Of a stretch of DNA of 53,040 nucleotides, positions 1 through 53,040 are shown piece by piece. Numbering within the stretch: the first letter of the stretch is position 1; every line of letters starts with the position of its first letter. Under the pieces are notes generated by a model. It saw only the letters and a list, made by a program, of their open reading frames with translations. It made no database searches and was not told where the DNA came from. The stretch lies in the sequence record NC_079175.1. One strand, given 5' to 3'. This DNA is from Escherichia phage PO103-1. Both the position numbers and the translations under genes were made by a program.

Positions 1-36
<36 letters not shown>

Positions 37-186
37 AATAAAATTATAATATTGCCACAATTCGAGTCTCGTAGCTTTGTTACGAATTCTAGTCTCATTA
101 ATTCTGTAGCAATATTTAAATTAAAAAAAAAATTATAAAAAAAATTATTTCATAGTCGGTCTTCCATTCGAACAAATTTTGGCGAG

Positions 187-241
187 ATACAGCTGACCGA
201 CCATGAACGAATTACTGTCCAGGTACAGTTGACCGACCATG
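187..241. repeat. Two 17-19-bp direct repeats TACAG(C/T)TGACCGACCATG
   Basis: Copies at 187-205 and 223-241, near the left end of the genome as presented. Confidence 0.5.
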
Positions 242-283
242 TGCCATTTGGTTTTAACTTTACGCATTCCTAATATTACTCTT

Positions 284-300
284 AATATTGTAGCAATATT
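284..300. promoter_or_regulatory. Palindromic operator-like site AATATTG-tag-CAATATT
   Basis: Perfect 7-bp inverted repeat with 3-bp spacer. Confidence 0.4.
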
Positions 301-389
301 GGGAATAAATAAATATTTAATTTACTTGTTTTATTCTAGCTCAAAGAGAAACGACGCTAACGCATCGAATCTCTTCTCGCATATAATCG

Positions 390-1490
390 TTACAGCTCAA
401 ATCCGCCCAGGGCATTGGTGTCCACTTCGGAGTCAATCTGCCCGACAAGGTACGAACTAATCTCCGTTTCCTGTGGAGCAACTTGTACAGCATCCGAATT
501 CAACCATGCGTTAATCCAAGGAATCGGATTAGTAGCACCTTTGAATGGAGCATCCAATCCAACTGCTTGCATACGAATATTCGTGATATATTCCACATAT
601 CCGCACAGAATTTGCTTGTTTAAGCCAATCATTGAGCCATCTTTGAACAAATAATCAGCCCAATCTTTCTCTTGTTGGGCCACATTTTCGAACATTTCTT
701 GGCACTCTTGACGGCATTCTTTAGCAATTTCGGCCATTTCTGGGTCATCAACACCTCTTGCAAGAAGGTTCAGCATGTGTTGAGTTCCGGTCAAATGGAG
801 TGCTTCATCACGAGCAATTAAGCGAATAATCTTGGCATTTCCTTCCATTAACTTACGTTCAGCGAAGGCAAATGAGCAAGCAAAGCTGACATAAAAGCGA
901 ATTGCTTCCAGCGCATTAATGGACATGAGGCATAAATACAGCTTCTTCTTAAGCTCACGAAGAGAAACTTTATCTTCATGCAGATGCCACATGGAAGTCA
1001 GATGTTGAAGCTCGTCATAATATTGGGAGATGCCAATTGCACGCATTTTAATATGCTCATTCTCTACAATTTCATCGAAAATGACGCTAGGGTCTGTCAC
1101 GATATTACGAATAATGTGTGTGTAAGAACGGGAGTGAATTGTCTCTGAGAATGACCAAGTTTCAATCCAAGTTTCAAGCTCAGGAATGCTCACAATTGGC
1201 AGCAAAACTGTGGTTGGTCCACGCCCCTGAATGGAATCGAGCAGGATTTGGTATCGTAAATTGCTGGTGAAGATGTGCTTCTCGCATTCAGGCAGACCAG
1301 CATAATCAATTCGGTCCTGGCTAACATCAACCTCCTCAGGTCGCCAAAAGAAAGATAACTGCTTCTCGATTAACTTCTCGAAGATGCTGTACTTCTGTTG
1401 GTCATATCGGGCAACGTTAACGTTCTGACCAAAGAACATTGGCTCTAGTAGTTGGTTATTCTTGGTTTGTGAAAAGGTAGTGTAAGCCAT
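390..1490 (-). CDS. nrdB: Ribonucleotide reductase class Ia small (beta) subunit, host-like
   Basis: 366-aa ORF; N-terminus [28 protein letters not shown] and RDEALH regions match E. coli NrdB as I recall it almost residue for residue. Confidence 0.9.
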
Positions 1491-2044
1491 TACAGATTTC
1501 CTAGATACTCATAGAATTTATGGCCACCATAACGTCCCAGACCTTTAACATTCTTGAAGTTGCACTTCTCCGATGCTGTACAAAAGTGGGTTGCTTTGGT
1601 GACAGAGGGTTGATTAAATAATACAAAAGAGATTGCAACATTAATGGTGTCCAGAACTTGTTGTTGTTCTGTGGCATAATTAATCTTTGCTACATGCTTC
1701 CATTGAGCATTCTTCTTCTTTGCTTCTCGTGTCCATGCAAATTGATTGCGTTGATAGACAACATCACAAACGGTGTTAGCGAATGGCTTCCCGAACTCAG
1801 TTCTATTACGGACGACATTAGCTACCAGAATCTTTCCATGTTTGTCCTCACCGCGAGCTTCATACCAGATAACTTTAGTATAGCATTCTAGCTCTTTGCG
1901 TTGTGAAGAAGATAGTTTCAGACTTCCATTTAAATAAGAGTGACTTGCAAAATCTGTAATAGCAGAATTCACTGCCCCAACCGAAGCTGGGGCGTTGATG
2001 TGAACTAAAGCTGTCAGAAGTGCAAGGACTTTGAATGATAACAT
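1490..2044 (-). CDS. Secreted cell-wall hydrolase, SleB/CwlJ-like
   Basis: N-terminal signal-peptide-like segment ([18 protein letters not shown]); [22 protein letters not shown] motifs typical of the SleB/CwlJ hydrolase family. Confidence 0.65.
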
Positions 2045-2061
2045 TCGAGTTCCTTACCATT

Positions 2062-2403
2062 TCATCGTGCCTTCTTGAACCACGTCAAAGGATTAAGTTG
2101 TTTGATTGCGCCAGAGAAACTTTCCCTGACAGTTGTAATAATGAGGTTGGCACCAATGACACCAATCACAATAGCTAACACCAACTGCATAGTGACGTTA
2201 GTTGTGAAAGTTTCAAATGTACCTGCGACCTGAAATGCAAACAGCCCGATTAAGCTGCATAGCGTCGCATCCAGCAACGCTTTGCTTAAACCCTCACTCT
2301 CATATGCACCACGGATTAAGGCTGTCAGTCCAGCCAACAGTCCATGCCAAACGCCGTATTGGTGCATTGCTTCCCAAATCATCTGGAAAGTTTGTCTATC
2401 CAT
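2062..2403 (-). CDS. Small membrane protein, putative holin
   Basis: 113 aa with about three hydrophobic segments; lies immediately upstream (minus sense) of the secreted hydrolase. Confidence 0.4.
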   Translation of the reverse strand: MDRQTFQMIWEAMHQYGVWHGLLAGLTALIRGAYESEGLSKALLDATLCSLIGLFAFQVAGTFETFTTNVTMQLVLAIVIGVIGANLIITTVRESFSGAIKQLNPLTWFKKAR

Positions 2404-2945
2404 CAGAGTTCATTCCAGTCGATTGTTTCGGTTAGGTCGAGTTGAGACAGTTTGATACGCTTCTTCTTAAGTTTAATAAGCAGTTCGTTGTCAGACTTCT
2501 TGGCCATACCAAGCTCAACCATGTCAGTGAGAATGCCGATTTCTTCCGTCAATGGTGCAAGTTTCTTCTTACGCATAAACTCGTTATATTTCACACGGTT
2601 TTCTTTATGCTCGACAAACTTCTCACCATCAAACTTCCAAAAGTGTCTGTTTTCTTCAACACCCTCTGGCAGTGACTCCAGTTCAACTATGTTTCCACCC
2701 AGCGGTGTAGCCACAGTATCACCAGGACCAAAGTCAATGTGTCGAATAGTCCCATCATTTTCGTATACAACTTTGGCTGTACCGTCTTTTAAAGATTTGC
2801 GAATCTTATACCAGCATGTTCCATTCTTATCACATCCGAAGAGAATCTTGTGCTCGTCCTTGAGCACTTGCTGGTTTTCAGTCAGGTTTGTATTCTCAAC
2901 AAACCCTTCATACTTACACAGAATAACTGTCATACCACGTCCCAT
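2403..2945 (-). CDS. Tail fibre assembly protein (Tfa-like chaperone)
   Basis: C-terminal region LAPLTEE...LLIKLKKKRIKLSQLD...IDWN parallels the lambda Tfa C-terminus (IAPLQDA...LLEAWKKYRVLLNRVD...IEWP) as I recall it; directly follows a tail-fibre gene. Confidence 0.6.
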   Translation of the reverse strand: MGRGMTVILCKYEGFVENTNLTENQQVLKDEHKILFGCDKNGTCWYKIRKSLKDGTAKVVYENDGTIRHIDFGPGDTVATPLGGNIVELESLPEGVEENRHFWKFDGEKFVEHKENRVKYNEFMRKKKLAPLTEEIGILTDMVELGMAKKSDNELLIKLKKKRIKLSQLDLTETIDWNEL

Positions 2946-4266
2946 TCATATATTTCTGGAGTTTACGACGACCAACGTAGTCGATAAGTTCGTCAGCAGT
3001 TTGGTTGATTACAGCGGTGATTACCCAACCAGACTCATCTCGATACCCATAGCCACGCCATGTGGTAGTCTCTTGGTAAGAGGCCAGGCGAATATCACTC
3101 ATGAAGGAAGAGTTTACCCAATTCTCCCGTGCAAAACGGAATGGGCCGCCATTGCCAGTGTAGTCGATGTTGCCGTCATTCTGGAATACCCAGTTGTGCA
3201 CAGCACCATCATCACTTCGACGCGAAATTACAGGACTTGAGAAGTCAGATGTTCTGGAGTAAGCCCCGAAGGAAATCCAAGAGCCGTACCCATAGCCGGT
3301 CGTAGTTGTATGCAGTGTTAAAATAGGAACCCAGGCATCTGGACCCACTGTACAGTTATACACCCCATAAGGGACGTGTCCGTCTGCCTCTTGGCCCCAA
3401 CCACGACCCCAAGTTACGCCACGATACTGTCCATCCAAGAATAGCTTGAAGTCTTGTCCAGTACCACGTACTCCAAGTTGGTTGATGCCTTCTGCAATGA
3501 TACGTGCAGTGTAGTCTAAACCAGAGTTTGCATAGTGGAAGTCGATGTATGGAATATCGTTATACAACTCTATTGCACCAACTTCTGTGATGCGGTCGCG
3601 CTGATTTACTCGTGCAAGCTCTCTCCAATCGGCCCAATTCTGTGAGGAATCGAGTGTACGACTACGAACCCAAACGTTCCCATATATTGATGTGTAACGA
3701 TGTTGAACACCGTATGCAGTCGGAAGAACTTCCAGTGTGCCAGCATGTGCTGCCGGATAGCCACCAGCAGAGCCAGCCACAGCATCAGATATTTGGTAGT
3801 AAACCCCAACATCCGATGAATTTATCAGGAGGTTGATGTTCATACTTGCGGCATCTTTGCAAGCCATTACAGCATGTGCTGTGTACGTCCTGCTGCCAGA
3901 CGTACCTTGTGAGTAGTACATAATTGGCGGTCGTGCTGCCTGACCATGTGTTACTAAGATAGAGGCATTACTGTTATCAGAAATCCCAAGAACAGTTATG
4001 ATTACATATGCCCCACTGAACTTCCCAAGGTCCCACTTCTGTAACTCTGGTGGGACGTTTACAGCAGAGTTCATTTCAACATATAAAACTTCACCATTGG
4101 TGAATGTGTATGTATTGAAATTGAAGTTTGTTACAAATGCTGTGGCTGGAATCTGGGCATTCTTTTGTCCAACAGTGATTACCTCACCACGAGCAGTACC
4201 TGCATTTAAGAATGCAGCAGACTTTAAGGCGGCAATTAAGCCGCCAAATGACCAACCTTTAGCCAT
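2914..4266 (-). CDS. Tail fibre protein (distal, likely receptor-binding)
   Basis: 450 aa, Gly/Tyr/Thr/Asn-rich, last of three fibre-like genes and followed by the Tfa-like chaperone. Confidence 0.55.
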   Translation of the reverse strand: MAKGWSFGGLIAALKSAAFLNAGTARGEVITVGQKNAQIPATAFVTNFNFNTYTFTNGEVLYVEMNSAVNVPPELQKWDLGKFSGAYVIITVLGISDNSNASILVTHGQAARPPIMYYSQGTSGSRTYTAHAVMACKDAASMNINLLINSSDVGVYYQISDAVAGSAGGYPAAHAGTLEVLPTAYGVQHRYTSIYGNVWVRSRTLDSSQNWADWRELARVNQRDRITEVGAIELYNDIPYIDFHYANSGLDYTARIIAEGINQLGVRGTGQDFKLFLDGQYRGVTWGRGWGQEADGHVPYGVYNCTVGPDAWVPILTLHTTTTGYGYGSWISFGAYSRTSDFSSPVISRRSDDGAVHNWVFQNDGNIDYTGNGGPFRFARENWVNSSFMSDIRLASYQETTTWRGYGYRDESGWVITAVINQTADELIDYVGRRKLQKYMNGTWYDSYSV

Positions 4267-4275
4267 TACATTACC

Positions 4276-5667
4276 TTATAAAGTAGAGATTTGGTTTGGT
4301 GTCATTTTGAAATCCCAAACTCGGAAGTTGCGAACAGCATAGTTTCTTGATGTTGGCTGGAAATGAATCTGAGGATACCTGCCAACACATGCAGCCGCAC
4401 CATTCTGCGAGGCATCAGCAGCCACACGAACACCATCAACGTATATTTCAAGTCCAGTGGTCGTACTTAGGGTTGCAGCAATACGATACCAGCGATTCAC
4501 TCGGTTGGGGAGATTATAGTAAATCCAGTCACTAGCACCAGAGGCATTTCGGTTAAGGTTGAGCTGCCCCTTGTTCTGCAAATAGAAGTCTATGTTCTCA
4601 CTATTCAATCCATTTAGGGAGAAGAATACGCCAACAGAATCGTCACTGCTCGGCGCACGAGGTGAGTTGGAAAGAACATCCACACAGATTGTGCAGTCTG
4701 TAAATCCATATCCCGCACCTTCGTAAAGAGTTTCTCGAACATCCTGCCCAGCAGTTCTGTACAGGGCACCACCATAATCGTTGTTAAAATACAGACTGTC
4801 GGAGGCATTGATTGCACCCTTGCCAGAGTTGATATTAAAATCACCAATCAAGTGCTGACAGAAATTTGGTGCAGGTACTGCATACTTTGGTTCTTCTCGC
4901 GCCTTAACTTCTGCAAATGTTGCATCAGTAATAATTCGGGAGTTGGTGTTTGTTGATGCCTTGCCAACAACCGGAACACCGCTGGCATCCAGCCCAATAC
5001 GTTCGTCACCTGACTGCATATAAAGGCCAGCAGGACCAAACGACAACTTAGAAGTTCCGCTTACATCAAACAGCATACCTTGCTGGAATGTAACAGGTCC
5101 GGTGTAAGTACCACCAGGGACAGGAACAGCACCTGCCTGGGCAGCAGTTACTTTGTGCGGATTGTTTCGGTCATTGGCATGACTCGCAACAAGGGCATTG
5201 TACTTAGAAATCAGCGAATCGATTTGTGCTTTGTTGTATGCACCAATCATGTTGGCTGTCAGTCGATGTGGGTTGGAAGTGGTATCTGCGATGTGTGCAG
5301 AAATCCTGCTGACAATATCATCGTAGTCGTAACGAGATACTTGAATAGCACTTGCAGCCCACTGCCCCAAGTTCTCACTAGGACGTAAAGTACGGCTAGG
5401 AGAACCAACAGTTGCAACATAAACAGTTCGAGTCGCATCATCCCATACGAGGGAACCAAGTCCATACTGAACATCGGTTCCCCATTCGAAGACACCACGC
5501 TCAGCCAGTGCTAGGAGAGTAGTGTCAACCTTATACTGCAAATAGTTAAGAACCTGGAAGGTTGGGATTTCTGCAATCCACCCTTGAAGATACTTGGCAT
5601 CCCCAGGGTCACGCCGTAGGTTGGCATTGTTTGAAGTCCAGACTCTATTAAGTTTTGGTCTTAACAT
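4276..5667 (-). CDS. Tail fibre protein
   Basis: 463 aa; shares NPHK...GG(T)(F/Y)TGP(V/I)TF motif with the neighbouring fibre gene. Confidence 0.5.
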   Translation of the reverse strand: MLRPKLNRVWTSNNANLRRDPGDAKYLQGWIAEIPTFQVLNYLQYKVDTTLLALAERGVFEWGTDVQYGLGSLVWDDATRTVYVATVGSPSRTLRPSENLGQWAASAIQVSRYDYDDIVSRISAHIADTTSNPHRLTANMIGAYNKAQIDSLISKYNALVASHANDRNNPHKVTAAQAGAVPVPGGTYTGPVTFQQGMLFDVSGTSKLSFGPAGLYMQSGDERIGLDASGVPVVGKASTNTNSRIITDATFAEVKAREEPKYAVPAPNFCQHLIGDFNINSGKGAINASDSLYFNNDYGGALYRTAGQDVRETLYEGAGYGFTDCTICVDVLSNSPRAPSSDDSVGVFFSLNGLNSENIDFYLQNKGQLNLNRNASGASDWIYYNLPNRVNRWYRIAATLSTTTGLEIYVDGVRVAADASQNGAAACVGRYPQIHFQPTSRNYAVRNFRVWDFKMTPNQISTL

Positions 5668-6866
5668 TATCGTCTCGCAAGCATAGAGATTTGGTTAGCA
5701 GAAAGTCTTGGATATACCTCAAAGAATCTTAGAGCCATTACATTCTTATCTGCAAAGAGTTTGTTATCAATGTAGTCTTTCAGGTCAAGTCCGTCTGGAA
5801 AACTGAAAGAATCTTCATTAGAAGTTCGCATAACTACATCAACTTCATCGGTAGTAACTACAACAACCACAGTGGTCGGGATATTGAAGGTTGGTCCAAA
5901 GAACTTCAACCCATTGTTGGAGATGTTAAATCCGCCATACCAAAATTCTGGGGAAGCGGTTGTCTCAACAGTCCATAAACCAACAGACTCCGCATCATTA
6001 ATGTCTTCATGAAAGTCAGCACGAAGCATTGGCACAGGGAGTGCAAACTGGTTTCCATACTTAATGTTGAACTTGTTGTAGTTTGCTTCTGTGATTATTT
6101 CAAAAGCACCAGCGGAGTTGATGAACCACGCATGACCACTGCTGTCCACACCAATTGCAGTGGTTCCATTAACCAATTCGAATATGCCAGTCGAATCGTT
6201 TCGGTGCACATATTGTGAAACACCACCACCAGCATACGCTTCTTCGGTGAAAGTTATCGGTCCTGTGAAAGTACCGCCAGATGTTGGAAGTGTTCCAAGC
6301 TGTTCTGGAGTTACCCTGTGGACAGATGCGCCGGTTCTGGAGATGTGATATGGGATTGTTGTAACTCGTTCGTCGCTGGCGAATCTGTCGTACACATATT
6401 CTTGAAGGTATGTCCCATCAACAATTGTGTCTACAGTATCTTTATGAGGGTTCTGTTCTGCCATATGAGCATTGAACACATTCTTGAGATATTGAACCTT
6501 TTCATTAAACTTAATAAGGTTTGTCTCAAGAACCTCTTGCCAACCACTTCCGGAGGTTGGAGGACTTATATTGCCAGGAATCTCTTCCCGCTTCTGATAA
6601 ATCTTACCATCAACTATTGCAAAAGCGCCAAGCGAATATGTTACGGTATCACACCATTGCAATATCCCACCAACCAACATATCTCGAATCTTAACGTCAG
6701 TGATTTGAGTTAAGAAGTTCTGCCATTGTTCGGGAGGCTTTTCAGCTTCCCAGCCGACATTTTCGTATCGGTCTGGGATATAGGATGGTGCAGTCGTATC
6801 CAAATCGGGGTCAAGTGCTTCGCCATCCTGCGCCCAATATTCTGGGTAATTCAAACGATTTGTCAT
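5667..6866 (-). CDS. Tail fibre / baseplate-attached fibre protein
   Basis: 399 aa; NPHKDT...GGTFTGPITF motif shared with 4276..5667. Confidence 0.5.
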   Translation of the reverse strand: MTNRLNYPEYWAQDGEALDPDLDTTAPSYIPDRYENVGWEAEKPPEQWQNFLTQITDVKIRDMLVGGILQWCDTVTYSLGAFAIVDGKIYQKREEIPGNISPPTSGSGWQEVLETNLIKFNEKVQYLKNVFNAHMAEQNPHKDTVDTIVDGTYLQEYVYDRFASDERVTTIPYHISRTGASVHRVTPEQLGTLPTSGGTFTGPITFTEEAYAGGGVSQYVHRNDSTGIFELVNGTTAIGVDSSGHAWFINSAGAFEIITEANYNKFNIKYGNQFALPVPMLRADFHEDINDAESVGLWTVETTASPEFWYGGFNISNNGLKFFGPTFNIPTTVVVVVTTDEVDVVMRTSNEDSFSFPDGLDLKDYIDNKLFADKNVMALRFFEVYPRLSANQISMLARR

Positions 6867-7507
6867 CGGTTCTCCGGTGGATAAACTTTAGAAACATATG
6901 GGAGTTCAATAGCACCACCATTGTCCGAAAGAGTTATGGAGATGCCAACAGGCTTAAAGTCTGGAAGCATGTAAGCCAACAACACTTTCTCTGCAACTGA
7001 CAGTGTGTTATGAACTTGGTAATGTAGAGTCTGGAATCCTTCAATGATTTCAAGATTCAGGCTACGACCAAGAACAAGGTCCACATAAACAATCAGTTCT
7101 TCGATTGTGCAGCTTCCCACAACCTTGCGGATACGTGCACGTATTGCATCTTTAAGTTGAGTATCGGTACGAACAAAGTCACCAGAGTCCCGGTCACCAT
7201 CTGACTTCAAAATGCCACCAACGCCAGGATTATTGTCATCTCCGGCAGGGAATGCACTTGGGTCAGAATAGAAGCCGAAGTACCCAAGTGGTGCAGCACC
7301 ATAGATAGTACGGCTGGCACCAACGAGGTATGCAATATCATCAACCATAACGCCAAATGAATCGGCAAGGTATCGGTATTTAACAGACTCTTCTTGAGCA
7401 TTCTGGACGAGCTTTAACTCGTCCAAGAAAATCTGAATGTACGCCCGTAAGTTTGGAGAATCGCTATACTGCATTAGCAGCATATCTAAACCAGATTTAC
7501 CAGCCAT
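6863..7507 (-). CDS. Baseplate protein (P2 gpI-like position)
   Basis: 214 aa; follows the J-like gene in the P2/Mu gene order; assignment by synteny only. Confidence 0.35.
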   Translation of the reverse strand: MAGKSGLDMLLMQYSDSPNLRAYIQIFLDELKLVQNAQEESVKYRYLADSFGVMVDDIAYLVGASRTIYGAAPLGYFGFYSDPSAFPAGDDNNPGVGGILKSDGDRDSGDFVRTDTQLKDAIRARIRKVVGSCTIEELIVYVDLVLGRSLNLEIIEGFQTLHYQVHNTLSVAEKVLLAYMLPDFKPVGISITLSDNGGAIELPYVSKVYPPENR

Positions 7508-7515
7508 TATTAACC

Positions 7516-8670
7516 TTATGGTGTTTCAGTGAAAACTACAGACGCAGATGTGGCTACAGCCTTCTTGTCAATGTCCAGTTCGATTGTAGCAATTCCAGTT
7601 GGACTTGCAGAAGTACCAATGAATAATGAATCAACCTGAACACCGTTAGTAGCGTCCATGATAGGCTTGAAACATTCTGACCAGATAACAGAATCACCTG
7701 GGTTCAAGGAGTTGATATACTCCATCATAGCCGTTTGCAACTGGCGTGCCGCATCGTTGGAACTAATATTAGAACCAGGGCGACGCTTGAATGTACCAGT
7801 TACATAAATGGTTGCATCTTCTGGACGACTGAACTTAATTTCGTGCGGATAGCCTTTACTATCGTAGATAGATACGGATGTAGTACCATGGGTAGGGACA
7901 CCGCCCGTTTTGGAGGAATAAATTCGACGAGCAATTTCGTCTTCTGTTCCACCCTCTACGACAACAAATACTGTACCCGAAGGCTGAGTCCCAATAGGAG
8001 CGCCGGTATCATTATCACGAATACGAATGTAAGAAAGATTAAGGTCAGCGAGTGCAGCGTAAATAGCTTCAACAAATGCTGAACCGCTGTGCGCAGTAGT
8101 TCTGTCACGGCGGATACGAAGTGCTGGGTCAGACTCATAATCCACACCTGTTTGCCCAATCTCTGGGTTGTTAACTGATTCCCAACCTGCGACTGTGGTA
8201 ACAATTTTATTAACAGTGTTAGCAGCAATGTAATATTCGCCAGACTCAGTTGCTACTGCCGTAACAGTTCCTGGAATAATACAATCATACTGTGTTTTGA
8301 AATTCATTGTCCCGTCACTGACAATAGAGCCAGCAGGGACAAGAGTGCCAGCCTGACCAGCACAGCGAACACCAACACGAGATGGCCAATTGACTAATCG
8401 CTTTGTGAAGGTTAGTTCGCAGATGTTGTCCAGACCAACCTTCTGCATTGCACCAGGACGATAGGCATTGAATACCATTTCAGCCTGTTGCCAACACTTA
8501 GAAATTTCTTCTGAAATAATTCCAATAACCTGTCCATCTGGGCCTTCTGGACTAATGTCGAAGTTGGCACCGAACACGCTACGGAATCTGCTATTAATGT
8601 GCGACACGATTTCTTGAACAGGCTTCTGTACGAACCCGTTTTCAGTCACGCCGTACTGGATTGTTGCCAT
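7516..8670 (-). CDS. Baseplate J-like protein
   Basis: 384 aa; size and position between W-like and I-like genes. Confidence 0.5.
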   Translation of the reverse strand: MATIQYGVTENGFVQKPVQEIVSHINSRFRSVFGANFDISPEGPDGQVIGIISEEISKCWQQAEMVFNAYRPGAMQKVGLDNICELTFTKRLVNWPSRVGVRCAGQAGTLVPAGSIVSDGTMNFKTQYDCIIPGTVTAVATESGEYYIAANTVNKIVTTVAGWESVNNPEIGQTGVDYESDPALRIRRDRTTAHSGSAFVEAIYAALADLNLSYIRIRDNDTGAPIGTQPSGTVFVVVEGGTEDEIARRIYSSKTGGVPTHGTTSVSIYDSKGYPHEIKFSRPEDATIYVTGTFKRRPGSNISSNDAARQLQTAMMEYINSLNPGDSVIWSECFKPIMDATNGVQVDSLFIGTSASPTGIATIELDIDKKAVATSASVVFTETP

Positions 8671-9017
8671 GTTAAGTAATCCTCAAGACTTCCATAATCT
8701 GAGATAGCAATGAATGAAACTCTTACTTCACGCTCACGGAAGTCAGCATCAATATTTATAGAGATAAGTTGTTGAACACCTGGGGTGCTTCGAATGACGT
8801 TGGCGATGGCTGCTTCAATATCAGCAGTTCTGACAGTCTTAGTGAAGATTCCCTCGAACCAAGGGAGGCCAGTGGTCGTGTCATGTTTCCATTCTCCGAA
8901 CACTGTTAATAATCTGCACTTAACTATTTGAGCAACCTCTTCTACACCACCGACTCTGGTTGCACCACGACCAATAATAATATCGTGGTTAGAATCTAAC
9001 AGTAAGTTTCCAGCCAT
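8646..9017 (-). CDS. Baseplate wedge protein (gpW/gp25-like)
   Basis: 123 aa; position between spike and J-like genes. Confidence 0.4.
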   Translation of the reverse strand: MAGNLLLDSNHDIIIGRGATRVGGVEEVAQIVKCRLLTVFGEWKHDTTTGLPWFEGIFTKTVRTADIEAAIANVIRSTPGVQQLISINIDADFREREVRVSFIAISDYGSLEDYLTWQQSSTA

Positions 9018-9808
9018 TATTTCATCGGCCCTACATCGCCGCCTTCTGGGTTAGTGTGGGTGTGTTCGTTAACCGTGACTCCGTTAATGGTGAACGTACC
9101 CTGTTGAACCATATCGCCTGTAATTGACATTGTTCCACCACTGCCACCTGACACTGACATTCCCCCGAGAACGGTGAGCGATTTTGTAACTGTGGTGTCG
9201 CCATCCAAAAGGATTTGCGGCGAGATAACAGACGCTTTTTCTGTCGCTTCAATTACTATCTCCGAATCTTTCGTGATTGTAATCTTTGCAGCACCAGTAA
9301 TAAGTTCTACCTTTCCGTCACCATGAAGAGTCAGACGTTGGTCACGACTTGCATTTCGGAGTTCAGTAACTCCTGCATTAAATCCTGGTATTGCACCTGG
9401 AATTGGTTGTATCCCAATAATACACACAGCAGAGTTGTGAGAGAACAACTGGCTGAATGCTGGGGCAGGTCTTCCACCAATCATGCCAGCAGAGTCTTTA
9501 TTCTCTGCCAACCAATGTTCAATCCCGCGCTGAGCAAAATGAACATAGCAAGGAGTACCATCTGGAACCGGATGTGTTAGACTCCAACCGCCACCTTGGA
9601 TGAACTGCACAGGAACATTTCTGAGCCGCTTCTTCTTCTCTAAGGTGTAGGCATTGGTGTAGCCTGTAAATAGGTTTTCGATTGCAAGCTGCACCTCACA
9701 GGTTTGAGTTACAGCATCGAAGTTATAAATATGGCCTGGGTATCCTGTATTAACAGTTGCAGACTTTACATCGTTGTTATGACTCGCCACGTTCAAGTAC
9801 ACTCGCAT
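9017..9808 (-). CDS. Baseplate central spike (gpV/gp5-like)
   Basis: 263 aa with Gly/Ser/Thr-rich C-terminal repeats (GGMSVSGGSGGTMSITGDMVQQGTFTINGVTV). Confidence 0.5.
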   Translation of the reverse strand: MRVYLNVASHNNDVKSATVNTGYPGHIYNFDAVTQTCEVQLAIENLFTGYTNAYTLEKKKRLRNVPVQFIQGGGWSLTHPVPDGTPCYVHFAQRGIEHWLAENKDSAGMIGGRPAPAFSQLFSHNSAVCIIGIQPIPGAIPGFNAGVTELRNASRDQRLTLHGDGKVELITGAAKITITKDSEIVIEATEKASVISPQILLDGDTTVTKSLTVLGGMSVSGGSGGTMSITGDMVQQGTFTINGVTVNEHTHTNPEGGDVGPMK

Positions 9809-10139
9809 CTACAATGAAGAGGAACATTTGTCGCCAAGTGTAGACCTCTTCTCCTGGACTTACAGTATTCGTAACGTACATGTTTGGCAGTGGTGTGCTG
9901 TATTGCTTAAGAATATCAACACCGCCGCGAATAGGGATTCCATAAATCTTTTCAGATGAACCCCAAGCAAGGTCAAACATGTAACAGTTTAAATACTCGT
10001 TTAAATACAATGCAGACATTTTAACTGTGACACCACGAAACTCAAAAGATACATCCTTTGAGGTATCGTATGGGACAGTCTTCACATACCCTGGTGGGAG
10101 TAGTGATAATATCTCTTGCATAGCTTGTTGTTCTGTCAT
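9777..10139 (-). CDS. Hypothetical baseplate/tail protein
   Basis: 120-aa ORF tiled in the tail module. Confidence 0.35.
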   Translation of the reverse strand: MTEQQAMQEILSLLPPGYVKTVPYDTSKDVSFEFRGVTVKMSALYLNEYLNCYMFDLAWGSSEKIYGIPIRGGVDILKQYSTPLPNMYVTNTVSPGEEVYTWRQMFLFIVDASVLERGES

Positions 10140-20194: not shown

Positions 20195-21202
20195 TCAGAT
20201 GCCGGAGTTGATGGAGATTGCTGCCGGATACATCGCTTGGAAGCCAGCGAAACGACCACGACCAGGAACTTCATAAACCAGGCCATGAAGCTGTACCGGT
20301 TGCCAGGTCAGCGGCAGAGGTTCACGCAGACGGAAAGTGCGGTTGCCCATTGCATTGCGGCAAACAACAACGAAGCAATCAGAACCAGCGTCGCCGTGAC
20401 CTTTGATTGCGTTCAGACCCTTGATTTTATCGCGGGAGTTGATGAACTGGTTGTTGTCAATGAAGAACTGACCAATCGTCTTGTCAGACTGCTCAGAACG
20501 TGCAGTATTGAAGATGTACTGCTCATGCTCGACAGGCATCCAGATTTCGTCCGGGCGCATGATTTTCAGAGTAGAAGCATACATTGCAGACACAGCAGTG
20601 GTTAGGTCGGCAATAACTTCGGTCGGGGTCTTCTCGGCCCACTTGGTAGAACCACCAGCACCAGCAGCAACAGTTGCTTTGGTAATGTCTGGGTTTTCGA
20701 AGAAGCCAACAAAGCCGTTAGCTTTATCACCGTACCATGCAGCAGAGTTAACATACTGCTCGTAACCACGAATAGCAGCATTCGCTTTACGAGTTTCCAG
20801 CGGGAGGCCAGTAACAGCAGCAGACGCTACTTCGTCGATATCGTAGTCGAATGCAGTACCAACTGATTTAACAGGGATGCTGTATTCTTTACCAGAAATG
20901 CTGGACTTCGGCAGGTCGGTTGCACGGGCATTAATTACCTGAGCTTTACCAACATGGTTGTAAGAACGGTAGGTCAGAGTGTTTACGCCAGCGCCACCAG
21001 TGGTGTCCACACCGAAAGCAGCACGCGCTTCCAGTTCTGGATACAGGGTGTCATAAGTTTGAGCTTCAATGAACTCAAGCTGGCGTTGAAAGAATACTGC
21101 ATCGTCGTCATTCAGGACAACAGTGCCAGAATCCTGAATACGGGTGATAGCGTCGTTCAGTTCAAATTCAGAACCGTCCGCCAGTTTAATCATCTTAGGC
21201 AT
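20195..21202 (-). CDS. Major capsid protein
   Basis: About 335 aa, after scaffold/decoration genes and flanked by hairpins; tracked ORF starts at TTG 21235, first ATG at 21202 (MPKMIKLADG). Confidence 0.55.
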   Translation of the reverse strand: MPKMIKLADGSEFELNDAITRIQDSGTVVLNDDDAVFFQRQLEFIEAQTYDTLYPELEARAAFGVDTTGGAGVNTLTYRSYNHVGKAQVINARATDLPKSSISGKEYSIPVKSVGTAFDYDIDEVASAAVTGLPLETRKANAAIRGYEQYVNSAAWYGDKANGFVGFFENPDITKATVAAGAGGSTKWAEKTPTEVIADLTTAVSAMYASTLKIMRPDEIWMPVEHEQYIFNTARSEQSDKTIGQFFIDNNQFINSRDKIKGLNAIKGHGDAGSDCFVVVCRNAMGNRTFRLREPLPLTWQPVQLHGLVYEVPGRGRFAGFQAMYPAAISINSGI

Positions 21203-21228
21203 GTAAATTAATCCGTTTTGTTTGATGA

Positions 21229-21249
21229 GGCGCAACCATTAATTGCGCC
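21229..21249 (-). other. Hairpin between the Ig-like extension stop and the capsid start
   Basis: 7-bp stem GGCGCAA/TTGCGCC with a 7-nt loop. Confidence 0.3.
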
Positions 21250-21257
21250 ATTGCAAC

Positions 21258-21563
21258 TTAAGCCTTCGGCGTAATGGTAATTTCTTTGGTCGCAGTTACG
21301 CTAGAGGTTGTTTTGTTTGTTGCCTTAATTGTAGCAGAAGTCTCTGTAGTCGTCTCATTCAAGACAGTCACAGTGCCGTTTGCCGCCACAGAAACACCAG
21401 TCACAGGAGGTGTAACAGCGAAGTTATAATCTGTTGCTGTAGAGTTCTCAAACTTGAACAGCTTGTCTACAGTTACAGTGGCATCAGTAGAAGACGCATC
21501 AGCCGTTACAACCCCAGCTACAGCAGATACTGTAGGAGCTGGAGGTGGCGTTACGGCTTTGGG
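21258..21563 (-). CDS. Putative -1 frameshift extension encoding an Ig-like domain
   Basis: About 100-codon stop-free frame with no ATG; slippery C_CCA_AAG two codons before the stop of 21551..22024; translation is Thr/Val/Ala-rich beta-strand-like. Confidence 0.45.
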   Translation of the reverse strand, partial: PKAVTPPPAPTVSAVAGVVTADASSTDATVTVDKLFKFENSTATDYNFAVTPPVTGVSVAANGTVTVLNETTTETSATIKATNKTTSSVTATKEITITPKA

Positions 21564-22024
21564 ACTACGTTAATCATGACCGGGACAACATCGCCAGCGG
21601 AAGCCGGATAACGCAGGGCAGTCAGGTTGGTTGCTTTAGTATACCCAGCACCAACACCGCCAAATTGACCAGTGGCAGATACGCCAATGTCTTTATCGGT
21701 GATTGCAGTTACCAGTTTGACCATGATTGGGCCAGACAGCATAACACCCAGAGGCCAGCCAACTTTGATTGCAACAGTGCCGTCACCAGGACGAGTGGCG
21801 GATTCGATGTTAATCTGGCGCATAGTAATGCCCAGAACAGTGCCATCAGAACCAATACCAGGTTTAACCTGATTAGAGGCTGTACCTTGAACAACAGCCA
21901 GACCAAAGTTTGCCATTTCTTCTTCGGCAACGTAGGTCAAGCGCTGGGAGTTGGTGGTAGCCAGGCCATATTGTTCACCTGCATATGCTTCACCAGTATT
22001 AATAGACCAATCTTGCTTTGGCAT
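21551..22024 (-). CDS. Head protein (putative decoration/capsid-associated)
   Basis: 157-aa ORF between scaffold-like and capsid genes; carries the slippery site at its 3' end. Confidence 0.5.
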   Translation of the reverse strand: MPKQDWSINTGEAYAGEQYGLATTNSQRLTYVAEEEMANFGLAVVQGTASNQVKPGIGSDGTVLGITMRQINIESATRPGDGTVAIKVGWPLGVMLSGPIMVKLVTAITDKDIGVSATGQFGGVGAGYTKATNLTALRYPASAGDVVPVMINVVPKP

Positions 22025-22033
22025 TGTCTTACC

Positions 22034-23098
22034 TTATAAAGAGTTGAAGCGTTCTAAACGACGTTTGTTAGCTTCTTCGGAAATAGAAACTTTAGGTTTA
22101 CGAGCTTCTGAATCTTTCTTAGCAGAGAATTGCATAGACTGATTCAGGGCATCTCCCAAAGTAATGGAATCGCAATCTTCAAGGGCTGCATCGAAACGGG
22201 CGGAGATATAGTCTTCGCTCTTATCGCTGAAATCCTTGTCATGCAATTTATTAACTACAGCCAACTTAATTTCTGCATCGGTCTTGCCGGAGAAATCAAG
22301 GTTGGAGAACTCGTCGCCAAGACGGGCCACATCAACAAGCAATGCTGTACGAGCAACTACACGTTTGTCTACCTCAGCCTGAATAGCTTCATCGGACAGT
22401 CGTGCAGTTTCTGCATCAGCAAGTTTCTGTTCAAGGACACTAATCTTGTCAAGCGCTGCATCACGCTCTGCTTCAACAACGTCAAAGGTTGCCTTATCAA
22501 CAATGGCAATCTCTTCACCAGAGTCACCAATGCGGGTAGTCTGAGCACGACCACGAACAACAATTGCAGCATGGTTAGGGATAATGCGAACTTTATCGAA
22601 GTCGGCTTCATCATCTTCTGATACAGCCAGTTCAGCATTATGGCCCAAGGAGATTTGGTCAACACCAGAATCAACTAATCGAATAGCTTGCTCGTCATTC
22701 AAAACGATTGATGCAGCCAAGAAAGAACCGTCTGCAACTGGACGCCCTTCGATGAACCCTTTCTGGAGTTCTTTGTTGTTCTTGATGTTAACATCATTTT
22801 TCGGATGGCCGATAGTAACCGGAATTGAGCGACAACCTTCAATGGTTGCTTCGTCAAATAATACTTCCGGCTTGGTACGAACACGGCAAATAGATTCTGG
22901 GTCCAGATGTTTTGCGATTTCACCAAGTTCTTTTGCTTTATACAGCATGATGCCAGTACGAGCGATGGTGCATTCTGCAATCATTTCGCCAGAGTCACGT
23001 AAACGACGGGTCGTCAAAGTAGCCTTGTCGTTCAACAAAACTACTTCATTCACGGTATCTTCGTCGTTAAGCTGAACCAGGTTTTGGTTTTGCTTCAC
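22034..23098 (-). CDS. Head scaffold / prohead protease-like protein
   Basis: C-terminal half charged and coiled-coil-like; tracked start 23272 overlaps the portal by about 200 nt, so a GTG at 23098 (AAGGG upstream) or ATG 22984 is more likely. Confidence 0.45.
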   Translation of the reverse strand: MKQNQNLVQLNDEDTVNEVVLLNDKATLTTRRLRDSGEMIAECTIARTGIMLYKAKELGEIAKHLDPESICRVRTKPEVLFDEATIEGCRSIPVTIGHPKNDVNIKNNKELQKGFIEGRPVADGSFLAASIVLNDEQAIRLVDSGVDQISLGHNAELAVSEDDEADFDKVRIIPNHAAIVVRGRAQTTRIGDSGEEIAIVDKATFDVVEAERDAALDKISVLEQKLADAETARLSDEAIQAEVDKRVVARTALLVDVARLGDEFSNLDFSGKTDAEIKLAVVNKLHDKDFSDKSEDYISARFDAALEDCDSITLGDALNQSMQFSAKKDSEARKPKVSISEEANKRRLERFNSL

Positions 23099-24383
23099 TT
23101 GCGTTACCCTTTTGGATGTTAGGAGGATTAGGATTTGGTTTGCCAAGGTCGCAAGTCCCGAACACGCCCGAATGGAACATGACTTCGTTTGCAACTTCGG
23201 TAGTAATAGTACCGTTGTTAACCAGCAGGTCAACAGCAAATGCCAAATCTTTAGCTCGCTTCGCTTTCTCAACGTTGGATTCAGGGAAGATGTCTAGCCA
23301 TTCGTAGCTATACTCTTCAATGCCAAAGTGCGCTTGGACAATCTTGTCTACCACATCTAAACGAGGGTCGAACACAGAAGTCTGCAAGCCTGTCAACAAG
23401 TCGATATAGTTTACGAGGTCAGATTCGCCCGTAGCATTCATACCGTCTGGAGATGCAGAAAGGAAACGTGTAGCCGGAATACCAACTGCGGCAGCAACTA
23501 TCTTCAAGTATTCCCAAATCAAATCTTTCACACCAGACAGTGCAATTGACTTGGTGTCATACTTCTCAGTATTGTCGAGAATTAAGACATTATAAATACT
23601 CTTTGCCAGCTTCATAAGTTTGAAGCGCTTCATCACAGCAGCTTCACCTTCCGGTGATGTAAGCAGAGATTGTAAGCCTTCGACAGTTACCACATCAATG
23701 GTGGCTTCTTGGGCGAGGCTGGCGGCAGCAGCAGCAGTTGTGTAGAATTGGTCAATCGTTTTCAGCAGTGGAATAAGTACCGAATCGGAATACCACATGT
23801 TGCGTTGGAATTCGAACAGCGGTAGTTCAGTACCCTCGAACCGAAGGAAACGAGTGTAGTGGATATAGCCGGGATACCCAGCCAAAGTATAATACTCTGG
23901 CAAACCATAGTGAGGACTCAAAGGGTCCAGAACCATAGTCCCTGCGGCAAATAAGCGTGAGCGGTCAATAACTCTCATGGATTTAATACATCCAGTCTTC
24001 AAGTTATCCAGTCGCAATGGTGTATCAAGTTTGCCCGTACCTTTCAGGTCGAGCAGAACAAATGAAGTACCATACAATCTGGCCCATTGATATGCCTCAC
24101 GGAACAGCTTACGAATACGAAGTTTCTTATCCGCTTTGCGTCCTTCTTCACTATCAATATGTCGCCACTTACGCGTCATGTCTTGAGGAATGACGGTACA
24201 CACTTTCTGTGCAACCCAATCCTCACGGAAGCGGTTCATAAGTTCGCGATAGTTCGCGTTCTTGTTTGAGAAAGTCCACTGGTTAAAAGTGGACTTATCT
24301 GCCTGACCGCCCAACCCCGTTACAAGGTTTTCTAACCCATCTGCAACTTTAACAGAAAGATTGTTTTTCTTCTTGGAAGTCAT
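23067..24383 (-). CDS. Portal protein
   Basis: 438-aa ORF immediately downstream of the large terminase. Confidence 0.55.
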   Translation of the reverse strand: MTSKKKNNLSVKVADGLENLVTGLGGQADKSTFNQWTFSNKNANYRELMNRFREDWVAQKVCTVIPQDMTRKWRHIDSEEGRKADKKLRIRKLFREAYQWARLYGTSFVLLDLKGTGKLDTPLRLDNLKTGCIKSMRVIDRSRLFAAGTMVLDPLSPHYGLPEYYTLAGYPGYIHYTRFLRFEGTELPLFEFQRNMWYSDSVLIPLLKTIDQFYTTAAAAASLAQEATIDVVTVEGLQSLLTSPEGEAAVMKRFKLMKLAKSIYNVLILDNTEKYDTKSIALSGVKDLIWEYLKIVAAAVGIPATRFLSASPDGMNATGESDLVNYIDLLTGLQTSVFDPRLDVVDKIVQAHFGIEEYSYEWLDIFPESNVEKAKRAKDLAFAVDLLVNNGTITTEVANEVMFHSGVFGTCDLGKPNPNPPNIQKGNASEAKPKPGSA

Positions 24384-24607
24384 TATTTCTTCCTTAGAAT
24401 AGTTCCATTACCCTTAACAATTTGAATGTTGTCGGAGGTGTGGAGTCGCAGATTTGACTCGTGCTTTAACTTAACACAGTCGCTCTCTGTGGTAGAAACT
24501 GCCTCAATCACACATAAAATGTTTCCTTCCAAATCCTGAATCTGGAAGGAGTTGTTCTTGCGTGAGCGGGCATCTAAACGAGTGATAACCGCCATATTTA
24601 CATCCAT
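24383..24607 (-). CDS. Hypothetical small protein
   Basis: 74-aa ORF between terminase and portal. Confidence 0.35.
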   Translation of the reverse strand: MDVNMAVITRLDARSRKNNSFQIQDLEGNILCVIEAVSTTESDCVKLKHESNLRLHTSDNIQIVKGNGTILRKK

Positions 24608-26643
24608 GCGGAGTAGTTGGCACTTGGGCCTGAGAATTCGATTGCAACCATATCTGAAACGTTATCGACACAATCGTCGTGTCCAGTACCACTACCCAAA
24701 GAAGTGAATCCAAGTATTTCACGTCTAACGTGGTCGATGTGTTCATGACCAGCAGGGAAGAATATTCTCTTTTGCGAGAAATATGGGATTGCGTTAAGGA
24801 ATCGAGTTACCTTGTCGTTACCATTAATGCCATCACGAGGCAATGGTAAAACTCGGACACTCCCATCTCTGATAAATTGTTGGTTCAAGAATTGTCCGGC
24901 AGACTTGTCTTCCATGTACAGTGCACGAGGAATACAACCTACACATTTCAAGTCCAACTTGTTGCATTTGTTCCAGAAGTCGATGATAGCAGTCTTGAGT
25001 TCTGGAGTTTCAAACTTACCGAGCATAATATCTAAGCAATAAACATCACGCTCTTTAGTCACGCCCCAATGCTTAAGGACCGAATAATCAGAATAAGATT
25101 TGGCAGTTGATGCCGTATCCGCTGTAATAAAACTTCTGACTATGCGACTTCTGTCGAAAACGTCTGGTTCATACTCTTGCCACCAATCTTCTTTGATAAG
25201 GCCGTGGCCTTGTGCAGATGGGTCGCCAGCATACTGTGAATTGTATGTGTATGGGTTAGACTCTTTCATTGCCTCCAGAGATTCTAAGCTCTTACGTGAA
25301 GGCCATAATGCAGACTTCTCTTCCTTCCTGTTCAAATTATACAGAATGGGAATAGCATGAGTGTAGTTCTGCTTCTTGATTAACTTATCATACCATTCAG
25401 CACTCCCAACACCTTTCTCAATAATCGCTGGGATATTGAGATAATGGTATTTGTCAGAAGAGCCACCACGGAGTATGTAACCAACTAAATCCTGGTCGTG
25501 AACTCGCTGCATGATGATAACCATTGGTGTACGGGCACACTTAATTTGGTTTCCGTACGAATCAGTTATGCAACCATCGTTGGCAAGACGGGACATAAAG
25601 GTGTTATCAAATCGGTCGTTGATTTCTGCTCGAACTGTGTCAGAGTAGGCATCTTTCGGTTTGATAACGTCATCCACCACGAAACAACCGGAGTATTTTG
25701 CAACAAGAAGTCCAGCACCTTTACCAGTTAGCTTACCACCAGTAGGTACTGCGTGCATAACTCCAGCTTTGGTTGTACCCCAGCGTTCAAGAGAACGTTT
25801 GTTAGGGTCGATTCTCACCTTCGGGAATATGCGTTGGAACAGTGGGTCCATCATTACAGCACGGATGTAACCACTCGACTCAAGAACAACGTCTTCTGCA
25901 TACGAGGTGATAATATTATGGCTTGATTCATTGTGGCAAAATGAATACAAGGGCAATGCAATACTCATAAGCTGAGTCTTAGAGTGTCGTGGAGGAATGG
26001 TCACTATTAAGCGGTCAATCTCACCATCAACAACCTTTTGACCAACACTGAATATCACATCGTGAAAGTCTTGTGCTTGAAATGGAAATCCCATCTGAAT
26101 ATGGAACTGCCATTTACCAAAGGCTTCGAAACTTTTCATCAAGATTTTGCGAACACGTTCTGCAACCTTGGCAGGGATTACAGTTGGGTCCACGTTATGT
26201 GGGTCATGCAGAATCTTGTCTACAAGTTCGTCGGTGTTATCGTATTCCGAGTTTGGCTCTTCCAAAGTAGAACCCACAACACGGTCAGTAACACCTGCTT
26301 GAATACCTTTCTTCAACTCGTCTGCATAGGCAGTTGAGTCTTTCTTGTCGCCAGAGCGAAGACGCTCAAGTTGTGCTCTGAAAACGGAACGCAATACAGC
26401 ATCGTTTTCAAGACCCTGGCCTTCTAACTCTGCTTGAATTTGTTCTTCATAGCTGTCAACTATTGCAGTATTTTCTGAAATATATCGACGGAGCAATGGC
26501 AAAGATAGAATACAGAATCTTTCTCTTGAGACTTTTAATACGTCACCGTAGTGCTTGGCAAGATACGAGGCTACTGTATCATTAAACTCCGGTCCGAGGT
26601 CATCAGTCTTTGACATTGATTCGTTCTCTTTGTTTTTAATCAC
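24598..26643 (-). CDS. Terminase large subunit
   Basis: 681 aa; ATPase-like segments (PPRHSKTQ, CFVVDDV) and C-terminal nuclease-like motifs (SFITADTA, GTGHDDCVDNVSD). Confidence 0.8.
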   Translation of the reverse strand: MIKNKENESMSKTDDLGPEFNDTVASYLAKHYGDVLKVSRERFCILSLPLLRRYISENTAIVDSYEEQIQAELEGQGLENDAVLRSVFRAQLERLRSGDKKDSTAYADELKKGIQAGVTDRVVGSTLEEPNSEYDNTDELVDKILHDPHNVDPTVIPAKVAERVRKILMKSFEAFGKWQFHIQMGFPFQAQDFHDVIFSVGQKVVDGEIDRLIVTIPPRHSKTQLMSIALPLYSFCHNESSHNIITSYAEDVVLESSGYIRAVMMDPLFQRIFPKVRIDPNKRSLERWGTTKAGVMHAVPTGGKLTGKGAGLLVAKYSGCFVVDDVIKPKDAYSDTVRAEINDRFDNTFMSRLANDGCITDSYGNQIKCARTPMVIIMQRVHDQDLVGYILRGGSSDKYHYLNIPAIIEKGVGSAEWYDKLIKKQNYTHAIPILYNLNRKEEKSALWPSRKSLESLEAMKESNPYTYNSQYAGDPSAQGHGLIKEDWWQEYEPDVFDRSRIVRSFITADTASTAKSYSDYSVLKHWGVTKERDVYCLDIMLGKFETPELKTAIIDFWNKCNKLDLKCVGCIPRALYMEDKSAGQFLNQQFIRDGSVRVLPLPRDGINGNDKVTRFLNAIPYFSQKRIFFPAGHEHIDHVRREILGFTSLGSGTGHDDCVDNVSDMVAIEFSGPSANYSAWM

Positions 26644-26821
26644 AATCCACTAATGGCTGAGTTTGCACGGGATTGATGCGAATGATGCTGCCTAAACCAG
26701 AATCGGCCTTTAAATACAGGCGGTTTAGTGGCATGTATGAATCACAGATAGGACATTGCTGCGTTATGAAATCATCTTCTGCAATTTCATAATGGCAGTT
26801 AGGACATTGTATTGTGCGCAT
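26636..26821 (-). CDS. Zinc-ribbon protein
   Basis: 61 aa with CPNC...CPIC; ATG with GGAG about 8 nt upstream. Confidence 0.45.
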   Translation of the reverse strand: MRTIQCPNCHYEIAEDDFITQQCPICDSYMPLNRLYLKADSGLGSIIRINPVQTQPLVDCD

Positions 26822-26841
26822 AAGCGACTCCGAATAAGATA

Positions 26842-26860
26842 GGAGGCCAGATAGCCTCCC
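26842..26860 (-). terminator. Hairpin terminator candidate
   Basis: GGAGGC-tatctg-GCCTCC stem-loop followed by UAUCUUAUU, between 26877..27206 and the zinc-ribbon gene. Confidence 0.4.
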
Positions 26861-26876
26861 TAGTTACGCGTGTCGC

Positions 26877-27206
26877 TTAATATTTAATATCGCTCCAGGC
26901 CATATCTTTATAGAAATCTTCCAGATATGCTTGGGTAGAACCAACAACCACCACAATCTTAAATGGCAGTATCAGCGGCTTAACAGCCGACATTAAATCT
27001 TCGCGCCCACGCTTGATACGTTCGACGTTCTTGATTGTGTTTTCACCACGAGGAAGCATGAAAACGATAACATCCGCACCTGTTTCGTTGCGAACTGCAA
27101 GTGCACGGGTGAGATAAGTCCCGCCACCAGTGGAGGTGACATTAGACTTGAGATATGCAAATTTAACTTTGCGGTTATTTACTACAACAGGTGAGGACAG
27201 TTTCAT
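26877..27206 (-). CDS. Hypothetical protein
   Basis: 109-aa ORF. Confidence 0.4.
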   Translation of the reverse strand: MKLSSPVVVNNRKVKFAYLKSNVTSTGGGTYLTRALAVRNETGADVIVFMLPRGENTIKNVERIKRGREDLMSAVKPLILPFKIVVVVGSTQAYLEDFYKDMAWSDIKY

Positions 27207-27245
27207 TTCAGATAGGTTCCAATTGGTTACTGAGAATGTCGAATG

Positions 27246-27767
27246 CTACTTGGTAATGCTGTGATTGTGGACTGTCAAGCCTTTTGGAATATGTGGTCTT
27301 TCGTGTTGACCAAGTTCCACACGACCAGTTGAGCCAAATCCACCTTCGCCACGACCAGTTGCATTCAAGAGGTCAACTTCAACGAAATGGTGTTGAGTAG
27401 CTTTACTAACTTGCACTTGACAAATACGTTCACCTGGCTGAACCACAAAGGCTGTGTCCGAGTCATTGTGCAACTTAACCATAAGATTGCCACGATAATC
27501 GGAGTCCAGAATTCCTGTGCAGTTTGCCAGGCGAATGCCAGACTTAAAGCCATGACCAGAACGGCTATATACTTTGAGTTCGTATCCAACTGGAACCTCG
27601 AACTGGAGGCCAGTATCGAAAACAGCAGAGCAGCCGGGATTGATAACAACAGTGCTATCGGAGATAGTGCAAACGTCAGCAGCAGCAGCGCCAACAGTAG
27701 CGTACACAGGTAATTTCGCATTAGGATGCACTCGCTTTACAGCAACAACTTGAGTCATACAAGACAT
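27246..27767 (-). CDS. dut: dUTPase
   Basis: Trimeric dUTPase motifs GILDSDYRGNL, GERICQ, RGEGGFGSTG. Confidence 0.8.
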   Translation of the reverse strand: MSCMTQVVAVKRVHPNAKLPVYATVGAAAADVCTISDSTVVINPGCSAVFDTGLQFEVPVGYELKVYSRSGHGFKSGIRLANCTGILDSDYRGNLMVKLHNDSDTAFVVQPGERICQVQVSKATQHHFVEVDLLNATGRGEGGFGSTGRVELGQHERPHIPKGLTVHNHSITK

Positions 27768-27769
27768 GA

Positions 27770-28396
27770 TTATTTCTCTACTTGATAAGTTACGCGTTCA
27801 ATCCAGTTGAACACTTTGAATACAGAATCACCCACTTTACCATCAACTAAATGTTCGTCCACTGTTACGCGGGTAGGTGTGTCTGGGAGGTTGATGTATC
27901 TGCGAGAATCGCCCGTGAAATCAAAACCATCACGATGCAAACGCACAATGAGGACAAAATCATAAGCAGACTCAATGGCAACGACTTCATCACCAAAACC
28001 GCCATCGGGATAAATGACATTAATAATGCCACCCATACGCCCCGCGAGTTCTTTAACACGAGCAGCTTCAACCTTACCGAAGTAGTCTTGTCCGTGGCGA
28101 GGTTTATACACATCTTCGCTAACGTGAATAAGAGCCTGACGAGGTGTTCTGCCACCAAGACCTGCAAGGGAGATAGAGTCTTTGAGGTCACGGTCCGAAG
28201 CGTAGTGAATAAACTTGTCCACATCAACTTGAAAGTGTTTGGCAGTATGCTCATACAGTGCATCCTTAAACTGGTGTTTAATGAACTTGCGCTTACCGAG
28301 AAAGTATGGTTCCTCGGCAGCAACAATCTTATTTGCGATGGTGTCTTTACCGCAGCCAGGAGGTCCATTGAGAATAACAGCTAATCGCTTAATCAA
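27770..28396 (-). CDS. Deoxynucleoside monophosphate kinase (P-loop)
   Basis: Walker A NGPPGCGKDT; likely TTG start at 28396 preceded by GAGG, avoiding overlap with the ligase. Confidence 0.55.
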   Translation of the reverse strand: MIKRLAVILNGPPGCGKDTIANKIVAAEEPYFLGKRKFIKHQFKDALYEHTAKHFQVDVDKFIHYASDRDLKDSISLAGLGGRTPRQALIHVSEDVYKPRHGQDYFGKVEAARVKELAGRMGGIINVIYPDGGFGDEVVAIESAYDFVLIVRLHRDGFDFTGDSRRYINLPDTPTRVTVDEHLVDGKVGDSVFKVFNWIERVTYQVEK

Positions 28397-29144
28397 AACT
28401 TTCCTCACTTTTGTCTGCACGTAAACGAACGAGTGACGGGAACCGGAACTTACCAGCTTCTGTCTTCTCACGATATCGAACTTGCATAATCGAACCAATT
28501 AGCTCGTGGCGATGTTCCCACAACCACTTACGAATCAATGTGTTAGATTCTGGAATACCGTGGTCTGCCAGACAATCCTTCACCATTGAACCAGCACTGC
28601 CATAGTTCGAGGAGATAGAACCACACATACCTTTAAGAGCACCAGTACCTTCTTTCATACCAGTAATCTTCACATCGGCGTATTTATATGGTACAATCTT
28701 CCACCACTTACCTTTTGCATCACGGACAATGATACCTTCATGACCAAGCGCCAGATATTTATCCATCAATGCCTTAAGGTTTTCATTGCTTGGGTCTTTG
28801 CACCAGCCGATGTACAGGCGTGGGTCAACAGCACCATCGCTCAACTCATACACATTGTCCTGGGTTAGAGGGATGCTTGGCGGGTCAATACGTCCGAGGA
28901 TGCTAGAAGTCTCATTCCAACTATTACGGAATATCTCAGCATCTCTGAACTGTAAGTGGTCCAAATGAGGTAGGGGTTTGGAATTACGACTCCAGACACT
29001 ACCTGATTTATTACGGATAGCTCGAATTCCGTCAATCTTGATGAAGAGTTCACAGCGCCCTTTGATACGGCAGTCTGGGTCTTCCCAATCATGTGCGTGA
29101 GCCTTTGTATATCTTGTACCATCATCGAGGAGCTTAATAGACAT
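28389..29144 (-). CDS. ATP-dependent DNA ligase (minimal)
   Basis: Nucleotidyltransferase motif I KIDGIRA; downstream DGAV, EGIIVRD, KWWKIVPYK resemble motifs III-V. Confidence 0.65.
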   Translation of the reverse strand: MSIKLLDDGTRYTKAHAHDWEDPDCRIKGRCELFIKIDGIRAIRNKSGSVWSRNSKPLPHLDHLQFRDAEIFRNSWNETSSILGRIDPPSIPLTQDNVYELSDGAVDPRLYIGWCKDPSNENLKALMDKYLALGHEGIIVRDAKGKWWKIVPYKYADVKITGMKEGTGALKGMCGSISSNYGSAGSMVKDCLADHGIPESNTLIRKWLWEHRHELIGSIMQVRYREKTEAGKFRFPSLVRLRADKSEESFD

Positions 29145-29658
29145 TAAGATTCTTTCTCAGGTATTCTCGAACAGCATTCTTGCGTCCGATTTTGGTTTTA
29201 GGAACTGGCTCTATTTTAGCAAGATTGCACTTGGCAATTTGCTCTTCGTCAGATAATTTGGCAAATGCAATACATTTCTTCTCAATGACTGCATCACGAC
29301 GTGATACACCATATCGTTCCATGTATGTAATAATGCCGTGACAATCTTTACACAGCAATTCCAAATCTTCTGGCTGAACCAGTAGAAGGTTGTCCACAAA
29401 GCGGTGTAGGTCTTCCAACTTAAGAAGGCCACCAACTTGAACTTTGTGGTTTACTTCAATATCTTTGAGCTTATACAACTTCTTGCAATGGTAGCATTGA
29501 ATGTGGAAGATTGGTTTCTTTGAGTCACCAACCTTCAATGCAATGCGTCGAGATTGTATCAGCGCAAGTTTGCTTGGGTGTTTAGACCAAACACTTCGAA
29601 TAGCAGATTGGAGCCAAGATACAAACTTGGCTTCCGTTCCACAATAACCGTAAGCCAT
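29134..29658 (-). CDS. HNH endonuclease
   Basis: CYHCKK...EVNHK...CKDCHG arrangement typical of HNH nucleases. Confidence 0.7.
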   Translation of the reverse strand: MAYGYCGTEAKFVSWLQSAIRSVWSKHPSKLALIQSRRIALKVGDSKKPIFHIQCYHCKKLYKLKDIEVNHKVQVGGLLKLEDLHRFVDNLLLVQPEDLELLCKDCHGIITYMERYGVSRRDAVIEKKCIAFAKLSDEEQIAKCNLAKIEPVPKTKIGRKNAVREYLRKNLNVY

Positions 29659-29669
29659 TCCAACTCCAA

Positions 29670-30707
29670 TTATTTCTGGAGGTACTCTTCTTGAGTGAGG
29701 ATACGATTCTCTTTAAGGTCAAAGTATTCGTTAATGTTCTTGTAATGCCACAAGCGAACACAATTACCTTTTTCAATTTGATGGTGCATGTAAACAAGGC
29801 GACCTACTTTGAGCAGCTCTTGTTCCCAACCATCTCCGAAGCGCACAATATATGCACCAATAACTTTCTTCAAACCTTCTGCATAGGAGGTTGTACCATC
29901 CAGCATTTCGAATGAAGCAACTGCACCAATGCCGTCACGACGGAAATAAGTTTCTCCGGCTTTGGCACCAGTTTTGTAAATTCTTTCTTCAAGAACTCCG
30001 CAACCCATAACGTTATCCGTTGAGTCGCCAATAAGCAATTGATGCAAGAAGAATTTAGGGCCATTGCCTTTAACTTCTTTCTTCTTCGACTTGCCGTTGT
30101 CCTTGATGATTAACTTGAGTTCGCCGTAATCCTGAGGAGTTACAATCTTCTCACCAATACCTTGGGTTTCTCGTTCCCATTGGTAATGTTTAATTACTGG
30201 ACCAGCACCACCATTCTGCCCGATTTGTCGCAAGTCTTTGTCCAGCGACGCAATCCAGACTTCATCATATGTGCAAGGACCAATGCGCTTGAGGCTCTTA
30301 ATCTCATTACGTTTACCCATTGTCATTTCGTATTCATGACGCGCGAATACAGCAAGAAGGTCATCTGCTTCCAGACCCTTCATCCATACACCGTTCCAGG
30401 CAACCATGAGATGTGCTTTCGCATTCTTCAAGTTTTCTGGTCGCCATACGTCATCACGGTTGCCTTTGTAATTCTCGGCAAGAACGTTACGGAATGTTTT
30501 GGATGGTGAAATGCAGGTGACTACTTCTGTAGCTCCCACACGTTTCGCAAGGAATTCCATCTTGGAATCCATTGACATTTGAATCTTAGCAAAGTTAATA
30601 TCTTCTGAATCTTTGCCGTATTCCTCAGCAGCACAGTGACTGAATGCAACCATGTCGCCGTCAACCAGCAACAAAACTCGTTTCTTACTCACTTTGGTAA
30701 GCTCCAA
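29670..30707 (-). CDS. 5'-3' exonuclease / flap endonuclease
   Basis: N-terminal LLLVDGDMVAFSHC acidic cluster typical of the FEN/5'-3' exonuclease family. Confidence 0.7.
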   Translation of the reverse strand: MELTKVSKKRVLLLVDGDMVAFSHCAAEEYGKDSEDINFAKIQMSMDSKMEFLAKRVGATEVVTCISPSKTFRNVLAENYKGNRDDVWRPENLKNAKAHLMVAWNGVWMKGLEADDLLAVFARHEYEMTMGKRNEIKSLKRIGPCTYDEVWIASLDKDLRQIGQNGGAGPVIKHYQWERETQGIGEKIVTPQDYGELKLIIKDNGKSKKKEVKGNGPKFFLHQLLIGDSTDNVMGCGVLEERIYKTGAKAGETYFRRDGIGAVASFEMLDGTTSYAEGLKKVIGAYIVRFGDGWEQELLKVGRLVYMHHQIEKGNCVRLWHYKNINEYFDLKENRILTQEEYLQK

Positions 30708-30740
30708 AATTAAAGGCTCCCGAAGGAGCCATATTTATAG

Positions 30741-31607
30741 TTAGAACGGCATACCCGTACCGCTAGCAGCACCACCTTCCGCTTCACGCTGTGCTTTTGC
30801 AGCAGCCTGTGCTTCCAGTTCAGCTTTCATAGCTGCATCAACTTCTTCATCAGAAGCCTGATTCGGTACAGCGCCTTCATCGGCAGGTTTACCGCCTAAC
30901 AGTGCAGACAGCTTAGTCTTGTAGAAATCAACACCGGAAGTGATACGGTTCTTGATTGCATACGGAGATTCGCCACCTGGCAGTTTGTTGAATACTTCCA
31001 GGTCCGGCTCAGACATGTCGAAGAAGACAGTCGGGTTAACCAGAGCTTTAGCTTCTTTCTTCTCTTTAGACTTCATCGGAGAGAAGGTAGCAACTTTGTT
31101 AGCAACCTGACCAGCGTTCTTACCTGACTGCTTGGTATATTGAACAATGCCAACAATCAGAGGTTCGCCCAACCAGTCCGGCAGGTTCTTGGCAGGATGG
31201 CCCTGGATGCCTTGTTCCAGGTTAGGTTTAACTTCCAGTGCATCAATCGCCTTAGCGAATTTGTAGATGTGGGAGTTCTCACCCATGAAGCCGTCAGCAT
31301 TATAGGTAAACTCAAAGTCAAACCAACGCGGCTTGTCTTCAAGATTCTTCGCCATCATGATGCCGTCATCTTCGTCTGGGTCTTGGACCATGACCATTTT
31401 ACCTTCACTGTCAACTTCTTTCATGTACTCGTCGAGCAGTTCGAAAGTAACCAGAAGTTTCAGGGACGGAGTAGGATATTTAGCAGAACCAGGCTGTAAG
31501 CCCAGGTCGATAATACGGCAAACACGAGCAGGATAACCACCCGCTTCCAGTAATGGTGCAGCAGAAGGAGTCTTGTTCGAGGCCAGTGTAGGAGCAGCAA
31601 ATGCCAT
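30741..31607 (-). CDS. Hypothetical replication-module protein with C-terminal ...GMPF tail (possible ssDNA-binding protein)
   Basis: 288 aa adjacent to the DNA polymerase gene; Ala/Glu-rich C-terminus ending PF. Confidence 0.45.
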   Translation of the reverse strand: MAFAAPTLASNKTPSAAPLLEAGGYPARVCRIIDLGLQPGSAKYPTPSLKLLVTFELLDEYMKEVDSEGKMVMVQDPDEDDGIMMAKNLEDKPRWFDFEFTYNADGFMGENSHIYKFAKAIDALEVKPNLEQGIQGHPAKNLPDWLGEPLIVGIVQYTKQSGKNAGQVANKVATFSPMKSKEKKEAKALVNPTVFFDMSEPDLEVFNKLPGGESPYAIKNRITSGVDFYKTKLSALLGGKPADEGAVPNQASDEEVDAAMKAELEAQAAAKAQREAEGGAASGTGMPF

Positions 31608-31623
31608 TTTGAGTACCTTTAAA

Positions 31624-31869
31624 TTACAGTTGAGTGATAACTAGGGAGAAGTCCAGGTCGTTCATACAAGAGATTAACTCTTGCTCATTGACGACAGGAC
31701 CAGATAAAGTTTTAATGAATGCCTGATACACTGAATTGGTAGCAGAATCACTTCCAAATAATGTTTCAGCATTCTCGGTAATTACAGACAGCACAGCTTC
31801 CCGTGCGTCTTCACCTTTCTTGACAAAATGGAAATGGTCCACTTTGTCGAATATAGATACAACAACCAT
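31624..31869 (-). CDS. Hypothetical protein
   Basis: 81-aa ORF. Confidence 0.4.
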   Translation of the reverse strand: MVVVSIFDKVDHFHFVKKGEDAREAVLSVITENAETLFGSDSATNSVYQAFIKTLSGPVVNEQELISCMNDLDFSLVITQL

Positions 31870-33851
31870 TAGTGAATCTCTGCGTAGTTATCGCCAAATT
31901 GTACATCACATGCACAATCACGATTGAGTTTAAGTTCTTTGTTGGTCCGGTCCATTGCTTCATTAAGCAAGTCCGTCCACAAATCACGGAAACCTTTCTT
32001 AACTTGGAGAATCAATTCATCATGGAATTGTCCAGACAGAAGCGGGTCACAGCCCCAACGTTCATTACAAATTGCAATGATGTTGTTACACCAGATATCA
32101 AACACATATGCACCAGTACCCTGACACAATGTGGAGAATCGGTCTTTCTCTGTACGCAACGAATACCAGAATTTGTTTACTGGATTCTGTTGCCACATCT
32201 GACCATCAACTGTGATAACTTTGGTGTTTGCAGCAATCTCTTTAATAGACCAGTTCAAATCCCAATATGCTTTGTGCAGTCGTGCAGCAGTAGTCTGGTC
32301 ACAGCCAGCAGAACGAGCTACAGTTGGCACACCAGCACCATACTGACAAGCATAGTTTGTGGTCTTAAACATTGGACGTTGTTTACACTTCTTAATCCCG
32401 TCCTTGTGGTCCTGAGATTCCTGTTCTGTAATAAATCCACCAATTACGCCGATTGCAAGGTGGGCATCATAGTCTGGTGCCAACTGCTTCTTAACGTATT
32501 CAGGGTCATACATCCACTGGAAGTGGTGTTTACAACGGTCTTCCAGTGAGCACAAGTCAGAGCCTAACTGTTCGTAGTCTTCACGCCACGCTTCCAGCAT
32601 TGAACGCAGTTCTTCACCGCCAAATACACGAATAGAAGGGAGGTTAACAAGTTCGCGATGTTTAAGGCGTAAAGTATTGGTAAGGCCACCGCATCGTGCA
32701 GTAAGGAACCCATCTTCATCGACGTCGCGAAGGAAGCCATTAACAACAGACAGACGGTGTTTATACACGCCCATCCCAATAAGATGTTGAATACCAGAGT
32801 CGGGGTTTCTTTCCGCCAGCTTATGCAAGCTCGGACATATTTCAGGATTGCCATCTTCATCCTTCACAGTGATTTGTGGAATCTGGCGAGTTTCACCTGT
32901 TTCCTTGTTACGGTCAAACTTAAAGGTTTCCGGTTCCCAGCCTAAGCTGAACAACCAGTCTTTAATTTGCACATGAGAGCCAGCGTTAGGATTCTTATAA
33001 CCTTTAAGAACCTTGATAGCCAGGTCTGGGTCTTTCCAGTCCAAACCGTTTGCATCACAAATAGCTTTCCATTTGATGCCAGCGGAAGACAATTGTCCGT
33101 TCAACTTGTGGCATTTAGCTGGACGGGTTTTGATAACATATTCTGGAATACGTGGCATTGATGCTTCCAATGCGTCCGTCTTCTCTTTAATCATTGGTTC
33201 CAGCTTGGCCTTAAATGCCAATGCCTTCTCAATGTTCAACTTCCAGCGAGTACGTTGTTGAATAACTTGTTGACGAGCTTTTGTCATCAGATATTCAACG
33301 AAGCGCTTAACTTCGCTAGGAGATTTATAAATCTTCAAGAGTTGAATGTATTGCTGTTCCCACAGCTTCAACTGAATCTTGCAGTCTTCCATCACACGAT
33401 GGTTGTACTCTTCTTGAGTTTGATTTTCCCAATCTTCAATGACTGGTTTTGGCACACCAAACTCTTCGCCGTAACCCTCTAAGCCATGCTTAACACGACG
33501 AGGTTGCAAATACCAGCTGATAAACAAAGTATCAATTAAGGTACATTTTGAAACGTCGTAACCAAGGAACCTTAGTGCTTCAAAGTCAAAGGTTGCGCCG
33601 TTGTGCATGATTAGTGTTGGGCCTGTATCCAGAAATGCCTGGATAGATTTTCTGTCGGTCCATTCTATTACAGTTTCTTCACGAGTCAGAACATCAATAT
33701 ATCCGATGTTGTGAAGACGTGGTGCAGCTTGCTTACGCATTTGCTCCAACAGGCCAGTTGTTTCAATGTCACTGGCATACATATTTTCCCAAGGATACAA
33801 CACAGTATGGCTCCAATGGATTGGTGAGGACCACGCTGGTGGGCGAACCAT
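31869..33851 (-). CDS. DNA polymerase, family A, with 3'-5' exonuclease
   Basis: Exo I DIETTGL; motif B-like K...FKTTNYACQYG; motif C-like QFHDELIL. Confidence 0.85.
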   Translation of the reverse strand: MVRPPAWSSPIHWSHTVLYPWENMYASDIETTGLLEQMRKQAAPRLHNIGYIDVLTREETVIEWTDRKSIQAFLDTGPTLIMHNGATFDFEALRFLGYDVSKCTLIDTLFISWYLQPRRVKHGLEGYGEEFGVPKPVIEDWENQTQEEYNHRVMEDCKIQLKLWEQQYIQLLKIYKSPSEVKRFVEYLMTKARQQVIQQRTRWKLNIEKALAFKAKLEPMIKEKTDALEASMPRIPEYVIKTRPAKCHKLNGQLSSAGIKWKAICDANGLDWKDPDLAIKVLKGYKNPNAGSHVQIKDWLFSLGWEPETFKFDRNKETGETRQIPQITVKDEDGNPEICPSLHKLAERNPDSGIQHLIGMGVYKHRLSVVNGFLRDVDEDGFLTARCGGLTNTLRLKHRELVNLPSIRVFGGEELRSMLEAWREDYEQLGSDLCSLEDRCKHHFQWMYDPEYVKKQLAPDYDAHLAIGVIGGFITEQESQDHKDGIKKCKQRPMFKTTNYACQYGAGVPTVARSAGCDQTTAARLHKAYWDLNWSIKEIAANTKVITVDGQMWQQNPVNKFWYSLRTEKDRFSTLCQGTGAYVFDIWCNNIIAICNERWGCDPLLSGQFHDELILQVKKGFRDLWTDLLNEAMDRTNKELKLNRDCACDVQFGDNYAEIH

Positions 33852-33868
33852 GCAGCGTGGCAGCTCTG

Positions 33869-35632
33869 TTATTGATGTGGACCGTTCTTCTTGGTGAGTT
33901 GAACAATCTCTTTAGTTTCGAACAGAGAGTCATCCCAAGAACGTTGAATAATTCGACCAGATTCGGTGTCATAATACGTCTTGAAGCCTTCTGTTTTACC
34001 ACTCTTACGAGCTTTGATGGAACGAATAATAGAACAGTTTGGGTCAACTGCCTGGCTATTACGCTCAAAGCCGAACATACCATGAGAATATTTAGCAGCA
34101 GCACGGGAGCCAGTAAAGTCTGACTTCTTGATACGTCCACCATCCTCATGAGGTCGCTGACCTTTTGCCACAGGGTTAAGGTGCGACAGAATATTAACGT
34201 GGAACTGGTACTGGTCTGCTAACTTTGTAATGTCTGCATACAGCTTGCCCAGAAAGTCGTTCTTCTCTGACGCAGAAATCCCTTCCGATAAGTAGGTCAA
34301 GTTATCAAGGACAAACATATCAATGTCTGGTCCAATCTGACGAAGAATCGTCTTTAACCCATCCCAGGTTTCATAAGGGTCTTCTCCAGCTTGCTTGCGG
34401 TCCCAAATCTCCATGTTACGAAGCATCTTCGAAGCAGTTTGGCGGAACTTGGCTTCATCATATCGAGGGTCTTCACGAGTAAACGCAGGTTCCCAATATG
34501 GCAAGTTGTCATTAAGGCCAGCCATTCGGCGCAGTGTTTCTGTAGGAGTTTCCTCCATGTATGCGGTAAACACTCCCCAATCGTGCTTGGTAATGTTGTG
34601 ATGCACAATCTGACGGGACAAGGTAGTTTTACCACCACCTTCTGCACCACCGATTGTAATAACTTCGGCTCGACGTTGACCAAACATTAAGTCGGTTAAC
34701 TTGGGCCAAGGATAATCCACACCCTGTTCAACCTCGTCATCAAGCTCCTCCATAAGAAGTTCTTTGTTGACAAGTGCTGTAGGAAGAGGACGAGCAGCAC
34801 GGAATACAACAGCAGATTGAGTAGCTTTAAGCAAGCCACGCTTCAAACAATCGTTGGCATCGTTAGCTGGAAGTGTTGCAATCATCGCACCAGGCAACAA
34901 TCGACACGCTTCTTTTGCAGCTTTACGTCCAGGTTCATCATCATCAAATACGATAACAACCTGCTCCCAACGTTGCTTAATTTCTTCTGCAACTGGTGAC
35001 AAACATTTGTGTACGGAATCACTCCCGTCACTCAAACTAATTACAGCAAAATCCAAATCTTCATATGCACCACCACGGTTCATAGTTTTGAGGATTTGAC
35101 GCAATGCGATACAGTCTTCTTCACCTTCTGTGATGAACAGTGTCTTACCGCCAATTGCTTTTGCAGCCATCCAGTTGTAAGGGTCGTTACCCTGGGTGTC
35201 GCCAACTGACCACATTACTTTCTTGTTCAGAAGTTTAATCTTCCAACGAACAAGTTTACCATTTTTGGTGTAGCCATGTGCCAGAGCATTTGGAGTCTTC
35301 CCATCATACTCTGAATACAGAAGTCGAACACCAGCAGCTTTCCAGAATTCTGGTTCGATGCTGCGATGGGTTAAATCAAACGGAGGACAAGCAGTGATTT
35401 CATCAACTTCTTCCTGAATTTCTTCTGGAGTTTTGACTTTAATCTCTGGAATGTTCTCCGGGTTATTGCCATAAGGATTTGGTACTAGAACGCCACACGC
35501 AAAGCAGTAACCAGAGAAGTTCTTATTACCAGCTTCATCGACATTCAACCAAACCTGTAAAGACTTGCCAGATGTGGATTTACAGTCTGGTACATCGTGC
35601 TTAATCTTAGCCACACATTGCTTGACGTTCAT
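33869..35632 (-). CDS. Primase-helicase (Toprim plus DnaB/RecA-like ATPase)
   Basis: N-terminal Cys cluster, Toprim-like EGEEDCIAL and VIVFDDDEPG, Walker A GGAEGGGKTT. Confidence 0.75.
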   Translation of the reverse strand: MNVKQCVAKIKHDVPDCKSTSGKSLQVWLNVDEAGNKNFSGYCFACGVLVPNPYGNNPENIPEIKVKTPEEIQEEVDEITACPPFDLTHRSIEPEFWKAAGVRLLYSEYDGKTPNALAHGYTKNGKLVRWKIKLLNKKVMWSVGDTQGNDPYNWMAAKAIGGKTLFITEGEEDCIALRQILKTMNRGGAYEDLDFAVISLSDGSDSVHKCLSPVAEEIKQRWEQVVIVFDDDEPGRKAAKEACRLLPGAMIATLPANDANDCLKRGLLKATQSAVVFRAARPLPTALVNKELLMEELDDEVEQGVDYPWPKLTDLMFGQRRAEVITIGGAEGGGKTTLSRQIVHHNITKHDWGVFTAYMEETPTETLRRMAGLNDNLPYWEPAFTREDPRYDEAKFRQTASKMLRNMEIWDRKQAGEDPYETWDGLKTILRQIGPDIDMFVLDNLTYLSEGISASEKNDFLGKLYADITKLADQYQFHVNILSHLNPVAKGQRPHEDGGRIKKSDFTGSRAAAKYSHGMFGFERNSQAVDPNCSIIRSIKARKSGKTEGFKTYYDTESGRIIQRSWDDSLFETKEIVQLTKKNGPHQ

Positions 35633-35636
35633 TTAT

Positions 35637-36287
35637 TTATTCCTGGTTGGTCAGAGCCTTCCAACAAATTGGGAACAGTTCTGACATGATTTTATTCACT
35701 TCTTCCGCAAACAAGCGAACTTCATATTGCGCATGTTCGGAGGAACGTTGATTATACATAGATGCCCAGCCATAAAGTGAGCCAGTCCAAATCCATTCAG
35801 TCATCATGGATTGTGGAAGAACCATGCGAGCTTGCTCTGGTGCAATCCCCAAACCAATTAACGTTTCATACTCTGCGATGCAAGCCTTGTTATGGCTTTC
35901 CATGCGATAATGAATATCGTCAGCAAAATCTTGTGGCAACGGTTGTGCAGTCTGAGTCATCAACTTTTCAGGACGACCAAATACAACATCTGGTACAAAG
36001 CATTCAATCGAGATTGCTTCACCATCTTTGTAACGACGGCTAACCTCATTCCAACTAAAGCCAGTTTGATGTTTGCCAAGCTGACGTGCAATGAAGATTG
36101 GAGCTTTGCAACGCAATGTTACCTGTGCGTGGCGAAACGGCGTAATGTGTTTATGCTTTGCAAGAAACTCAATCAGCTTCTCGTCACGTAAAGATATTTC
36201 ATGCGACTCTGCACCATAAGAAACTCGTGCAGCATTAACAGTTGTAAGGTCGCTGCCCATGTGGTCAACGAGTGTTGCAGTAATCAT
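35637..36287 (-). CDS. thyX: Flavin-dependent thymidylate synthase
   Basis: RHAQVT...SWNEVSRRY resembles the ThyX signature; ATG with GGAG upstream. Confidence 0.8.
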   Translation of the reverse strand: MITATLVDHMGSDLTTVNAARVSYGAESHEISLRDEKLIEFLAKHKHITPFRHAQVTLRCKAPIFIARQLGKHQTGFSWNEVSRRYKDGEAISIECFVPDVVFGRPEKLMTQTAQPLPQDFADDIHYRMESHNKACIAEYETLIGLGIAPEQARMVLPQSMMTEWIWTGSLYGWASMYNQRSSEHAQYEVRLFAEEVNKIMSELFPICWKALTNQE

Positions 36288-36343
36288 TTGCTCTCCGGTT
36301 CATATGGTGGGAGATTAATTAGCTCCGCACCATGATAATGGTA

Positions 36344-36565
36344 TTATTTTAATGACGCCCGTAATGACGCATTTAGTACAGAACGCTTTTCATATTCGCG
36401 TTGATTGTACGTGTTTGTCAGTGCTTCCGCAGCCTCTATTGACAAGATTGCAAAACCGCCAAAGGCATTGCGAACTTCTCCAATATCCATGTACAGGACT
36501 TCACTGGTAATTTGGTTGGCTATTACGGCCTTATAAATCTCTTCGGCAATTTCAGCAGTTTTCAT
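36344..36565 (-). CDS. Hypothetical protein
   Basis: 73-aa ORF. Confidence 0.4.
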   Translation of the reverse strand: MKTAEIAEEIYKAVIANQITSEVLYMDIGEVRNAFGGFAILSIEAAEALTNTYNQREYEKRSVLNASLRASLK

Positions 36566-37500
36566 GTTTCTCTCCAGTTAAAATTTAAGTAAGTGCCCTG
36601 ACTATTACGAACATTACAAAACACTTATTAAATTTGATTCGAACCGCCCAAGTGAATCAGCCTTGTTTATGGGGACCATCGGGGAAAAGTATAAACCCGC
36701 TTAATGCTCGCATCATGTTTGAACATTAAGAACCCTCGACTTGCATATTTCATGTGTATAGGAACATAGTCTGGATTTTGAATCCAGCTAACTTCGGGAT
36801 GAGGAGTAACCCAAACGAAAGCCTGAACTTTCTTTCTGCACAACACAATCAGCGCAACTAAGCCGTATCGCTACGGTATGCCAGACGCTCTCTTGAGCCT
36901 TTTGAACAGAGGCATAACTGTTGGAGGTAGATTGGCGGATTCGGCGAACGCTAAGTTCACAATTACACAGTCGGCCTCGGATGCTTCATCCCTATCCCAT
37001 CGTGCAGGTTTAATTAACTCTACGAATCCATTGTTCGGGGGATTCACTGGAATCGAACCAGTCAGGTCGTTTCACCACGGTCAAGCCCGTACATACGAAA
37101 ATCCCATTGAATTTGGCGACCGATACGTTGGTCAGACGCTGTGGCCTTTACGCGGCCAACGTGCCATTAATGCTGGCAAGACAGAGCTAACGTTCTCAAG
37201 CACTTTGGCGAGGGTGTTCTCGGACACTGTTTTAGGAAGTGACCACCTGAACTTCTCGCGTTCATTACGGGACGTTCCAATCCTAGGAGGCAGCAATTTA
37301 TCATGTGTTATGCCCAGAGCACCAGGAATTACACCTACTATGCTACAAGTAGCTAGAGTCTCGTTATTTAAAGTCGCGCACTCCCTCGACTATGATATAC
37401 GTGTGTTTAAAGTCCCGTACCGGACTGCCAAATGAAATGCGATGGCGAGCATTTGTTTCACTGTACTTGTTTATAGATGCAACAGGCTCATCTTGTTCAC

Positions 37501-37710
37501 TCACTGTCGGGTAAGTTTCGAACACTTTTGTGCCCACGTTTCATTGTGGACTAAAATCTGTGTTTTGGTTTCGCGTGATAAGATTTTCACTTCTGCAACA
37601 TCCAAATAGATTGGTTGTGCAATTAAGCAATAATCACTTACGAACCCACTTTGAGAGCAACTCACTATCGACATTGCTATCAGAACTGCTAGACACTTCT
37701 TTCTGAACAT
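37501..37710 (-). CDS. Putative lipoprotein (o-spanin-like)
   Basis: Signal sequence with lipobox-like IVSC; start lies inside the 3' end of the upstream coiled-coil gene. Confidence 0.4.
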   Translation of the reverse strand: MFRKKCLAVLIAMSIVSCSQSGFVSDYCLIAQPIYLDVAEVKILSRETKTQILVHNETWAQKCSKLTRQ

Positions 37711-37870
37711 GCGATTTAATCTCGATAGATTCTTTTAATGAATCTAGTTGCTTCTCTGTGGCTTCCTGACGCTCCTCGGCTTTGCCTGAGCTTTTGCCTT
37801 TGAGGAACACTGCAATGATAATACCAAATGCAGTCAGGACGCCAAGAACTATTGATTTAAGCTGTTGCAT
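37634..37870 (-). CDS. Membrane-anchored coiled-coil protein (i-spanin-like)
   Basis: N-terminal transmembrane segment then charged helical region; strong RBS AAGGTGA; overlaps the lipoprotein gene. Confidence 0.45.
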   Translation of the reverse strand: MQQLKSIVLGVLTAFGIIIAVFLKGKSSGKAEERQEATEKQLDSLKESIEIKSHVQKEVSSSSDSNVDSELLSKWVRK

Positions 37871-37878
37871 AAATCACC

Positions 37879-38019
37879 TTAGATGGCGCACGCACCACTT
37901 GAGCAGTCGTTATCGCCCTCACCAGGAACGATTGCTTCTTCGTCCTGCTTCTTCTTAAGTTCTTCAATTGCTTCTTCGGCAGCACCGAAGTCTAAGTTAT
38001 CAAGTGCATCAAAATCCAT
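37879..38019 (-). CDS. Small acidic protein
   Basis: About 46 aa (MDFDALDNLDF...CSSGACAI); ATG with GGAG 7 nt upstream; the longer tracked ORF would overlap the tRNA-like element. Confidence 0.3.
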   Translation of the reverse strand: MDFDALDNLDFGAAEEAIEELKKKQDEEAIVPGEGDNDCSSGACAI

Positions 38020-38051
38020 AAGGACTCCAGTATTGCGAATTATTAAAGTGG

Positions 38052-38144
38052 GTGGACGAGGTTGGATTCGAACCAACGACACATCTGTCGAACAGATTGC
38101 TCTACCTGACTAAGCTCTGGAGCAGACCTTCTGAGCTACTCGTC
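38052..38144 (-). ncRNA. tRNA-like element (possible degenerate or unusual tRNA)
   Basis: Perfect 7-bp acceptor pairing GGACGAG/CTCGTCC, canonical UAGCUCAG and GGUAGAGC D-arm pieces, T-arm GUUGG-UUCGAAU-CCAAC; but about 24 extra nt in the D region and a 5-nt anticodon-position loop. Confidence 0.35.
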
Positions 38145-39017
38145 CAAAAATTGGGTGGGTTTTGGTAACGCAGGTTTTCCCGAACTGCGAGGCTTGTAGA
38201 ATCAGTGAGCCGCCTGTTTGGTATCTTCGGCCTGCCGTGGATTGATGGTCCCGACTCACTTCATCTCAGGTACGAGGCACTACTTTGCGAGTGCAAGCAG
38301 GTGTTGAACCCAAGTACCAACAGGCAACCTAACTTATCCCACCTTCATGGGCATCGTTGGTTTGAGCAGTTTATTTCCATGCTCAGGGCAACTCACTTTA
38401 GGGTGAATTAGGTTACGCAGTGCAGCTTCGAAGTCGCTGCCACAGGTTTGAGGTTCCTGTGTGGAGGGAAATCCAGAGGAGCACTTCCCCAAGGAGTTAC
38501 GTTTCAAATTGGCATAGCTTCTCACACCAAACCAATTGAAGACATTCCAGTGTGCTCGTCCGTCCTCTAGAAATATCCAACTGCATAATTAAGTTTGTAC
38601 TCTGTCACATCCCCACGCGCACTGAGGGACTTAAGCCTGCATTGCATCGCAGAATACAAATTAATTATTGCTCCGATTTATTAATCACATCTCGAAGCCA
38701 CAATGCGCCAAATTTGGTTACGTGGGATTGGAAGACCACGGAGAGAACTTAAATTTAATTAAGCTGCAACTCGCATTTCAGAATCATTTGCATTTATTTT
38801 AAATGAATAAAACAGCCGCATGATAACGAATGAAAACTACTTCAATGAACACTCTTGTCTGGGCCATGAGCTTGGGCATCGGCCTACCTCCCAACTCTAA
38901 TCACAAGAATGCTCATTGAAGCCCACTCACTCTGGAATGGGTTCAAGGCAGCACCGGAAAACTTCCAGTGCATGCCAGATCGATTTAGCTTAGTCTCTCA
39001 AGTTTGCCATCGGCAAC

Positions 39018-39356
39018 TTAGAATACCGGAGCTTCTTCAACAGCAGCTTCGGCAGCTTCGGCAACACTTGCGTCAGCAACTTTAGCTTCTTTCGGAGTAT
39101 CGAACTTAGTACGCTCAACTTCCGGCTCACCAGCTTCAACCCACGGCAGGTAGAATGCCAGGAACTGCTCGATGGTGTTCTTCTGCATGGAGCGAGAACG
39201 GTCGATAGCGCCAACGGTGTTCAGGTACGCTTCGGCAGCTTTCTCAATTTTAGCACCGTTTTCCAGTTTGAAGTCATGTGCATTACACTCTGCTTCGGTC
39301 AGGAACAGGGAACCATCGTTAGCTTCGTACTGAGTTACGGTTACAATCTTAGCCAT
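39018..39356 (-). CDS. Hypothetical early protein with acidic C-terminus ...EEAPVF
   Basis: 112-aa ORF, first gene after the GC-rich non-coding block. Confidence 0.5.
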   Translation of the reverse strand: MAKIVTVTQYEANDGSLFLTEAECNAHDFKLENGAKIEKAAEAYLNTVGAIDRSRSMQKNTIEQFLAFYLPWVEAGEPEVERTKFDTPKEAKVADASVAEAAEAAVEEAPVF

Positions 39357-39437
39357 TTGTATATACCTTATATTGAATAGTTTTGCACGCCACGGTGACG
39401 TGACTTAGATAAATTAAAGAGCCTTTCTCTTTCCACA

Positions 39438-39454
39438 TCCAACTAATGTTTCAG
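39438..39454 (-). promoter_or_regulatory. Early-region conserved motif copy (minus sense ctgaaACATTAGTTGGA)
   Basis: About 80 nt upstream of 39018..39356. Confidence 0.35.
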
Positions 39455-39478
39455 AACTGCTCTGATTCGACAAACGAC

Positions 39479-40153
39479 TCAATATCTATTGAATCGTTCT
39501 AGTGTTTTATTTACTAAATCCTTTGTCTCAGCGACAGTGAGTTCAGTGATGATTGATTCGTCATAACCCTCAATCTGGATTGCTACAAAACGCCCAACTC
39601 CAGTTACAGTGAGTCGGTTTGTTCTGTCACGAACAACTACACCAGCTTCTTGCGCGACTGCTCGCAACAATTTCCAGCGTAAAGTTCGATTTGGTACAGC
39701 AAAGCCCTTTGCCGAGAACAACTCTTTCATGAGTTCTCCAAGACAAACAGCTTCAATGTTTTGTCCTCTTCCAACTAATTCTTGCAACAGGCACAGTGTC
39801 AACATTTCTAAATTGTTGAAGTGTCCAGCGCGCTCCAAATTAAAGAACTCTGGAGGAACAGTTGAACGAGATTTAACAGCTTGCTTGTATGCACGTTCTT
39901 CTTCCTGTGCAGCAAGCATCAGCATCTCTGGCTTAATGTATTTCATAGCAGAGAAGCCAGCGCGTGTGGCTTTAATTATGCGACAAGCCTCTTTCATCTT
40001 GTAGCGTTGCCACTCACCGCGCTTCGATTCTGGATTAAAATGGACCCACATAATGATAACATCTTCCTTGGCAAGATAGACGGCATCATTATCATTGAGC
40101 CATTGCTTACACGTTGATAGTGCAATCTCTTTGTCATCATCATGATAAGACAT
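39479..40153 (-). CDS. Hypothetical protein
   Basis: Likely start MSYHDDDK at 40153 abutting the upstream gene stop. Confidence 0.45.
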   Translation of the reverse strand: MSYHDDDKEIALSTCKQWLNDNDAVYLAKEDVIIMWVHFNPESKRGEWQRYKMKEACRIIKATRAGFSAMKYIKPEMLMLAAQEEERAYKQAVKSRSTVPPEFFNLERAGHFNNLEMLTLCLLQELVGRGQNIEAVCLGELMKELFSAKGFAVPNRTLRWKLLRAVAQEAGVVVRDRTNRLTVTGVGRFVAIQIEGYDESIITELTVAETKDLVNKTLERFNRY

Positions 40154-40154
40154 T

Positions 40155-40481
40155 TTAGTGGCCTTGTAGGATACGTTTGTTCGCAGTTTCTGCGTCGATT
40201 CCCAAATCAACTAATGTCACCAAGCACTGCGAAATCCGCTCTTGCGCAGCTTTCTCCAGAATTTGGTATTTTTCGTTGTCAATGCCTAACACATTCTTGG
40301 CATGAATGAGTGTAGCCATTAGACCATGACCCAAAGCAACAGCTTGCATTGCCCGGAGTTCAAAGTTAATTGTGATGCCAGCGAGTTCGTGCTCTTTCTG
40401 GATAATCTCAATCAACTCTTCTTTAGATTTGTCCTGTAAGTTCAAAATGGAACTCCGTAAATCGGTTGGTTTGTTGTCCAA
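40155..40481 (-). CDS. Hypothetical protein
   Basis: 108-aa ORF. Confidence 0.45.
   Translation of the reverse strand: MDNKPTDLRSSILNLQDKSKEELIEIIQKEHELAGITINFELRAMQAVALGHGLMATLIHAKNVLGIDNEKYQILEKAAQERISQCLVTLVDLGIDAETANKRILQGH
40207..40220 (-). promoter_or_regulatory. Early-region conserved motif copy (variant)
   Basis: gtgACATTAGTTGAt about 50 nt upstream of the 39479..40153 start. Confidence 0.3.
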
Positions 40482-40762
40482 TTGCGAGTTGCGATTTGCA
40501 TGGACTTGTTTGGGCCGTAGTAGAAATATTTCTTAACTTCGGCAAGGGTGTAGTTGGCACTGCTTTCAAGCAACTCCTTAAAGGTGTGCTTCCAGAATCC
40601 ATCTTTCTCCGACAGACTTACGTGGAAAGAATTAGTGCCGTTATAATACCAACGCCCACCAACGAGAACGAAGTGGATTGTTTCTTCCTCTCCTTCCCCA
40701 CTTGAAGGGAACATTAGTACATTTCTCAACGTCAAAACTTTAGCAGAATGCTTGCGAACCAT
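40442..40762 (-). CDS. Hypothetical protein
   Basis: 106-aa ORF. Confidence 0.45.
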   Translation of the reverse strand: MVRKHSAKVLTLRNVLMFPSSGEGEEETIHFVLVGGRWYYNGTNSFHVSLSEKDGFWKHTFKELLESSANYTLAEVKKYFYYGPNKSMQIATRNWTTNQPIYGVPF

Positions 40763-41403
40763 AGGAACTCTCCAATTTTCGATTCAGTGTTTGTGACTTC
40801 TCTTCTCATCTTTTGGCCCAGGAACAGGCCACAGGGTAGCGCAGGAAGGCCGAAAATCGGGCCGCTGCCTACCGTTTGTGTCAATTCTGGATAACTGCAT
40901 TGGCGAAGGGTTACTCCCGTTAGGGTGCGATACGCTAATCACATGAGTGTTGTCGCCTTGCGGCTCAGGCGTGTCACAGAGGCTTTGCAACCCTTCCCAA
41001 TACATTCACCCAATCCACCTGCTTTGGCATAGCTGGTGGCGCGGTTTTGTGCGGATTATGCCACTCTAAGCCCTGTTTGTCCGACTTCCTCAGAGCACCA
41101 GCAGCTTGTGGCACAAACCTATTTTCGAATGACTAACATAAGCATGAGGCATAACCCTCTAATTATTCAGCCCTAACAGCTTGCTTATTTAGTTCCAATT
41201 CATCCCAATACATCGCCTATAACAAGTGAATAGCTTTTCTGCGAAGAAGTATTCCGGCCCTATGGCCTATGTTAAAAGATAAATGTAATATGATGGAAAC
41301 ATTCCATCGAAAAGAACTTTGTAGAACGAATCGAACGTTCTCACACGCCTTGGTACCAGACGGACTACCTAGTTACAAAGTTCTTATCTGATGTTGTTTC
41401 AAT

Positions 41404-41420
41404 TCCAACTAATGTCGAAT
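41404..41420 (-). promoter_or_regulatory. Early-region conserved motif copy
   Basis: attcgACATTAGTTGGA at the edge of the 40763-41408 non-coding block. Confidence 0.3.
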
Positions 41421-41585
41421 GTCTTTCTTGCAAACAGGACAAGTGATAAATCTATATGCGAAATATCCTCGGTCATTCTTACCTGTGTATATCTTTAAGT
41501 CCGAGAATTCATAAGACACAACAGAAGCACATAACCGACATTGGCGTGTGAAGGTTACTGTATCTTTTTCCAGAACTTTAATCAT
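41409..41585 (-). CDS. Small zinc-ribbon protein
   Basis: About 59 aa from ATG with GGAG 6 nt upstream; CRLC...CPVC pairs; the motif copy overlaps its RBS. Confidence 0.45.
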   Translation of the reverse strand: MIKVLEKDTVTFTRQCRLCASVVSYEFSDLKIYTGKNDRGYFAYRFITCPVCKKDIRH

Positions 41586-41590
41586 TTCAT

Positions 41591-41608
41591 CTCCAACTAA
41601 TGTTTCAG
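41591..41608 (-). promoter_or_regulatory. Early-region conserved motif copy
   Basis: ctgaaACATTAGTTGGAG; its GGAG doubles as the RBS of the zinc-ribbon gene. Confidence 0.35.
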
Positions 41609-41731
41609 AATTATTCCAATATTCCAAACAAAAAGAATAATAAGAATAAATTAAATAAATGAAGAAAGTGCTTGACACCCATTTGGCGATAAGTGTATAA
41701 TGCCTTTCTTCCCTAAGTGGTCAGAATCAAA

Positions 41732-41748
41732 TCCCACTAATGTTTCAG
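41732..41748 (-). promoter_or_regulatory. Early-region conserved motif copy
   Basis: ctgaaACATTAGTGGGA in an intergenic stretch. Confidence 0.35.
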
Positions 41749-41812
41749 ACTAAAGCCGAAGGCCAATGCGAGCACAAAACCCGCTTGGCACTTCGAAGAA
41801 ACCCGCCTGGAA

Positions 41813-42052
41813 CTATAGTGTTTTCCAGTCTGAGTCAAATAGCTCTTTCGGTCGTGTGTAGATAGTAGAAGAATCAATACTCAAGAAAGTATGGTCCCCG
41901 TACTTCTTCACCTCTTGGTAAGCAAACCCATCCACCCAACTTCCGCAGTGAGTTTTAATCTTTGTAGGTCCAAGAATACGATAGAAAGTGTTTCGAGGCT
42001 GGTGGTGAACAATCAATCCAGCCTCAAGTTCAGCGATATTTAAATCACGCAT
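41813..42052 (-). CDS. Hypothetical protein
   Basis: 79-aa ORF. Confidence 0.4.
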   Translation of the reverse strand: MRDLNIAELEAGLIVHHQPRNTFYRILGPTKIKTHCGSWVDGFAYQEVKKYGDHTFLSIDSSTIYTRPKELFDSDWKTL

Positions 42053-42662
42053 TTAAGAATAGTATTCCCTCAGAGAAAATGTAGTCACTTCCATAATCTC
42101 TGGTGATTGCATCCCAATCAATATATGGTGCAAGTCGGCCTGGAATATCCAGTGCCTCACTTTGCTTCAAATATTCTGTAATTGAGTCGCAACGTGTGAT
42201 GAACATGTCGTTCAAATCATCCACAGTGAAAATATCAATCTCACCACTGCGGAATGCTGCAAGAATTACATCCAAATCGGTGTCAACAAGCAGCTCATTG
42301 AACTTATCATATTTACGAATGCTGAATAGCCCATTGGCAAAGCAAACTTCGGTAACATCTTCTTCGTTTGATTCAATTACGTCATATGTGCCGTCTTCTG
42401 GATATTCAATGCCGTATTCTTCATGCAAATACTCCCGCATGTCGAAATCATAGTGACGCCAAGACAGGCCATCAACCCACGCATCTACAAATTCAGAATT
42501 AGTTTCGCCTGTGTAGAAACGAACCAATAAGGTTTCATCTCTACGCCAGGACTTAAGCTGTTCTACTGCTTGAGCAATGTTATCGTTTTGCATTGAGTTT
42601 CTCCCACATACCTTGAAGTTCCGCATTAAGGATTTTGAGCTGTTCAATTCGCTCTTTTCCAC
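42045..42662 (-). CDS. Acidic protein, ArdA-like anti-restriction candidate
   Basis: Strongly acidic; C-terminal PYIDWDAITRDYGSDYIFSEG resembles the ArdA C-terminus as I recall it; true start may be an internal Met. Confidence 0.4.
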   Translation of the reverse strand: MEKSELNSSKSLMRNFKVCGRNSMQNDNIAQAVEQLKSWRRDETLLVRFYTGETNSEFVDAWVDGLSWRHYDFDMREYLHEEYGIEYPEDGTYDVIESNEEDVTEVCFANGLFSIRKYDKFNELLVDTDLDVILAAFRSGEIDIFTVDDLNDMFITRCDSITEYLKQSEALDIPGRLAPYIDWDAITRDYGSDYIFSEGILFLNA

Positions 42663-42870
42663 TCTTCACTAACATGTCTAAGATGGCGGTTTTCTCTTTG
42701 TATGATACTAGATAGCAGCACCTGCCAACCTCAATTTCGTGCCTCAGACTACGAGAATCTTGCACATGATTTGACAAATGCTGGTGGAGTTCTGCCTCTG
42801 CACGAGTCGTACGCTCTTGCATTCGCTCTAGTTCTTTCGGTATTTCCTGATATTCCATCGGATGCTCCAT
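42580..42870 (-). CDS. Hypothetical protein
   Basis: 96-aa ORF. Confidence 0.35.
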   Translation of the reverse strand: MEHPMEYQEIPKELERMQERTTRAEAELHQHLSNHVQDSRSLRHEIEVGRCCYLVSYKEKTAILDMLVKSGKERIEQLKILNAELQGMWEKLNAKR

Positions 42871-42878
42871 TGATGAAG

Positions 42879-43274
42879 TTATGCTGGAAGTTCGAAGTGT
42901 GGTGCATCAAGGAACTTGGCCCATTTCACTGGCTTAGTGAAGGTCCGTTCCCATGTTCCGCCCCAACGAATGACAACTCCAAGCTCTTCTGCGGCTTTGA
43001 ACATGTGTTCAGCTACAATTTGGAATCGTTCGAGGTCATTCCAGTCAATTGGGTACGGCGCAATGTCCAAAGCGTTGCCTGACATGTGTCGGCTAACTGA
43101 AACTTTGGTTGCACCCTGTTTTAACAGTTCTTGTTGACGTTCATAAGAGCGTAAACCTTCCAAAACAGCTACATCAAAAGGCATCGTTTCACATGCACGT
43201 TTGAAAACTGCAACTAATGAAGGATTTACTCCCTTAAGTCGGTCTAAAGAACGTTGACCGAGCTTAACATTCAT
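42879..43274 (-). CDS. Peptidase M15 family cell-wall endopeptidase (T5-type endolysin-like)
   Basis: SRHMSGNALDIAPY, IDWNDLERF and APHFEL closely parallel the T5 L-alanyl-D-glutamate peptidase motifs as I recall them. Confidence 0.75.
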   Translation of the reverse strand: MNVKLGQRSLDRLKGVNPSLVAVFKRACETMPFDVAVLEGLRSYERQQELLKQGATKVSVSRHMSGNALDIAPYPIDWNDLERFQIVAEHMFKAAEELGVVIRWGGTWERTFTKPVKWAKFLDAPHFELPA

Positions 43275-43549
43275 TACTTATCCTTTAGCGCATCGCTTAA
43301 AGTGTTGTTTAACAGTGTGTTGAGGTTATCAATCTCGTCAAATGCTTTCTGAGCCTTGGCAACTTCATCAACAAGTAATGCTCGAAGGACTCCATGCTCA
43401 ATAAGCACCCATCCATCAATACAGTCGATGAAAACCTTAACTTTATCGGCCGGAGCATTTAAATCAAAGGTAGATAAGTCAGATTTGGCATCATCTAGCT
43501 TACCTTTTGCCTTACTTAGTTCAACTGGAACTTGGTCTATTGAAATCAT
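43274..43549 (-). CDS. Hypothetical protein
   Basis: 91-aa ORF, translationally coupled to the M15 peptidase gene. Confidence 0.4.
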   Translation of the reverse strand: MISIDQVPVELSKAKGKLDDAKSDLSTFDLNAPADKVKVFIDCIDGWVLIEHGVLRALLVDEVAKAQKAFDEIDNLNTLLNNTLSDALKDK

Positions 43550-43779
43550 TGAAAGCTATTCCCACTAGGGTGAATGGTTAATTTGAAAGACACTAATTCT
43601 TTATTGATTGAGGTTGTTCCAAGAACTGTTGCCTCAAACAACATAGATTTAGCAGTTTCCTTCCCTACACGTTCCAAGTATTTTACAACTCGGTCGTGAA
43701 TTACTGCCCAATGGCGATATTCGCAATTGGATTCCAGCAGGTATTGAACCCCATCAATAATAAATTCTGTTGAAGTCAT
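43546..43779 (-). CDS. Hypothetical protein
   Basis: 77-aa ORF. Confidence 0.4.
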   Translation of the reverse strand: MTSTEFIIDGVQYLLESNCEYRHWAVIHDRVVKYLERVGKETAKSMLFEATVLGTTSINKELVSFKLTIHPSGNSFQ

Positions 43780-44135
43780 TTCTTCTCCGTACAGCTGGTG
43801 GATAAGACAGGATAGTTTGCTTTGAGGAAATCCCCATCACGGAAAATCTGTAGCACAAGTTTATCTTCATGATTTATAAACAGTGCAGCAAACCTGCTAT
43901 CTTTAATGTTGTAAAATAAAACTGTTGCAGGATTGGGTTCATCACTTGGAACCTCTATCCAAACACCAGCTTCAGGAATTATTGACGCAATCAGAGGTTG
44001 GCTGTCTCCGATGTTATCAACTACAAGAGTATATGCTCCACATTTGAAGTTCTTTGTTGACGCTTTAGACTCAAAGCTGAAGAACGCCAAAACAATTAAT
44101 GCTAAAGTATAAATAATAATGTACTTAAGTTTCAC
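43776..44135 (-). CDS. Secreted/periplasmic small protein
   Basis: N-terminal signal-peptide-like segment (IIIYTLALIVLAFFSFESKA). Confidence 0.45.
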   Translation of the reverse strand: MKLKYIIIYTLALIVLAFFSFESKASTKNFKCGAYTLVVDNIGDSQPLIASIIPEAGVWIEVPSDEPNPATVLFYNIKDSRFAALFINHEDKLVLQIFRDGDFLKANYPVLSTSCTEKK

Positions 44136-44289
44136 AATTAAAACCTCTGAACGATTTTAGATACAGTGTGTAACTTACCTTTATAAAGAATTGCACACCC
44201 AACCATAATAAATTGTGTATTAAGTGTTGAAATTGGCTCGTCAACACCTTCAAGATAAATATCCCACATAAATCCTCCAATAATTAATC

Positions 44290-44315
44290 GAGGCCACTCG
44301 AAGTGGAATGGCCTC
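44290..44315 (-). terminator. Hairpin terminator candidate
   Basis: About 10-bp stem (GAGGCCATTC/GAGTGGCCTC) 6 nt after the stop of 44322..45224, followed by U-rich GAUUAAUUAUU. Confidence 0.45.
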
Positions 44316-44321
44316 TGTTAA

Positions 44322-45224
44322 TTACAGCTTCTTGATAAGCTCTGCGGATTTGTTTGCGGCAGCTTTCATTTCATCGCGCGCGGCTTTAGAGATTGATGCC
44401 TTGTCCACGCGAATATTACAGTTACCAACTGCAATCTTGCCATCTTCTGTTGGCGGAAGCTGAGTTAACTCCAACATTTGCTCCAGCTTTTGCAGAAGAA
44501 TGCGTTGTGCTTCGATTGCATTTTGAATATTTAATGTTTCCATTACTGCTCTTACCTTTCTTGAGAATGTTCCAGTTAATGCCAGCCGTACTTGTAAACC
44601 TTTAATGTTTCCATAGTCTACATTCACTTTATTGGCTGGCGAATGTGGATGTTTGTACACGTTTGTTACAGTTGCCCAATTTCCATTTACCCAAATAACA
44701 TCGCCAACTTCTACATCTTTTCCGAGAACATCTTCTTCATCGGATATTTCCTGCTTCTTGAACTCCTCCACAGGAAGGAATATTGGATTTATTTGGTTTG
44801 GGAACTCAATTGTTGGTGAGTTTGCCATTGGGCCTGGGTTAACAACGTAGACAACCCTACTCTTCACAAAGTCGAAGTACCCTTTCGAGTGATGCAGTCG
44901 AACATCTGAACCATAATCTTCTACGCGAGTAATGTAGAAGAAGTTTACACCATAGCTAAGTGTTTCACCTGCTACAACCATCCCAGCTTTGACTGGAGTA
45001 ACCTTTGGCGCATTTTCATGCTTATCGACAATTTCCACAATCTTGTATGCGTCCAAGTTGAAATATCCTCCATTATATTGCAGTTGTACAATGTTGGCAA
45101 AATGGAGTATCCTTTCTATTAGGTACTCTTTGCAATCGTGCAGGTATATATCACCTTTCGATACCAAATTTACCGGAATTTTGATAGCCTTAGTTCCCAC
45201 GATATTCCTCACGCATTGCTGCAC
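44322..45224 (-). CDS. Hypothetical protein
   Basis: 300-aa ORF followed by a strong hairpin. Confidence 0.45.
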   Translation of the reverse strand: MQQCVRNIVGTKAIKIPVNLVSKGDIYLHDCKEYLIERILHFANIVQLQYNGGYFNLDAYKIVEIVDKHENAPKVTPVKAGMVVAGETLSYGVNFFYITRVEDYGSDVRLHHSKGYFDFVKSRVVYVVNPGPMANSPTIEFPNQINPIFLPVEEFKKQEISDEEDVLGKDVEVGDVIWVNGNWATVTNVYKHPHSPANKVNVDYGNIKGLQVRLALTGTFSRKVRAVMETLNIQNAIEAQRILLQKLEQMLELTQLPPTEDGKIAVGNCNIRVDKASISKAARDEMKAAANKSAELIKKL

Positions 45225-45321
45225 AGTGTTTGCAAACCCAAATGGTTACATAATCGTTTTCGTGTGAAATTTCCCAATTATGTAGCCCTATAAAACATAA
45301 GATTTTCATAGGGCACCTCCA

Positions 45322-45696
45322 TTAGAACGGAATGTCGTCGTCGAAGTCTTTCGGCTCGTTCGGGTTATAATTGCTCTGCTGCTGTTGTTGAGTAGGAGCT
45401 TGCTGTTGCGCAGAAGGTTGCTGGCGTTGCTGTTGCTGTTGAGCGGCAGCTTGAGGTTGAGCTTTGGCTTTAGCTTTCTCTTCACGCTTACGCATCATTT
45501 CATCAACCTGTTCTTGGGTCATGATGGTTAATGCAAGTGAGGTAAACTCATTACCATTTGCTTGCTTATTCCAGCCAGATACCCAATACCAGATTCCGTC
45601 AACGTTAATACGTCCACGAATGTCGGGATGTTTTGGGTCTTTCTTGAAGCCGTTAGGACCGATAATGCCAGTGTTTACATCTGAATATTGTGCCAT
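45322..45696 (-). CDS. Small protein carrying an SSB-like C-terminal tail
   Basis: Gln-rich linker then NEPKDFDDDIPF, nearly identical to the E. coli SSB C-terminal tip as I recall it; N-terminal domain too short for a full OB fold. Confidence 0.55.
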   Translation of the reverse strand: MAQYSDVNTGIIGPNGFKKDPKHPDIRGRINVDGIWYWVSGWNKQANGNEFTSLALTIMTQEQVDEMMRKREEKAKAKAQPQAAAQQQQQRQQPSAQQQAPTQQQQQSNYNPNEPKDFDDDIPF

Positions 45697-45771
45697 GATT
45701 AAGATTCTCTTAAGTTAATTACAGTTTAAGTTTCAGTGACATTGCTAACCACGGAATAGCTTTGTCCCTCA

Positions 45772-45794
45772 TATCCAACTAGTGCTAGATTAAT
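45772..45794 (-). promoter_or_regulatory. Early-region motif copy, extended GATTAATC subfamily
   Basis: gattaatctagcACTAGTTGGAt about 75 nt upstream of 45322..45696. Confidence 0.35.
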
Positions 45795-45825
45795 CAGGAA
45801 CACTCAATGAATGCTCCTTGTTAAT

Positions 45826-46137
45826 TCAACGTTGTTTCTTGGCCCACTCTATTGCAGCCATTATCGTATCGCCGTGGCAGCGAGCTGGGGCACACCAACA
45901 AACTAAATCTTTGCCATCCAATGCTAGCAAATCATCTATTGTTACTTCACCAGATTTAATTTGTTTCCACAAATGCTTGCGATACTCTTCGCACACATAG
46001 TCTCTTTGGCTTTCATTAAACATTTTAAAAGGATTGTGGAATTTCTTGTTTCCAGCAATACCCTTCATATCTCGACCTATATATACTGCGTTGTTGTGAA
46101 CACCTTTAACTTTCGAATAGTTCAGAACTCTTGCCAT
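45826..46137 (-). CDS. DUF4326-like protein
   Basis: VYIGR...NPF and LVCWCAPARCHGD motifs; start MARVLNY at 46137 with GGAG upstream. Confidence 0.5.
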   Translation of the reverse strand: MARVLNYSKVKGVHNNAVYIGRDMKGIAGNKKFHNPFKMFNESQRDYVCEEYRKHLWKQIKSGEVTIDDLLALDGKDLVCWCAPARCHGDTIMAAIEWAKKQR

Positions 46138-46162
46138 CTTTATTCTCCAATTATTATTCACA

Positions 46163-46184
46163 ATCAACTAATGTTAGATTAATC
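46163..46184 (-). promoter_or_regulatory. Early-region motif copy, extended GATTAATC subfamily
   Basis: gattaatctaACATTAGTTGAt about 30 nt upstream of the DUF4326-like gene. Confidence 0.35.
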
Positions 46185-46216
46185 ATGGACACCTACAGGA
46201 GATGCCCATTGTTAAT

Positions 46217-46450
46217 TTAACGAGTCAGTTTGTCAAAGTACCACATATCTTTGGTAATCCACTCACCGCTTGGTGATTTAATGTAGCAACTACCATTGAT
46301 TGTGTATTTGAACTCTGCTTGCTGCAATTCTGCAAAGGTTTTGCATTCATATTTGTATACAAAATATGTAGGCAGTCCAATGACAACCAGAACAGACAGC
46401 AACATTAGTACGAAAGGTACTACAATATCTTTCATAACCCAATTCATCAT
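46217..46450 (-). CDS. Small membrane protein
   Basis: One strongly hydrophobic segment (VVPFVLMLLSVLVVIGL). Confidence 0.4.
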   Translation of the reverse strand: MMNWVMKDIVVPFVLMLLSVLVVIGLPTYFVYKYECKTFAELQQAEFKYTINGSCYIKSPSGEWITKDMWYFDKLTR

Positions 46451-46549
46451 ATCCCCGCTTGTAGAAGGAGTAGGTTTGCAAAACCCAGAATAACTGTGAG
46501 TATAACGACACTGATAGTGAGTGTCAGTATTATATATTTGATACTGTCC

Positions 46550-46837
46550 TCACATTACCTTTGATACAGGAATTGGGTCGATTGTGGTTTCAGGTTTATA
46601 CCAACTTACTTCGCCAGAATCTTTAACAAGCTCCCACAAATTGGAGAATGTACGATAAGATAAATTGCGGTTATCATCATTAACGACAAAACCCAAAGGA
46701 GATTGAATATACGCACCGAGTGTACCGTTGTTGCGAGGAACCCCGTCACCACGACCTGCGACGATTTTGTACTTCTTACCGTAGGTAAAACTGTAATTTG
46801 TTTTACCAACATAACGTAAGATTGAATTCTTGTTCAT
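46550..46837 (-). CDS. Hypothetical protein
   Basis: 95-aa ORF. Confidence 0.4.
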   Translation of the reverse strand: MNKNSILRYVGKTNYSFTYGKKYKIVAGRGDGVPRNNGTLGAYIQSPLGFVVNDDNRNLSYRTFSNLWELVKDSGEVSWYKPETTIDPIPVSKVM

Positions 46838-47121
46838 TTCTTAGCTTTCTCCCATTTGGATAAACCACCTTCAAGATTGAAGATACGATTGCAACCAGAT
46901 TCGTCTTTAATGACAAACTGAGTTCCGGTTAGCTGGATTGGCTCAAGTGAACCAAATATCTTCTTTGGTTTTGACAAGCTGGTGGCAAGAACCACATAAA
47001 CTTTGCTTGGGCAAATGTCGAAAGCAAAGTCACGAGTGTAGACTAAGTCACCAACTTTCAAATATGCTGGTAACAAGCGACCTGTGGCTGGGTCACGTTG
47101 TAAACGAGTACGTTGTTTCAT
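46834..47121 (-). CDS. Hypothetical protein
   Basis: 95-aa ORF. Confidence 0.4.
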   Translation of the reverse strand: MKQRTRLQRDPATGRLLPAYLKVGDLVYTRDFAFDICPSKVYVVLATSLSKPKKIFGSLEPIQLTGTQFVIKDESGCNRIFNLEGGLSKWEKAKK

Positions 47122-47184
47122 AAATGCTCCAAGTTAATTAATAATATTCAGCAACCACTCTCATTACAAAAGTGGTTGAGGAAA

Positions 47185-47415
47185 TTATTTGACTTCTTCC
47201 CAGGACCAGACACTACCTTCCAAGGGGACGCTCTCTCCCGCAGACCAATATGAGTCGCCATAGGAAGTTTTGCGGTCACTGTCTTCTGTGATGTTTATGC
47301 GAGTCTGCACTCCATCTTCGTCTTTAACAGTTACAAGCTCTCCTTCAATAATATCACCAACTTGCGGAGAATATTCAGATGAAGAGGATGATTCTACACA
47401 TTTAAACTTTGTCAT
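47185..47415 (-). CDS. Hypothetical small acidic protein (paralog A)
   Basis: Starts MTKFKCVES; paralogous to the next gene. Confidence 0.4.
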   Translation of the reverse strand: MTKFKCVESSSSSEYSPQVGDIIEGELVTVKDEDGVQTRINITEDSDRKTSYGDSYWSAGESVPLEGSVWSWEEVK

Positions 47416-47639
47416 TGCAATAACCCTTGTTCACAAATATCTGCAAATTCTGCTTCATGGTCACGTTGCCATGTCCAGAATGCACCATTCATAGGCACTA
47501 CAGCGCCTTTACGAAATGCTGGAGAAACATTCTCGGCCGATTTGGTCACTTTAAATTCCAAAGGCGAGATAGCTTCACCCTCAACGATGAAGCCAACTGG
47601 AACATAATCTTTGGTTGAAGCAACACATTTAAATTTCAT
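47412..47639 (-). CDS. Hypothetical small protein (paralog B)
   Basis: Likely start MKFKCVAS at 47639 with AGGTG upstream. Confidence 0.4.
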   Translation of the reverse strand: MKFKCVASTKDYVPVGFIVEGEAISPLEFKVTKSAENVSPAFRKGAVVPMNGAFWTWQRDHEAEFADICEQGLLQ

Positions 47640-47943
47640 GATATAAAACACCTATCTCAGATTTGAGGTTAAATTCACGAAAGAAATCCATTGTTACAAA
47701 ACGGATTTTACCTTCATCATCAACTACGTTACAGGAGATTTCTGAGTGGACCATACGGCCCAACTTCAAAGCAACTTCTGACAGGTTTGCTTCACCAGTG
47801 CCAGAAATCACTTCATAGATTTTATATGGTGTAAAGCCGCTTAAAGAGTTATTACGGCTTGGGACAATCATCATGCCTGTTCTGGTAGCCATAATAACTC
47901 CGGCATTAAAAGTACATGAATGCGCCAACAACAAGCAGCACAA
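47629..47943 (-). CDS. Hypothetical protein
   Basis: 104-aa ORF; true start may be an internal Met. Confidence 0.35.
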   Translation of the reverse strand: MCCLLLAHSCTFNAGVIMATRTGMMIVPSRNNSLSGFTPYKIYEVISGTGEANLSEVALKLGRMVHSEISCNVVDDEGKIRFVTMDFFREFNLKSEIGVLYHEI

Positions 47944-47989
47944 GTGGGAACATCATAATACAGAATACTAGTTTCTTTACAATATCCAT

Positions 47990-48205
47990 TTATTTCACCA
48001 GGAAGTAGAGAACAATAAGGAATCCAACACATGCAATAATGGTTGGCATATAATTATCAATTTTACGATATTGACGTTCGACTGGCTTCTTGCCTTTAAT
48101 GGTGTCCATCAATTCTTGATGATTAATTTGCTGCATGAATGTGTTGAATTGCTGGTCGTTCATTATTTGCCCCTTAGCTTCACATTCTTCCCAACAAGCA
48201 CACAA
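47990..48205 (-). CDS. Hypothetical C-terminally anchored membrane protein
   Basis: 71 aa with C-terminal hydrophobic segment (IIACVGFLIVLYFLV). Confidence 0.35.
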   Translation of the reverse strand: MCACWEECEAKGQIMNDQQFNTFMQQINHQELMDTIKGKKPVERQYRKIDNYMPTIIACVGFLIVLYFLVK

Positions 48206-48208
48206 CCT

Positions 48209-48439
48209 TTAAGCCATCGTGTTTTTTAGATTTGCTGGAAACCAGGATTTAAATTCTTCGGAGTAAACCTTTGTGAAATGGAACTCAGGATTCCCAAATA
48301 CTATGTTAACGATTTTAGCCACCTTACGTGCTGGCATGCGAGGATTTGCAGCTCTTGCTAATTTCTTAGCTTTACGCTTTGAAGCACCATACATAGCCAT
48401 ATATGTAACTGTTTTGGTCATATATTTGAGCTTCTTCAT
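48209..48439 (-). CDS. Hypothetical basic protein
   Basis: 76 aa, Lys/Arg-rich. Confidence 0.4.
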   Translation of the reverse strand: MKKLKYMTKTVTYMAMYGASKRKAKKLARAANPRMPARKVAKIVNIVFGNPEFHFTKVYSEEFKSWFPANLKNTMA

Positions 48440-48606
48440 TTTCCACTCCGAGCAGCATCGAGCTGTTCTTCAAGAAGATTAATGTGTTGGCCCAAGAATA
48501 GGGCCATTTCACGAGAAATTACAGCAGATTTGATTTCTGGATTTTCTGCAATTTGCTTAACACCTTGCAGGAAACTCCAAAGACTCACTTCTTCGTTTTC
48601 GAACAT
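48436..48606 (-). CDS. Hypothetical small protein
   Basis: Hand-found 56-codon ORF (MFENEEVSLWSF...) filling the gap; its stop overlaps the next ATG (ATGA). Confidence 0.3.
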   Translation of the reverse strand: MFENEEVSLWSFLQGVKQIAENPEIKSAVISREMALFLGQHINLLEEQLDAARSGK

Positions 48607-48608
48607 AA

Positions 48609-48845
48609 CTAGCTCTTTATGAAATTGTTAATAAGAGTGTCCATCACTTCGTCTGTGAGAACATCGTCGTTAAATTGCTTGTTGGTGATTTCTATACCAA
48701 ATTCTTTGGCACGATTAACTAATTCACTGGTGGGAACATCAATCCATCCATCGTAGTTAACAACAAGCCTCTCCTTAAGAAATTCGACTTTCTCTTCATA
48801 AGAGGCCAACTCGATTAAGTCGGCCTTCAATTTAAACTGTGTCAT
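48609..48845 (-). CDS. Hypothetical protein
   Basis: 78-aa ORF. Confidence 0.4.
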   Translation of the reverse strand: MTQFKLKADLIELASYEEKVEFLKERLVVNYDGWIDVPTSELVNRAKEFGIEITNKQFNDDVLTDEVMDTLINNFIKS

Positions 48846-49030
48846 TTAGCCTCCAGAATTTGGCTCAATGAACTGAACACGATTTCCTCATGTTCGTCAG
48901 GTGTACATGCGTTGATGTATTCAAAGTCGTAACCAATAAACTTCTCCGCCCACTGTTGCAAACGAAGTAAAGAATTGAAGTACAATCTTTGCTCCACACC
49001 ATTTAACTTAAAGTAGACGATGAAGTCCAT
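48842..49030 (-). CDS. Hypothetical protein
   Basis: 62-aa ORF. Confidence 0.4.
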   Translation of the reverse strand: MDFIVYFKLNGVEQRLYFNSLLRLQQWAEKFIGYDFEYINACTPDEHEEIVFSSLSQILEAK

Positions 49031-49045
49031 GTTTACTCCTATGTA

Positions 49046-49264
49046 TTAAACTTCAATTGGCTCTTGAACTAAATCAGAGGCTGAGATTTCTTTAAACTCC
49101 TCCTCGGTAAAAGTTCTCTCATTGTCATTCAGCAGAACACCAATATTAGAATCACCAACGAATACGGCATTTACATTAACATCATCTTCCAAAACTTTTT
49201 GCAGGTGTTCTCCACCACGCGTAAAGAAGATTGCACCATCTTCCAAATCTTTAAAACGAATCAT
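49046..49264 (-). CDS. Hypothetical acidic protein
   Basis: 72-aa ORF, first gene after the non-coding repeat region. Confidence 0.4.
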   Translation of the reverse strand: MIRFKDLEDGAIFFTRGGEHLQKVLEDDVNVNAVFVGDSNIGVLLNDNERTFTEEEFKEISASDLVQEPIEV

Positions 49265-49553
49265 TTTATTCTCCTAAGTTAAAAGAACTCCCTACAGAAC
49301 GATTGTGGAGGTCTTGTCTTACCTCAATCCACCTTAAAGTTGTAGGGAGTTATATAGTATTCCTGTGTGTGCCGCCATCAGGGACTTCCTAGTCTGGTGG
49401 GCGCGTTGCAATCCAGCAATATACCACACGTTTTTCACAGGCTATATATGTGACACACAAAGTGTCGAAAAACTACAATGATTAGCTTGGAGACATAATC
49501 TCTCTAAAATCTGTCACACAATTTCAGCAGAATTTACAGAGATTTGGTCTTAT

Positions 49554-49574
49554 TCACATGCAACTAATGATAAA
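49554..49574 (-). promoter_or_regulatory. Early-region conserved motif copy
   Basis: tCATTAGTTGCATGTG at the lower edge of the non-coding repeat region. Confidence 0.3.
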
Positions 49575-49586
49575 TGAACATGCTTA

Positions 49587-49602
49587 ATTGCAACTAATTC
49601 AT
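49587..49602 (-). promoter_or_regulatory. Early-region conserved motif copy (degenerate)
   Basis: gAATTAGTTGCAat, tandem with the preceding copy. Confidence 0.25.
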
Positions 49603-49762
49603 CTGCCAAATAGACGAATTTTGTCACAATTAAACATGCACCATTAATTACAGGTTTACTCCCATACTTAACGTATTTGGCACATTAAGATTGGAGCAAG
49701 CAGGTACGGAAAACCGACCATGTACAGCATAATAAAACAAATTAAATAAAGGGTTTTATCCC

Positions 49763-49779
49763 AATATTGTCACAATATT
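49763..49779. promoter_or_regulatory. Palindromic operator-like site AATATTG-tca-CAATATT
   Basis: Perfect 7-bp inverted repeat with 3-bp spacer, followed by TACATGC. Confidence 0.4.
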
Positions 49780-50010
49780 ACATGCGATGATAAAGCCTTC
49801 GCTTGGCTGGAAGCCAGTATTCATGCGGGTTGCAAGAATATTGGGTTAATGCTGATACAGCTATTACATGCGAAATTGGCACAAATACTGTTACAAAATT
49901 AACATGCCAGATTGGTAGACGATTGTATCTTCGAGGTGATTAGTCCTCTAACAATTCTGCCACATTCCAACATGCCAATTTGTAGCAATATTTACATGCC
50001 ATACTGCGAC

Positions 50011-50027
50011 AATATTGTCACAATATT
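50011..50027. promoter_or_regulatory. Palindromic operator-like site AATATTG-tca-CAATATT
   Basis: Identical palindrome; partial copies near 48-62, 49617-49637 and 50192-50208. Confidence 0.4.
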
Positions 50028-50407
50028 TGTTGCTCAAAATCGGGGCGGGCTACGGGATTAGTTTCGCAGCTTTGCTCCGACTCTTCTCTTCTTTCGAATT
50101 CTGATTGAAAGAAAGAAGCATGTCCAAAAGTTCCAATATTATCAAAGTTATCTCCCGGCTTGTGGGTGGGCCTTTATAATAGGAGATGGAGCAATATTGT
50201 CGCAATTGAACATGCTATAGGTGAAGTACAAGTTTCGAATAGATATTCCTACTCTAAGTCATGGTTGCTGGAACTGTAGGTGGCCTACCTAGGGAGTTCA
50301 ATGATTGCCACATCATTACAACACTGTAACTCAAAGCTGACATGCTGAATGTTTCTAGAATGATTCAACATGACATGCGGAATATTTCTCCGTATTCTTT
50401 TACTTCA

Positions 50408-50427
50408 CATCCAACTAATGTTACAAC
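50408..50427 (-). promoter_or_regulatory. Early-region conserved motif copy
   Basis: gttgtaACATTAGTTGGATG between the RNAP-adjacent small gene and the non-coding region. Confidence 0.35.
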
Positions 50428-50495
50428 TGGCTACAATATTGAAGTCAGCTCTAAGATTAATTGGAACAAGAAAAGGGAGCCGAAGCTCCCAAGTA

Positions 50496-50732
50496 TCAGA
50501 ACGGTATCTCTGTATCAAAGAATCCAGAATTGTGCAAATATGCGTGCAATAATACATGCGATTCTTGCTTATATTCTGCTAACAATTCTAAGAAGTCTTT
50601 AGTCTCCTCCACTGTAGGACGAGATAAATTGTTCATGTCACAGGTGTGATGAGGATTGAAACAGTTTTCGATTTGATTGATTTGCATGGTATTCATTGTA
50701 GTCTCCAAGTAGTTGTGGTCATCCTTGACCAA
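50496..50732 (-). CDS. Hypothetical small early protein with C-terminal ...DTEIPF tail
   Basis: 78-aa ORF immediately downstream of the RNA polymerase gene. Confidence 0.4.
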   Translation of the reverse strand: MVKDDHNYLETTMNTMQINQIENCFNPHHTCDMNNLSRPTVEETKDFLELLAEYKQESHVLLHAYLHNSGFFDTEIPF

Positions 50733-50738
50733 TTAATA

Positions 50739-52679
50739 TTATTGACAGAAGTAGTAAGCGTGTTCGCTCATCAGAAGCTCTTCGGTTACGATGTTCTCAT
50801 GATACATCTGAATGCCACCAAGTTGCTTAGACAGATTCTCGAATTGATTGTTGGTTACAAAGATTTCAACATATGCTGCACGAATAACTTCCATCATACG
50901 TGGAGCATCTGCCAAACAGCAACGGAAACAATCATGGATTGAAGTGAAGCCACGAAGACCAGCTTCTTTAGCTTTAACTGCAACAGTACGAGCAACAAGT
51001 GCATCAATACCTTGAATGTAGTTAACAACGAAAGTACGCTTGAATTCTTCTTTAGTTGGATTGGATTCACGAATGGTCCAAGGCTTATTCTCCTGAATCT
51101 GACCAAAGATAACACGAGTTTGGCTGTCAACACGAATGCTGAATGCCTCACAGATTTCACGAGATGGGAAGCAAGGCTTCATTACAACCTGACCATCAGT
51201 GTGACGGTATGTGATGTACTCTTTACCAAGTTCAACACAACGGTTGTATGCAGCATCAGCAGCTTTCTCAATGAACATGTTAATCTTAGCACCCAATGCG
51301 TTATGGATTGCTTCCACACACAGTTCAGCAAATGCCTCAGCTTTCTCCATAGGAATCTGGAGAGCTTCTGTCATGTAGCTAATGAAGTCAGATGAACCAG
51401 TTAATGCAGCTTTACCACCACCGTATTGAATGGCCATGTAAGGAGTTTTGATAAACTTACGACCAGCTTTCGGATTCAAGAATTCATCCATGATTTCAGC
51501 AGATGGTTTCATTGAAGAACGGTCGAGTAACTTCAACAGCTCACGAAGACTCAACTGGTATGGGTCAGATGCTTTAGTCTCAGAATCAACCAGACCTGTT
51601 GCACGAGCCATTTCCATGTTACCAGCAATGAATGCCAGATATTGAGTACCAGAACATTTAGCATCTAATCCAAAGCCTACACGAGAATCGCATTCACCTG
51701 TAGTCTCAAACTTGAACCAATCCAGAGCCAGACGAACATAAGTGAATGGCTTAGAAGGACGTTCAGCTTTAGGCATGTTCATCATGCGAGCAAGTGAACC
51801 AGCTGGATTCTGAGCAACATAAGTTAAACGCTTAGCACTGCACCATTCACCACCAGAAATATCTTCCAGCTCTGCCATGAACATGTTGTATGCAATGGTA
51901 GTAGAACCATCTTCGTTAAACTTCTTAACGATGTTCTCAACATTGTGAGAATACAAGCAACGAGCAAAGTCAGAGGATTGTGGGTTAGGACCAGCACATG
52001 CTACATGATACAGGCGACCACGGTTATCAGCAAAGTAGTCAGAATACAGTGTGTCCTGATTCATCATTGCTACAGCATTGTTCCAAACATGGAGTTCAGT
52101 CTGGATTGCTTCTGGCATCTGCAAGCCACCGTAGGTACGTTGTTCAAGCATGGACTGGATGATGCGAACCATCTCAGTCTCCACATGGTACTCAGTATCT
52201 TGCAGGAATTCGATTGCAGCTTTCAGAGTCTTGGATGGCTTAACTTTGCCACCTTTAACGAAAGGCTTGCGACGAGATTCAGATGTAACACGCTCAGTGA
52301 ATGGCACTGCGGTGTCTTTGGTTGTAACCAGTTCAACCCATGTGTCAGTCTGTTGGAATGACTTGTCTTCGTTCATGGTTATGAAGCCAAAGTGCTTAGC
52401 CAGACCAATGAGGTTGATAGCTGGGTCAACATAGTGCATTGCTTTCAAATCGTTGTTGTAGCGGTTGGCATCAGCAATAGAAGCAGAAGCCAGCTCAACC
52501 ATCGCAATGGCAGGAACAACGTCGTCACGTGTGAAAGACGTCATCATCTTGAATATGGCTAAGGCAGCAATAGCACAAGTCTGAGGCTGCATATAGTTCT
52601 GCTTCTCTTTGGCACGGTATACCAGAGCAGTGATAGCAGGAACAACAGATTTGATAGTTTGAGTGGTGATAGTAGTCAT
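50739..52679 (-). CDS. Single-subunit DNA-dependent RNA polymerase (T7-like, compact)
   Basis: 646 aa; GLDAKCSGTQYLAFIAG, RKFIKTPYMAIQYGGG and SIHDCF parallel T7 RNAP DGSCSGIQHFSAML, RSVTKRSVMTLAYGS and HDSFGT; GGAG 8 nt upstream of ATG. Confidence 0.85.
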   Translation of the reverse strand: MTTITTQTIKSVVPAITALVYRAKEKQNYMQPQTCAIAALAIFKMMTSFTRDDVVPAIAMVELASASIADANRYNNDLKAMHYVDPAINLIGLAKHFGFITMNEDKSFQQTDTWVELVTTKDTAVPFTERVTSESRRKPFVKGGKVKPSKTLKAAIEFLQDTEYHVETEMVRIIQSMLEQRTYGGLQMPEAIQTELHVWNNAVAMMNQDTLYSDYFADNRGRLYHVACAGPNPQSSDFARCLYSHNVENIVKKFNEDGSTTIAYNMFMAELEDISGGEWCSAKRLTYVAQNPAGSLARMMNMPKAERPSKPFTYVRLALDWFKFETTGECDSRVGFGLDAKCSGTQYLAFIAGNMEMARATGLVDSETKASDPYQLSLRELLKLLDRSSMKPSAEIMDEFLNPKAGRKFIKTPYMAIQYGGGKAALTGSSDFISYMTEALQIPMEKAEAFAELCVEAIHNALGAKINMFIEKAADAAYNRCVELGKEYITYRHTDGQVVMKPCFPSREICEAFSIRVDSQTRVIFGQIQENKPWTIRESNPTKEEFKRTFVVNYIQGIDALVARTVAVKAKEAGLRGFTSIHDCFRCCLADAPRMMEVIRAAYVEIFVTNNQFENLSKQLGGIQMYHENIVTEELLMSEHAYYFCQ

Positions 52680-52749
52680 TTGTAAGTCTCCAAGATTGTG
52701 TATGATTTAACTGAAACGGATTATAATAGCGTAGCCATTACACAATTCA

Positions 52750-52770
52750 CTTCCAACTAATATCACAAAC
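52750..52770 (-). promoter_or_regulatory. Early-region conserved motif copy upstream of the RNA polymerase gene
   Basis: gtgatATTAGTTGGAAG about 75 nt upstream of the RNAP ATG; a TATAAT hexamer lies about 30 nt further downstream. Confidence 0.35.
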
Positions 52771-52910
52771 CTGTGCCATTGTTACAACAGCACGGAGACT
52801 TTGACCTTGACCCATAAGCGAAGCGCCTAACTTGGTGTTGTTTGAAAGCCGATAGGCTGTAGGAAAAAGTTGGAGTAGGGACCGTATTTAAGTCCGATAG
52901 GACGTTGGGC

Positions 52911-52974
52911 TTCCCCCCCTCCTCGGAGATAAAAATTTTAAAATAATAATGTCACAACTTCCCCTCCTCGCTGG
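52911..52974. repeat. Two C-rich direct repeats (T)TCCCCTCCTCG
   Basis: Copies at 52911-52926 and 52958-52974, near the right end. Confidence 0.4.
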
Positions 52975-52975
52975 C

Positions 52976-53040
<65 letters not shown>

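Follow-up and report, generated by a model that had tools for sequence, protein, structure and literature searches.

Phage lambda cos (cosN/cosB) and the pac sites of SPP1 and P22 each contain a cut site with adjacent repeated or protein-binding terminase elements. In phage T7, the "replication promoters" phiOL and phiOR flank the terminal repeat, and the primary origin lies just downstream of gene 1. Dunn and Studier (1983) are said to have positioned phiOL and phiOR by the terminal repeat and to have described short repeat arrays, SRL and SRR. The T7 repeat is 160 bp in length and contains no gene. Each T7 origin comprises a T7 promoter and adjacent AT-rich DNA, with phiOR serving as a secondary origin (PMC8373140), and T7 primase recognizes 5'-(G/T)2GTC-3', e.g., TGGTC (PMC12839067, PMC2910064). 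In Twort-like phages, which are virulent myoviruses, short conserved repeats bracket a kb-scale terminal repeat (PMC7596081). Outside T7, with its 160-bp repeat, the recognition and duplication of the ends of phages with kb-long direct terminal repeats (DTRs) is poorly understood.

Genomes of the family Chaseviridae are linear and non-permuted and have terminal repeats of ~3 kb (ICTV profile, PMC12842549). Here we analyze the 53,040-nt record NC_079175.1 of Escherichia phage PO103-1 (the window), in which an initial annotation had pointed to direct repeats, a palindrome, C-rich repeats, and poly-A runs near the two ends. The locus resembles the T7 concatemer junction in several respects: the phage encodes a T7-type single-subunit RNA polymerase and a gp4-like primase-helicase and has direct terminal repeats; directional modules with adjacent AT-rich DNA are present on both outer flanks of the repeat; and short repeats, here genus-specific, are located beside the cut, with a gene-free, repeat-rich region downstream of the polymerase gene. 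The locus differs from T7 in that the repeat is ~2.8 kb in length and carries the polymerase gene, the phage is a myovirus, the motif sequences are unrelated to those of T7, and the palindrome is only a candidate promoter. Like Twort-like phages, it has short conserved repeats that bracket the terminal repeat; in contrast to the Twort-like repeats, they are direct rather than inverted, are 18-23 bp in length, lie 240-390 bp outside the cuts, and are accompanied by a palindrome and AT tracts. In contrast to lambda cos and to SPP1 and P22 pac, the ends are fixed and carry long direct repeats, with no cohesive ends or headful series (PMC12842549), and two cuts ~2.8 kb apart are needed.

RESULTS

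The window is a complete genome with a collapsed terminal repeat

The first 3 kb and the last 2.5 kb of the window are 95-97% identical to Carltongylesvirus phages, which are the best matches (for example, Shigella phage 2KOFFS, Ecp_YSF, BSBP01, ST32, and flopper). In the records of these relatives, the two ends of the window are adjacent to each other. A repeat search of the whole window reveals no long internal repeat, the DTR being present as a single copy. Taken together with the ICTV description of the family, these sequence comparisons identify the window as a complete Carltongylesvirus (Chaseviridae) genome, in which the DTR (~2.8 kb) is collapsed to one copy. The record was opened in the spacer between nrdB and the RNA polymerase gene, inside a short A/T run. 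The spacer is gene-free, extends ~640 bp from nrdB to the left edge of the DTR, and holds every sequence flagged in the initial annotation. The features that delimit the opening point are as follows.

1-34, unstranded: poly-A run (A34), artificial or grossly expanded
352-367, minus strand: terminator-like hairpin with T-run, directly after nrdB (scan)
390-1490, minus strand: nrdB, the last gene
52977-53040, unstranded: poly-A run (A64), artifact

The two poly-A runs total 98 A, versus only 5-7 A in flopper, FXie-2024a, JL1, ST32, and GJ1; flopper, for example, reads CCTCGCCGCCTC-AAAAAA-TAAAAATTAATATTGCC at the same point. The earlier impression that the runs look artificial is therefore borne out: the poly-A ends are, judged by the relatives, an artifact, or at best a gross expansion of a natural A5-A7 run, and the record was opened within that run.

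The predicted physical ends map inside the record

End positions were transferred to the window from six relatives in five genera: JL1, Mangalitsa, 4HA13, Myduc, Y2, and PM1. The records of JL1 (55,571 bp; repeat of 2,995 bp), Y2 (repeat of 2,608 bp), and PM1 (repeat of 2,665 bp) carry both repeat copies, and PhageTerm-annotated repeats are present in Mangalitsa (3,234 bp), 4HA13 (3,120 bp), and Myduc (3,202 bp). The left ends of all six relatives are located within 7 nt of one another, inside one conserved block, CCTATCGGACTTAAATACGGTCCC, in the context ...GAGGAGGGGAAGCCCAACGTCCTATCG|GAC|TTAAATACGGTCCCTAC....

52891-52897, minus strand: predicted left physical end (DTR start) from the relatives' ends, within CCTATCG|GAC|TTAAATACGGTCCC
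50079-50083, minus strand: predicted right physical end (DTR end) from the relatives' ends, within GAAGAGAAGAGTC|GGAGC

We infer that these positions are the left and right ends of the virion DNA, which gives a repeat equivalent of ~2.81 kb in the window. Within this segment are the RNA polymerase gene, a single small ORF, and one half of a gene-free region of 1.2 kb. The ends of the window itself are contiguous in the relatives and are not the physical ends. The earlier proposal of a cos or pac site fails in its classical forms, since neither a lambda-type cos nor a headful pac fits a family with long DTRs and non-permuted genomes (PMC12842549). In particular, a lambda-type cos is rejected on the ground that the relatives carry direct terminal repeats of 2.6-3.2 kb and that the family is terminally redundant according to ICTV, and a headful pac (as in P22, SPP1, and T1) is rejected on the ground that the family is non-permuted according to ICTV and that the six relatives' ends coincide within 7 nt. 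Fixed, terminally redundant ends thus exclude both.

One record is discordant. For PYps23T, experiment established that repeats are present and that the genome is non-permuted, and ligation-PCR gave a repeat of 2,339 bp (PMC8762354). This repeat maps to window positions 50412-52753; both its start and its end directly follow ATTAGTTGGA, within two copies of another motif.

A conserved block at the left end contains the proximal C-rich box

52898-52925, minus strand: conserved block outside the left cut, including C-rich copy 1 (sense, GAGGAGGGGGGGAAGCCCAACGTCCTA)
52926-52970, minus strand: polymorphic tandem duplication of 45 bp, comprising palindrome-like TTGTGACATTATT, a T-rich stretch, and a G-box; contains C-rich copy 2

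The two C-rich copies noted near the right end of the window are located at 52915-52925 (CCCCCTCCTCG) and 52960-52970 (TCCCCTCCTCG), and the observation withstands a chance test: there are two matches versus 0.15 expected, and 1 of 100 shuffles reached two. On the coding strand, copy 1 is a G-box, GAGGAGGGG, which follows a half-palindrome (AATTGTGGCAATATT) and a T-run. The box lies outside the left cut, at a distance of 19-29 bp. In an 11-sequence alignment, no other non-coding sequence is as well conserved as the terminus block and the first ~50 bp inside the repeat. The block recurs in Y2, PM1, 4HA13, and Myduc and is conserved across five genera, and the distant Aeromonas phage ZPAH14 has a T-run and a G-rich box, GAGTGGGGTGGGGGAGGGA, just before a 3,373-bp repeat common to the ends of its record.

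Judged by position and conservation, the proximal C-rich box probably belongs to the element at which the terminase recognizes and cleaves the DNA. Specifically, the terminase would recognize and cut concatemeric DNA at a left element comprising half-palindrome, T-run, G-box, an interval of ~20-30 bp, and the cut. A packaging role, which the initial annotation had suggested for all of the repeats, is accordingly retained in part: such a role, or a more general terminus role, is plausible for the proximal C-rich box, which abuts the relatives' virion start in a five-genus block, whereas the 18-mers and the palindrome described below, ~240-390 bp away, appear to form a separate module. Of the 44 matching records, only roughly a dozen span the 45-bp duplication of the terminus unit, and flopper, ST32, GJ1, and JL1 lack it; by this comparison, the second C-rich copy is dispensable.

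An element just outside the right end

50011-50056, unstranded: element just outside the right cut, comprising palindrome AATATTGTCACAATATT (50011-50027) and a G/C-rich box (50042-50056)

The flanks of the two boundaries show mirror symmetry that is clearly above shuffles in 4HA13 and PM1 and marginal in the window; in Y2 and Myduc, the symmetry failed the shuffle test. With two or three of five genera above shuffles, the symmetry is a lead only. In a within-genome comparison of the upstream and downstream flanks by 16-mer matching, similarity is at the null level, palindromes excepted. TCGG is common to both cuts. The hexamer GTCGG(A/T) is located exactly at the right cut, and 4 of its 9 sense-strand copies in the genome are at the cut or in the 18-mer motifs. 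The GTCGG core shared by the 18-mers and the right cut is a weak lead for a direct packaging role of the 18-mers.

A family of 18-mers outside both ends

151-165, plus strand: part of the 18-mer core in inverted orientation, CATAGTCGGTCTTCC; pairing with each of the direct copies is possible; also present in PM1
188-205, minus strand: 18-mer copy A1 (sense, CATGGTCGGTCAGCTGTA)
224-241, minus strand: 18-mer copy A2, the better conserved copy (sense, CATGGTCGGTCAACTGTA(CCTGG))

The window contains exactly two copies of the 18-mer TACAG(C/T)TGACCGACCATG, at 188-205 and 224-241, 36 bp apart start to start. The expectation by chance is 0.04 even with three mismatches, and none of 100 shuffles had two or more copies. 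The repeat and its 36-bp spacing are thus as first noticed, and only the starts given for it, 187 and 223, need to be moved by one base, to 188 and 224. On the coding strand, the 18-mers read CATGGTCGGTCA(A/G)CTGTA. The likeness of A1 and A2 extends to 23 nt (184-206 versus 220-242), and the repeat search identified a third related copy at 49701-49723 (repeat family D14), hereafter motif B (ACATGGTCGGTTTTCCGTACCTG). The 36-bp period is not reported by Tandem Repeats Finder, since conservation is limited to half of each unit. Copy A2 also contains GTACCTGG, which can be compared with the Twort-like repeats; this is probably coincidence.

The stretch 145-310 is present in all 44 Carltongylesvirus-level records of a phage collection, with 83-96% identity, and the flagged motifs recur in four further genera. 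Together with the chance tests, this conservation places the observation well beyond chance. In particular, Y2, PM1, 4HA13, and Myduc have the 18-mer motif upstream of the DTR, at -180 to -290, and a sister motif downstream of the right cut, at +350 to +392. The upstream motif is present in Y2 as TTTGTCGGTCGACTGTTCC and in 4HA13 as two copies, and it is also present in Faunus and in one IMG/VR relative. When 22 copies are aligned, the consensus is WTGGTCGG-N4-CYGTACC, and TCGGT stands out as a near-invariant core; GTC is not the most conserved part of the motif and is lost in the downstream copy of GJ1. A scan of IMG/VR with a 16-mer motif yielded eight matches, five of them on contigs of 52-53 kb, three of which were already relatives by RNA polymerase. 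An exact search of IMG/VR for the junction gave no match.

Several known signal types were considered for the 18-mers and rejected. No sigma70-like promoter was found on either strand of 1-500, versus 1.6 expected in shuffles, and the 18-mers have no -35/-10 hexamers at a spacing of 16-18 nt in that scan. A search of 1-600 and 49300-53040 against Rfam gave nothing at E up to 1, so that none of its curated covariance models for structured RNAs matches the motif. Sites for sigma54, LexA, FadR, IHF, and DnaA do not fit in spacing or half-sites, judged by eye against the consensus sequences.

Palindromes and AT-rich tracts accompany the 18-mers in proposed paired modules

43-62, minus strand: half-palindrome AATTGTGGCAATATT plus TATAAT (sense), reading toward the DTR and the RNA polymerase gene
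61-100, minus strand: short repeat GAGACT(N)(N)AATT, two copies (2-4 in relatives)
100-116, unstranded: palindrome-family member AATTCTGTAGCAATATT, two mismatches
111-150, unstranded: 40 bp consisting of A/T only, first among the 40-mers of the genome in AT-richness; candidate unwinding, bending, or UP element
284-300, unstranded: perfect 17-bp palindrome AATATTGTAGCAATATT, 40 nt from A2
295-334, unstranded: second most AT-rich 40-mer of the genome, 87.5% A/T
49697-49785, minus strand: downstream copy of the module, located 356 bp past the right cut and oriented like the upstream module

The palindrome AATATTG-N3-CAATATT is present at exactly 284-300, as the initial annotation stated, and it belongs to a family of eight members with up to two mismatches, versus 0.56 expected; none of 100 shuffles reached eight. 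The family (eight or more members) occurs only in gene-free DNA close to the two DTR edges. The two most AT-rich 40-mers of the genome, 111-150 and 295-334, flank the 18-mers, and the inverted partial copy at 151-165 abuts the former. Between the 18-mers and the DTR, the half-palindrome at 43-62 is conserved in Y2, PM1, and 4HA13 and corresponds to a "putative host sigma70 promoter" in the phiEcoM-GJ1 record (EF460875; window 43-85); its -35 hexamer is poor in the window, and the scan called no promoter there. Other genera have different short repeats in the place of GAGACT(N)(N)AATT.

The downstream module at 49697-49785 reads, in sense order, GCATGT, AATATTGTGACAATATT, an AT-rich segment of 39 nt led by GGGA, and motif B, ACATGGTCGGTTTTCCGTACCTG; Y2, PM1, 4HA13, and Myduc have this arrangement as well, at +350 to +392. 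At both loci, the distance from the 17-bp palindrome to the motif downstream of it is 39-41 nt, and the spacing agrees in Faunus, L015, and GJ1. The similarity of the upstream and downstream modules was equaled in 0 of 500 shuffles for the motif and in 1 of 500 for the AT-rich leader, and the sequence flanking the 284-300 palindrome on the + strand (GGGAATAAA...TTGTTTTATT) shares homology with the downstream module's leader. The AT-rich leader is located on opposite sides of the palindrome at the two loci, and the upstream palindrome fits a promoter-like consensus better on the opposite strand. The segment 49729-49768 ranks eighth in the genome in AT-richness. In ZPAH14, a comparable collinear module (~70 bp) occurs on each side of the repeat; the palindrome in it is a different one, and the motif is of the GGTCGAC type. 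We infer, as the least certain of our assignments, that the 18-mers, the inverted partial copy, the palindrome, and the AT-rich tracts constitute a module separate from the cut site.

DISCUSSION

Paired initiation modules as the favored reading

The best explanation of the locus as a whole, to which we give a probability of roughly 40%, would combine three elements: the transferred ends, a terminase element at the boundary, and paired modules for transcription or replication initiation that flank the repeat. The proposed part of the modules is the most tentative; on the analogy of phiOR and phiOL in T7, and with low confidence, they may be promoter-like or origin-like. The core of the SP6 promoter is GTGACA-TAT-G. 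The palindrome ends in GGGA (AATATTGTGACAATATT|GGGA), with a core that resembles this promoter. AT-rich DNA is present beside the candidate promoter (111-150, 100% A/T; 295-334, 87.5% A/T), and the resulting layout of a candidate promoter and AT-rich DNA resembles that of a T7 origin, which favors paired initiation modules. Among the proteins of the phage are a T7-like RNA polymerase, a family A DNA polymerase, and a T7 gp4-like primase-helicase. The last of these matches T7 gp4 structures (5ikn, 6n7i, and 1q57) with E=1e-31, has Toprim and DnaB_C domains, and has a Cys/His-rich stretch at its N-terminus that may be a zinc ribbon. The phage also has a Zn-ribbon mini-protein, the gene for which directly precedes that of the large terminase.

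If the modules are of this kind, the palindrome would be the candidate promoter, and ~40 nt farther on the motif core would present the T7-type primase site TGGTC. In particular, TGGTCGGT would be positioned ~40 nt past the palindrome on the strand displaced by rightward transcription, with an unwinding-prone tract alongside, and primase would prime on single strands containing TGGTCGGTC. The modules would fire rightward, across or away from the edges of the DTR, and would help to replicate or duplicate the repeat; they would not be the cut site itself. Two observations make the initiation-module reading weak: the promoters annotated in the GJ1 record are another motif, and GTC is not the invariant part of the 18-mer motif. 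The former, "putative phage promoters 1-9", are the ACATTAGTTGGATGTGAA family, which has 10 or more copies in the window and is absent from the spacer that holds the 18-mers. The better fit of the upstream palindrome on the opposite strand also counts against the reading, and against the explanation as a whole stand the differently placed repeat of PYps23T and the mirror relation of the boundary elements, above shuffles in only two or three of five genera.

Alternative readings of the motifs

The 18-mers and palindromes could instead be operators at which a phage- or host-encoded DNA-binding protein controls early promoters, with a sigma70-type promoter in the spacer reading into the right-hand copy of the RNA polymerase gene and the AT tract acting as an UP or bending element. 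This is possible, if doubtful. It would account for the perfect 17-bp dyad, for the restriction of the palindrome family to gene-free DNA near the DTR edges, and for the imperfect inverted repeat within the 18-mer (GGTCGG/CCGTACC), and it agrees with the GJ1 record, in which the host sigma70 promoter covers the boundary-proximal half-palindrome and would have the pure A/T tract 111-150 at about -30 to -70. However, no DNA-binding protein is found among ten early ORFs (no Pfam or PHROG function), the scan of 1-500 found no sigma70-like promoter, and the duplication of the module on both outer flanks of the DTR in all genera is left unexplained. Pac-like accessory sites for the terminase or its small subunit, aiding boundary recognition by wrapping or looping, are a reading that we regard as unlikely. 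The 18-mers do flank both cuts in every genus examined, and they are tandem direct repeats like the small-terminase sites SPP1 pacL/pacR and lambda cosB, with the core GTCGG(A/T) recurring exactly at the right cut (4 of 9 sense copies at the cut or in the motifs). In Twort-like phages with long terminal repeats, moreover, 12-bp repeats border the non-redundant genome (PMC7596081). Against such sites are the large distance from the cuts (240-390 bp), the direct rather than mirrored copies on the two sides, the length of the shared core (only 5-6 nt, noticed post hoc), and the far better conserved sequence directly at the cut.

The motif is very unlikely to act in RNA, as a hairpin or as a class-II-like pause or termination signal (CTGT) ~40 nt past the start of transcription. 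A GGUCGG-N4-CYG-U-ACC fold with G-U pairs is available on the sense strand only, with 84.7% of alignment cells paired and only 36-47% when the register is slid, but shuffles give 83.8%, with 154 of 500 as high and the covariation score reached in 95 of 500, and folding z-scores are just -1.3 to -1.9. A stem of 12-13 bp with the inverted copy is possible, and the type A copies hold (A/G)CTGT(A/T), like ATCTGTT of T7; yet Rfam has no match, CTGT is missing from the downstream copy, and exact ATCTGTT is absent near either boundary. That the motifs are functionless, leftover duplications in a fast-evolving spacer, is highly improbable: the spacer does have indels and changes in repeat number, but the motif core stays in place across genera in which RNA polymerase identity is only 66-76%, in spacer DNA that can otherwise barely be aligned. 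It is scarcely credible that the repeats reflect an internal duplication (MVGQLYL twice) in a small protein-coding gene. A 40-codon ORF on the minus strand (268 to 146) spans both copies in frame, and a CDS for a "hypothetical protein" of 40-66 aa is annotated in flopper, Mangalitsa, PYps phages, 2KOFFS, and others. Nevertheless, a 1-nt indel within the genus shifts the frame of the unchanged motif in GJ1, L011, PYps23T, and JL1; Faunus and L015 have yet another frame or a 7-codon ORF; the Shine-Dalgarno-like AGGA abuts the ATG; and the ATG of the motif is not conserved. A protein-coding ORF over the 18-mers is rejected on this lack of frame conservation within and between genera, with the DNA motif unchanged.

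An extension of the favored reading of paired initiation modules, speculative and quite unlikely in its full form, is a two-part cis system, with a terminase boundary element just outside each cut and a directional, origin-like module 240-390 bp outside each boundary. The boundary element would comprise, in order, palindrome, A/T run, G/C box, and a cut at TCGG; the module would comprise palindrome, an interval of ~40 bp, and the GGTCGG motif beside an unwinding tract. The module would prime strand-displacement synthesis that duplicates the 2.8-kb repeat with its RNA polymerase gene.

Novelty and implications for the family

Neither the long repeat nor the set of GJ1 "promoters" is new. The 18-mer, the palindrome family, the terminus block, and the paired modules are unannotated in the records of GJ1, flopper, Mangalitsa, JL1, FXie-2024a, PYps23T, Y2, PM1, 4HA13, Myduc, and ZPAH14, the flopper record having only two nearby "repeat_region" features. 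We found no published description of the terminus block, the 18-mer family, or the paired modules in the literature surveyed.

For the annotation of the family, the poly-A ends of record NC_079175.1 should be trimmed, Chaseviridae assemblies are better opened at positions of the 52891-52897 type than at nrdB or the RNA polymerase gene, and the "hypothetical protein" frequently assigned to the 18-mer stretch is probably a spurious call. For its biology, the left-cut block, the TCGG at both cuts, and the paired modules on the outer flanks provide family-wide candidate signals at the level of single bases. If the two-part system is true, the 18-mers would be the first defined signal coupling replication and packaging in a long-DTR myovirus.

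Sequences beside the left cut and the right repeat boundary

The region beside the left cut contains a 45-bp insertion (window 52926-52970) that has a 13-bp direct repeat (CTTCCCCTCCTCG) at its limits and that duplicates the unit adjoining the cut, comprising a palindrome-like sequence, a T-rich segment, and the G-box (the coding-strand reading of the C-rich box). About a dozen records, out of the 44 that match, extend across the insertion. The stretch separating the cut from the A/T tract contains short repeats that differ in sequence by genus; within the window's genus, their copy number ranges from 2 to 4.

Short repeats in this stretch, by genus
GAGACT, window (61-100)
GATTCG, Y2
ACGGCTC, PM1
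AAGTCGTAAG, Myduc

In phage T7, short repeat arrays adjoin the terminal repeat, and the short repeats near the window's cut are reminiscent of these arrays.

The right repeat boundary is spanned by a 1.2-kb region without genes (49265-50495). Sense-strand GCATGT hexamers are clustered at 49561-50559 (12 of the 20 copies in the genome), most of them followed next by the palindrome AATATTG-N3-CAATATT, and this array is retained in Y2, PM1, 4HA13, and Myduc.

Although the record of Aeromonas phage ZPAH14 is labelled circular, 3,373 bp are duplicated at its termini, with a T-run and a G-rich box in front of this repeat. Outside the repeat, a collinear module of ~70 bp is present on both sides, at -511 to -430 and at +192 to +260.

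A promoter-like motif and the terminal repeat of PYps23T

A directional 20-nt motif, (C)TGAAACATTAGTTGGA(T/A)GTGAA, is present in at least 10 copies in the window, the majority located upstream of genes.

Copies of the 20-nt motif (all minus strand)
52763
50421
49570
46174
45785
41743
41603
41415
39449
31764
12175

The same motif underlies the features "putative phage promoter 1-9" in the phiEcoM-GJ1 GenBank record; despite these annotations, the 2022 ICTV profile describes the promoters of Chaseviridae as not yet identified (PMC12842549).

The terminal repeat of Yersinia phage PYps23T, published as 2,339 bp (PMC8762354), both starts and ends directly after ATTAGTTGGA, within two copies of this motif. 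Its limits, equivalent to window positions 50412 and 52753, do not coincide with the termini of six other Chaseviridae; the discordance may reflect a PCR or recombination artefact, or else a real difference.

RNA polymerase, tRNA, and terminase-adjacent genes

The RNA polymerase CDS (50739-52679) encodes 646 aa, compared with the 704 aa given in the Mangalitsa and JL1 annotations; 5′ of the common start, the sequences of the window group and the 704-aa group differ. No tRNA gene was detected in the whole window, whereas phiEcoM-GJ1 has a tRNA-Arg. Directly upstream of the large terminase gene is a small ORF:

about 26640-26830, minus strand, two CxxC pairs (MRTIQCPNCHYEI...QQCPICDSYM...)

Its product may act as a partner of terminase in DNA recognition.

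Follow-up and report, generated by a model that had tools for sequence, protein, structure and literature searches.

What could a phage gain from a gene for the beta subunit of a class Ia ribonucleotide reductase (RNR) when it has none for the alpha subunit, how did it come by this gene, and with which partner might the product work? These questions are raised by Escherichia phage PO103-1 (NC_079175.1), of which the window analysed here, a stretch of 53,040 nucleotides, represents the whole genome: that of a phiEcoM-GJ1-like myophage of ~53 kb, which the classification of its relatives found by megablast places in Carltongylesvirus (Chaseviridae, Cleopatravirinae). The first 3 kb of the window are 96% identical, by megablast, to Shigella phage vB_Shi_2KOFFS and Escherichia phage Ecp_YSF. 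Every gene is encoded on the minus strand, in an array that runs from a single-subunit RNA polymerase gene (50739..52679) to nrdB, its final gene, as a first-pass annotation of the sequence had it. The published layout of phiEcoM-GJ1 and ST32 likewise has the RNA polymerase as ORF1 and the RNR beta subunit as the final ORF (PMC6266442). The gene and the two parts of it on which the argument turns are:

390..1490, minus strand: nrdB, class Ia ribonucleotide reductase beta subunit, 366 aa (open reading frame, PF00268 and PDB matches; stop codon at 390..392)
393..494, minus strand: C-terminal beta-tail, equivalent to E. coli D342-L375, which holds Q349, E350, Y356, and the last 20, alpha-binding residues
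963..980, minus strand: site of a 10-residue deletion (residues ~171-176), where alignments place a short loop instead of the beta-hairpin at E. coli ~172-183

Judged from its sequence, the product of 390..1490 is a complete class Ia NrdB. The Pfam profile Ribonuc_red_sm (PF00268) matches the 366-aa protein with an E-value of 3e-49 over profile positions 7-281 of 281, and PDB chains of E. coli NrdB align with it at full length (E = 1e-199, phage residues 1-366 against 1-376). In a global alignment with the E. coli NrdB taken from a complete genome, 299 of the 366 aligned residues are identical (81.7%, or 79.5% if the 10-residue deletion is counted), and the longest identical stretches span 30, 22, 21, and 18 residues. 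The first-pass annotation had described the two proteins as nearly identical over long stretches, which is a fair account of these runs but not of the whole protein, at only ~80%. The six di-iron ligands (D84, E115, H118, E204, E238, and H241 in E. coli numbering) are intact, the radical tyrosine Y122 is kept, and so are the radical-transfer residues W48, D237, and Y356 and the gating residues E52 and E350; all ligand, Y122, and PCET residues are also identical in 7 further phage copies. The phage protein is like E. coli NrdB (class Ia beta2; PDB 1MXR, 7AI8) in having the same catalytic and PCET residues, one loop apart, and unlike it in the deleted beta-hairpin, in the change of fifteen cellular-invariant positions, and in its phage codon usage. 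As part of the explanation preferred below, it is reasonably likely that the phage NrdB is catalytically competent and of the diferric-tyrosyl radical type.

The first-pass annotation saw no gene for an alpha subunit in the window, and we confirm this. A tblastn search with E. coli NrdA against the circularised window returned no homologue (best E = 1.3), a search for a YfaE-like ferredoxin gave none either (best E = 1.7), and tblastn revealed no nrdA or yfaE remnant beside nrdB. Since the span from the RNA polymerase gene to nrdB equals the complete phiEcoM-GJ1 genome, nrdA is missing not just from the window but from the genome; the curated annotation of phage flopper also includes nrdB, thymidylate synthase, and dUTPase and lacks nrdA. 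It could be argued that a highly divergent large subunit sits unrecognised elsewhere in the phage, many of whose ORFs are without annotation. This is extremely unlikely, because there is no match to NrdA in tblastn, the ORFs of at least 400 aa all have other Pfam identities or look tail-fibre-like, and only five ORFs reach 500 aa, each of them assigned otherwise (a YqaJ+SLT virion protein, the terminase, DNA polymerase A, a primase-helicase, and the RNA polymerase). Known RNR catalytic subunits exceed about 550 aa. In E. coli, nrdB is part of an nrdA-nrdB-yfaE operon, whereas the phage gene stands outside any such operon; the lack of an nrdAB arrangement bears on operon membership and not on membership of the protein family.

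An orphan nrdB is already known and is ordinary for Carltongylesvirus. The RNR beta subunit has been annotated in phiEcoM-GJ1 since 2008 and in dozens of relatives later, and Table S1 of Dwivedi et al. 2013 gives only 'nrdB' for phiEcoM-GJ1; the authors write that 'two phages only contain nrdB' and that it is unknown whether incomplete RNR suites work (PMC3653736). A literature search for an orphan phage NrdB working with host NrdA found no relevant paper. The present contribution lies mainly in correcting the idea that the gene was recently captured and in sharpening the hypothesis of a hybrid reductase.

The nrdB gene is clearly old in the phage and was not recently captured, because synonymous saturation, codon usage, and phylogeny agree. 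Nucleotide identity between the phage gene and E. coli nrdB is 69.5-71% in all 5,426 complete E. coli genomes, synonymous sites are saturated (Nei-Gojobori pS = 0.84, with dS not computable), and the same codon is used at 42% of identical residues, where independent draws would give 36%. The comparison of codon usage and GC content, by which recent capture could be judged, goes against it as well: GC3 of the phage nrdB is 0.441 (z = +1.05 relative to 33 phage genes), that of E. coli nrdB is 0.626 (z = +7.2 relative to the phage genes), and the RSCU of the phage gene correlates with that of the phage genome at r = 0.68 and with that of E. coli nrdB at r = 0.20. Overall GC content is 43.1% in the gene and 37.6% in positions 1-1000 of the window, a value lowered by an AT-rich non-coding region. 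Among cellular proteins, E. coli NrdB is nearest (81.7%), followed by those of Proteus, Xenorhabdus, Yersinia, Erwinia, and Vibrio (77-79%), whereas NrdB of T4-type phages is only about 52-54% identical to both the PO103-1 and the E. coli protein; the enterobacterial type of origin given in the first-pass annotation therefore broadly stands. E. coli NrdB itself is 88-91% identical to those of other Enterobacterales and 79.8% to that of Vibrio. In a neighbour-joining tree (364 columns, rooted on T4-like NrdB, 200 bootstraps), four Carltongylesvirus-type proteins form a clade with 100% bootstrap that branches outside the cellular Enterobacterales, and 0 of the 200 bootstraps group phage and E. 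coli NrdB; this is a crude distance method, in which a fast-evolving phage branch could be drawn basally and long-branch effects are possible.

The idea put forward in the first-pass annotation, of a gene recently captured from the E. coli host and not yet integrated into the biology of the phage, is thus almost certainly wrong. It can draw on E. coli having the most similar cellular NrdB, at 81.7% against 77-79%, and on 12 positions common to phage and E. coli but present in few other Enterobacterales, which may reflect ancestry or convergence. These are outweighed by the nucleotide divergence from all 5,426 E. coli genomes, the saturated pS, GC3 and RSCU values typical of the phage, the bootstrap count, and the occurrence of the gene throughout the genus, the 2008 type phage included. 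The same bootstrap count led us to reject an origin from E. coli in particular.

The distribution of the gene best fits a gain at the base of the genus. An NrdB at least 89.8% identical to that of PO103-1 is found in ~44 records, all of Carltongylesvirus type and including phiEcoM-GJ1, and in all of them nrdB lies directly 3' of the endolysin gene, in the slot after holin and endolysin. The orthologues named in these phages (phiEcoM-GJ1 gp75, ST32 ORF79, flopper gp26, and those of Mangalitsa and PYps) hold this same slot; Carltongylesvirus orthologues are 90-99.7% identical to PO103-1 NrdB, are set apart from it only by the length of the hairpin (372, 369, or 366 aa), and likewise come without nrdA. 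In the syntenic Loessnervirus phage vB_EamM-Y2 and Sabourvirus phage 4HA13, the last genes of the array are holin and endolysin, followed by one or two very small ORFs; local tblastn of the whole Y2 genome and of the right 8.4 kb of 4HA13 found no NrdB in these sister genera, and the 4HA13 paper nowhere mentions a reductase. Since these relatives lack it, nrdB is an accessory gain, with the two marks of a moron-like gene, i.e., absence from syntenic relatives and a place at the boundary of a gene array, and any benefit that it confers would be conditional. The simplest history is that the Carltongylesvirus ancestor took up the gene in one insertion where the late array ends.

Since its gain, the gene has been functional and under strong purifying selection, as follows from dN/dS values of about 0.01-0.08 within Carltongylesvirus (dS up to 0.75-0.86), and its reading frame is intact in all phage copies. 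Of 254 positions at which 15 cellular NrdBs do not vary, PO103-1 NrdB has the same residue at 234. Fifteen cellular-invariant positions are altered in all four phage copies compared, namely H68, K78R, T81I, S90G, V93T, A94V, N131T, D139E, I161Q, G179 (deleted), V200I, R253A, Q306G, N343A, and D369A. The loss of the surface beta-hairpin is the only lineage-specific structural change in the phage protein. This element is of full length in 15 of 15 cellular homologues and shortened in the phage copies, by 4 residues in GJ1 and PYps (372 aa), by 7 in FXie-2024a (369 aa), and by 10 in PO103-1, flopper, and ST32 (366 aa). AlphaFold2 models, used for the locally confident hairpin region only as their mean pLDDT is 57-58 on a shallow alignment of closely related sequences, place hairpin strands at 174-178 and 181-185 in a cellular representative (local pLDDT 81-93) and a six-residue loop, 171-176, between two helices in PO103-1 NrdB. 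The series suggests a stepwise erosion of the hairpin in a protein that is otherwise strongly constrained.

The interaction with an alpha subunit depends on the tail. In E. coli, the beta tail D342-L375 contains Y356 and accounts for 26 of the 44 contacts made directly between alpha and beta (PMC11482829), and the peptide Y356-L375 binds alpha2 on its own (PMC11447812). The phage tail is identical to it at 26 of 34 residues and at 15 of the last 20, for which identity to E. coli is 15-19/20 among cellular Enterobacterales, 12/20 in Vibrio, and 8/20 in the T4-like JS10. It keeps L370, F373, and L375, differs from E. coli by D368N, D369A, S371G, N372G, and Q374E (D369 being invariant in the cellular set), and is nearly invariant across the 8 phage copies examined.

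An orphan small subunit with a full catalytic apparatus and a host-type tail is best read as a partner of host NrdA. The reliance on host NrdA proposed in the first-pass annotation is plausible in view of the catalytic and PCET residues and of this tail, and the best explanation of the locus, probable if by no means assured, is that an anciently gained and selectively kept nrdB provides a beta2 that would form a hybrid with host alpha2. The Carltongylesvirus ancestor would have acquired nrdB long ago, as a last gene added to the late array of tail, holin, and endolysin genes; phage beta2 would dock via its host-type C-terminal tail onto host NrdA (alpha2); and the resulting hybrid alpha2(host)-beta2(phage) reductase would raise or sustain dNTP synthesis in the infected cell. 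The reason would presumably be that the small subunit, which bears the radical, is the limiting or perishable one once the phage controls host gene expression. Since the phage encodes no YfaE-like ferredoxin, cofactor assembly and maintenance would depend on host factors. That the hybrid forms, is active, and benefits the phage is inferred from sequence conservation. Against it stand the five differences from E. coli among the last 20 residues, D369 among them, the location of nrdB after the lysis genes, an odd place for a replication-phase function, and the sister genera that do without the gene.

Other readings of an orphan, constrained nrdB have to be weighed against this one. The partner gene is absent and a surface element is shrinking stepwise, as might be expected if nrdB were a decaying or neutral passenger left behind when nrdA was lost, but a passenger would hardly keep an intact frame in all copies and dN/dS of 0.014-0.08 over dS up to 0.86, the flanks hold no nrdA or yfaE remnant, and nrdB abuts the endolysin gene with a 1-nt overlap; we regard such decay as highly improbable. 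Slightly less remote, though still very unlikely, is a non-catalytic role, in which the phage NrdB would sequester or block host NrdA in a dominant-negative manner or serve some purpose other than reduction. The retained tail makes binding to NrdA plausible, and the gene is located with lysis rather than replication genes, in line with such a role. An inhibitor, however, needs neither Y122 nor the six metal ligands nor the PCET pathway, all of which are invariant at dN/dS of at most 0.08, and a shut-off of dNTP supply would be harmful to a phage that has its own DNA to replicate and carries homologues of thymidylate synthase and dUTPase.

More serious, while still unlikely, is a variant of the hybrid itself, in which phage beta2 pairs with host NrdA and its value lies in changed regulation rather than in capacity, either through a weaker dATP-induced inactive alpha4beta4 ring or through escape from host control on NrdB. 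The loss of the hairpin and the lineage-specific substitutions would then be adaptive changes. [quoted passage not shown] Yet no phage copy differs at I297, which fills the cone-domain pocket, or in its loop DGSMIGLNK, the literature consulted on either complex assigns no role to the beta-hairpin (PMC11447812, PMC11482829), and the T4-like NrdB is also gapped within the hairpin, which suggests that this element is a dispensable decoration. Escape from dATP feedback via the alpha4beta4 interface, with I297 and its loop unchanged, was for this reason demoted to a rival of low probability. A bolder form of the idea, that phage beta2, hairpin-less and with its 15 lineage-specific changes, is a re-engineered radical subunit that takes over host NrdA in a hybrid with altered control (e.g., less inactivation through dATP-driven alpha4beta4 rings, a radical that lasts longer, or no need of some host factor), strikes us as a little more doubtful again; if it were true, the phage would decouple dNTP synthesis from host feedback with a single 1.1-kb gene.

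For a hybrid reductase that supplies dNTPs, the timing of nrdB expression is the weakest point of the model. The elements that surround the gene are:

1488..1502, minus strand: translation start region, with Shine-Dalgarno sequence AGGAAA at 1502..1497, endolysin stop codon TAA at 1492..1490, and nrdB ATG at 1490..1488
1490..2044, minus strand: endolysin, PF07486 (Hydrolase_2) at 1e-15, named endolysin or SAR endolysin in relatives
2062..2403, minus strand: holin, PF05106 (Phage_holin_3_1) at 2e-8
342..367, minus strand: terminator-like hairpin CGATGC-GTTA-GCGTCG with T-rich tail, 23 nt past the nrdB stop codon (consensus scan)
39..341, minus strand: AT-rich non-coding region with AATATTGCTACA repeats and a 40-aa ORF (145..267), between the late array and the RNA polymerase gene

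Read directly from the sequence, the nrdB ATG overlaps the stop codon of the endolysin gene (TAATG), which implies co-transcription of nrdB with the lysis cassette and possible translational coupling to it; the same Shine-Dalgarno sequence has been reported for ST32 ORF79 (PMC6266442). A consensus scan found no sigma-70-like promoter upstream of nrdB, and downstream of it the putative terminator hairpin (at 367..352; a consensus match only) is conserved in phage flopper. On account of the overlap of start and stop codons, the lack of a promoter of its own, and the downstream hairpin, we read nrdB as the tail of the late/lysis transcription unit, the boundary of which is marked by the AT-rich region 39..341. 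In Chaseviridae, the promoters that the phage RNA polymerase would use are not known (PMC12842549).

The closest parallel to an orphan beta subunit with a foreign partner comes from eukaryotic viruses. Most chordopoxviruses encode R2 only, more than 70% identical to host R2, this R2 forms functional hybrids with host R1 via its C-terminus, and the same study remarked on an R2 bias in bacteriophages (PMC2900304). Poxvirus R2 (vaccinia F4, myxoma R2) and the phage NrdB have in common that the small subunit alone is encoded, that it is host-like, and that it has an R1-binding C-terminus and the radical tyrosine; the features by which the R2-only strategy is recognised in sequence, i.e., a small subunit alone, identity to the host above 70%, and a kept C-terminus, are all present in the phage. 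The two differ in that the poxvirus case concerns a eukaryotic virus and enzyme, with the hybrid and the need for it in replication shown by experiment, and the phage case is known from sequence alone. Among coliphages, the virulent T4-type JS10 also encodes a class Ia small subunit; unlike the PO103-1 gene, its nrdB adjoins its own nrdA, and the tail of the protein is divergent (8/20), ending in KKYF. If the hybrid is real, it would be the bacterial-virus counterpart of the poxvirus R2-only strategy, and in the best-understood RNR, the class Ia enzyme of E. coli. It would also mean that the radical subunit, not the catalytic one, limits dNTP supply during infection, and it would offer a naturally diverged beta2 (~18% substitutions, hairpin-less) with which to probe subunit recognition and the formation of the allosteric ring.

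The AT-rich region next to nrdB has features of its own. A motif AATATTGCTACA(A/G)(T/A)ATTAA... is repeated at about 300..265 and 117..80, downstream of nrdB, and the 40-aa ORF at 145..267 holds the tandem-like repeat CATGGTCGGTCA(A/G)CTGTA. Flopper has a conserved counterpart of the region, with two annotated repeat_regions, and the repeats probably serve as early promoters for the host polymerase in front of the phage RNA polymerase gene. Beyond it, the two ends of the window (1..38 and 52977..53040) lie in one homopolymer (read on the minus strand, a 5' run of 64 T and a 3' run of ~38 T, or more than 100 nt once joined); the counterpart in flopper is only 'tttttattttttg' (around 10900..10915 of the segment compared). 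Either the tract is an artefact of the assembly or record, or it is hypervariable sequence at the genome terminus or close to it. Elsewhere in the array, the gene at 12211..15882 (minus strand) encodes a 1,223-aa virion or tape-measure-like protein with a YqaJ-like domain (residues 459-595, 2e-12) and an SLT domain (1058-1134), and this pairing of a YqaJ-like recombinase/exonuclease with an SLT lytic transglycosylase is unusual for a tail protein.

Some related genes turned up outside the genus. Two jumbo phages, Pantoea phage Survivor and Klebsiella phage N1M2, encode a host-like NrdB, 73-77% identical to that of PO103-1, with no adjacent nrdA (nrdB at 3995..5379 and 3995..5128, respectively, of the segments examined); in Survivor, nrdB is followed by a small 'ferredoxin' gene in the position of yfaE, and neither phage is among those whose NrdA is host-like, with 57% or more identity to the E. 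coli protein. Orphan host-like nrdB genes may be commoner than the two phages counted in 2013. A GJ1-type NrdB (90.6% identical) is also present in PP952070.1, Staphylococcus phage Pel53 (53.7 kb), which is labelled an S. hyicus phage and matches the PO103-1 group of coliphages by megablast; the phage was probably assigned to the wrong host, or it was isolated from a contaminant. Finally, an nrdB-like segment with ~75% identity over a quarter of the query occurs in 203 records of E. coli plasmids (e.g., NZ_CP133922.1, 101098..101588); SSU5-like phage-plasmids (~100-110 kb) carry an NrdA ~63% identical to that of E. coli, and the plasmid segments are probably phage-plasmid nrdAB genes.

Follow-up and report, generated by a model that had tools for sequence, protein, structure and literature searches.

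The question posed by the locus

What is encoded in the roughly 300 nt that separate a small head gene from the major capsid gene of this phage? The window (the whole stretch of DNA analysed, 53,040 nt) is the complete genome, about 53 kb, of a phiEcoM-GJ1-like member of the Chaseviridae. Its head genes run in the order portal, DUF2213, cement, major capsid, and the cement gene has the protease/scaffold gene on one side and the major capsid gene on the other. The two genes that flank the sequence in question are:

20195..21202, minus strand: major capsid protein gene (Pfam PF09950, E 1e-48), beginning 55 nt past the stop of the extension described below
21551..22024, minus strand: capsid cement (decoration) protein gene, 0 frame, 157 aa, 16.2 kDa

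[quoted passage not shown] This is very probably what the sequence encodes: a −1 programmed ribosomal frameshift would give rise to a minor, 255-aa cement-Ig protein. Register, coding selection, fold and the joint occurrence of site and extension all support this interpretation at the level of sequence. Ribosomal slippage is annotated here in none of the 21 annotated GenBank/RefSeq Chaseviridae records examined, in which the ~300 nt are either left unannotated or represented by arbitrary fragments called "hypothetical" or "Ig domain" proteins. A literature search found neither a description of a cement-Ig frameshift in the Chaseviridae nor proteomic evidence of the long form. Frameshift-appended Ig domains are already known in phages; among the literature and records examined, the Chaseviridae cement case is new.

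Identity of the 157-aa protein

Judged by profile match and predicted fold, the 157-aa protein is a capsid cement or decoration protein, and its original designation as a head protein holds. It matches the Pfam family PF22758 (Phage_cement) with 61.3 bits against a cut-off of 27, over protein residues 4–152 and profile positions 4–146 of 146, and PHROG 563 with an E value of 3e-27. The cement half and the extension half of the proposed product were modelled separately with AF2. For the cement model (pLDDT 83), the best Foldseek match is the Pam3 capsid chain 8hdt_G (E 4.6e-6; TMq, the TM-score normalised by query length, 0.70), followed by capsid cement or decoration chains of T1, FCWL1, HFTV1, XM1 and TW1; the model also matches the base of the phi29 head fibre gp8.5. 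The solved cement chains share just 15–20% sequence identity with the protein. Sequence searches of the PDB, started from the protein or from its profile, gave nothing useful and matched no chain, where the fold search did match, and no Chaseviridae capsid structure was found. The 4HA13 orthologue is present in CsCl-purified virions, with an MS coverage of 100% (PMC9699118 Table S2).

A slippery heptamer at the end of the cement gene

Read directly from the minus strand, the cement ORF ends in ...AAC GTA GTC CCA AAG CCG TAA, as first described. The elements around this end are:

21557..21563, minus strand: slippery heptamer C_CCA_AAG, in X_XXY_YYZ register, two codons 5' of the 0-frame stop
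21551..21553, minus strand: 0-frame stop TAA, one codon past the heptamer
21570..21572, minus strand: −1-frame TAA that closes that frame upstream, three codons 5' of CCC

The −1 frame opens just five codons ahead of the 0-frame stop. Between the two TAA codons lies an 18-nt stretch inside which the shift must fall, and C_CCA_AAG is the sole slippery motif within it; the register originally claimed for the heptamer, two codons before the stop, is seen at 21563-21557. In-frame heptamers of the X_XXY_YYZ pattern number 14 in the 8,950 codons of the window's 20 long ORFs, and CCCAAAG is found only here. Its first C is supplied by GTC, the rarest Val codon in the window (11% of Val codons). With these sequence features also conserved across genera, the arrangement is more than a chance occurrence. 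In E. coli, C_CCA_AAG has been described as a highly shift-prone motif (PMC5009743).

Other accounts of the layout were considered and rejected. The +1 frame is open for no more than 17 codons, and for this reason a +1 shift and a shifty CCG_TAA stop were both discarded. A sequencing error was discarded because the identical arrangement is present in dozens of independent assemblies.

Coding selection in the −1 frame

Beyond the heptamer, the −1 frame comprises the following:

21258..21556, minus strand: −1-frame extension AVTPPPAPT...ITITPKA, 99 codons plus TAA at 21258-21260
21531..21557, minus strand: Pro-rich linker AVTPPPAPT, leading from the cement protein to the Ig-like domain; its first codon, GCC, takes its G from the 3' end of the heptamer (21557)
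21270..21533, minus strand: predicted Ig-like beta-sandwich domain, nine strands, model residues 11–98

The frame is open for 98 codons beyond the 0-frame stop, and this length agrees with the approximately 100 codons given in the initial annotation, as do the position of its TAA and the absence of ATG. Its translation is the one quoted there and is indeed rich in Thr, Val and Ala; T, V, A and S together make up 62% of its residues.

Is this frame translated, and if so, from where? Over 102 codons in nine genomes, variable columns number 35, 29 and 77 at the first, second and third codon positions, respectively, and the first 13 codons of the extension already have 2, 1 and 5. The amino acids of the linker are kept across genera, and its third codon positions vary. 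In comparison with ST32, the −1 frame has 20 synonymous and 6 non-synonymous codon differences, versus 5 and 22 or 1 and 26 in the other two frames. Synonymous differences outnumber non-synonymous ones in six of eight pairwise comparisons, and do so in the −1 frame only. By these substitution patterns, coding selection on the −1 frame starts at the junction, from the first codon.

This bears directly on the possibility that the Ig-like ORF stands alone as a small gene, with its own GTG or TTG start or translated by reinitiation after the cement TAA, that makes a free Ig-like protein. Genes of this kind have been annotated in GenBank/RefSeq (ST32 gp56, Y2 gp67, BSBP01 "Ig protein" and Faunus gp52), GTG at extension codons 60 and 66 recurs in many relatives, and an ATG lies seven codons downstream of the 0-frame stop in L036, one of the metagenomic relatives. 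However, the annotated starts disagree among near-identical genomes, with products that range from 45 to 90 aa, and the ST32 paper lists ORF56 without a Shine-Dalgarno sequence. Homologues with the extension as an ORF with its own start, which the initial annotation had counted against a frameshift, are thus to be found in the databases, but they are N-truncated (16 of 16 homologues of the extension are such calls), their GTG/TTG starts are inconsistent, and they do not speak for independent genes. Among 21 loci with a window-type or Loessnervirus-type extension, none has an ATG, and the positions of GTG and TTG do not agree.

In the window, the earliest GTG or TTG is codon 55, and a start there would delete roughly the first half of the Ig-like domain. 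The first beta-strand begins at residue 11, and starts at codons 55, 60 or 66 would leave about half the domain. Coding selection and amino-acid conservation, on the other hand, start at the junction, 5' of every candidate start. A free Ig domain would have no evident means of attachment to the capsid, and a separate gene leaves unexplained the conservation of CCCAAAG as nucleotides while the neighbouring residue changes. Taken with the annotated starts, these observations make a separate gene unlikely, and a frameshift at the junction remains the preferred reading.

The extension as an Ig-like domain

The extension is confidently modelled as an Ig-like beta-sandwich. In the AF2 model (pLDDT 90.9), the linker (residues 1–10) is unstructured. 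Foldseek searches of the PDB with this model gave the Ig-like domain of T5 pb6 as the best match (E 1.3e-4), together with phi29 gp8, Rib and invasin; these matches have a probability of 1.00 and a TMq of about 0.6. The extension also matches PHROG 13745, "Ig domain containing protein", with an E value of 9e-8. The Ig-like assignment made initially is thus borne out by fold and by PHROG, but not by Pfam sequence match: with the window's extension as query and E values of up to 1 accepted, neither Big_2 (PF02368) nor any other Ig family was recovered. Its sole Pfam match is Rpf1_C, at 15.8 bits, under the cut-off. The extensions of some relatives exceed the cut-offs for Ig_2, Ig_3 or I-set.

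Conservation of the site and the frame

The shift site is conserved as nucleotides even in places where the protein differs. The conservation check suggested initially gave a clear outcome: CCCAAAG is kept in Carltongylesvirus, Suwonvirus, Faunusvirus, Sabourvirus and Loessnervirus, whereas the residue before Pro differs (V, G, I, A, L or F), and its codon, GTC, GGC, ATC, GCC, CTC or TTC, ends in C throughout. In all extension-bearing loci examined, in these five genera and in metagenomic contigs, the extension occupies the −1 frame and is preceded by NNN_AAG or AAA in frame, and the 0-frame stop falls 0–2 codons past the shift site in the relatives. Other lineages have G_GCA_AAG (Myduc), G_GTA_AAG, A_GTA_AAG or G_TTA_AAG, in which the P-site codon is non-canonical for tandem slippage; in these lineages, a clearly favourable slip is available at the A-site A_AAG only. 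All variant sites keep A_AAG or A_AAA. The P-site codon itself differs by lineage, being CCA, GCA, GTA or TTA.

Shift site and extension occur together, being present or absent jointly in the relatives examined. Those that lack the site (five metagenomic phages and three of the Nefertitivirinae) have no extension, and the gap between their cement and capsid genes is merely 15–90 nt.

The same comparisons address the idea that the locus is a decaying remnant, in which an ancestral in-frame cement-Ig fusion was split by a 1-nt indel and its downstream part fell silent. Some extension-less relatives do have short in-frame tails that resemble the linker (...LPKAAAAPSA, ...FTKVAAPVEP and ...FSKGAATPGE), so the family does contain linker sequence in the 0 frame. 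Dead sequence, however, would gather stops and indels, and the −1 ORF is intact in all of more than 25 independent genomes, in five genera, with cement-protein identities of 55–98%. The synonymous excess in six of the eight comparisons is equally hard to reconcile with silence. Moreover, the extension has been tandemly duplicated in flopper and JL1 with the frame kept, and elsewhere its place has been taken by different, likewise intact Ig modules that keep the frame. A silent remnant is therefore extremely unlikely.

Slippage by RNA polymerase on the C3A3 run would be another way to reach the extension, since some mRNAs with one extra base would have it in frame. The outcome would be the same, two products at a fixed ratio, and on sequence alone neither mechanism can be formally told from the other. 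For slippage during transcription, a long homopolymer is required, as a rule one of at least 7–9 A or T; at this site no run exceeds three bases. What is conserved is the register of the heptamer and, where P-site codons differ, A_AAG. This fits the re-pairing of tRNAs and not polymerase slippage, to which we assign a very small probability.

How would the shift work?

On reaching C_CCA_AAG, a ribosome would have its P site occupied by tRNA-Pro, paired with CCA, and its A site by tRNA-Lys, paired with AAG. In a fraction of ribosomes, both tRNAs would slip one base back, from CCA to CCC and from AAG to AAA. These ribosomes would bypass the TAA one codon further on and read GCC GTA ACG... for 99 more codons. 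Two products with their first 156 residues in common would result, a major 157-aa cement protein and a minor 255-aa form. The predicted trans-frame product has a mass of 26.05 kDa and would carry the Ig-like domain on the linker AVTPPPAPT. Both forms would join the capsid through the common cement domain, and some cement positions would thus show an Ig-like domain on the surface of the head. We infer that slippage does take place, with an efficiency that sets the share of the long form, and that this form enters virions. Its junction would be recognisable by the peptides AVTPPPAPTVSAVAGVVTADASSTDATVTVDK and YPASAGDVVPVMINVVPK, which the trans-frame product would yield. The virion MS table of 4HA13 contains only the 157-aa protein; it derives from a database of annotated ORFs without the trans-frame sequence and reports coverages of at least 50% (PMC9699118).

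Do RNA signals assist the shift? One candidate structure was predicted:

21501..21558, minus strand: predicted long imperfect hairpin, starting within the heptamer; the long stem is found in the window and Ecp_YSF only

A 124-nt stretch at the site folds at −39.9 kcal/mol (z −3.08). Across the relatives, RNAalifold kept only a 7-bp core (21518-21535), located 21 nt downstream and without covariation support (covariation term +0.22). Neither per-sequence folding nor RNAalifold gave a conserved stimulatory structure at the usual spacing of 5–9 nt, and no Shine-Dalgarno-like element is visible upstream of the site in the sequences of the window and its relatives. Since the shared hairpin is weak and at an atypical distance, no stimulator is claimed. 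Stimulatory elements are common, but not obligatory, at A_AAG-type sites in E. coli.

Exchange of the Ig module

Among the relatives, unrelated Ig modules sit 3' of the same junction, in the same frame. Between close relatives, homology ends at the cement stop codon or a few bases before it, within 1–3 nt of the shift site, and returns just ahead of the ATG of the capsid gene. By these boundaries, relatives exchange the Ig module in the manner of a cassette, exactly at the shift junction. The module was found in no other protein context, within the sensitivity of the search. Similarly, a search with the fused product found an in-frame cement-Ig fusion in none of 87 homologues, the longest of which has 177 aa.

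Why would recoding be retained at this junction? Throughout the Cleopatravirinae, an A_AAG site is kept at the end of the cement gene, and at least four unrelated types of Ig-like module are found there, in one or two copies. Tentatively, the junction might be a constant docking point into which different surface modules can be plugged throughout the subfamily, with occupancy perhaps tuned by the P-site codon and by how far away the stop lies; we regard this as possible, though somewhat less probable than its converse. If it were so, recoding would, besides appending a domain, keep the display short of full occupancy, which the trimeric cement lattice might not tolerate, and this in turn would explain the absence of in-frame fusions among the 87 homologues. 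As for the displayed domain, its likely role, by analogy with what has been proposed for other Ig-like domains of phages, would be weak adhesion to carbohydrate or mucin-like surfaces.

A joined CDS would correct the annotation of a structural gene across the whole subfamily. The proposed frameshift would also make a cement or decoration protein a further carrier of Ig domains appended in this way, alongside major capsid and tail proteins. The relatives form an unusually clean natural series, in which one junction is combined with differing P-site codons, stop distances and modules, and this could be used to study frameshift efficiency and capsid occupancy. Chaseviridae phages are under development against E. 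coli, Erwinia, Pectobacterium and Yersinia, and how well they are retained on mucus or on the surfaces of plants may be influenced by a variable surface adhesin. For low-copy display on the capsid, the junction would also offer a ready-made place.

Comparison with known systems

The closest parallel is gene 10 of phage T3 (10A/10B), where a −1 frameshift likewise gives an Ig-like C-terminal extension. T3 gene 10 uses the same heptamer, C_CCA_AAG. According to PMC5009743, it is by −1 frameshifting that the T3 coat protein gains its Ig-like extension, but there the major capsid protein is extended, whereas here it would be a separate cement protein, in a myovirus of another family. The case also resembles the class described by Fraser et al. 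in 2006 (Lactobacillus phage A2 and Listeria phages A118, A500 and PSA), in which a C-terminal Ig-like domain is added through programmed frameshifting. Members of that class are major capsid and tail proteins of siphoviruses, produced by −1 or +1 shifts. Non-homologous recombination seems to carry frameshift-appended Ig-like domains from genome to genome (PMC5009743), and the cassette swaps in the Chaseviridae match the "promiscuity" of the Fraser-class domains. Unlike in that class, the module changes here across the subfamily, but always behind one and the same −1 junction, on a cement protein.

In fold, the cement protein is like those of Pam3 (gp6), E217 (gp24), T1, FCWL1, XM1 and TW1, and PF22758 is the family of E217 gp24 and Pam3 gp6. 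The solved chains that were matched have 118–166 residues, save phi29 gp8.5 (about 280), and no Ig extension or frameshift is seen among them. The base domain of phi29 gp8.5, which is similar, has a fibre pointing outward, so that a surface appendage on the cement fold has a precedent. Display of Ig-like domains on the capsid surface, with a proposed function in adhesion, is shared with the decoration proteins Hoc (T4), pb10 (T5) and those of N4. These proteins are encoded by conventional separate genes, have capsid-binding domains of their own and bind the centres of hexamers. In the Chaseviridae, by contrast, the Ig domain would be anchored by the cement protein itself, through the proposed recoding.

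Genomic context and the cement protein

Megablast with the region matched 48 phage records, the best being Escherichia phage Ecp_YSF (97.8% identity) and the remainder the phiEcoM-GJ1, ST32 and flopper group (Chaseviridae, Cleopatravirinae, genus Carltongylesvirus). Every long ORF in the 53,040-bp window lies on the minus strand and tRNA genes are absent, so the window is essentially the whole phage genome. One record, PP952070.1, named "Staphylococcus phage Pel53" with Staphylococcus hyicus as host, matches the E. coli-type Chaseviridae region at 89.6% identity over its full length. A Gram-positive host is unexpected for so close a relative, and the record may reflect a host mislabel or a contaminant.

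Features around the proposed shift site (window positions)
23067-24383, minus strand: portal
22034-23098, minus strand: DUF2213 protease/scaffold
21551-22024, minus strand: 157-aa gene, Pfam Phage_cement (PF22758)
About 350 nt, minus strand: stretch between the 157-aa gene and the major capsid gene
20195-21202, minus strand: major capsid protein (PF09950)

The 157-aa protein scores 61.3 bits against Phage_cement (the family of E217 gp24 and Pam3 gp6; cut-off 27) and also matches PHROG 563. Its AF2 model (pLDDT 83.1) matches cyanophage Pam3 chain 8hdt_G among solved structures (E 4.6e-6; TM-score normalised by query length, 0.70), and further capsid cement or decoration chains of T1, FCWL1, HFTV1, XM1 and TW1; it also resembles the basal part of gp8.5, the phi29 head fibre. 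The orthologue in phage 4HA13, AC4HA13_0057 (16,478 Da), was detected with 100% coverage in CsCl-purified virions (PMC9699118, Table S2).

A probable shift site at the end of the cement gene

The gene ends AAC GTA GTC CCA AAG CCG TAA, in which C_CCA_AAG (21563-21557, minus strand) stands in the X_XXY_YYZ register. The -1 frame is limited upstream by a TAA at 21570-21572, is open across the heptamer and for 98 codons past the 0-frame stop, and closes with TAA at 21258-21260. It contains no ATG, and its earliest GTG or TTG is codon 55 of the extension. Both the slippery heptamer and the long, ATG-less -1 frame proposed in the initial annotation can thus be read directly. The upstream TAA and the 0-frame stop together confine any frame change to 18 nt, where the heptamer is the sole slippery motif. 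A +1 event was considered and rejected, the +1 frame being shut after 17 codons. Across 20 long ORFs of the window (8,950 codons) there are 14 in-frame X_XXY_YYZ heptamers, only one of which is CCCAAAG; its first C comes from GTC, which at 11% is the least used Val codon in the window. The arrangement of heptamer and frames is no chance pattern.

The heptamer is also conserved in relatives, with CCCAAAG in register in several genera.

Cement gene ends in loci with an extension (L032-L036 are metagenomic loci)
Carltongylesvirus: GTC CCA AAG CCG or TCG TAA
Suwonvirus PP101, PM1; Faunusvirus: GGC CCA AAG CCG TAA
Sabourvirus 4HA13: ATC CCA AAG CCG TAA
Loessnervirus Y2, Navette, Orgeat, SSEM1: GCC CCA AAG TAA or TAG
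Loessnervirus SNUABM27: CTC CCA AAG TAG
Loessnervirus EaPF9: CTC CCA AAG CCG TAA
Proteus phage Myduc: G_GCA_AAG TAA
L032: G_TTA_AAG TAA
L033: G_GTA_AAG GCG TAA
L034: A_GTA_AAG CCG TAA
L035: C_CCA_AAA TAA
L036: C_CCA_AAG CTT CCA TAG

Across the CCCAAAG genera the residue preceding Pro may be V, G, I, A or L while the third base of its codon is invariably C, so that selection acts on the nucleotides rather than on the protein. In the other lineages (Myduc, L032-L036) the A-site part of the motif is kept. All of these loci have their extension in the -1 frame, and that frame opens 0 to 31 codons 5' of the 0-frame stop, which always lies 0-2 codons past the site. Five metagenomic loci (L027, L029, L030, L031, L037) have other cement ends, only 20-90 nt from the capsid gene, and no extension; the Nefertitivirinae phages Spp001, pAh6-C and VPs20 likewise have other cement ends, a short gap and no extension.

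A search with the fused product found no natural in-frame cement-Ig fusion among 87 homologues, the longest of which has 177 aa; the majority stop at PK or one residue beyond it. Five metagenomic cement homologues (P0069, P0081, P0004, P0040 and P0062; 163-172 aa) are slightly longer than 157 aa and finish, in the 0 frame, with a few Ala- and Pro-rich residues, as in ...LPKAAAAPSA. In-frame tails of this linker-like kind, among them ...FTKVAAPVEP, occur in some relatives that lack an extension and resemble the trans-frame junction PKAVTPPPAP. The extension is absent at the P0004 and P0081 loci, which were read, and for P0040. The tails may have been left behind when a module was lost, or may go back to an ancestral in-frame state.

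An Ig-like extension under coding selection

What does the extension encode? Its AF2 model, from a 15-sequence alignment, is a nine-strand beta-sandwich (pLDDT 90.9) whose first strand begins at extension residue 11, past the linker AVTPPPAPT. Among PDB structures it most resembles the Ig-like domains of pb6, the T5 tail tube protein (E 1.3e-4), and of the phi29 capsid protein gp8, with Rib and invasin domains next, and the sequence matches PHROG 13745, "Ig domain containing protein" (E 9e-8). The proposed Ig-like character is therefore borne out by fold and PHROG, but not by Pfam, where neither Big_2 nor any other Ig family matches the window extension.

In a gap-free alignment of nine Carltongylesvirus-type genomes, running from CCC to the stop, the columns that vary at codon positions 1, 2 and 3 number 35, 29 and 77; the corresponding counts are 2, 1 and 5 in the first 13 codons and 6, 4 and 19 in the first 30. 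Between the window and ST32, synonymous and non-synonymous codon differences number 20 and 6 in the -1 frame, as against 5 and 22, and 1 and 26, in the other two. Coding selection thus begins at the shift site, 5' of all possible start codons. This conflicts with an Ig-like ORF that is initiated independently or by reinitiation, as do the integrity of the domain and the retention of the heptamer at the nucleotide level, and such an origin is improbable. That the extension is a decaying remnant is very unlikely indeed, given that the ORFs are intact, that synonymous changes exceed non-synonymous ones in the -1 frame alone in six of eight pairwise comparisons, and that modules have been duplicated in frame and replaced as cassettes.

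GenBank and RefSeq records either have nothing annotated there (PP101, PM1, SNUABM27, Navette, Orgeat) or give 45-90 aa fragments that start at differing GTG or TTG codons. The extension has 16 database homologues, every one an N-terminally truncated call of this sort. For ORF56 of ST32, the paper on that phage gives no Shine-Dalgarno sequence. [quoted passage not shown]

Module exchange at a fixed junction

The appended module varies by lineage. The window has a T/V/A-rich type, which in flopper (L003, 2032-2625) and JL1 (L018, 1571-2125) occurs in two tandem copies within one -1 frame of 192 codons; the duplication adds about 282 nt, and a second PPAPTVSAV linker joins the copies. L032-L034 and Orgeat have an Ig_2/Ig_3/I-set type (exceeding Pfam cut-offs in L033), SNUABM27 a third type, Myduc a module with a weak Ig match, and L035 two I-set-like domains in tandem. 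The -1 extension of L036 (metagenome SRR14520603, 1977-2663) is of a differing kind, with 222 codons in the -1 frame (a module of 224 residues), and is Ig-like at its C-terminal end only. L036 also has an ATG seven codons past the 0-frame stop, and is the one case in which, judging from sequence alone, initiation may be separate.

Two pairs of closely related Loessnervirus genomes with unrelated Ig modules locate the exchange. Y2 (L012) and Orgeat (L025) share 82% homology through nucleotide 1976 (cement stop, 1975-1977), none over the extension, and 96.6% from 3 bases 5' of the capsid ATG. For EaPF9 (L023) and SNUABM27 (L022) the values are 95% through nucleotide 1968 and 98.8% from 15 nt 5' of the capsid ATG. 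In both pairs homology ends at the cement stop or a few bases earlier, 1 to 3 nt past the shift site. With homology breaking at the junction and returning 3-15 nt before the capsid ATG, the Ig module is a cassette between shift site and capsid gene.

Probable mechanism and predicted products

A -1 frameshift is the best explanation of the cement-Ig arrangement, and a very probable one, judging from these sequence comparisons. In tandem slippage at C_CCA_AAG, a motif that PMC5009743 places among those shifting most readily in E. coli, tRNA-Pro would leave CCA and re-pair with CCC, and tRNA-Lys would leave AAG and re-pair with AAA; where the P-site codon is GCA, GTA or TTA, the A-site slip alone is clearly favourable. 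Transcriptional slippage is highly improbable, since the base runs are only three long. The calculated products are the 157-aa protein (16.2 kDa) and a predicted 255-aa trans-frame protein (26.05 kDa).

A long imperfect hairpin is predicted next to the heptamer (21501-21558, minus strand), the 124-nt stretch folding at -39.9 kcal/mol (z -3.08) and only 2 of 200 shuffles folding as well. It is common only to the window and Ecp_YSF, and missing in other Carltongylesvirus genomes. No conserved stimulator was found: what the alignment fold keeps is a hairpin of 7 bp that lies 21 nt downstream (covariation term +0.22). The stop 0-2 codons downstream may contribute to shifting. By analogy with cement proteins and phage Ig-like domains, the predicted long form would assemble through its cement domain and display the Ig domain outward, where it could mediate weak adhesion.

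Relation to known frameshifts

A second candidate is in a 152-aa ORF that is flanked by the tail tube and tape-measure genes and presumably encodes the tail assembly chaperone; T_TTT_TTC stands in frame at its codon 119 (about 16147-16153, minus strand). In this region (15875-16509, minus strand) the -1 frame opens just 5' of T_TTT_TTC, stays open for about 93 codons until the TAA at 15875-15877, and overlaps the tape-measure ATG at 15882. This is likely a second -1 frameshift, resembling the canonical chaperone frameshift of the G/GT type.

No mention of a cement-Ig frameshift was found in the literature that could be searched. The class itself is already known: programmed frameshifting appends Ig-like domains to phage structural proteins, as in the T3 coat protein and likewise in other phages (PMC5009743), and the present case probably uses a heptamer whose shiftiness is on record. 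New are the Phage_cement protein as carrier, the conservation of the arrangement across Cleopatravirinae, and a fixed junction with swappable modules.

Follow-up and report, generated by a model that had tools for sequence, protein, structure and literature searches.

The closest described counterpart of the locus reported here is the two-component spanin of phage phiEcoM-GJ1, which SpaninDB (Kongari et al. 2018, PMC6139136) lists as overlapped (‘ovl’), in frame +1 and with an overlap of 77 nt. Its i-spanin (14724-14961) has 78 aa, with a coiled coil at 26-58 and a periplasmic part of 55 residues, 35 of them helical, while its o-spanin (14884-15094) has 69 aa, 52 of them periplasmic (PMC6139136). 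In lambda, a type II inner-membrane protein, Rz, is paired with an outer-membrane lipoprotein, Rz1, in an embedded arrangement. The T4 genes pseT.3 and pseT.2 encode experimentally verified spanins that complement lambda Rz/Rz1, and are unlinked to the genes for holin and endolysin (t, e). Of the 528 known systems, 507 have one or more periplasmic cysteines that could form homotypic disulfides, and the commonest SpaninDB class has no such cysteine in the i-spanin and two in the o-spanin (PMC6139136).

The window analysed here, whose length of 53,040 nt agrees with that of related genomes, 51.2-55.8 kb, is a complete phiEcoM-GJ1-like myophage genome with its full gene set (Chaseviridae, Carltongylesvirus). 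Its orientation is reversed with respect to phiEcoM-GJ1 and ST32, which places the genes on the minus strand. Two overlapping genes in this genome very probably encode an i-spanin and an o-spanin that would disrupt the outer membrane of the host during lysis. The features of the locus are the following.

37879..38019, minus strand: conserved acidic 46-aa ORF directly upstream of the i-spanin gene, its product ending in D-C-x(2-4)-C-(K/A)-I
37873..37881, minus strand: Shine-Dalgarno sequence TAAGGTGAT of the i-spanin gene, which includes the TAA stop of the upstream 46-aa ORF
37634..37870, minus strand: candidate i-spanin gene, 78 aa, ATG start (from ORF, RBS and hydropathy)
37802..37855, minus strand: predicted transmembrane segment SIVLGVLTAFGIIIAVFL, i-spanin codons 6-23
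37501..37710, minus strand: candidate o-spanin gene, 69 aa, ATG start (from the PS51257 rule, phrog_1275 and conservation)
37657..37710, minus strand: predicted signal peptide (residues 1-17) and Cys18 codon (37657..37659), with lipobox S-I-V-S-C
37634..37710, minus strand: dual-coding overlap of 77 nt, i-spanin residues 54-78 and o-spanin residues 1-26

The i-spanin (78 aa, translated from 37634..37870 on the minus strand) reads MQQLKSIVLGVLTAFGIIIAVFLKGKSSGKAEERQEATEKQLDSLKESIEIKSHVQKEVSSSSDSNVDSELLSKWVRK. A hydropathy scan finds a single hydrophobic stretch, at residues 6-23, with a Kyte-Doolittle 19-residue maximum of 2.39. The charged tail beyond it comprises some 55 mainly helical residues, and the protein contains no cysteine. 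A single-sequence AlphaFold2 model of moderate confidence (pLDDT 70.6) has the transmembrane helix at 2-29, followed by helices at 33-59 and 66-77. The sequence TAAGGTGAT agrees with the Shine-Dalgarno consensus at 7 of 9 positions; its 3' end lies 3 nt, and the end of its AAGGTG core 4 nt, from the ATG. Across the family alignment a juxtamembrane motif, KG(K/R)SSGK, is found (here KGKSSGK), together with a C-terminal motif, V..V..SD..VD.EL...(W/F).R (here SD..VD.EL...W.R). One Lys or Arg residue flanks the transmembrane segment on its N-terminal side and four on its C-terminal side, so that an N-in orientation is not favoured. Since lambda Rz, whose topology is established, has the same pattern (1 versus 3), these charge counts are uninformative on the topology of the i-spanin.

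The o-spanin (69 aa, translated from 37501..37710 on the minus strand) reads MFRKKCLAVLIAMSIVSCSQSGFVSDYCLIAQPIYLDVAEVKILSRETKTQILVHNETWAQKCSKLTRQ. Its start codon is found at nt 161 of the 237-nt i-spanin gene, in the +1 frame, and the ORF runs for 133 nt past the i-spanin stop. Its N-terminus conforms to the PROSITE lipoprotein rule PS51257, with R3, K4 and K5, an h-region free of charge, and Cys18; three Lys or Arg residues fall within the first seven, AVLIAMSIVS immediately precedes C18, and residue +2 is Ser. A common spanin lipobox rule, [ILMFTV][^REKD][GAS]C, also fits. Given the Ser at +2, the Asp signal for retention in the inner membrane is missing and sorting to the outer membrane is expected; combined with a lipobox of signal peptidase II type, this predicts lipidation at Cys18 and Lol-dependent sorting to the inner leaflet of the outer membrane, leaving a predicted mature lipoprotein of 52 aa. 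The RBS of this gene is weak. Beyond the lipobox lie a conserved motif, TK.QIL.HN..W..C, and two periplasmic cysteines, C28 and C63. In an alignment of 11 diverse sequences C18, C28, I34, H55 and C63 are invariant, and K49, I52, L53 and N56 are nearly so across the family; in a wider set the three cysteines are kept, but Shewanella phage 1/4 has Asn at position 55. A single-sequence AlphaFold2 model (pLDDT 51) is uninformative save for a possible C-terminal helix.

An earlier, sequence-only reading of this DNA had described 37634..37870 as an N-terminal transmembrane segment with a charged helical region behind a strong RBS, and 37501..37710 as beginning inside its 3' end and carrying a signal peptide with a lipobox-like IVSC. 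Both descriptions stand on the hydropathy, AlphaFold2, Shine-Dalgarno, PS51257 and overlap results just given. Its interpretation, an overlapped i-spanin/o-spanin architecture, is borne out by PHROG matches and by the SpaninDB entry for phiEcoM-GJ1, with the same lengths and overlap. The i-spanin matches phrog_1026 ‘Rz-like spanin’ with an E-value of 4.3e-20 (residues 1-78 on profile positions 4-84 of 85), and the o-spanin phrog_1275, likewise ‘Rz-like spanin’, with an E-value of 9.8e-18 (residues 1-67 on 4-73 of 81). The phiEcoM-GJ1 pair is identical to that of the window in its lengths of 78 and 69 aa, in its 77-nt overlap in the +1 frame and in lying upstream of the gene for flavin-dependent thymidylate synthase. 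The i-spanin is 98.7% identical to phiEcoM-GJ1 gp31, from which it differs by point substitutions only; its I18 is Leu in all 13 relatives compared. The o-spanin is 98.6% identical to its phiEcoM-GJ1 counterpart, an ORF left without annotation there, with K65 in the tail in place of Gln, and 100% identical in JL1, EcoM1, ST32 and Bp7.

The pair is thus already known: SpaninDB has it for the type phage, and it is annotated both in RefSeq, where gp31 and its orthologues are labelled ‘Rz-like spanin’, and in PHROGs; its listing in a published spanin database makes it an ordinary one. A Pfam scan of both proteins yielded no Rz or Rz1 family even at E <= 10, only sub-threshold noise, so the spanin assignment rests on architecture, context and the curation of PHROG and SpaninDB. 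The pair is analogous to lambda Rz/Rz1 and is not demonstrably homologous to it. Public annotation of the locus is uneven. Most deposited annotations omit the overlapped o-spanin ORF, and a large protein database holds just two entries homologous to it, a scarcity attributable to the known bias of gene callers, which under-call embedded and overlapped o-spanins (PMC6139136). In several public records the i-spanin bears a wrong label, ‘endolysin’ or ‘L-alanyl-D-glutamate peptidase’, the CPT GenBank record of Mangalitsa gives both ORFs as ‘hypothetical’, and the genome announcements of Mangalitsa and Myduc make no statement about lysis genes. A literature search found no experimental test of any member of this spanin family.

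The pair may be compared with the two experimentally characterised systems. It resembles lambda Rz/Rz1 in combining a putative type II inner-membrane protein with a predicted outer-membrane lipoprotein, in the +1 frame and in the charges flanking the transmembrane segment. The lambda genes, however, are embedded whereas those of the window are overlapped; the periplasmic domain of Rz has 130 residues against 55 and the protein two cysteines against none, and Rz1 is proline-rich, unlike the window o-spanin. With T4 PseT.3/PseT.2 the pair shares an unlinked location and the distribution of cysteines, none in the periplasmic part of the i-spanin and two in the o-spanin (here C28 and C63). The T4 proteins differ in having no detectable sequence similarity to those of the window, separated genes and lengths of 117 and 83 aa. 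The remark of the sequence-only reading that both proteins are shorter than typical also proves correct: the two periplasmic parts together come to about 107 residues, compared with about 170 in lambda (130 of Rz plus 40 of mature Rz1), yet this lies inside the published range for spanins of 62-300. Shorter i-spanin periplasmic domains are listed in SpaninDB for phiHSIC (45), phi1402 (47) and phi1422 (54) (PMC6139136).

The genes expected to act with the pair lie elsewhere in the genome.

2062..2403, minus strand: lambda-S-type holin, 113 aa (PF05106, E 2e-8; phrog_126, E 2e-18; ‘holin’ ORF77 of ST32)
1490..2044, minus strand: SleB-like cell-wall hydrolase, 184 aa, hydrophobic segment at the N-terminus (PF07486, E 1e-15)
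42879..43274, minus strand: T5-type L-alanyl-D-glutamate peptidase (M15) endolysin (phrog_465, E 5e-54; PF13539)

The SleB-like hydrolase gene is directly downstream of the holin gene, both at the end of the late region, and the M15 endolysin gene, alongside which there is neither a holin nor a membrane protein, is 5.0 kb upstream of the pair. These two hydrolases had been overlooked in the sequence-only reading. Its distance of about 35 kb between the pair and the holin-like gene agrees with the 35.1 kb measured here, for which the unlinked T4 genes provide a precedent. The placement next to a holin or endolysin that characterises a lysis cassette is accordingly absent from the window but, since the T4 spanins are also unlinked, such a location is no bar to the assignment. 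The same layout is seen in ST32, in the coordinates of which the spanins lie at 16.2 kb and the holin at 51.1 kb. Like the type species, this phage thus has a complete holin/endolysin/spanin set dispersed across three loci.

A 3.1-kb stretch around the pair matches 61 phage records, 40 of which cover at least 80% of it; the best-scoring 25 of the 61 are 91-96% identical, and all fall within the phiEcoM-GJ1 group (Chaseviridae, Cleopatravirinae, Carltongylesvirus and related genera). When the gene arrangement was compared in relatives, the pair was found in each of the six Chaseviridae genera examined, always upstream of thymidylate synthase or a nucleotide-metabolism block, and homologues were found in the lysis cassettes of other phages. 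The overlap measures 80-116 nt in PM1, Myduc and Orgeat. The nearest phage-type promoter-like motif upstream of the pair is CATTAGTTGGATGTGGA at 39432..39448, and no other such motif occurs between it and the replication genes. A site in the middle region, below this motif and upstream of the replication genes, suggests that the pair is probably expressed from middle transcripts, well before the late holin, as in T4. Scans for sigma-70 promoters and intrinsic terminators around the cassette gave fewer matches than in shuffled sequences.

In the mechanism that we favour, the inner membrane would hold the i-spanin, whose C-terminus would face the periplasm. Signal peptidase II would process the o-spanin, and this protein, with lipid at Cys18, would be sorted to the outer membrane. 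On the model of lambda Rz/Rz1 and T4 PseT.3/PseT.2, from which the subsequent steps are inferred, the C-terminal parts of the two proteins would bind each other in the periplasm, the i-spanin through its SD..VD.EL..W.R motif and the o-spanin through its C28...TK.QIL.HN..W..C63 domain. The complexes would be threaded through the peptidoglycan mesh, where they would accumulate harmlessly. Once the holin (2062..2403) had triggered and the muralytic enzyme or enzymes had destroyed the peptidoglycan, the complexes would be free to oligomerise or change conformation and to fuse the inner and outer membranes, so that nothing further would hold back the virions. The distribution of cysteines, as in T4, suggests that the o-spanin may form homodimers through disulfides made by the host Dsb system.

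The periplasm is roughly 20-25 nm wide. The i-spanin tail, if helical throughout, would extend for about 8 nm and the o-spanin is estimated to span about 8-17 nm, so that bridging the periplasm would need a largely extended o-spanin. This family of ‘mini-spanins’ is widespread; its i-spanins have 68-101 aa, and the periplasmic residues of a pair add up to only about 105. It is conceivable, albeit unlikely, that the family works differently from lambda Rz/Rz1 and, in the Chaseviridae, also with the acidic 46-aa protein. On that view its members might, for example, bridge the periplasm only after removal of the peptidoglycan has let the membranes come close together, and the 46-aa protein (37879..38019), for which a Pfam scan gave only sub-threshold noise, might serve as a third component, in a regulatory or chaperone role, and be expressed alongside the middle genes. 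The short-spanin family would offer a convenient minimal system for the study of spanin mechanism, an idea that is not new from this window; the residual novelty is confined to the biology of the family and to the conserved small acidic ORF upstream.

The function of the pair is best judged from its homologues outside the Chaseviridae. A tblastn search with the o-spanin retrieved 100 phage records ranging well past that family, and a scan of IMG/VR found seven loci, largely the same isolates. In all nine contexts examined, the lipoprotein ORF homologous to the o-spanin begins inside the end of a gene for a transmembrane protein that has 68-101 aa and the same motifs; the shortest i-spanin, of 68 aa, is that of the Shewanella phage relative. 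In seven of the nine, from unrelated phages, the pair comes after a holin gene, an endolysin or lysozyme gene, or both.

HK639: holin, holin and endolysin, then the pair
Pseudomonas phage AF: endolysin, then the pair
Fostie: holin and endolysin, then the pair
PdC23: lysozyme and holin, then the pair
Klebsiella ST974-OXA48phi18.2 prophage: holin and lysozyme, one unnamed ORF, then the pair
Halfdan: holin and endolysin, then the pair
Metagenomic UViG: a 285-aa ORF, lysozyme-like as judged by eye, then the pair

The AsXd-1 context is unannotated, with gene sizes like those of HK639, and that of the Shewanella phage is uninformative. The i-spanins of HK639/mEp390, AF, Halfdan, PdC23 and Fostie have, as in the window, a transmembrane segment, G(K/H)xxG(K/S), a helix and a D.EL...(W/F).R end, and their o-spanins a lipobox and C...PIY...TK.QIL.HN..W..C; the overlaps are 77-125 nt, and we assume these pairs to belong to the same PHROG families. 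In HK639, AF, Halfdan, PdC23 and Fostie the pair ends the lysis cassette, whereas in the window 35 kb separate the pair from the holin gene and 5 kb from the nearest endolysin gene. The lysis-cassette placement of the homologous pairs is the strongest functional evidence short of experiment.

The same placement bears on a different reading, that the two proteins form an envelope-modifying or superinfection-exclusion module. An inner-membrane protein and an outer-membrane lipoprotein, both of early or middle expression, would then block receptors or the entry of DNA, as do T5 Llp, T4 Imm/Sp or lambdoid lipoproteins of the Cor/Bor type. Such a role would suit genes of the early/middle region so far from the holin, and proteins that are unusually short for spanins; in Mangalitsa, moreover, the corresponding variable region holds a T4 Imm-like superinfection immunity gene. 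The T4 spanin genes, though, are also unlinked and not late, Pfam and PHROG searches revealed no similarity to the Llp, Imm, Sp or Cor families, and the two protein families always co-occur and are nearly always overlapped, which is the signature of spanins. Since at least seven unrelated phages have homologues at the end of a holin, endolysin or lysozyme cassette, we consider an exclusion module very unlikely and reject it in favour of the spanin pair.

Sequence variation in the pair was counted among 14 sequences at the Carltongylesvirus level. Only 1 of the 77 sites in the overlap is variable, compared with 63 of the 293 single-coding sites (Fisher p = 2e-6), these being divided between the i-only part (33/160) and the o-only part (30/133); such a depletion is expected with dual coding. 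Third positions of the o-frame hold 11 of the 17 variable sites that the o-only part has ahead of its recombinant C-terminal tails (p = 0.008). In Faunus and 4HA13, which represent sister genera, the same two proteins overlap by just 4 nt, the i-spanin ending in ...SSD..VDKEL.D.WTRG and the o-spanin retaining its lipobox and conserved core. The retention of the motifs in genes that are nearly separated indicates that each frame is selected on its own account. [quoted passage not shown] These data weigh against a pair that is truly homologous to spanins but dispensable or vestigial here, the outer membrane being disrupted otherwise, by a muralytic enzyme or a disruptin-like peptide. Two different wall hydrolases are indeed encoded at separate loci, the periplasmic domains are short, and part of PMC6139136 discusses spanin-less routes. 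Against this, selection on both frames is strong in every sequenced relative, a disrupted copy occurs in no relative examined, and the pair is the only spanin candidate in the genome; a vestigial status is therefore highly improbable, and a functional spanin pair remains the preferred reading.

A control for chance covered all six frames and all start codons of the whole window, alongside 100 block-shuffled sequences. The o-spanin is the only ORF in the window that obeys the lipobox rule, and only in this pair does a lipobox ORF overlap or abut, at the 3' end, an ORF that encodes an N-terminal transmembrane segment. The shuffles contained a mean of 2.2 lipobox ORFs each, so that a lipobox by itself is not above chance, and a transmembrane-lipobox pair arose in 2 of the 100. 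The proposal that only the 78-aa membrane protein is real and the 69-aa lipobox ORF an untranslated chance frame, for which one might cite that background frequency, the weak RBS and the scarcity of the ORF in annotations and databases, can be dismissed almost entirely in view of the rarity of such pairs in shuffles, the presence of the ORF in six Chaseviridae genera and many unrelated phages, its invariant residues, the third-position bias and depleted overlap variation, the nearly non-overlapping genes of Faunus and 4HA13, and the known under-calling of overlapped o-spanins. The overlapped o-spanin ORF, left out of most annotations in the genus, is thus to be regarded as a real gene, and the importance of the present analysis lies mostly in correct annotation.

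ARAGORN found no tRNA in the window, and Rfam gave only a sub-threshold partial tRNA match. No remnant of an HNH endonuclease was found in the window; in DE15 and 2KOFFS an HNH endonuclease gene follows the o-spanin.

The end of the o-spanin proves to be exchangeable among relatives. Its 3' end differs in the final four to six residues, past the invariant Cys63, and tails reading ...KCSKLTRQ, ...KCSKR, ...KCSKQ and ...KCSNLPDSE were seen at loci including those of DE15, 2KOFFS, MLP1 and UViG_3300007747. The extreme C-terminus therefore tolerates replacement. In both DE15 and 2KOFFS the tail swap coincides with insertion of an HNH endonuclease downstream, lying immediately 3' of the o-spanin gene. 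This cargo at the flanks of the spanin cassette differs by relative, that of Mangalitsa being a superinfection immunity gene resembling T4 Imm. The stretches on either side of the cassette, 36566..37500 and 38170..39017 (about 0.9 kb each), are without convincing minus-strand ORFs, unlike the rest of the genome, which is densely packed, and are mosaic between relatives, with 77-98% identity and indels. A plus-strand ORF of 185 amino acids at 36878..37435 is probably spurious.

On its upstream side the i-spanin gene is adjoined by a small ORF:

37879..38019, minus strand: strongly acidic ORF of 46 amino acids (MDFDALDNLDFGAAEEAIEELKKKQDEEAIVPGEGDNDCSSGACAI)

[quoted passage not shown] Equivalents at the matching position in the Chaseviridae relatives Faunus, Myduc and Orgeat share the C-terminal ending D-C-x(2-4)-C-(K/A)-I; none was found upstream of the i-spanin in 4HA13 or PM1, and the 46-residue product had no family match in Pfam or PHROG.

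Further upstream is an element whose status as a tRNA gene is ambiguous:

38046..38140 (approximate), minus strand: 95-nt element, labelled 'tRNA-Arg' in the phiEcoM-GJ1 and ST32 records

ARAGORN detected no tRNA gene in the whole window; the phiEcoM-GJ1 copy of the element is called tRNA-Leu(cag) by the same program. The Rfam tRNA model scored the window copy at 27.9 bits, below its gathering score of 29, with only model positions 9-63 matched. By eye, the acceptor and T arms are intact, about 22 additional nucleotides resemble a duplicated D-arm, and the anticodon loop possibly reads UCG. The element may be an aberrant tRNA, or a tRNA with an insert.

Beyond this, a motif (C/A)ATTAGTTGGA... 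agrees with what the phiEcoM-GJ1 annotation lists as 'putative phage promoters'. With up to three mismatches allowed, it has eight minus-strand sites in the window against 1.6 expected, concentrated in the early/middle region:

39432..39448, minus strand: promoter-like site
39764..39780, minus strand: promoter-like site
41398..41414, minus strand: promoter-like site
41586..41602, minus strand: promoter-like site
49553..49569, minus strand: promoter-like site
50404..50420, minus strand: promoter-like site
52746..52762, minus strand: promoter-like site

From 39432 to the replication genes no such site was found, save one weak match at 29659.

Two distinct muralytic enzymes are predicted in the genome, at separate loci:

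1490..2403, minus strand, end of the late region: SleB-like Hydrolase_2 protein and lambda-S-type holin pair
42879..43274, minus strand, early/middle region: T5-like M15 peptidase of cytoplasmic type, without an adjoining holin

The SleB-like protein carries a hydrophobic N-terminal segment that is signal or SAR-like. Public records attach enzymatic names to the i-spanin itself, its orthologues being called 'endolysin' in Yersinia phages PYps23T, PYps4T, PYps16N and PYps16T (MW147598/MW147600-02) and 'L-alanyl-D-glutamate peptidase' in Pel53 (PP952070); both names are probable annotation errors. The Pel53 record bears the host label Staphylococcus hyicus, but the genome is that of a member of the Chaseviridae: its i-spanin gene is approximately 82% identical to that of phiEcoM-GJ1-like coliphages and, despite the label, it encodes a predicted spanin pair of Gram-negative type. 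The Mangalitsa spanin ORFs are both 'hypothetical' in GenBank, whereas the RefSeq copy gives them as Rz-like spanins.

A Baltic sea-ice phage with a genome of 134 kb carries a pair of the same family, even shorter than that of the window, in a context without annotation:

1644..1974 of the Shewanella phage 1/4 locus: spanin-family pair

Its i-spanin, of 68 amino acids, has the GKSSGK motif of the window i-spanin, and the mature part of the overlapping 70-residue o-spanin opens ...VISDYCLIA, as does that of the window.

Follow-up and report, generated by a model that had tools for sequence, protein, structure and literature searches.

A 20-base motif with the consensus (c)T(t)nRRCATTAGTTGGAwGTGAA is repeated along the gene strand of the window, i.e., the whole 53,040-nucleotide stretch analysed (Escherichia phage PO103-1, NC_079175.1), and, judged from the sequence, its copies are probably the promoters of the 646-aa single-subunit RNA polymerase (gp1) encoded by the phage. 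The window belongs to a GJ1/ST32-like Chaseviridae coliphage (Carltongylesvirus), and the promoter reading is already known as a prediction: in phiEcoM-GJ1, the type phage of the group, nine 20-bp features annotated as 'putative phage promoter' (GenBank EF460875) are the window motif in the same 20-bp frame (nnACATTAGTTGGATGTGAA) and at orthologous positions. Of the two options given in the preliminary description, the evidence favours promoters for the phage RNA polymerase, in line with the annotation of the GJ1 depositors, and an early host RNA polymerase signal found no support.

Occurrence and placement of the motif

We scanned the window with a weight matrix derived only from the nine GJ1 'putative phage promoter' features, with a cut-off of >14 bits. 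The scan gave 13 matches on the gene strand and none on the other (mean of 0.48 in 200 shuffles), the minus strand carrying every gene of the window. Non-coding DNA, which makes up 11.5% of the window, holds 10 of the 13 matches, 0–390 nt upstream of start codons, an approximately sevenfold enrichment. The core ATTAGTTG occurs 12 times, on the minus strand only, against 2.15 expected, and a 17-mer with up to three mismatches occurs six times against 0.33 expected. In IMG/VR, the exact 18-mer was found only on nine contigs of 52–57 kb each.

The observation that started this work is thereby confirmed in part. The motif is present on the minus strand at the coordinates first reported, and 10 of the 11 copies listed there are good matches; the remaining one, at 49587 (ATTAGTTGCAATTAAGC), stays below 8 bits and amounts to no more than a half-site. 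Copies are indeed about ten times denser over the first 13.6 kb of the genome, but the motif is not confined to the early region, as had been stated, since further copies occur in the replication, packaging and tail/baseplate regions (31747–31766, 26639–26658 and 12158–12177; Table 1). No copy lies ahead of the major capsid gene.

Table 1. Motif copies and associated features of the window. GJ1 promoter numbers are those of the 'putative phage promoter' features of phiEcoM-GJ1; bits are weight-matrix scores.
Feature	Position	Strand	Sequence	Remarks
Motif copy	52746–52765	−	TGATATTAGTTGGAAGTGAA	Within the terminal repeat; RNAP start codon 66 nt downstream; 21–25 bits
RNA polymerase gene	50739–52679	−		Single-subunit, 646 aa; presumed reader of the motif
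Intrinsic terminator	50465–50490	−	GGGAGCTTCGGCTCCC-TTTTCTTGTT	Downstream of the RNAP gene and of a 66-aa gene
Motif copy	50404–50423	−	TAACATTAGTTGGATGTGAA	GJ1 promoter 1; 29–31 bits; heads an ORF-less gap; syntenic in 6 genomes
Motif copy	49553–49572	−	TATCATTAGTTGCATGTGAA	GJ1 promoter 2; 25–28 bits; first small early gene begins 288 nt downstream
Motif copy	46157–46176	−	TAACATTAGTTGATTGTGAA	A 103-aa ORF starts 19 nt downstream; preceded by hairpin 46178–46216
Motif copy	45768–45787	−	TAGCACTAGTTGGATATGAG	GJ1 promoter 3; ahead of the SSB gene; preceded by hairpin 45789–45825; syntenic in 7 genomes
Third hairpin element	44280–44325	−		AATTAAC-(10-bp stem)-GATTAAT, then only a degenerate motif remnant (ATTATTGGAGGA)
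Motif copy	41726–41745	−	AAACATTAGTGGGATTTGAT	GJ1 promoter 4
Motif copy	41586–41605	−	AAACATTAGTTGGAGATGAA	With the next copy, GJ1 promoter 5; GGAG within is the Shine–Dalgarno sequence of a 58-aa ORF (41409–41585)
Motif copy	41398–41417	−	CGACATTAGTTGGAATTGAA	3' end of the 58-aa ORF
Weaker motif copy	40200–40219	−	TGACATTAGTTGATTTGGGA	Within the final 60 nt of a 96-aa ORF and ahead of a 224-aa ORF; 20–23 bits; kept in GJ1, 4HA13 and Y2
In-ORF match, doubtful	39764–39783	−	AAGAATTAGTTGGAAGAGGA	GJ1 promoter 6
Motif copy	39432–39451	−	AAACATTAGTTGGATGTGGA	GJ1 promoter 7; best match, 28–33 bits; follows a 12-bp hairpin; a 112-aa ORF begins 75 nt downstream
Motif copy	31747–31766	−	AAACATTATTTGGAAGTGAT	GJ1 promoter 8; 22–24 bits; outside the range first described; within an 81-aa ORF that follows the DNA polymerase gene; next gene 139 nt downstream
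Weak motif copy	26639–26658	−	AGCCATTAGTGGATTGTGAT	Immediately ahead of the large terminase gene; 16–17 bits; outside the range first described; identical in GJ1, similar in Faunus
Motif copy	12158–12177	−	TAACATTATTTGAATATGTA	GJ1 promoter 9; 18–22 bits; between a 1,223-aa ORF and the baseplate hub gene

The copies at 52746, 46157, 40200 and 26639 are also present in the GJ1 sequence but are unannotated there. The copies at 41398 and 41586 bracket a cassette with the 58-aa gene that is absent from GJ1, which has one hybrid copy instead. The reported overlap of a copy with the ribosome-binding site of a small gene was borne out at 41586–41605, and Faunus and PM1 show the same arrangement of motif and Shine–Dalgarno sequence.

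Such details as the bracketed indel cassette, the copies located in ORFs (39764–39783, 31747–31766 and 40200–40219) and the conservation of the 39764 match together with its coding flanks might suggest chance, a residue of coding constraint or a functionless repeat spread by recombination. For 39764–39783 itself, protein-coding constraint alone may account for the conservation, the flanking coding sequence TGTGC.TG.TGC being conserved with it in all genera. As an explanation of the whole set, this is effectively refuted by the 13 matches against 0.5 expected, the complete strand bias, the non-coding enrichment and the conservation described below.

Conservation and divergence of the motif

In six genera (Carltongylesvirus, Sabourvirus, Faunusvirus, Suwonvirus, Loessnervirus and Myducvirus), syntenic intergenic sites keep the motif as an island of conservation, while the DNA around it has diverged. 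The information profile of 56 sites from seven genomes is asymmetric and about 22 bp (22–23 bp) wide, with invariant positions T2, A3, G7 and G13.

The motif sequence drifts in concert with the divergence of the RNA polymerase. Compared with the window version CATTAGTTGGATGTGAA, the motif is GYTTAGTTGGnnTTGAA where the polymerase is 54% identical, CATTAGTTGAAtATGGAaATAA at 44% and TTGGGTTGGAAaTGGaa at 41% identity, the last two being among the top de novo intergenic repeats; at 33% identity (Nefertitivirinae), a hairpin motif, GGCTCTnnCGAGCCAMAAG, is in its place. Lineage-specific shifts of the consensus are seen in a Proteus phage (TTGAGTGTG) and in 4HA13 (TTGGAATTGA). This drift is not specific to gp1, since any phage-encoded reader would show it.

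The position of the motif ahead of the earliest genes, including the RNAP gene, and the match of TTGGAT to four of the six positions of the −35 hexamer could also mark an unusual early promoter read directly by the host sigma-70 or another host sigma factor. Conservation across hosts is by itself no proof against a host factor, because the hosts of all motif-sharing phages are Enterobacterales, with near-identical RNA polymerases. Among the 56 sites in seven genomes, however, there was no −10-like hexamer at 16–18 bp or at any other fixed offset from the motif, and the region holds no excess of sigma-70-like sites (37 against 37.5 expected). Together with the concerted change of the motif and its lineage-specific shifts between phages of related hosts, these data make direct reading by a host sigma factor very improbable.

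The phage RNA polymerase as the probable reader

The polymerase is a bona fide T7-type enzyme according to its Pfam match (PF00940, E 3e-18) and its predicted AlphaFold structure (pLDDT 92.4; Foldseek to T7 RNAP, E 7e-19). The catalytic motifs DxxCSGxQ and HDCF align with T7 D537 and D812, and a beta-hairpin (residues 506–537) just before the segment aligning with T7 residue 777 onward occupies the position of the specificity loop. Gp1 would be what binds the motif. Three observations count against this reading: gp1 is about 200 N-terminal residues short of T7 RNAP and may not be able to recognise and melt a promoter unaided; the copies are densest before the earliest genes, with those in the packaging and tail/baseplate regions being the poorest matches; and the major capsid gene has no copy ahead of it. 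We found no transcript 5' ends, in vitro transcription or binding data in the literature for any Chaseviridae phage.

The truncated N-terminal domain, the concentration of the motif in the early region and the lineage drift would also suit another phage-encoded factor, which would bind the motif and redirect the host RNA polymerase, or repress or activate early transcription, in the manner of the T4 MotA box or of phage regulators of early genes, with gp1 using other promoters. The early region has a few good sigma-70-like sites (e.g., TTGCCA-17-TATAAT at 45100–45072), and the 2022 ICTV profile states that the promoters 'have not yet been identified'. We consider this unlikely. Promoters of the MotA type depend on a sigma-70 −10 element at a set distance, which the sites do not show; the sigma-70-like sites are neither enriched nor do they accompany the motif; and the window contains no other repeated intergenic motif that we could find able to serve gp1. 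Moreover, copies immediately follow terminators and occur at late-gene junctions, which is where restart points would be expected.

Hairpins adjacent to the motif

For 8 of the 13 copies, the upstream 55-nt window is in the lowest 15% of folding energies, and the hairpin before the 41726 copy is very stable (−24 kcal/mol, 0.2th percentile). The longer element noted earlier as common to the copies at 45768 and 46157 (originally given as 45772 and 46163) is a covarying hairpin between AATTAAC...GATTAAT flanks. Between the RNAP operon and the first copy downstream of it stands the terminator at 50465–50490, about 45 nt ahead of that copy; the terminator hairpin is present in 4HA13 and directly abuts the motif in PA_03. 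A GC-rich hairpin and a T-tract directly precede the 12158 copy, after the 1,223-aa ORF annotated as 'putative tail fiber' in GJ1 and 'virion structural protein' in 4HA13 and PM1; at this junction, the hairpin, T-tract and motif are syntenic in seven genomes, with stems that vary among genomes.

Stable, covarying hairpins that usually adjoin the motif, its constant sense orientation and the overlap with a ribosome-binding site might point to a role in RNA, as a processing site or as the site of a phage RNA-binding protein on read-through transcripts, with the RNase III sites of T7 and RegB/RegA of T4 as analogues. We regard this as quite improbable, since the distance to the start codon varies between 0 and 390 nt, one copy precedes the first gene, with about 280 nt between it and the end of the genome, and others come immediately after strong intrinsic terminators, past which few read-through transcripts would be expected. 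Nor do the 56 sites show base-pair covariation within the motif (a possible ACAT/ATGT pairing is not kept), and Rfam gave no match.

Proposed model of transcription

With gp1 as the reader, the host RNA polymerase would start near the left genome end, transcribe the RNAP gene and one small gene, and stop at the intrinsic terminator (50490–50465). The new phage polymerase would then initiate at about 13 copies of the consensus, which are dense ahead of the small 'early' genes and sparse ahead of the replication, packaging and tail/baseplate blocks. Most copies directly follow a terminator-like or processing hairpin, and we therefore propose that transcription restarts past each structured 3' end. 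Our guess for the transcription start is one of the Gs in TTGGA, because G7 is invariant, the span is about 22–23 bp as in T7 and, in one copy, the GGAG there acts as a ribosome-binding site.

Positive feedback would come from the copy ahead of the RNAP gene. This copy lies within the direct terminal repeat of roughly 3.2 kb, and the site is also found in GJ1, 4HA13, PM1 and PA_03 (four genera) beside a separate −10-like box (TATTATAAT), which fits start-up by the host polymerase followed by auto-amplification. The earlier argument that this copy speaks against a purely phage-RNAP promoter is weak because of this conservation with the −10-like box, the terminal-repeat position and the parallel with phiOL of T7, a phage promoter that lies to the left of the T7 early promoters and gene 1.

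Comparison with known systems

The abstract of Jamalludeen et al. 2008 (Appl Environ Microbiol 74:516) reportedly describes nine putative phage promoters in GJ1 and a sigma-70 promoter preceding the RNAP gene; the GJ1 genome paper and the 2022 ICTV profile are said to have an author, Kropinski, in common.

Promoters of the T7 group (T7, T3, SP6 and K11) span 23 bp, from −17 to +6. Like them, the window motif is one asymmetric block, about 22 bp long, that is not divided into −35 and −10 elements; it is intergenic and co-oriented with the genes, with many copies before early and DNA-metabolism genes and few before late blocks, and with a phage-encoded polymerase whose gene is reached first by the host enzyme and followed by a terminator. 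It differs in sequence, the similarity being limited to a loose ACAyTA, and in having a copy directly ahead of the polymerase gene. The late blocks have the weakest copies, whereas the late promoters of T7 are the strongest, and gp1 has about 240 aa fewer, most of the difference falling in the N-terminal promoter-binding domain.

T4 middle promoters (MotA box and sigma-70 −10) likewise have a phage-specific motif, which replaces the −35 region, at pre-replicative genes, but require a TAnnnT −10 element 11–13 bp downstream that is absent at the window motif. The promoters of the N4 virion RNA polymerase also serve a phage-encoded T7-like enzyme and drive early genes; they are small DNA hairpins, whereas the window motif is not self-complementary and lacks pair covariation. 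A hairpin motif like that of N4 does occur in the other Chaseviridae subfamily.

Distribution and Structure of the Motif

The preliminary description listed eleven copies of the motif between positions 39438 and 52770 and confined them to the early region. Ten of the eleven are sound and the copy at 49587 is a half-site; the limitation to the early region does not hold, since further copies, plus a match inside an ORF, were found (see the table). The feature itself is real, its claimed extent was partly wrong, and its interpretation was partly right.

The core ATTAGTTG occurs 12 times, versus 2.15 expected, and exclusively on the minus strand, which is the gene strand for every gene of the window. 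A matrix built from the sites listed earlier recovered those sites at 22-33 bits, compared with a mean maximum of 13.7 bits in shuffled sequences. To avoid circularity, a second matrix was derived only from the nine promoters annotated in phiEcoM-GJ1 (GJ1), the type phage of the group, and was applied with a cut-off of >14 bits and 200 shuffles. This genome-wide scan, a check already proposed in the preliminary description, yielded 13 matches, every one of them on the gene strand, compared with a shuffle mean of 0.48. Noncoding DNA, which makes up 11.5% of the genome, holds 10 of the 13 matches; the intergenic and gene-end copies stand upstream of genes or operons, with a start codon 0-390 nt downstream.

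The information profile of 56 sites from seven genomes begins near -7 and ends near +15, counted from the A of ATTAGTTG; it covers approximately 22 bp and is asymmetric. The consensus is cTtnRRCATTAGTTGGAwGTGAA, in which T2, A3, G7, and G13 are invariant. The motif is one uninterrupted, asymmetric element about 20-23 bp long, present in many copies that all point in the direction of transcription. A loose pattern, TTAGTTG..TG, tried for per-lineage logos, was dropped because its matches were mostly coding.

The copies in the late region are the weakest matches, and no copy precedes the major capsid gene. The 1,223-aa ORF upstream of the baseplate hub gene is annotated in relatives as "putative tail fiber" or "virion structural protein". 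We also considered a second, late promoter class before the major capsid gene and rejected it, because the apparent 350-nt gap there is conserved coding-like sequence without a shared motif. This gap follows the TAA of a 157-aa ORF lying immediately upstream, is conserved across genera, and is annotated as a small ORF in some relatives. At its end, immediately ahead of the ribosome-binding site of the capsid gene, stands a conserved hairpin, GGCGCAATTAATGGTTGCGCC; the product of the 157-aa ORF could possibly be extended by read-through or frameshifting.

A separate observation concerns a 58-aa gene located between two motif copies. The same gene is present in Faunus and PM1, and at the corresponding site of GJ1 it is absent and one hybrid motif copy is found, which suggests that the cassette was gained or lost via recombination between promoter copies.

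Coordinates of the features discussed (motif copies are named in the text by their start coordinate)
Feature	Coordinates	Strand	Location or evidence
gp1, 646-aa single-subunit RNA polymerase of Chaseviridae	50739-52679	-	Pfam PF00940, AlphaFold, Foldseek
Motif copy	31747-31766	-	After DNA polymerase gene
Motif copy	26639-26658	-	Before large terminase gene
Motif copy	12158-12177	-	Between 1,223-aa ORF and baseplate hub gene
Motif match inside ORF	39764-39783	-	
58-aa gene	41409-41585		Between two motif copies, 41398-41605
Composite hairpin AATTAAC-NN-[10-bp stem]-NN-GATTAAT	45789-45825, 46178-46216, 44280-44325	-	z-scores -3.4 to -5.2
Intrinsic terminator	50490-50465		After RNAP gene and 66-aa gene
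Interval with conserved box (A)TGGCTACGCTATTATAATCC	52690-52745	-	Between copy 52746 and RNAP start codon
Post-RNAP-operon gap	49265-50495	-	
Gap before major capsid gene	21203-21550	-	
157-aa ORF	21551-22024		Immediately upstream of the gap before the capsid gene
Terminal A homopolymer, 34 bases	1-34		
Terminal A homopolymer, 64 bases	52977-53040		
Nefertitivirinae hairpin motif, Aeromonas phage pAh6-C (L009)	23700-24530, 25091, 28892, 29696		
Nefertitivirinae hairpin motif, Shewanella phage Spp001 (L010)	4330-4470, 10363, 12137, 31775		Reverse-complement gene-strand coordinates

Conservation of the Motif and Its Change with the Polymerase

Chaseviridae are myoviruses with an RNA polymerase (RNAP) of the podovirus type. 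In the window this enzyme is gp1, and its assignment to the T7-type single-subunit polymerases is indicated by the Pfam domain PF00940, by the AlphaFold model (mean pLDDT 92.4), by the Foldseek match to T7 RNAP (E 7e-19), and by catalytic motifs that align to D537 and D812 of the T7 enzyme. Approximately 200 N-terminal residues of T7 RNAP have no counterpart in gp1 in the alignment.

The early region of the window is 89-95% identical to that of the Escherichia phages Ecp_YSF, ST32, Bp7, Mangalitsa, and GJ1 (Carltongylesvirus, Chaseviridae). On the gene strand, GJ1, 4HA13 (Sabourvirus), Faunus, PM1 (Suwonvirus), Y2 (Loessnervirus), and PA_03 (Myducvirus) carry the motif in syntenic locations; their polymerases share 66-92% identity with gp1. 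Among these locations are both sides of the RNAP gene and the positions in front of the SSB and hub genes. When the intergenic regions were aligned with MAFFT, the motif stood out as a conserved block between diverged flanks, and we give almost no credence to the view that it has no function. Shifts of the consensus are specific to lineage and are repeated at several sites per genome (TTGAGTGTG in PA_03 and TTGGAATTGA in 4HA13). The exact 18-mer was found in IMG/VR in nine contigs only, of 52-57 kb.

For more distant polymerases, the motif was sought at the same kinds of positions in metagenomic contigs. At 54% RNAP identity it takes the form GYTTAGTTGGnnTTGAA, and at 44% and 41% the forms CATTAGTTGAAtATGGAaATAA and TTGGGTTGGAAaTGGaa, both among the top de novo intergenic repeats. 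At approximately 33% identity (Nefertitivirinae) the motif of the window is absent and a hairpin motif, GGCTCTnnCGAGCCAMAAG, is found instead. The motif therefore co-varies with the polymerase, being kept at >=66% identity, shifted at 54, 44, and 41%, and different at 33%, although this relationship is correlative. Such co-drift would be expected with any phage-encoded reader, polymerase or other, and on this ground another phage factor acting with host RNAP could read the motif, an alternative that we consider rather unlikely. A T4-type middle promoter, with a MotA box near -30 and a -10 element 11-13 bp downstream, is not supported, as no positioned -10 was found.

In Nefertitivirinae, simple k-mer enrichment returned coding repeats only, and seeding with intergenic DNA was required. 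The motif GGCTCTnnCGAGCC(A/C)AAAG found in this way has compensatory stem variants (GGCCC/GGGCC, GCGC/GCGC, and GGTTC/GAACC), with a tandem array of three copies (30-bp spacing) in the post-RNAP gap and further copies between early genes. We regard it as a candidate promoter of the hairpin type for the larger (781-843 aa) polymerases of these phages; it is reminiscent of the small-hairpin promoters of the N4 virion RNAP.

Homologues of the compact polymerase with 35-52% identity (P0074, P0079, P0107, and P0116) were also met on large Hafnia, Lelliottia, and Pseudomonas contigs (0.14-6.3 Mb), and integrase genes are present on the contigs whose RNAP is 54% or 44% identical to gp1. The homologues on bacterial contigs point to integrated or contaminating relatives of supposedly strictly lytic phages.

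Host Promoter Elements, Hairpins, and Terminators

The preliminary description left open whether the motif is the promoter set of the phage polymerase or an early signal for host RNAP. No TAnnnT element occurs at a fixed offset between -45 and +60 around the 56 sites, save one within the motif itself in 12 of the 56, and a consensus scan for sigma-70-like hexamer pairs gave 37 versus 37.5 expected. Neither scan supports a sigma-70 promoter with -35 and -10 hexamers 16-18 bp apart, and a direct host promoter is very improbable.

Most copies of the motif come after a hairpin, which is a distinct element located 5' of it. For 8 of 13 copies the upstream 55-nt window is among the lowest 15% of folding energies, and the textbook intrinsic terminator that follows the RNAP gene and a 66-aa gene is succeeded by copy 50404. 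Before the hub gene, all seven genomes have the same order of stop codon, GC-rich hairpin, T-tract, motif, and start codon approximately 20 nt on, with hairpin stems that differ among the genomes. The composite hairpins likewise have inner stems that differ in sequence yet pair; copies 45768 and 46157 each lie directly 3' of one, and the third is accompanied by a motif remnant only. The composite hairpin resembles a terminator or a processing site of the RNase III type.

This association would be in keeping with a role of the motif at the RNA level together with the hairpins. As a terminator or structured RNA, the motif itself was rejected: a possible ACAT/ATGT stem is not maintained and shows no covariation, and Rfam gave 0 matches. 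We regard an RNA-level role as improbable.

The Motif as a Putative Promoter of gp1

The best-supported reading is that the motif copies are putative promoters of gp1. It is favored because the motif forms one asymmetric block as long as a T7 promoter, co-oriented with the genes, placed before genes and after terminators, and because host promoter elements are absent and the block is conserved amid diverged flanks and changes with the polymerase. The GG of TTGGA is our favored candidate for the transcription start. The layout is similar to that established for T7 (Dunn and Studier, 1983), with an RNAP gene reached first by host RNAP and closed by a terminator, a following stretch of 13 kb rich in putative phage promoters, and only a few of these ahead of the late blocks.

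Against this reading stand the weakness of the late copies, the capsid gene without a copy, and the absence from gp1 of much of the domain by which T7 RNAP binds and opens its promoter. Because of these points, and of a co-drift that fits any phage-encoded reader, the alternatives retain the probabilities stated for each.

The copy before the RNAP gene had been raised as an objection to a purely phage-polymerase promoter. Beside copy 52746 is a conserved GGCTACGCTATTATAAT box that resembles a host -10 element. The conserved box (A)TGGCTACGCTATTATAATCC lies between this copy and the RNAP start codon; in PM1 and PA_03 the same (A)TGGCTACGCTATTATAATCC box is upstream of the motif instead. This box is probably the -10 region of a host promoter responsible for the initial expression of the polymerase. 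T7 itself has a phage promoter, phiOL, to the left of gene 1. With this precedent and the host -10-like box beside copy 52746, the objection is weak: host RNAP would start transcription of the RNAP gene at the box, and gp1 would then self-amplify from copy 52746. In Mangalitsa and 4HA13 the direct terminal repeat of 3.1-3.2 kb includes the RNAP gene, and therefore copies 52746 and 50404 of the window fall within the repeat.

In its fullest form, the motif would be the cognate promoter of an unusually compact 646-aa T7-type RNAP that is missing most of the N-terminal promoter-binding domain, that in contrast to the situation in T7 transcribes essentially the whole genome, the host-takeover early genes included, and that self-amplifies from a terminal-repeat promoter, with promoter and polymerase co-diverging stepwise to the hairpin type of Nefertitivirinae. 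We give this complete model about an even chance. If it is true, these phages offer a graded natural series of orthogonal promoter/polymerase pairs. Confirmation of the motif as the promoter of gp1 would settle their mode of transcription and provide a small polymerase with a new promoter for expression systems.

Relation to Previous Annotation

The GenBank record of GJ1 (EF460875) contains nine 20-bp features, "putative phage promoter 1-9", and also, ahead of the RNAP gene, a "putative host sigma70 promoter". The sequences of the nine features are the motif, nnACATTAGTTGGATGTGAA, and the positions in the window are orthologous to theirs. The 2008 abstract by Jamalludeen et al. is said to describe the GJ1 promoters in the same way as the record. 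The motif as a putative promoter is thus already known from a prediction dating to 2007-2008, and our result is a rediscovery and not a new feature.

According to the 2022 ICTV profile, the promoters of Chaseviridae RNAP "have not yet been identified", and the later genome papers (ST32, PYps23T, Tiny, and PP101) do not mention these promoters. Our literature search found the motif string in none of the relevant papers and no transcript 5'-end data for any Chaseviridae phage. In the GJ1 record, an obvious candidate has been available since 2007-2008; to it the present analysis adds the family-wide syntenic motif, its coupling to terminators, the late-junction copies, and the graded co-divergence with the polymerase.

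The Post-RNAP Gap and Genome Ends

The ORF-less gap of approximately 1.2 kb after the RNAP operon is densely filled with about 13 copies of GCATGT, a sequence similar to the motif in its 3' half, and with the palindromes CAATATTG and TTGTGACAATATTG. The gap and its repeats are present in all Chaseviridae examined, including the contigs whose RNAP is 54% or 44% identical to gp1, and the terminal repeat has its right boundary inside the gap. A replication origin is one possible role for the gap, and packaging or end formation another.

ARAGORN found no tRNA genes in the whole window; the equivalent region of GJ1 and some relatives holds a tRNA-Arg that has a putative intron. The window starts and finishes with an A homopolymer. 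Placed end to end on the gene strand, the two would give a T-run of approximately 98 bases, where GJ1 has only TTTTTATTTTT, beside its annotated sigma-70 promoter. The homopolymers are probably an artefact of the assembly or the library, or else the record was cut within a T-run close to the left physical end.

Follow-up and report, generated by a model that had tools for sequence, protein, structure and literature searches.

The window analysed here is the whole 53,040-nucleotide genome of Escherichia phage PO103-1 (NC_079175.1), a Carltongylesvirus (Chaseviridae, phiEcoM-GJ1-like) in which every gene lies on the minus strand. A gap of 646 bases (40763-41408), described as free of credible open reading frames (ORFs) in the first-pass annotation, does exactly fill the space between two minus-strand ORFs: upstream a small zinc-ribbon-like ORF (41409..41585/41678), whose stop codon bounds the gap, and downstream a 106-aa ORF (40442..40762), whose ATG at 40762 forms the other boundary. 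The block had also been called GC-rich, which is true of 40800-41100 (54.5% GC) and not of 41101-41408 (39.0%). The gap overall has 46.1% GC against 43.9% for the genome, and the richness is limited to the half that lies downstream in the sense of transcription, the first 300 nt being AT-rich (39% GC). Searches of the neighbouring proteins against Pfam and PHROGs returned “unknown function” only, apart from one ArdA-like antirestriction protein, and gave no functional clue. A tRNA-like gene is located at 38143-38050, 2.6 kb downstream of the gap, and the other non-coding block of the genome contains a tmRNA-tag-like ORF together with the tRNA-like gene. Adjoining the gap, positions 41610-41710 carry AT-rich repeats (GGAATA/TTATTC) and a conserved antisense (divergent) consensus sigma-70 promoter; this stretch would be a better origin or regulatory candidate than the gap itself.

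All features of the block described below are on the minus strand. A promoter box of the phage single-subunit RNA polymerase, ACATTAGTTGGA (41415-41404), reads straight into the gap, and the TAG within it doubles as the stop codon of the upstream small ORF. Seven such boxes were found in the genome where 0.54 are expected, all seven on the minus strand; three of them fall in the 350 bp immediately upstream of the gap, the ACATTAGTTGGA box closing a tandem series of three downstream of the early terminator. Homologous boxes carry a phage-promoter annotation in SA91KD and phiEcoM-GJ1, and a box also lies immediately upstream of the RNA in phiA050, Faunus, 4HA13 and L023. No intrinsic terminator was found between the promoter box and the ribosome site and ATG (40762) of the next gene, so the RNA would at least initially be the 5′ leader of the next transcription unit. 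At the far end, a conserved translation-initiation region (GUCACAAAC...AAAUUGGAGAGUUCCUAUG, 40760..40797) leads into the start codon of the 106-aa gene. It is invariant in relatives even where the downstream gene is a different one (gp25-like in SA91KD, PYps3T and TH37), and is also found in phiA050 and 4HA13. A local hairpin predicted here by RNAalifold (helix 25) covers part of the Shine-Dalgarno sequence; it never varies and is hence uninformative.

The predicted RNA opens with a 5′ leader, GAAACAACAUC (41390..41400), which is invariant across genera save for two variants that keep its pairing as G-U wobbles (GAGACA in L033, AAUAUC in PYps16N). The leader can pair with GAUG...UGUUUC of the hairpin HP1 (GAUGGAA-UGU-UUCCAUC, 41292..41308) and so close the first domain, D1; this pairing and the local HP1 hairpin are mutually exclusive. 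HP1 is identical in all Carltongylesvirus-type sequences, 4HA13 and Faunus, with one A-to-G change (a G-U wobble) in phiA050 and L023; this predicted hairpin shows no covariation. D1 (41312..41385) consists of a 12-bp closing stem (AAGAACUUUGUA/UACAAAGUUCUU) capped by a predicted D-arm-less tRNA-like fold: a 7-bp acceptor-like stem (41380-41374 / 41323-41317), a D-replacement loop ACUAGGUAGUC (41373-41363), an anticodon-like arm (41362-41346), a 5-nt variable loop UGUGA (41345-41341) and a T-arm-like hairpin (41340-41324). This last hairpin is the palindrome GAACG-AATCGAA-CGTTC of the first-pass annotation, which exists, one base away from the 41325-41341 given there, at 41324-41340. Chance alone would produce a perfect 5-bp stem roughly once per kb (4^-5), so the palindrome alone is not significant; what raises it above chance is that the stem covaries (GAACG/CGTTC in 4 distinct sequences vs GAATG/CATTC in 8) and that stems of 5 bp with a 7-nt UUCRAUN loop reappear where the D1 sequence context is unrelated (ACAGG-TTCGATG-CCTGT in MLP1, GGCCG-TTCAATT-CGGTC in UViG L023). 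The palindrome had been likened to a T-arm, a likeness that grew stronger, as GAACG-UUCGAUU-CGUUC stacks on the 7-bp UACAAAG/CUUUGUA stem and both helices covary. Its supposed want of a matching acceptor stem proved mistaken, as CTTTGTA (41380-41374) pairs with TACAAAG (41323-41317) directly 3′ of the hairpin, and the helix extends to 12 bp with compensatory changes. Across the D1 alignment 98.5% of cells are paired over 34 pairs, ten of which changed on both sides vs 4.3 in shuffled and 0-2 in slid controls, and the minimum-free-energy folds have the same shape in 10 variants. In Faunus, Pel53 and phiA050 the apical part is swapped for hairpins that are not tRNA-like.

D1 resembles a tRNA in that its 7-bp acceptor-like stem sits directly on a T-arm of 5 bp, whose 7-nt loop UUCGAUU is of the UUCRANY type; the D-arm is replaced by a GG-containing loop, a 5-bp stem with a 7-nt loop occupies the anticodon position, and the variable loop has 5 nt. 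It differs from tRNAs and tRNA-like structures in having no D-stem, U33, free 3′ end, CCA or G3-U70, in its acceptor helix of at least 12 bp, and in that some relatives have unrelated hairpins in place of the module. The loop at the anticodon position reads GGUACCA (G33, C37), varies between relatives and has neither the U33 nor the purine at 37 of a tRNA; the helix has no free acceptor end and runs on as the 12-bp covarying stem, and CCA is not encoded. ARAGORN in bacterial mode reported 0 tRNA genes, both for the whole genome and for 22 related loci; with the Rfam tRNA model there was no match at E <= 10 over 40400-41800. In mitochondrial mode, ARAGORN called 4 of 12 D1 variants in differing registers, an inconsistent result that was not taken as evidence. 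A tRNA gene was rejected on the negative ARAGORN and Rfam tRNA results and on the missing D-arm and free 3′ end; tmRNA was rejected as well, given that ARAGORN was negative, D1 has U3-A70 instead of G3-U70 and the block holds no tag-like ORF, which in tmRNA ends in Ala-Ala-stop. The tRNA-like systems compared were bacterial YrlA/Y RNA domains, the tRNA-like domain of tmRNA and D-armless mitochondrial tRNAs. In YrlA, a tRNA-like module is set inside a longer helix, as D1 is here; the Rfam tmRNA and YrlA models were negative. The apparent tRNA mimicry by D1 is partial, and in Faunus, Pel53 and phiA050 D1 shows none.

A hairpin GGCC-AUAG-GGCC (41256..41267), conserved in Carltongylesvirus-type sequences with no informative variation, lies in an AT-rich variable linker. 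Downstream of it, the predicted three-way junction D2 (41118..41201) is the most widely conserved module, made of P2o (GAAU/AUUC), P2a (11 bp with a conserved bulged G), P2b (AGCU-GUUAG-GGCU), the junction GAAUAAUUA and a variable hairpin, P2c. With covariance model R1 and alignment A4, 4 of 4 P2o pairs and 8 of 11 P2a pairs changed on both sides. D3 (41053..41119) is a three-tier hairpin with a lower UUUG stem, P3a, P3b (one bulge) and P3c, capped by a GRAAG pentaloop (41089-41085). Its P3a helix differs by lineage while still pairing: UGCCAC/GUGGCA here, GCCUAU/AUAGGC in phiA050 and L023, GCCAUUU/AAAUGGC in Faunus, UGGCUCA/UGAGCCA in 4HA13 and UGGCCUU/AAGGCCA in GJ1; likewise P3c is UCUGA/UCGGA here vs GCUGA/UCAGC, UUGAA/UUCAA, UUGGA/UCCAA and GUGAA/UUCGC in relatives. 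In A4, 16 of the 26 D3 pairs, and 29 of the 48 D2-D3 pairs across genera, changed on both sides, counts that are biased because A4 was fitted to the model structure. R1 gave full-length D2-D3 matches in phiA050, 4HA13, GJ1, L023 and Faunus (E 1e-23 to 1e-30), and weaker ones in PM1/PP101 (E about 1e-7); Loessnervirus has D2 without D3 in its syntenic gap (E 6e-5 and 9e-4). D2 and D3 are common to Sabourvirus, Faunusvirus and an Aeromonas phage, D2 alone occurs in Suwonvirus and Loessnervirus, and the RNA is present in one copy per genome. Strings reminiscent of RNase P RNA (GAGGAAGUCGG, GGGUGAA..GGGAAGGGU) were considered and rejected: in RNase P, GAGGAAAGUCC and a distant ACAGAACCCGGCUUA-type strand together form the long-range P4 helix, an arrangement not found here, where GRAAG caps a short local stem of 5 bp that covaries in five lineages. 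Nor did the Rfam RNase P models match the region (E <= 10) or eight related loci (E <= 5).

Between D3 and D4, RNAalifold places a small hairpin (CCACCAGC...GCAGGUGG, 41015..41044) that is weakly supported by one A-U/C-G exchange. D4 (40887..41013), the GC-rich part, is an interrupted long-range 26-bp stem (UUGGGUGAAUGUAUUGGGAAGGGUUGC / GUAACCCUUCGCCAAUGCAGUUAUCCAG) enclosing variable apical hairpins (40915-40986) that are swapped wholesale between relatives. The stem (helix 19) is 99.5% paired over its 26 pairs, 8 of which changed on both sides, and its strands are exchanged together, from GAAGGGUU/AACCCUUC here to GGAGGAUU/AAUCCUCC in MLP1 and UUAGGUCUG/CAGACCUAA in phiA050; in phiEcoM-GJ1 a 133-aa endonuclease ORF stands in place of the whole of D4. 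A group I intron with a homing endonuclease, which would interrupt a host gene, have a P3-P7 catalytic core and often bear the endonuclease ORF in a peripheral loop, was rejected, as Rfam Intron_gpI gave no match on the region or the eight related loci and the endonuclease ORF is found only in phiEcoM-GJ1, where it replaces D4; there are no exons either, because the block starts at a promoter and ends at a ribosome site. Following D4, a predicted unpaired stretch, AAUUGACACAAAC (40874..40886), is invariant in Carltongylesvirus-type sequences, and its ACAAACG is retained in phiA050, 4HA13, PM1 and L023. Two hairpins (40814..40873), H5 (40873-40835) and H6 (40831-40814), precede the translation start region. 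The apical stem of H5 is GGCCCGA/UCGGCC here, GGCCCUA/UAGGGCC in TH37 and GCCCG/CGGGC in TH29; helices 22-24 of this region each include pairs changed on both sides, and no U-run follows H5 or H6.

Over the full length, RNAalifold predicted 154 pairs, of which 39 changed on both sides vs 10.9 +/- 2.2 in shuffled and 5-13 in slid controls, with an energy of -140.7 kcal/mol on the minus strand vs -107.9 on the plus strand. Predicted minus-strand pairs contain 193 G-U cells vs 17 A-C cells, and single-sequence fold z-scores were -5.2 (minus) and -2.0 (plus). A coding gene used as control, however, also exceeded its own controls in the same RNAalifold count (21 of 174 pairs vs 7.4 shuffled) and folded with z = -4.2. 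We therefore dropped the z-score as an argument (-4.2 in the control vs -5.2 in the gap), down-weighted the raw covariation counts, and used in their place the compensatory fraction and cross-genus helix replacement. The compensatory share of variant cells is 0.33, 0.50 and 0.65, vs 0.18 in the coding control. As far as comparative sequence analysis goes, the case for the predicted fold rests on this several-fold higher compensatory fraction, on wholesale hairpin replacement and on the absent coding signal; HP1, the leader and much of D3 and D4 do not vary within the genus, so they yield no covariation signal there. The alignments show predicted helices kept by compensatory change both within the genus and across genera, and a structured RNA as such is well supported. 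This was one of the options raised in the first-pass annotation, and the promoter at the 5′ edge, the cross-genus covarying helices, the lack of codon periodicity, the stronger minus-strand fold and the conservation across genera all speak for it.

The gap does not evolve like coding sequence. Its variable columns are spread evenly over the codon phases (137/130/130) vs 71/51/181 in the neighbouring coding gene, gap runs in its alignment are mostly not multiples of 3, and neither 3-periodic substitution nor a pattern of in-frame indels was found across it. The longest minus-strand ORF inside, 73 aa (40784..41005), spans hairpins with indel differences in relatives, such as a 1-nt insertion in Mangalitsa. 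A short ORF starting at an ATG inside P2c was rejected as well, the ATG being changed to GTG or lost and the frame not kept in TH37 and phiA050.

Absence or lack of conservation in relatives would have spoken against the block, which is instead conserved across several Chaseviridae genera. Identity is 82-98% in about 45 Carltongylesvirus-type genomes, where the minus strand shows invariant stretches interrupted by hairpins that are replaced wholesale yet still paired. In phiA050, Faunus and 4HA13 the core segments are 75-92% identical while the adjacent ArdA-like protein is only 30-35% identical, and domains D1-D4 have been exchanged, lost or separated independently among phages. In a test for host mimicry, a blastn search of 5,426 complete E. 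coli genomes with the RNA as query gave no match at E <= 1. An exact-pattern scan of IMG/VR (leader plus HP1) retrieved 7 contigs, all Chaseviridae-type; the D2 motif scored 1 chance match in 185,579 genomes, and in JGI metagenomes it retrieved 2 Carltongylesvirus-type contigs plus a further match that is chance-like by eye, yet scores 26.5 bits with R1 (rough E 2e-4). The Rfam/Infernal scan that had been proposed, run as cmscan of Rfam 15 over the whole genome at gathering thresholds, returned nothing; relaxing the cutoff to E <= 10 for the region and to E <= 5 for eight related loci brought up chance-level matches only (6A, mir-3126, mir-383, SpR10). Among the curated large RNAs (ROOL, GOLLD, OLE, HEARO, raiA, group I and II introns, RNase P RNA, 6S, tmRNA), no Rfam 15 model matched. 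Literature searches found no description of this region.

ROOL (RF03087) and GOLLD (RF01998) are non-coding, heavily structured phage and prophage RNAs of 500-800 nt that are associated with tRNAs; GOLLD sometimes has tRNAs in its linker, and its 5′ part is variable and its 3′ part conserved (PMC12286853; PMC5737381). The RNA predicted here is likewise phage-encoded, about 640 nt long, with a variable tRNA-like 5′ module and a tRNA-like gene 2.6 kb downstream, and thus has the features of that kind (phage, more than 500 nt, conserved structure, near tRNAs), a resemblance of kind and not homology. It differs in being a string of hairpin domains in which no long-range pseudoknotted core was detected, in its range (Enterobacterales and Aeromonas phages of one virus family) and in that its modules can occur separately. 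The locus also recalls T7, in that a structured non-coding segment lies directly downstream of (tandem) phage-polymerase promoters at the early-to-middle boundary of a phage with a T7-like polymerase. The mRNA elements of T7, the RNase III R-sites and the phi10 5′ stem-loop, are single hairpins of about 50-60 nt; the 640-nt multi-domain array differs from them, and they have neither cross-genus-conserved junctions nor a tRNA-like module. The candidate RNA represents a new family of phage RNAs that Rfam release 15 does not contain, and ROOL and GOLLD are nearest to it in kind.

Taken together, the gap probably encodes, on the minus strand, a modular and structured RNA of about 640 nt that is non-coding and transcribed by the phage's own RNA polymerase. 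An unlikely rival is that the block is purely a cis-acting structured 5′ leader of the unit starting at 40762, providing a nuclease-resistant or processed 5′ end as in T7 mRNAs, and perhaps gating the Shine-Dalgarno sequence, possibly in response to temperature. The missing terminator between block and ATG fits it equally well, the initiation region is conserved along with the block despite differing downstream genes, and a local hairpin overlaps the Shine-Dalgarno sequence, although that hairpin never varies. The interrupted 20-26 bp duplexes in D1, D3 and D4 resemble RNase III substrates, which the T7 R-sites are. Infectivity of carltongylesviruses depends on temperature (PMC13340011), which makes a thermosensor conceivable. 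However, some 550 nt of junctions and loops conserved across genera far exceed the needs of stability or Shine-Dalgarno gating, and the D1 cap evolves as an interaction surface, not as a stability element. Furthermore, in Suwonvirus a terminator-like hairpin and a promoter intervene between D2 and the downstream gene, as does an ORF in PM1, and Loessnervirus retains D2 without D3.

It is improbable that the block acts at the DNA level, as a T7-type replication origin whose transcript is the primer, or as a ColE1-like structured primer RNA. In T7, the primary origin consists of phage promoters in tandem and, after them, a non-coding AT-rich segment in which DNA synthesis is primed by transcripts. 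The present site, about 20% from the left end of the genome and just past the early terminator, recalls that origin, with three of seven promoter boxes just upstream and AT-rich repeats and a divergent sigma-70 promoter adjoining. Yet T7-type origins require no conserved fold and the AT-rich repeats lie outside the block; in GJ1 an ORF took the place of D4, and Suwonvirus shows the modules rearranged. An origin had also been among the options of the first-pass annotation, and is disfavoured by strand-specific, G-U-rich pairing, which points to RNA and which DNA structures would not keep, and by the lack of a GC-skew inflection, a test that co-oriented transcription weakens. Less probable still is a decayed or mis-called coding sequence, a decayed tRNA gene with junk, or chance structure, even though several GenBank records annotate small ORFs over the block, relatives have real tRNA genes at other sites (PMC8762354) and the coding control shows apparent structure too. 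The annotated ORFs disagree between records and cross variable hairpins, codon periodicity is absent and indels are out of frame, helices are replaced in concert at several positions, and the 75-92% conservation reaches other genera whose neighbouring proteins have diverged.

For the probable structured RNA, we tentatively favour a decoy or scaffold mechanism, at somewhat less than even chances, in which the RNA would offer binding modules and also serve as 5′ leader of the next transcription unit. Each domain would be a self-contained binding module, its near-invariant junction and loop nucleotides making contact with partners that are conserved among the Enterobacterales and Aeromonas hosts or among the phages, with components handling tRNA or the ribosome as the likeliest partners. 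An abundant transcript might be cut into domain-sized pieces, by RNase III at the long duplexes or by RNase P at D1, and transcript or pieces would act at an early stage of infection. With its T-loop and GG-containing loop, D1 would display the elbow of a tRNA while keeping the acceptor end closed, so that it could not be charged. Rapid turnover of the D1 cap, together with the dispensability of D4 in phiEcoM-GJ1, would fit an accessory host-interaction role and not an essential one. More speculative, and rather doubtful, is the idea of a new class of large, multi-domain “ornate” RNA in lytic coliphages with a T7-like polymerase, a Gram-negative counterpart of ROOL and GOLLD. Its D2/D3 would bind a universally conserved host machine (ribosome, tRNA-processing enzyme or RNA polymerase) or self-assemble, D1 would be a tRNA decoy, and with the tmRNA-tag-like element and the tRNA-like gene of the neighbouring block it would make up an RNA toolkit against host translation or tRNA-targeting defences.

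If real, this RNA is among the most conserved non-coding early-region features of Cleopatravirinae (a subfamily of Chaseviridae), yet in dozens of GenBank genomes, phage-therapy candidates among them, it is left unannotated or overlaid with spurious small ORFs. What ROOL and GOLLD do has long been a puzzle, and they occur mostly in hosts that are difficult to manipulate; a comparable RNA in E. coli phages, which grow easily, would be directly testable, driven as it is by a simple T7-like promoter. A tRNA-like cap swapped among close relatives would give a handle on RNA decoys against tRNA-directed host defences. Even as an ordinary processed, stabilising leader, the block would correct the annotation of these genomes and mark the start of the middle transcription unit.

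The window is approximately a complete genome (~53 kb) of a Carltongylesvirus (Chaseviridae, Cleopatravirinae) in reverse orientation, with all credible genes on the minus strand. The gap at 40763-41408, which the first-pass annotation had described as a GC-rich block free of ORFs, is the exact interval from the stop codon of a small zinc-ribbon-like ORF (41409..41585, minus strand, PHROG 2834) to the ATG of a 106-aa ORF (40442..40762, minus strand), the first gene after the block. The absence of genes was borne out: the longest minus-strand ORF inside is 73 aa and spans segments with out-of-frame indels among relatives. GC enrichment applies to 40800-41100 (54.5%) and not to 41101-41408 (39.0%; whole genome 43.9%). 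The palindrome GAACG-AATCGAA-CGTTC does exist, at 41324-41340 rather than the 41325-41341 first assigned, and because chance alone should produce a perfect 5-bp stem about once per kb, its significance derives from comparative data only.

The block occurs, at identities of 82-98%, in about 45 genomes of Carltongylesvirus type (isolates on E. coli, Shigella and Yersinia, and a single record labelled Staphylococcus) and on two metagenome contigs; a search of complete E. coli genomes found nothing similar. Relative to the flanking genes its conservation forms a mosaic and is not uniformly higher. In phiA050 (an Aeromonas phage), Faunus (an Erwinia phage) and 4HA13 (a Sabourvirus), core pieces of the block keep 75-92% identity, while the ArdA-like protein next to it shares only 30-35%. 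For the 106-aa gene, nucleotide comparison matched nothing in phiA050 or Faunus and no more than a 6% fragment in 4HA13. In block-bearing genomes, other genera included, the syntenic position is a large gap, unannotated or dubiously annotated. Some records place 'hypothetical protein' ORFs of 31-70 aa on the RNA (Mangalitsa_028, PYps3T ORF028/029, PYps16N ORF026, 4HA13_0024/0025 and others), which vary between records, cross covarying hairpins and are probably spurious.

Variable columns of the block are spread over the three codon phases as 137/130/130, versus 71/51/181 in the neighbouring 243-aa gene (39479-40210, minus strand, PHROG 13087), aligned as a control from a comparable phage set, and gap runs in the block alignment are mostly non-multiples of three. 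In a 13-genome alignment of the minus strand, invariant stretches are broken by hairpins that have been swapped wholesale with pairing kept. RNAalifold predicted 154 pairs from 16 full-length sequences, with 97% of alignment cells paired; 39 of these pairs changed on both sides (shuffles 10.9 +/- 2.2, slid controls 5-13). For modules D2 and D3, whose helices were written by hand from the cross-genus comparison before the covariance model R1 was built, the count across genera was 29 of 48 (shuffles 10.1, slid controls 4-9), and for the tRNA-like subtype of module D1 it was 10 of 34 (shuffles 4.3, slid controls 0-2). The coding gene under the identical procedure also exceeded its shuffles (21 of 174 pairs versus 7.4; slid controls 4-7), and a 638-nt coding stretch reached a fold z-score of -4.2, versus -5.2 for the block and -2.0 for its plus strand. 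Since the coding control also folds stably and beats shuffles, neither fold stability nor raw RNAalifold pair counts are unbiased measures in this genome: the method itself may be biased, or the mRNA of the 243-aa gene may be truly structured. Four features separate the block from this control: a larger compensatory fraction among variant cells (0.33 at full length, 0.50 in D2-D3 and 0.65 in D1, versus 0.18), helices that change at many positions in concert (by reading, helix P3a has five sequences in five lineages), the absence of a coding signal, and strand asymmetry, with RNAalifold energies of -140.7 kcal/mol for minus versus -107.9 for plus, 193 G-U versus 17 A-C cells and the weaker plus-strand z-score. 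We consider it very likely that the block is a functional structured RNA of the minus strand.

Exactly one R1 copy was found per genome, with E-values of 1e-42 to 1e-50 in Carltongylesvirus-type sequences, 1e-23 to 1e-30 in phiA050, 4HA13, phiEcoM-GJ1, Faunus and the IMG/VR contig L023, and ~1e-7 in Suwonvirus PM1 and PP101. Two Loessnervirus genomes carry D2 without D3 in the syntenic gap (E 6e-5 and 9e-4). Pattern scans outside Chaseviridae-type contigs gave only two isolated motif matches, one clearly due to chance and the other weak (26.5 bits with R1).

On the minus strand, a leader at 41400-41390 (GAAACAACAUC) precedes D1 (41385-41312), a 12-bp stem bearing a tRNA-like cap. The cap consists of an acceptor-like stem (CUUUGUA/UACAAAG), an 11-nt GG-containing loop in place of the D-arm, an anticodon-like arm CGUCU[GGUACCA]AGGCG that covaries (TH25: CGUUA[CGGCCGA]UAACG), a variable loop UGUGA and a T-arm-like hairpin GAACG[UUCGAUU]CGUUC. 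MLP1 and L023 have different D1 sequences, yet again form a 5-bp-stem hairpin with a UUCRAUN loop; Faunus, Pel53 and phiA050 hold unrelated hairpins within the same D1 stem. Hairpin HP1 (41308-41292) is invariant in Carltongylesvirus-type sequences, 4HA13 and Faunus, with a single A-to-G wobble change in phiA050 and L023; it could alternatively pair with the leader, and both leader variants seen (only two) retain this pairing as wobbles. D2 (41201-41118) is a three-way junction with the near-invariant core AAGCUGUUAGGGCUGAAUAAUUAGAG, followed by D3 (41119-41053), a hairpin in three tiers capped by a GRAAG pentaloop, and D4 (41013-40887), a long-range stem of 26 bp whose apical hairpins are exchangeable. 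At the 3' end, hairpins H5 and H6 (40873-40814) are followed by a translation-initiation region at 40797-40760.

D4 is replaced in phiEcoM-GJ1 by a 133-aa ORF (1682-2083 of its locus L005, recorded as 'putative exonuclease SbcC') that matches a PHROG endonuclease family (E 9e-10) and by eye has an HNH-like Cys/His pattern, CxxC...HH..H; a viable phage can thus do without D4. Genes for HNH endonucleases are likewise annotated in the other non-coding block (~39017-38045 in the window) of 4HA13 and Pel53, and from these two observations homing endonucleases seem to target conserved RNA regions of these phages. A different, 'type B' D4 occurs in 4HA13, Faunus, L023 and Suwonvirus, its outer helix covarying by reading (GAUUAU/AUAAUC versus GAUUGU/ACAAUC). 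Suwonvirus has a terminator-like hairpin and a promoter between D2 and D4, and PM1 additionally a zinc-ribbon ORF. A further conserved two-hairpin module, GGAGUCCACUGCA..UGCAGCC..ACCAAGUCUGGACAACUUGG, behaves like a mobile RNA cassette: in loci L020, L023 and L033 it lies between promoter copies upstream of the RNA, where the window has the small ORF, and in phiA050 (L006 ~2870-2935) within the D1 stem.

Seven copies of the 12-mer ACATTAGTKGGA lie in the window, all of them on the minus strand (0.54 expected), and the homologous boxes of SA91KD and phiEcoM-GJ1 carry a phage-promoter annotation in their records. Three of the seven, at 41743, 41603 and 41415, lie directly past the annotated early terminator. 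The last (41415-41404, minus strand) directly adjoins the block, and transcripts of the phage polymerase should therefore enter at ~41400. A consensus scan found no intrinsic terminator within the block, which ends in a conserved Shine-Dalgarno sequence and ATG; the RNA as made would thus be the first ~640 nt of the next transcription unit. The small-ORF segment at 41416-41585, between two promoter copies, is absent from JL1, SA91KD and GJ1, a presence/absence polymorphism with promoter repeats on both sides. Its 89-aa ORF (41409-41678, minus strand, mechanical GTG start) probably starts at ATG 41585, downstream of the promoter at 41603, giving 58 aa with CxxC...CxxC (PHROG 2834); its TAG stop codon lies within the next promoter box.

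A sigma-70 promoter that fits the consensus perfectly (TTGACA, 18-nt spacer, TATAAT; 41672-41701, plus strand) lies between phage promoter boxes one and two and is directed against all genes. The arrangement TTGAC(A/G)-N16-18-TA(T/C)AAT is kept syntenically in all Carltongylesvirus-type loci checked, phiA050, Faunus, 4HA13 and PM1/PP101, and its spacer varies by genus around an inverted repeat with compensatory changes (ACAGAT..ATCTGT, ACACAT..ATGTGT, ACAGAAT..ATTCTGT). This promoter might produce an antisense RNA, trap polymerase or activate an origin.

The other non-coding block contains a tmRNA-style tag frame (38812-38770, minus strand), AAAAUAAAU GCA AAU GAU UCU GAA AUG CGA GUU GCA GCU UAA, reading ANDSEMRVAA-stop versus ANDENYALAA in E. 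coli tmRNA. The tag ORF is kept in Loessnervirus (Y2 ANDNEMRAAA-stop; pEa_SNUABM_27 ANDSEMRVDA-stop), and 160 nt around it match unannotated DNA of otherwise unrelated ~48-158 kb phages of Klebsiella, Escherichia and Vibrio hosts. Rfam gave only weak matches (alpha_tmRNA E 0.018, permuted tmRNA E 0.25) and ARAGORN called no tmRNA here; the frame could belong to a tmRNA-like or mRNA-like-domain element of phages that has gone unrecognised. ARAGORN also missed a tRNA-like gene at 38143-38050 (minus strand), with acceptor GGACGAG/CUCGUCC, normal D-arm, anticodon arm and T-arm (GUUGG-UUCGAAU-CCAAC) and ~23 extra nt separating the D-arm from the 5' strand of the acceptor; against the Rfam tRNA model it gives a local match only (38061-38116, 27.9 bits, gathering score 29, E 0.003). 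The homologous block of relatives contains an annotated tRNA-Arg, and the paper on the PYps phages notes that this tRNA has been gained and lost (PMC8762354).

The block lies next to a promoter, evolves as non-coding sequence, keeps conserved helices that covary, is made of modules that can be separated, and mimics a tRNA in part. We favour, as rather probable, the explanation that an element so constituted acts via RNA structure. A role as decoy or scaffold is a tentative reading: the domains would be binding modules with partners conserved across hosts or phages, D1 may show a tRNA elbow to tRNA-recognising enzymes or defence nucleases, and the long duplexes may be RNase III sites freeing domain-sized RNAs. 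Because three tandem promoters drive the block, the transcript would be abundant. A purely cis-acting leader, in keeping with the Shine-Dalgarno sequence at the 3' end, is a somewhat less probable reading, and some other RNA function takes what remains of the probability. That the block serves as an origin or primer is improbable; a better origin or operator candidate is ~41610-41670, where the DNA that separates the antisense sigma-70 promoter from a phage promoter is AT-rich (32-37% GC), with TTATTC / GGAATA(A) repeats in both orientations that form longer arrays in Faunus, 4HA13 and L023. An artefact, decayed gene or chance pattern is very improbable.

No family of Rfam 15 (tRNA, tmRNA, RNase P RNA, ROOL, GOLLD, OLE, HEARO, group I/II introns, 6S and Y RNA included) was matched by the block, ARAGORN called neither tRNA nor tmRNA in it, and we found no description of its RNA in the searchable literature. 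The nearest kind is ROOL/GOLLD, large ornate RNAs of 500-800 nt that are phage- or prophage-encoded, tRNA-associated and of unknown function, GOLLD having a variable 5' part and sometimes embedded tRNAs (PMC12286853). The block RNA matches neither covariance model and looks architecturally simpler, a string of hairpin domains; we therefore class it as a family of its own, new within a kind of RNA that is already known.
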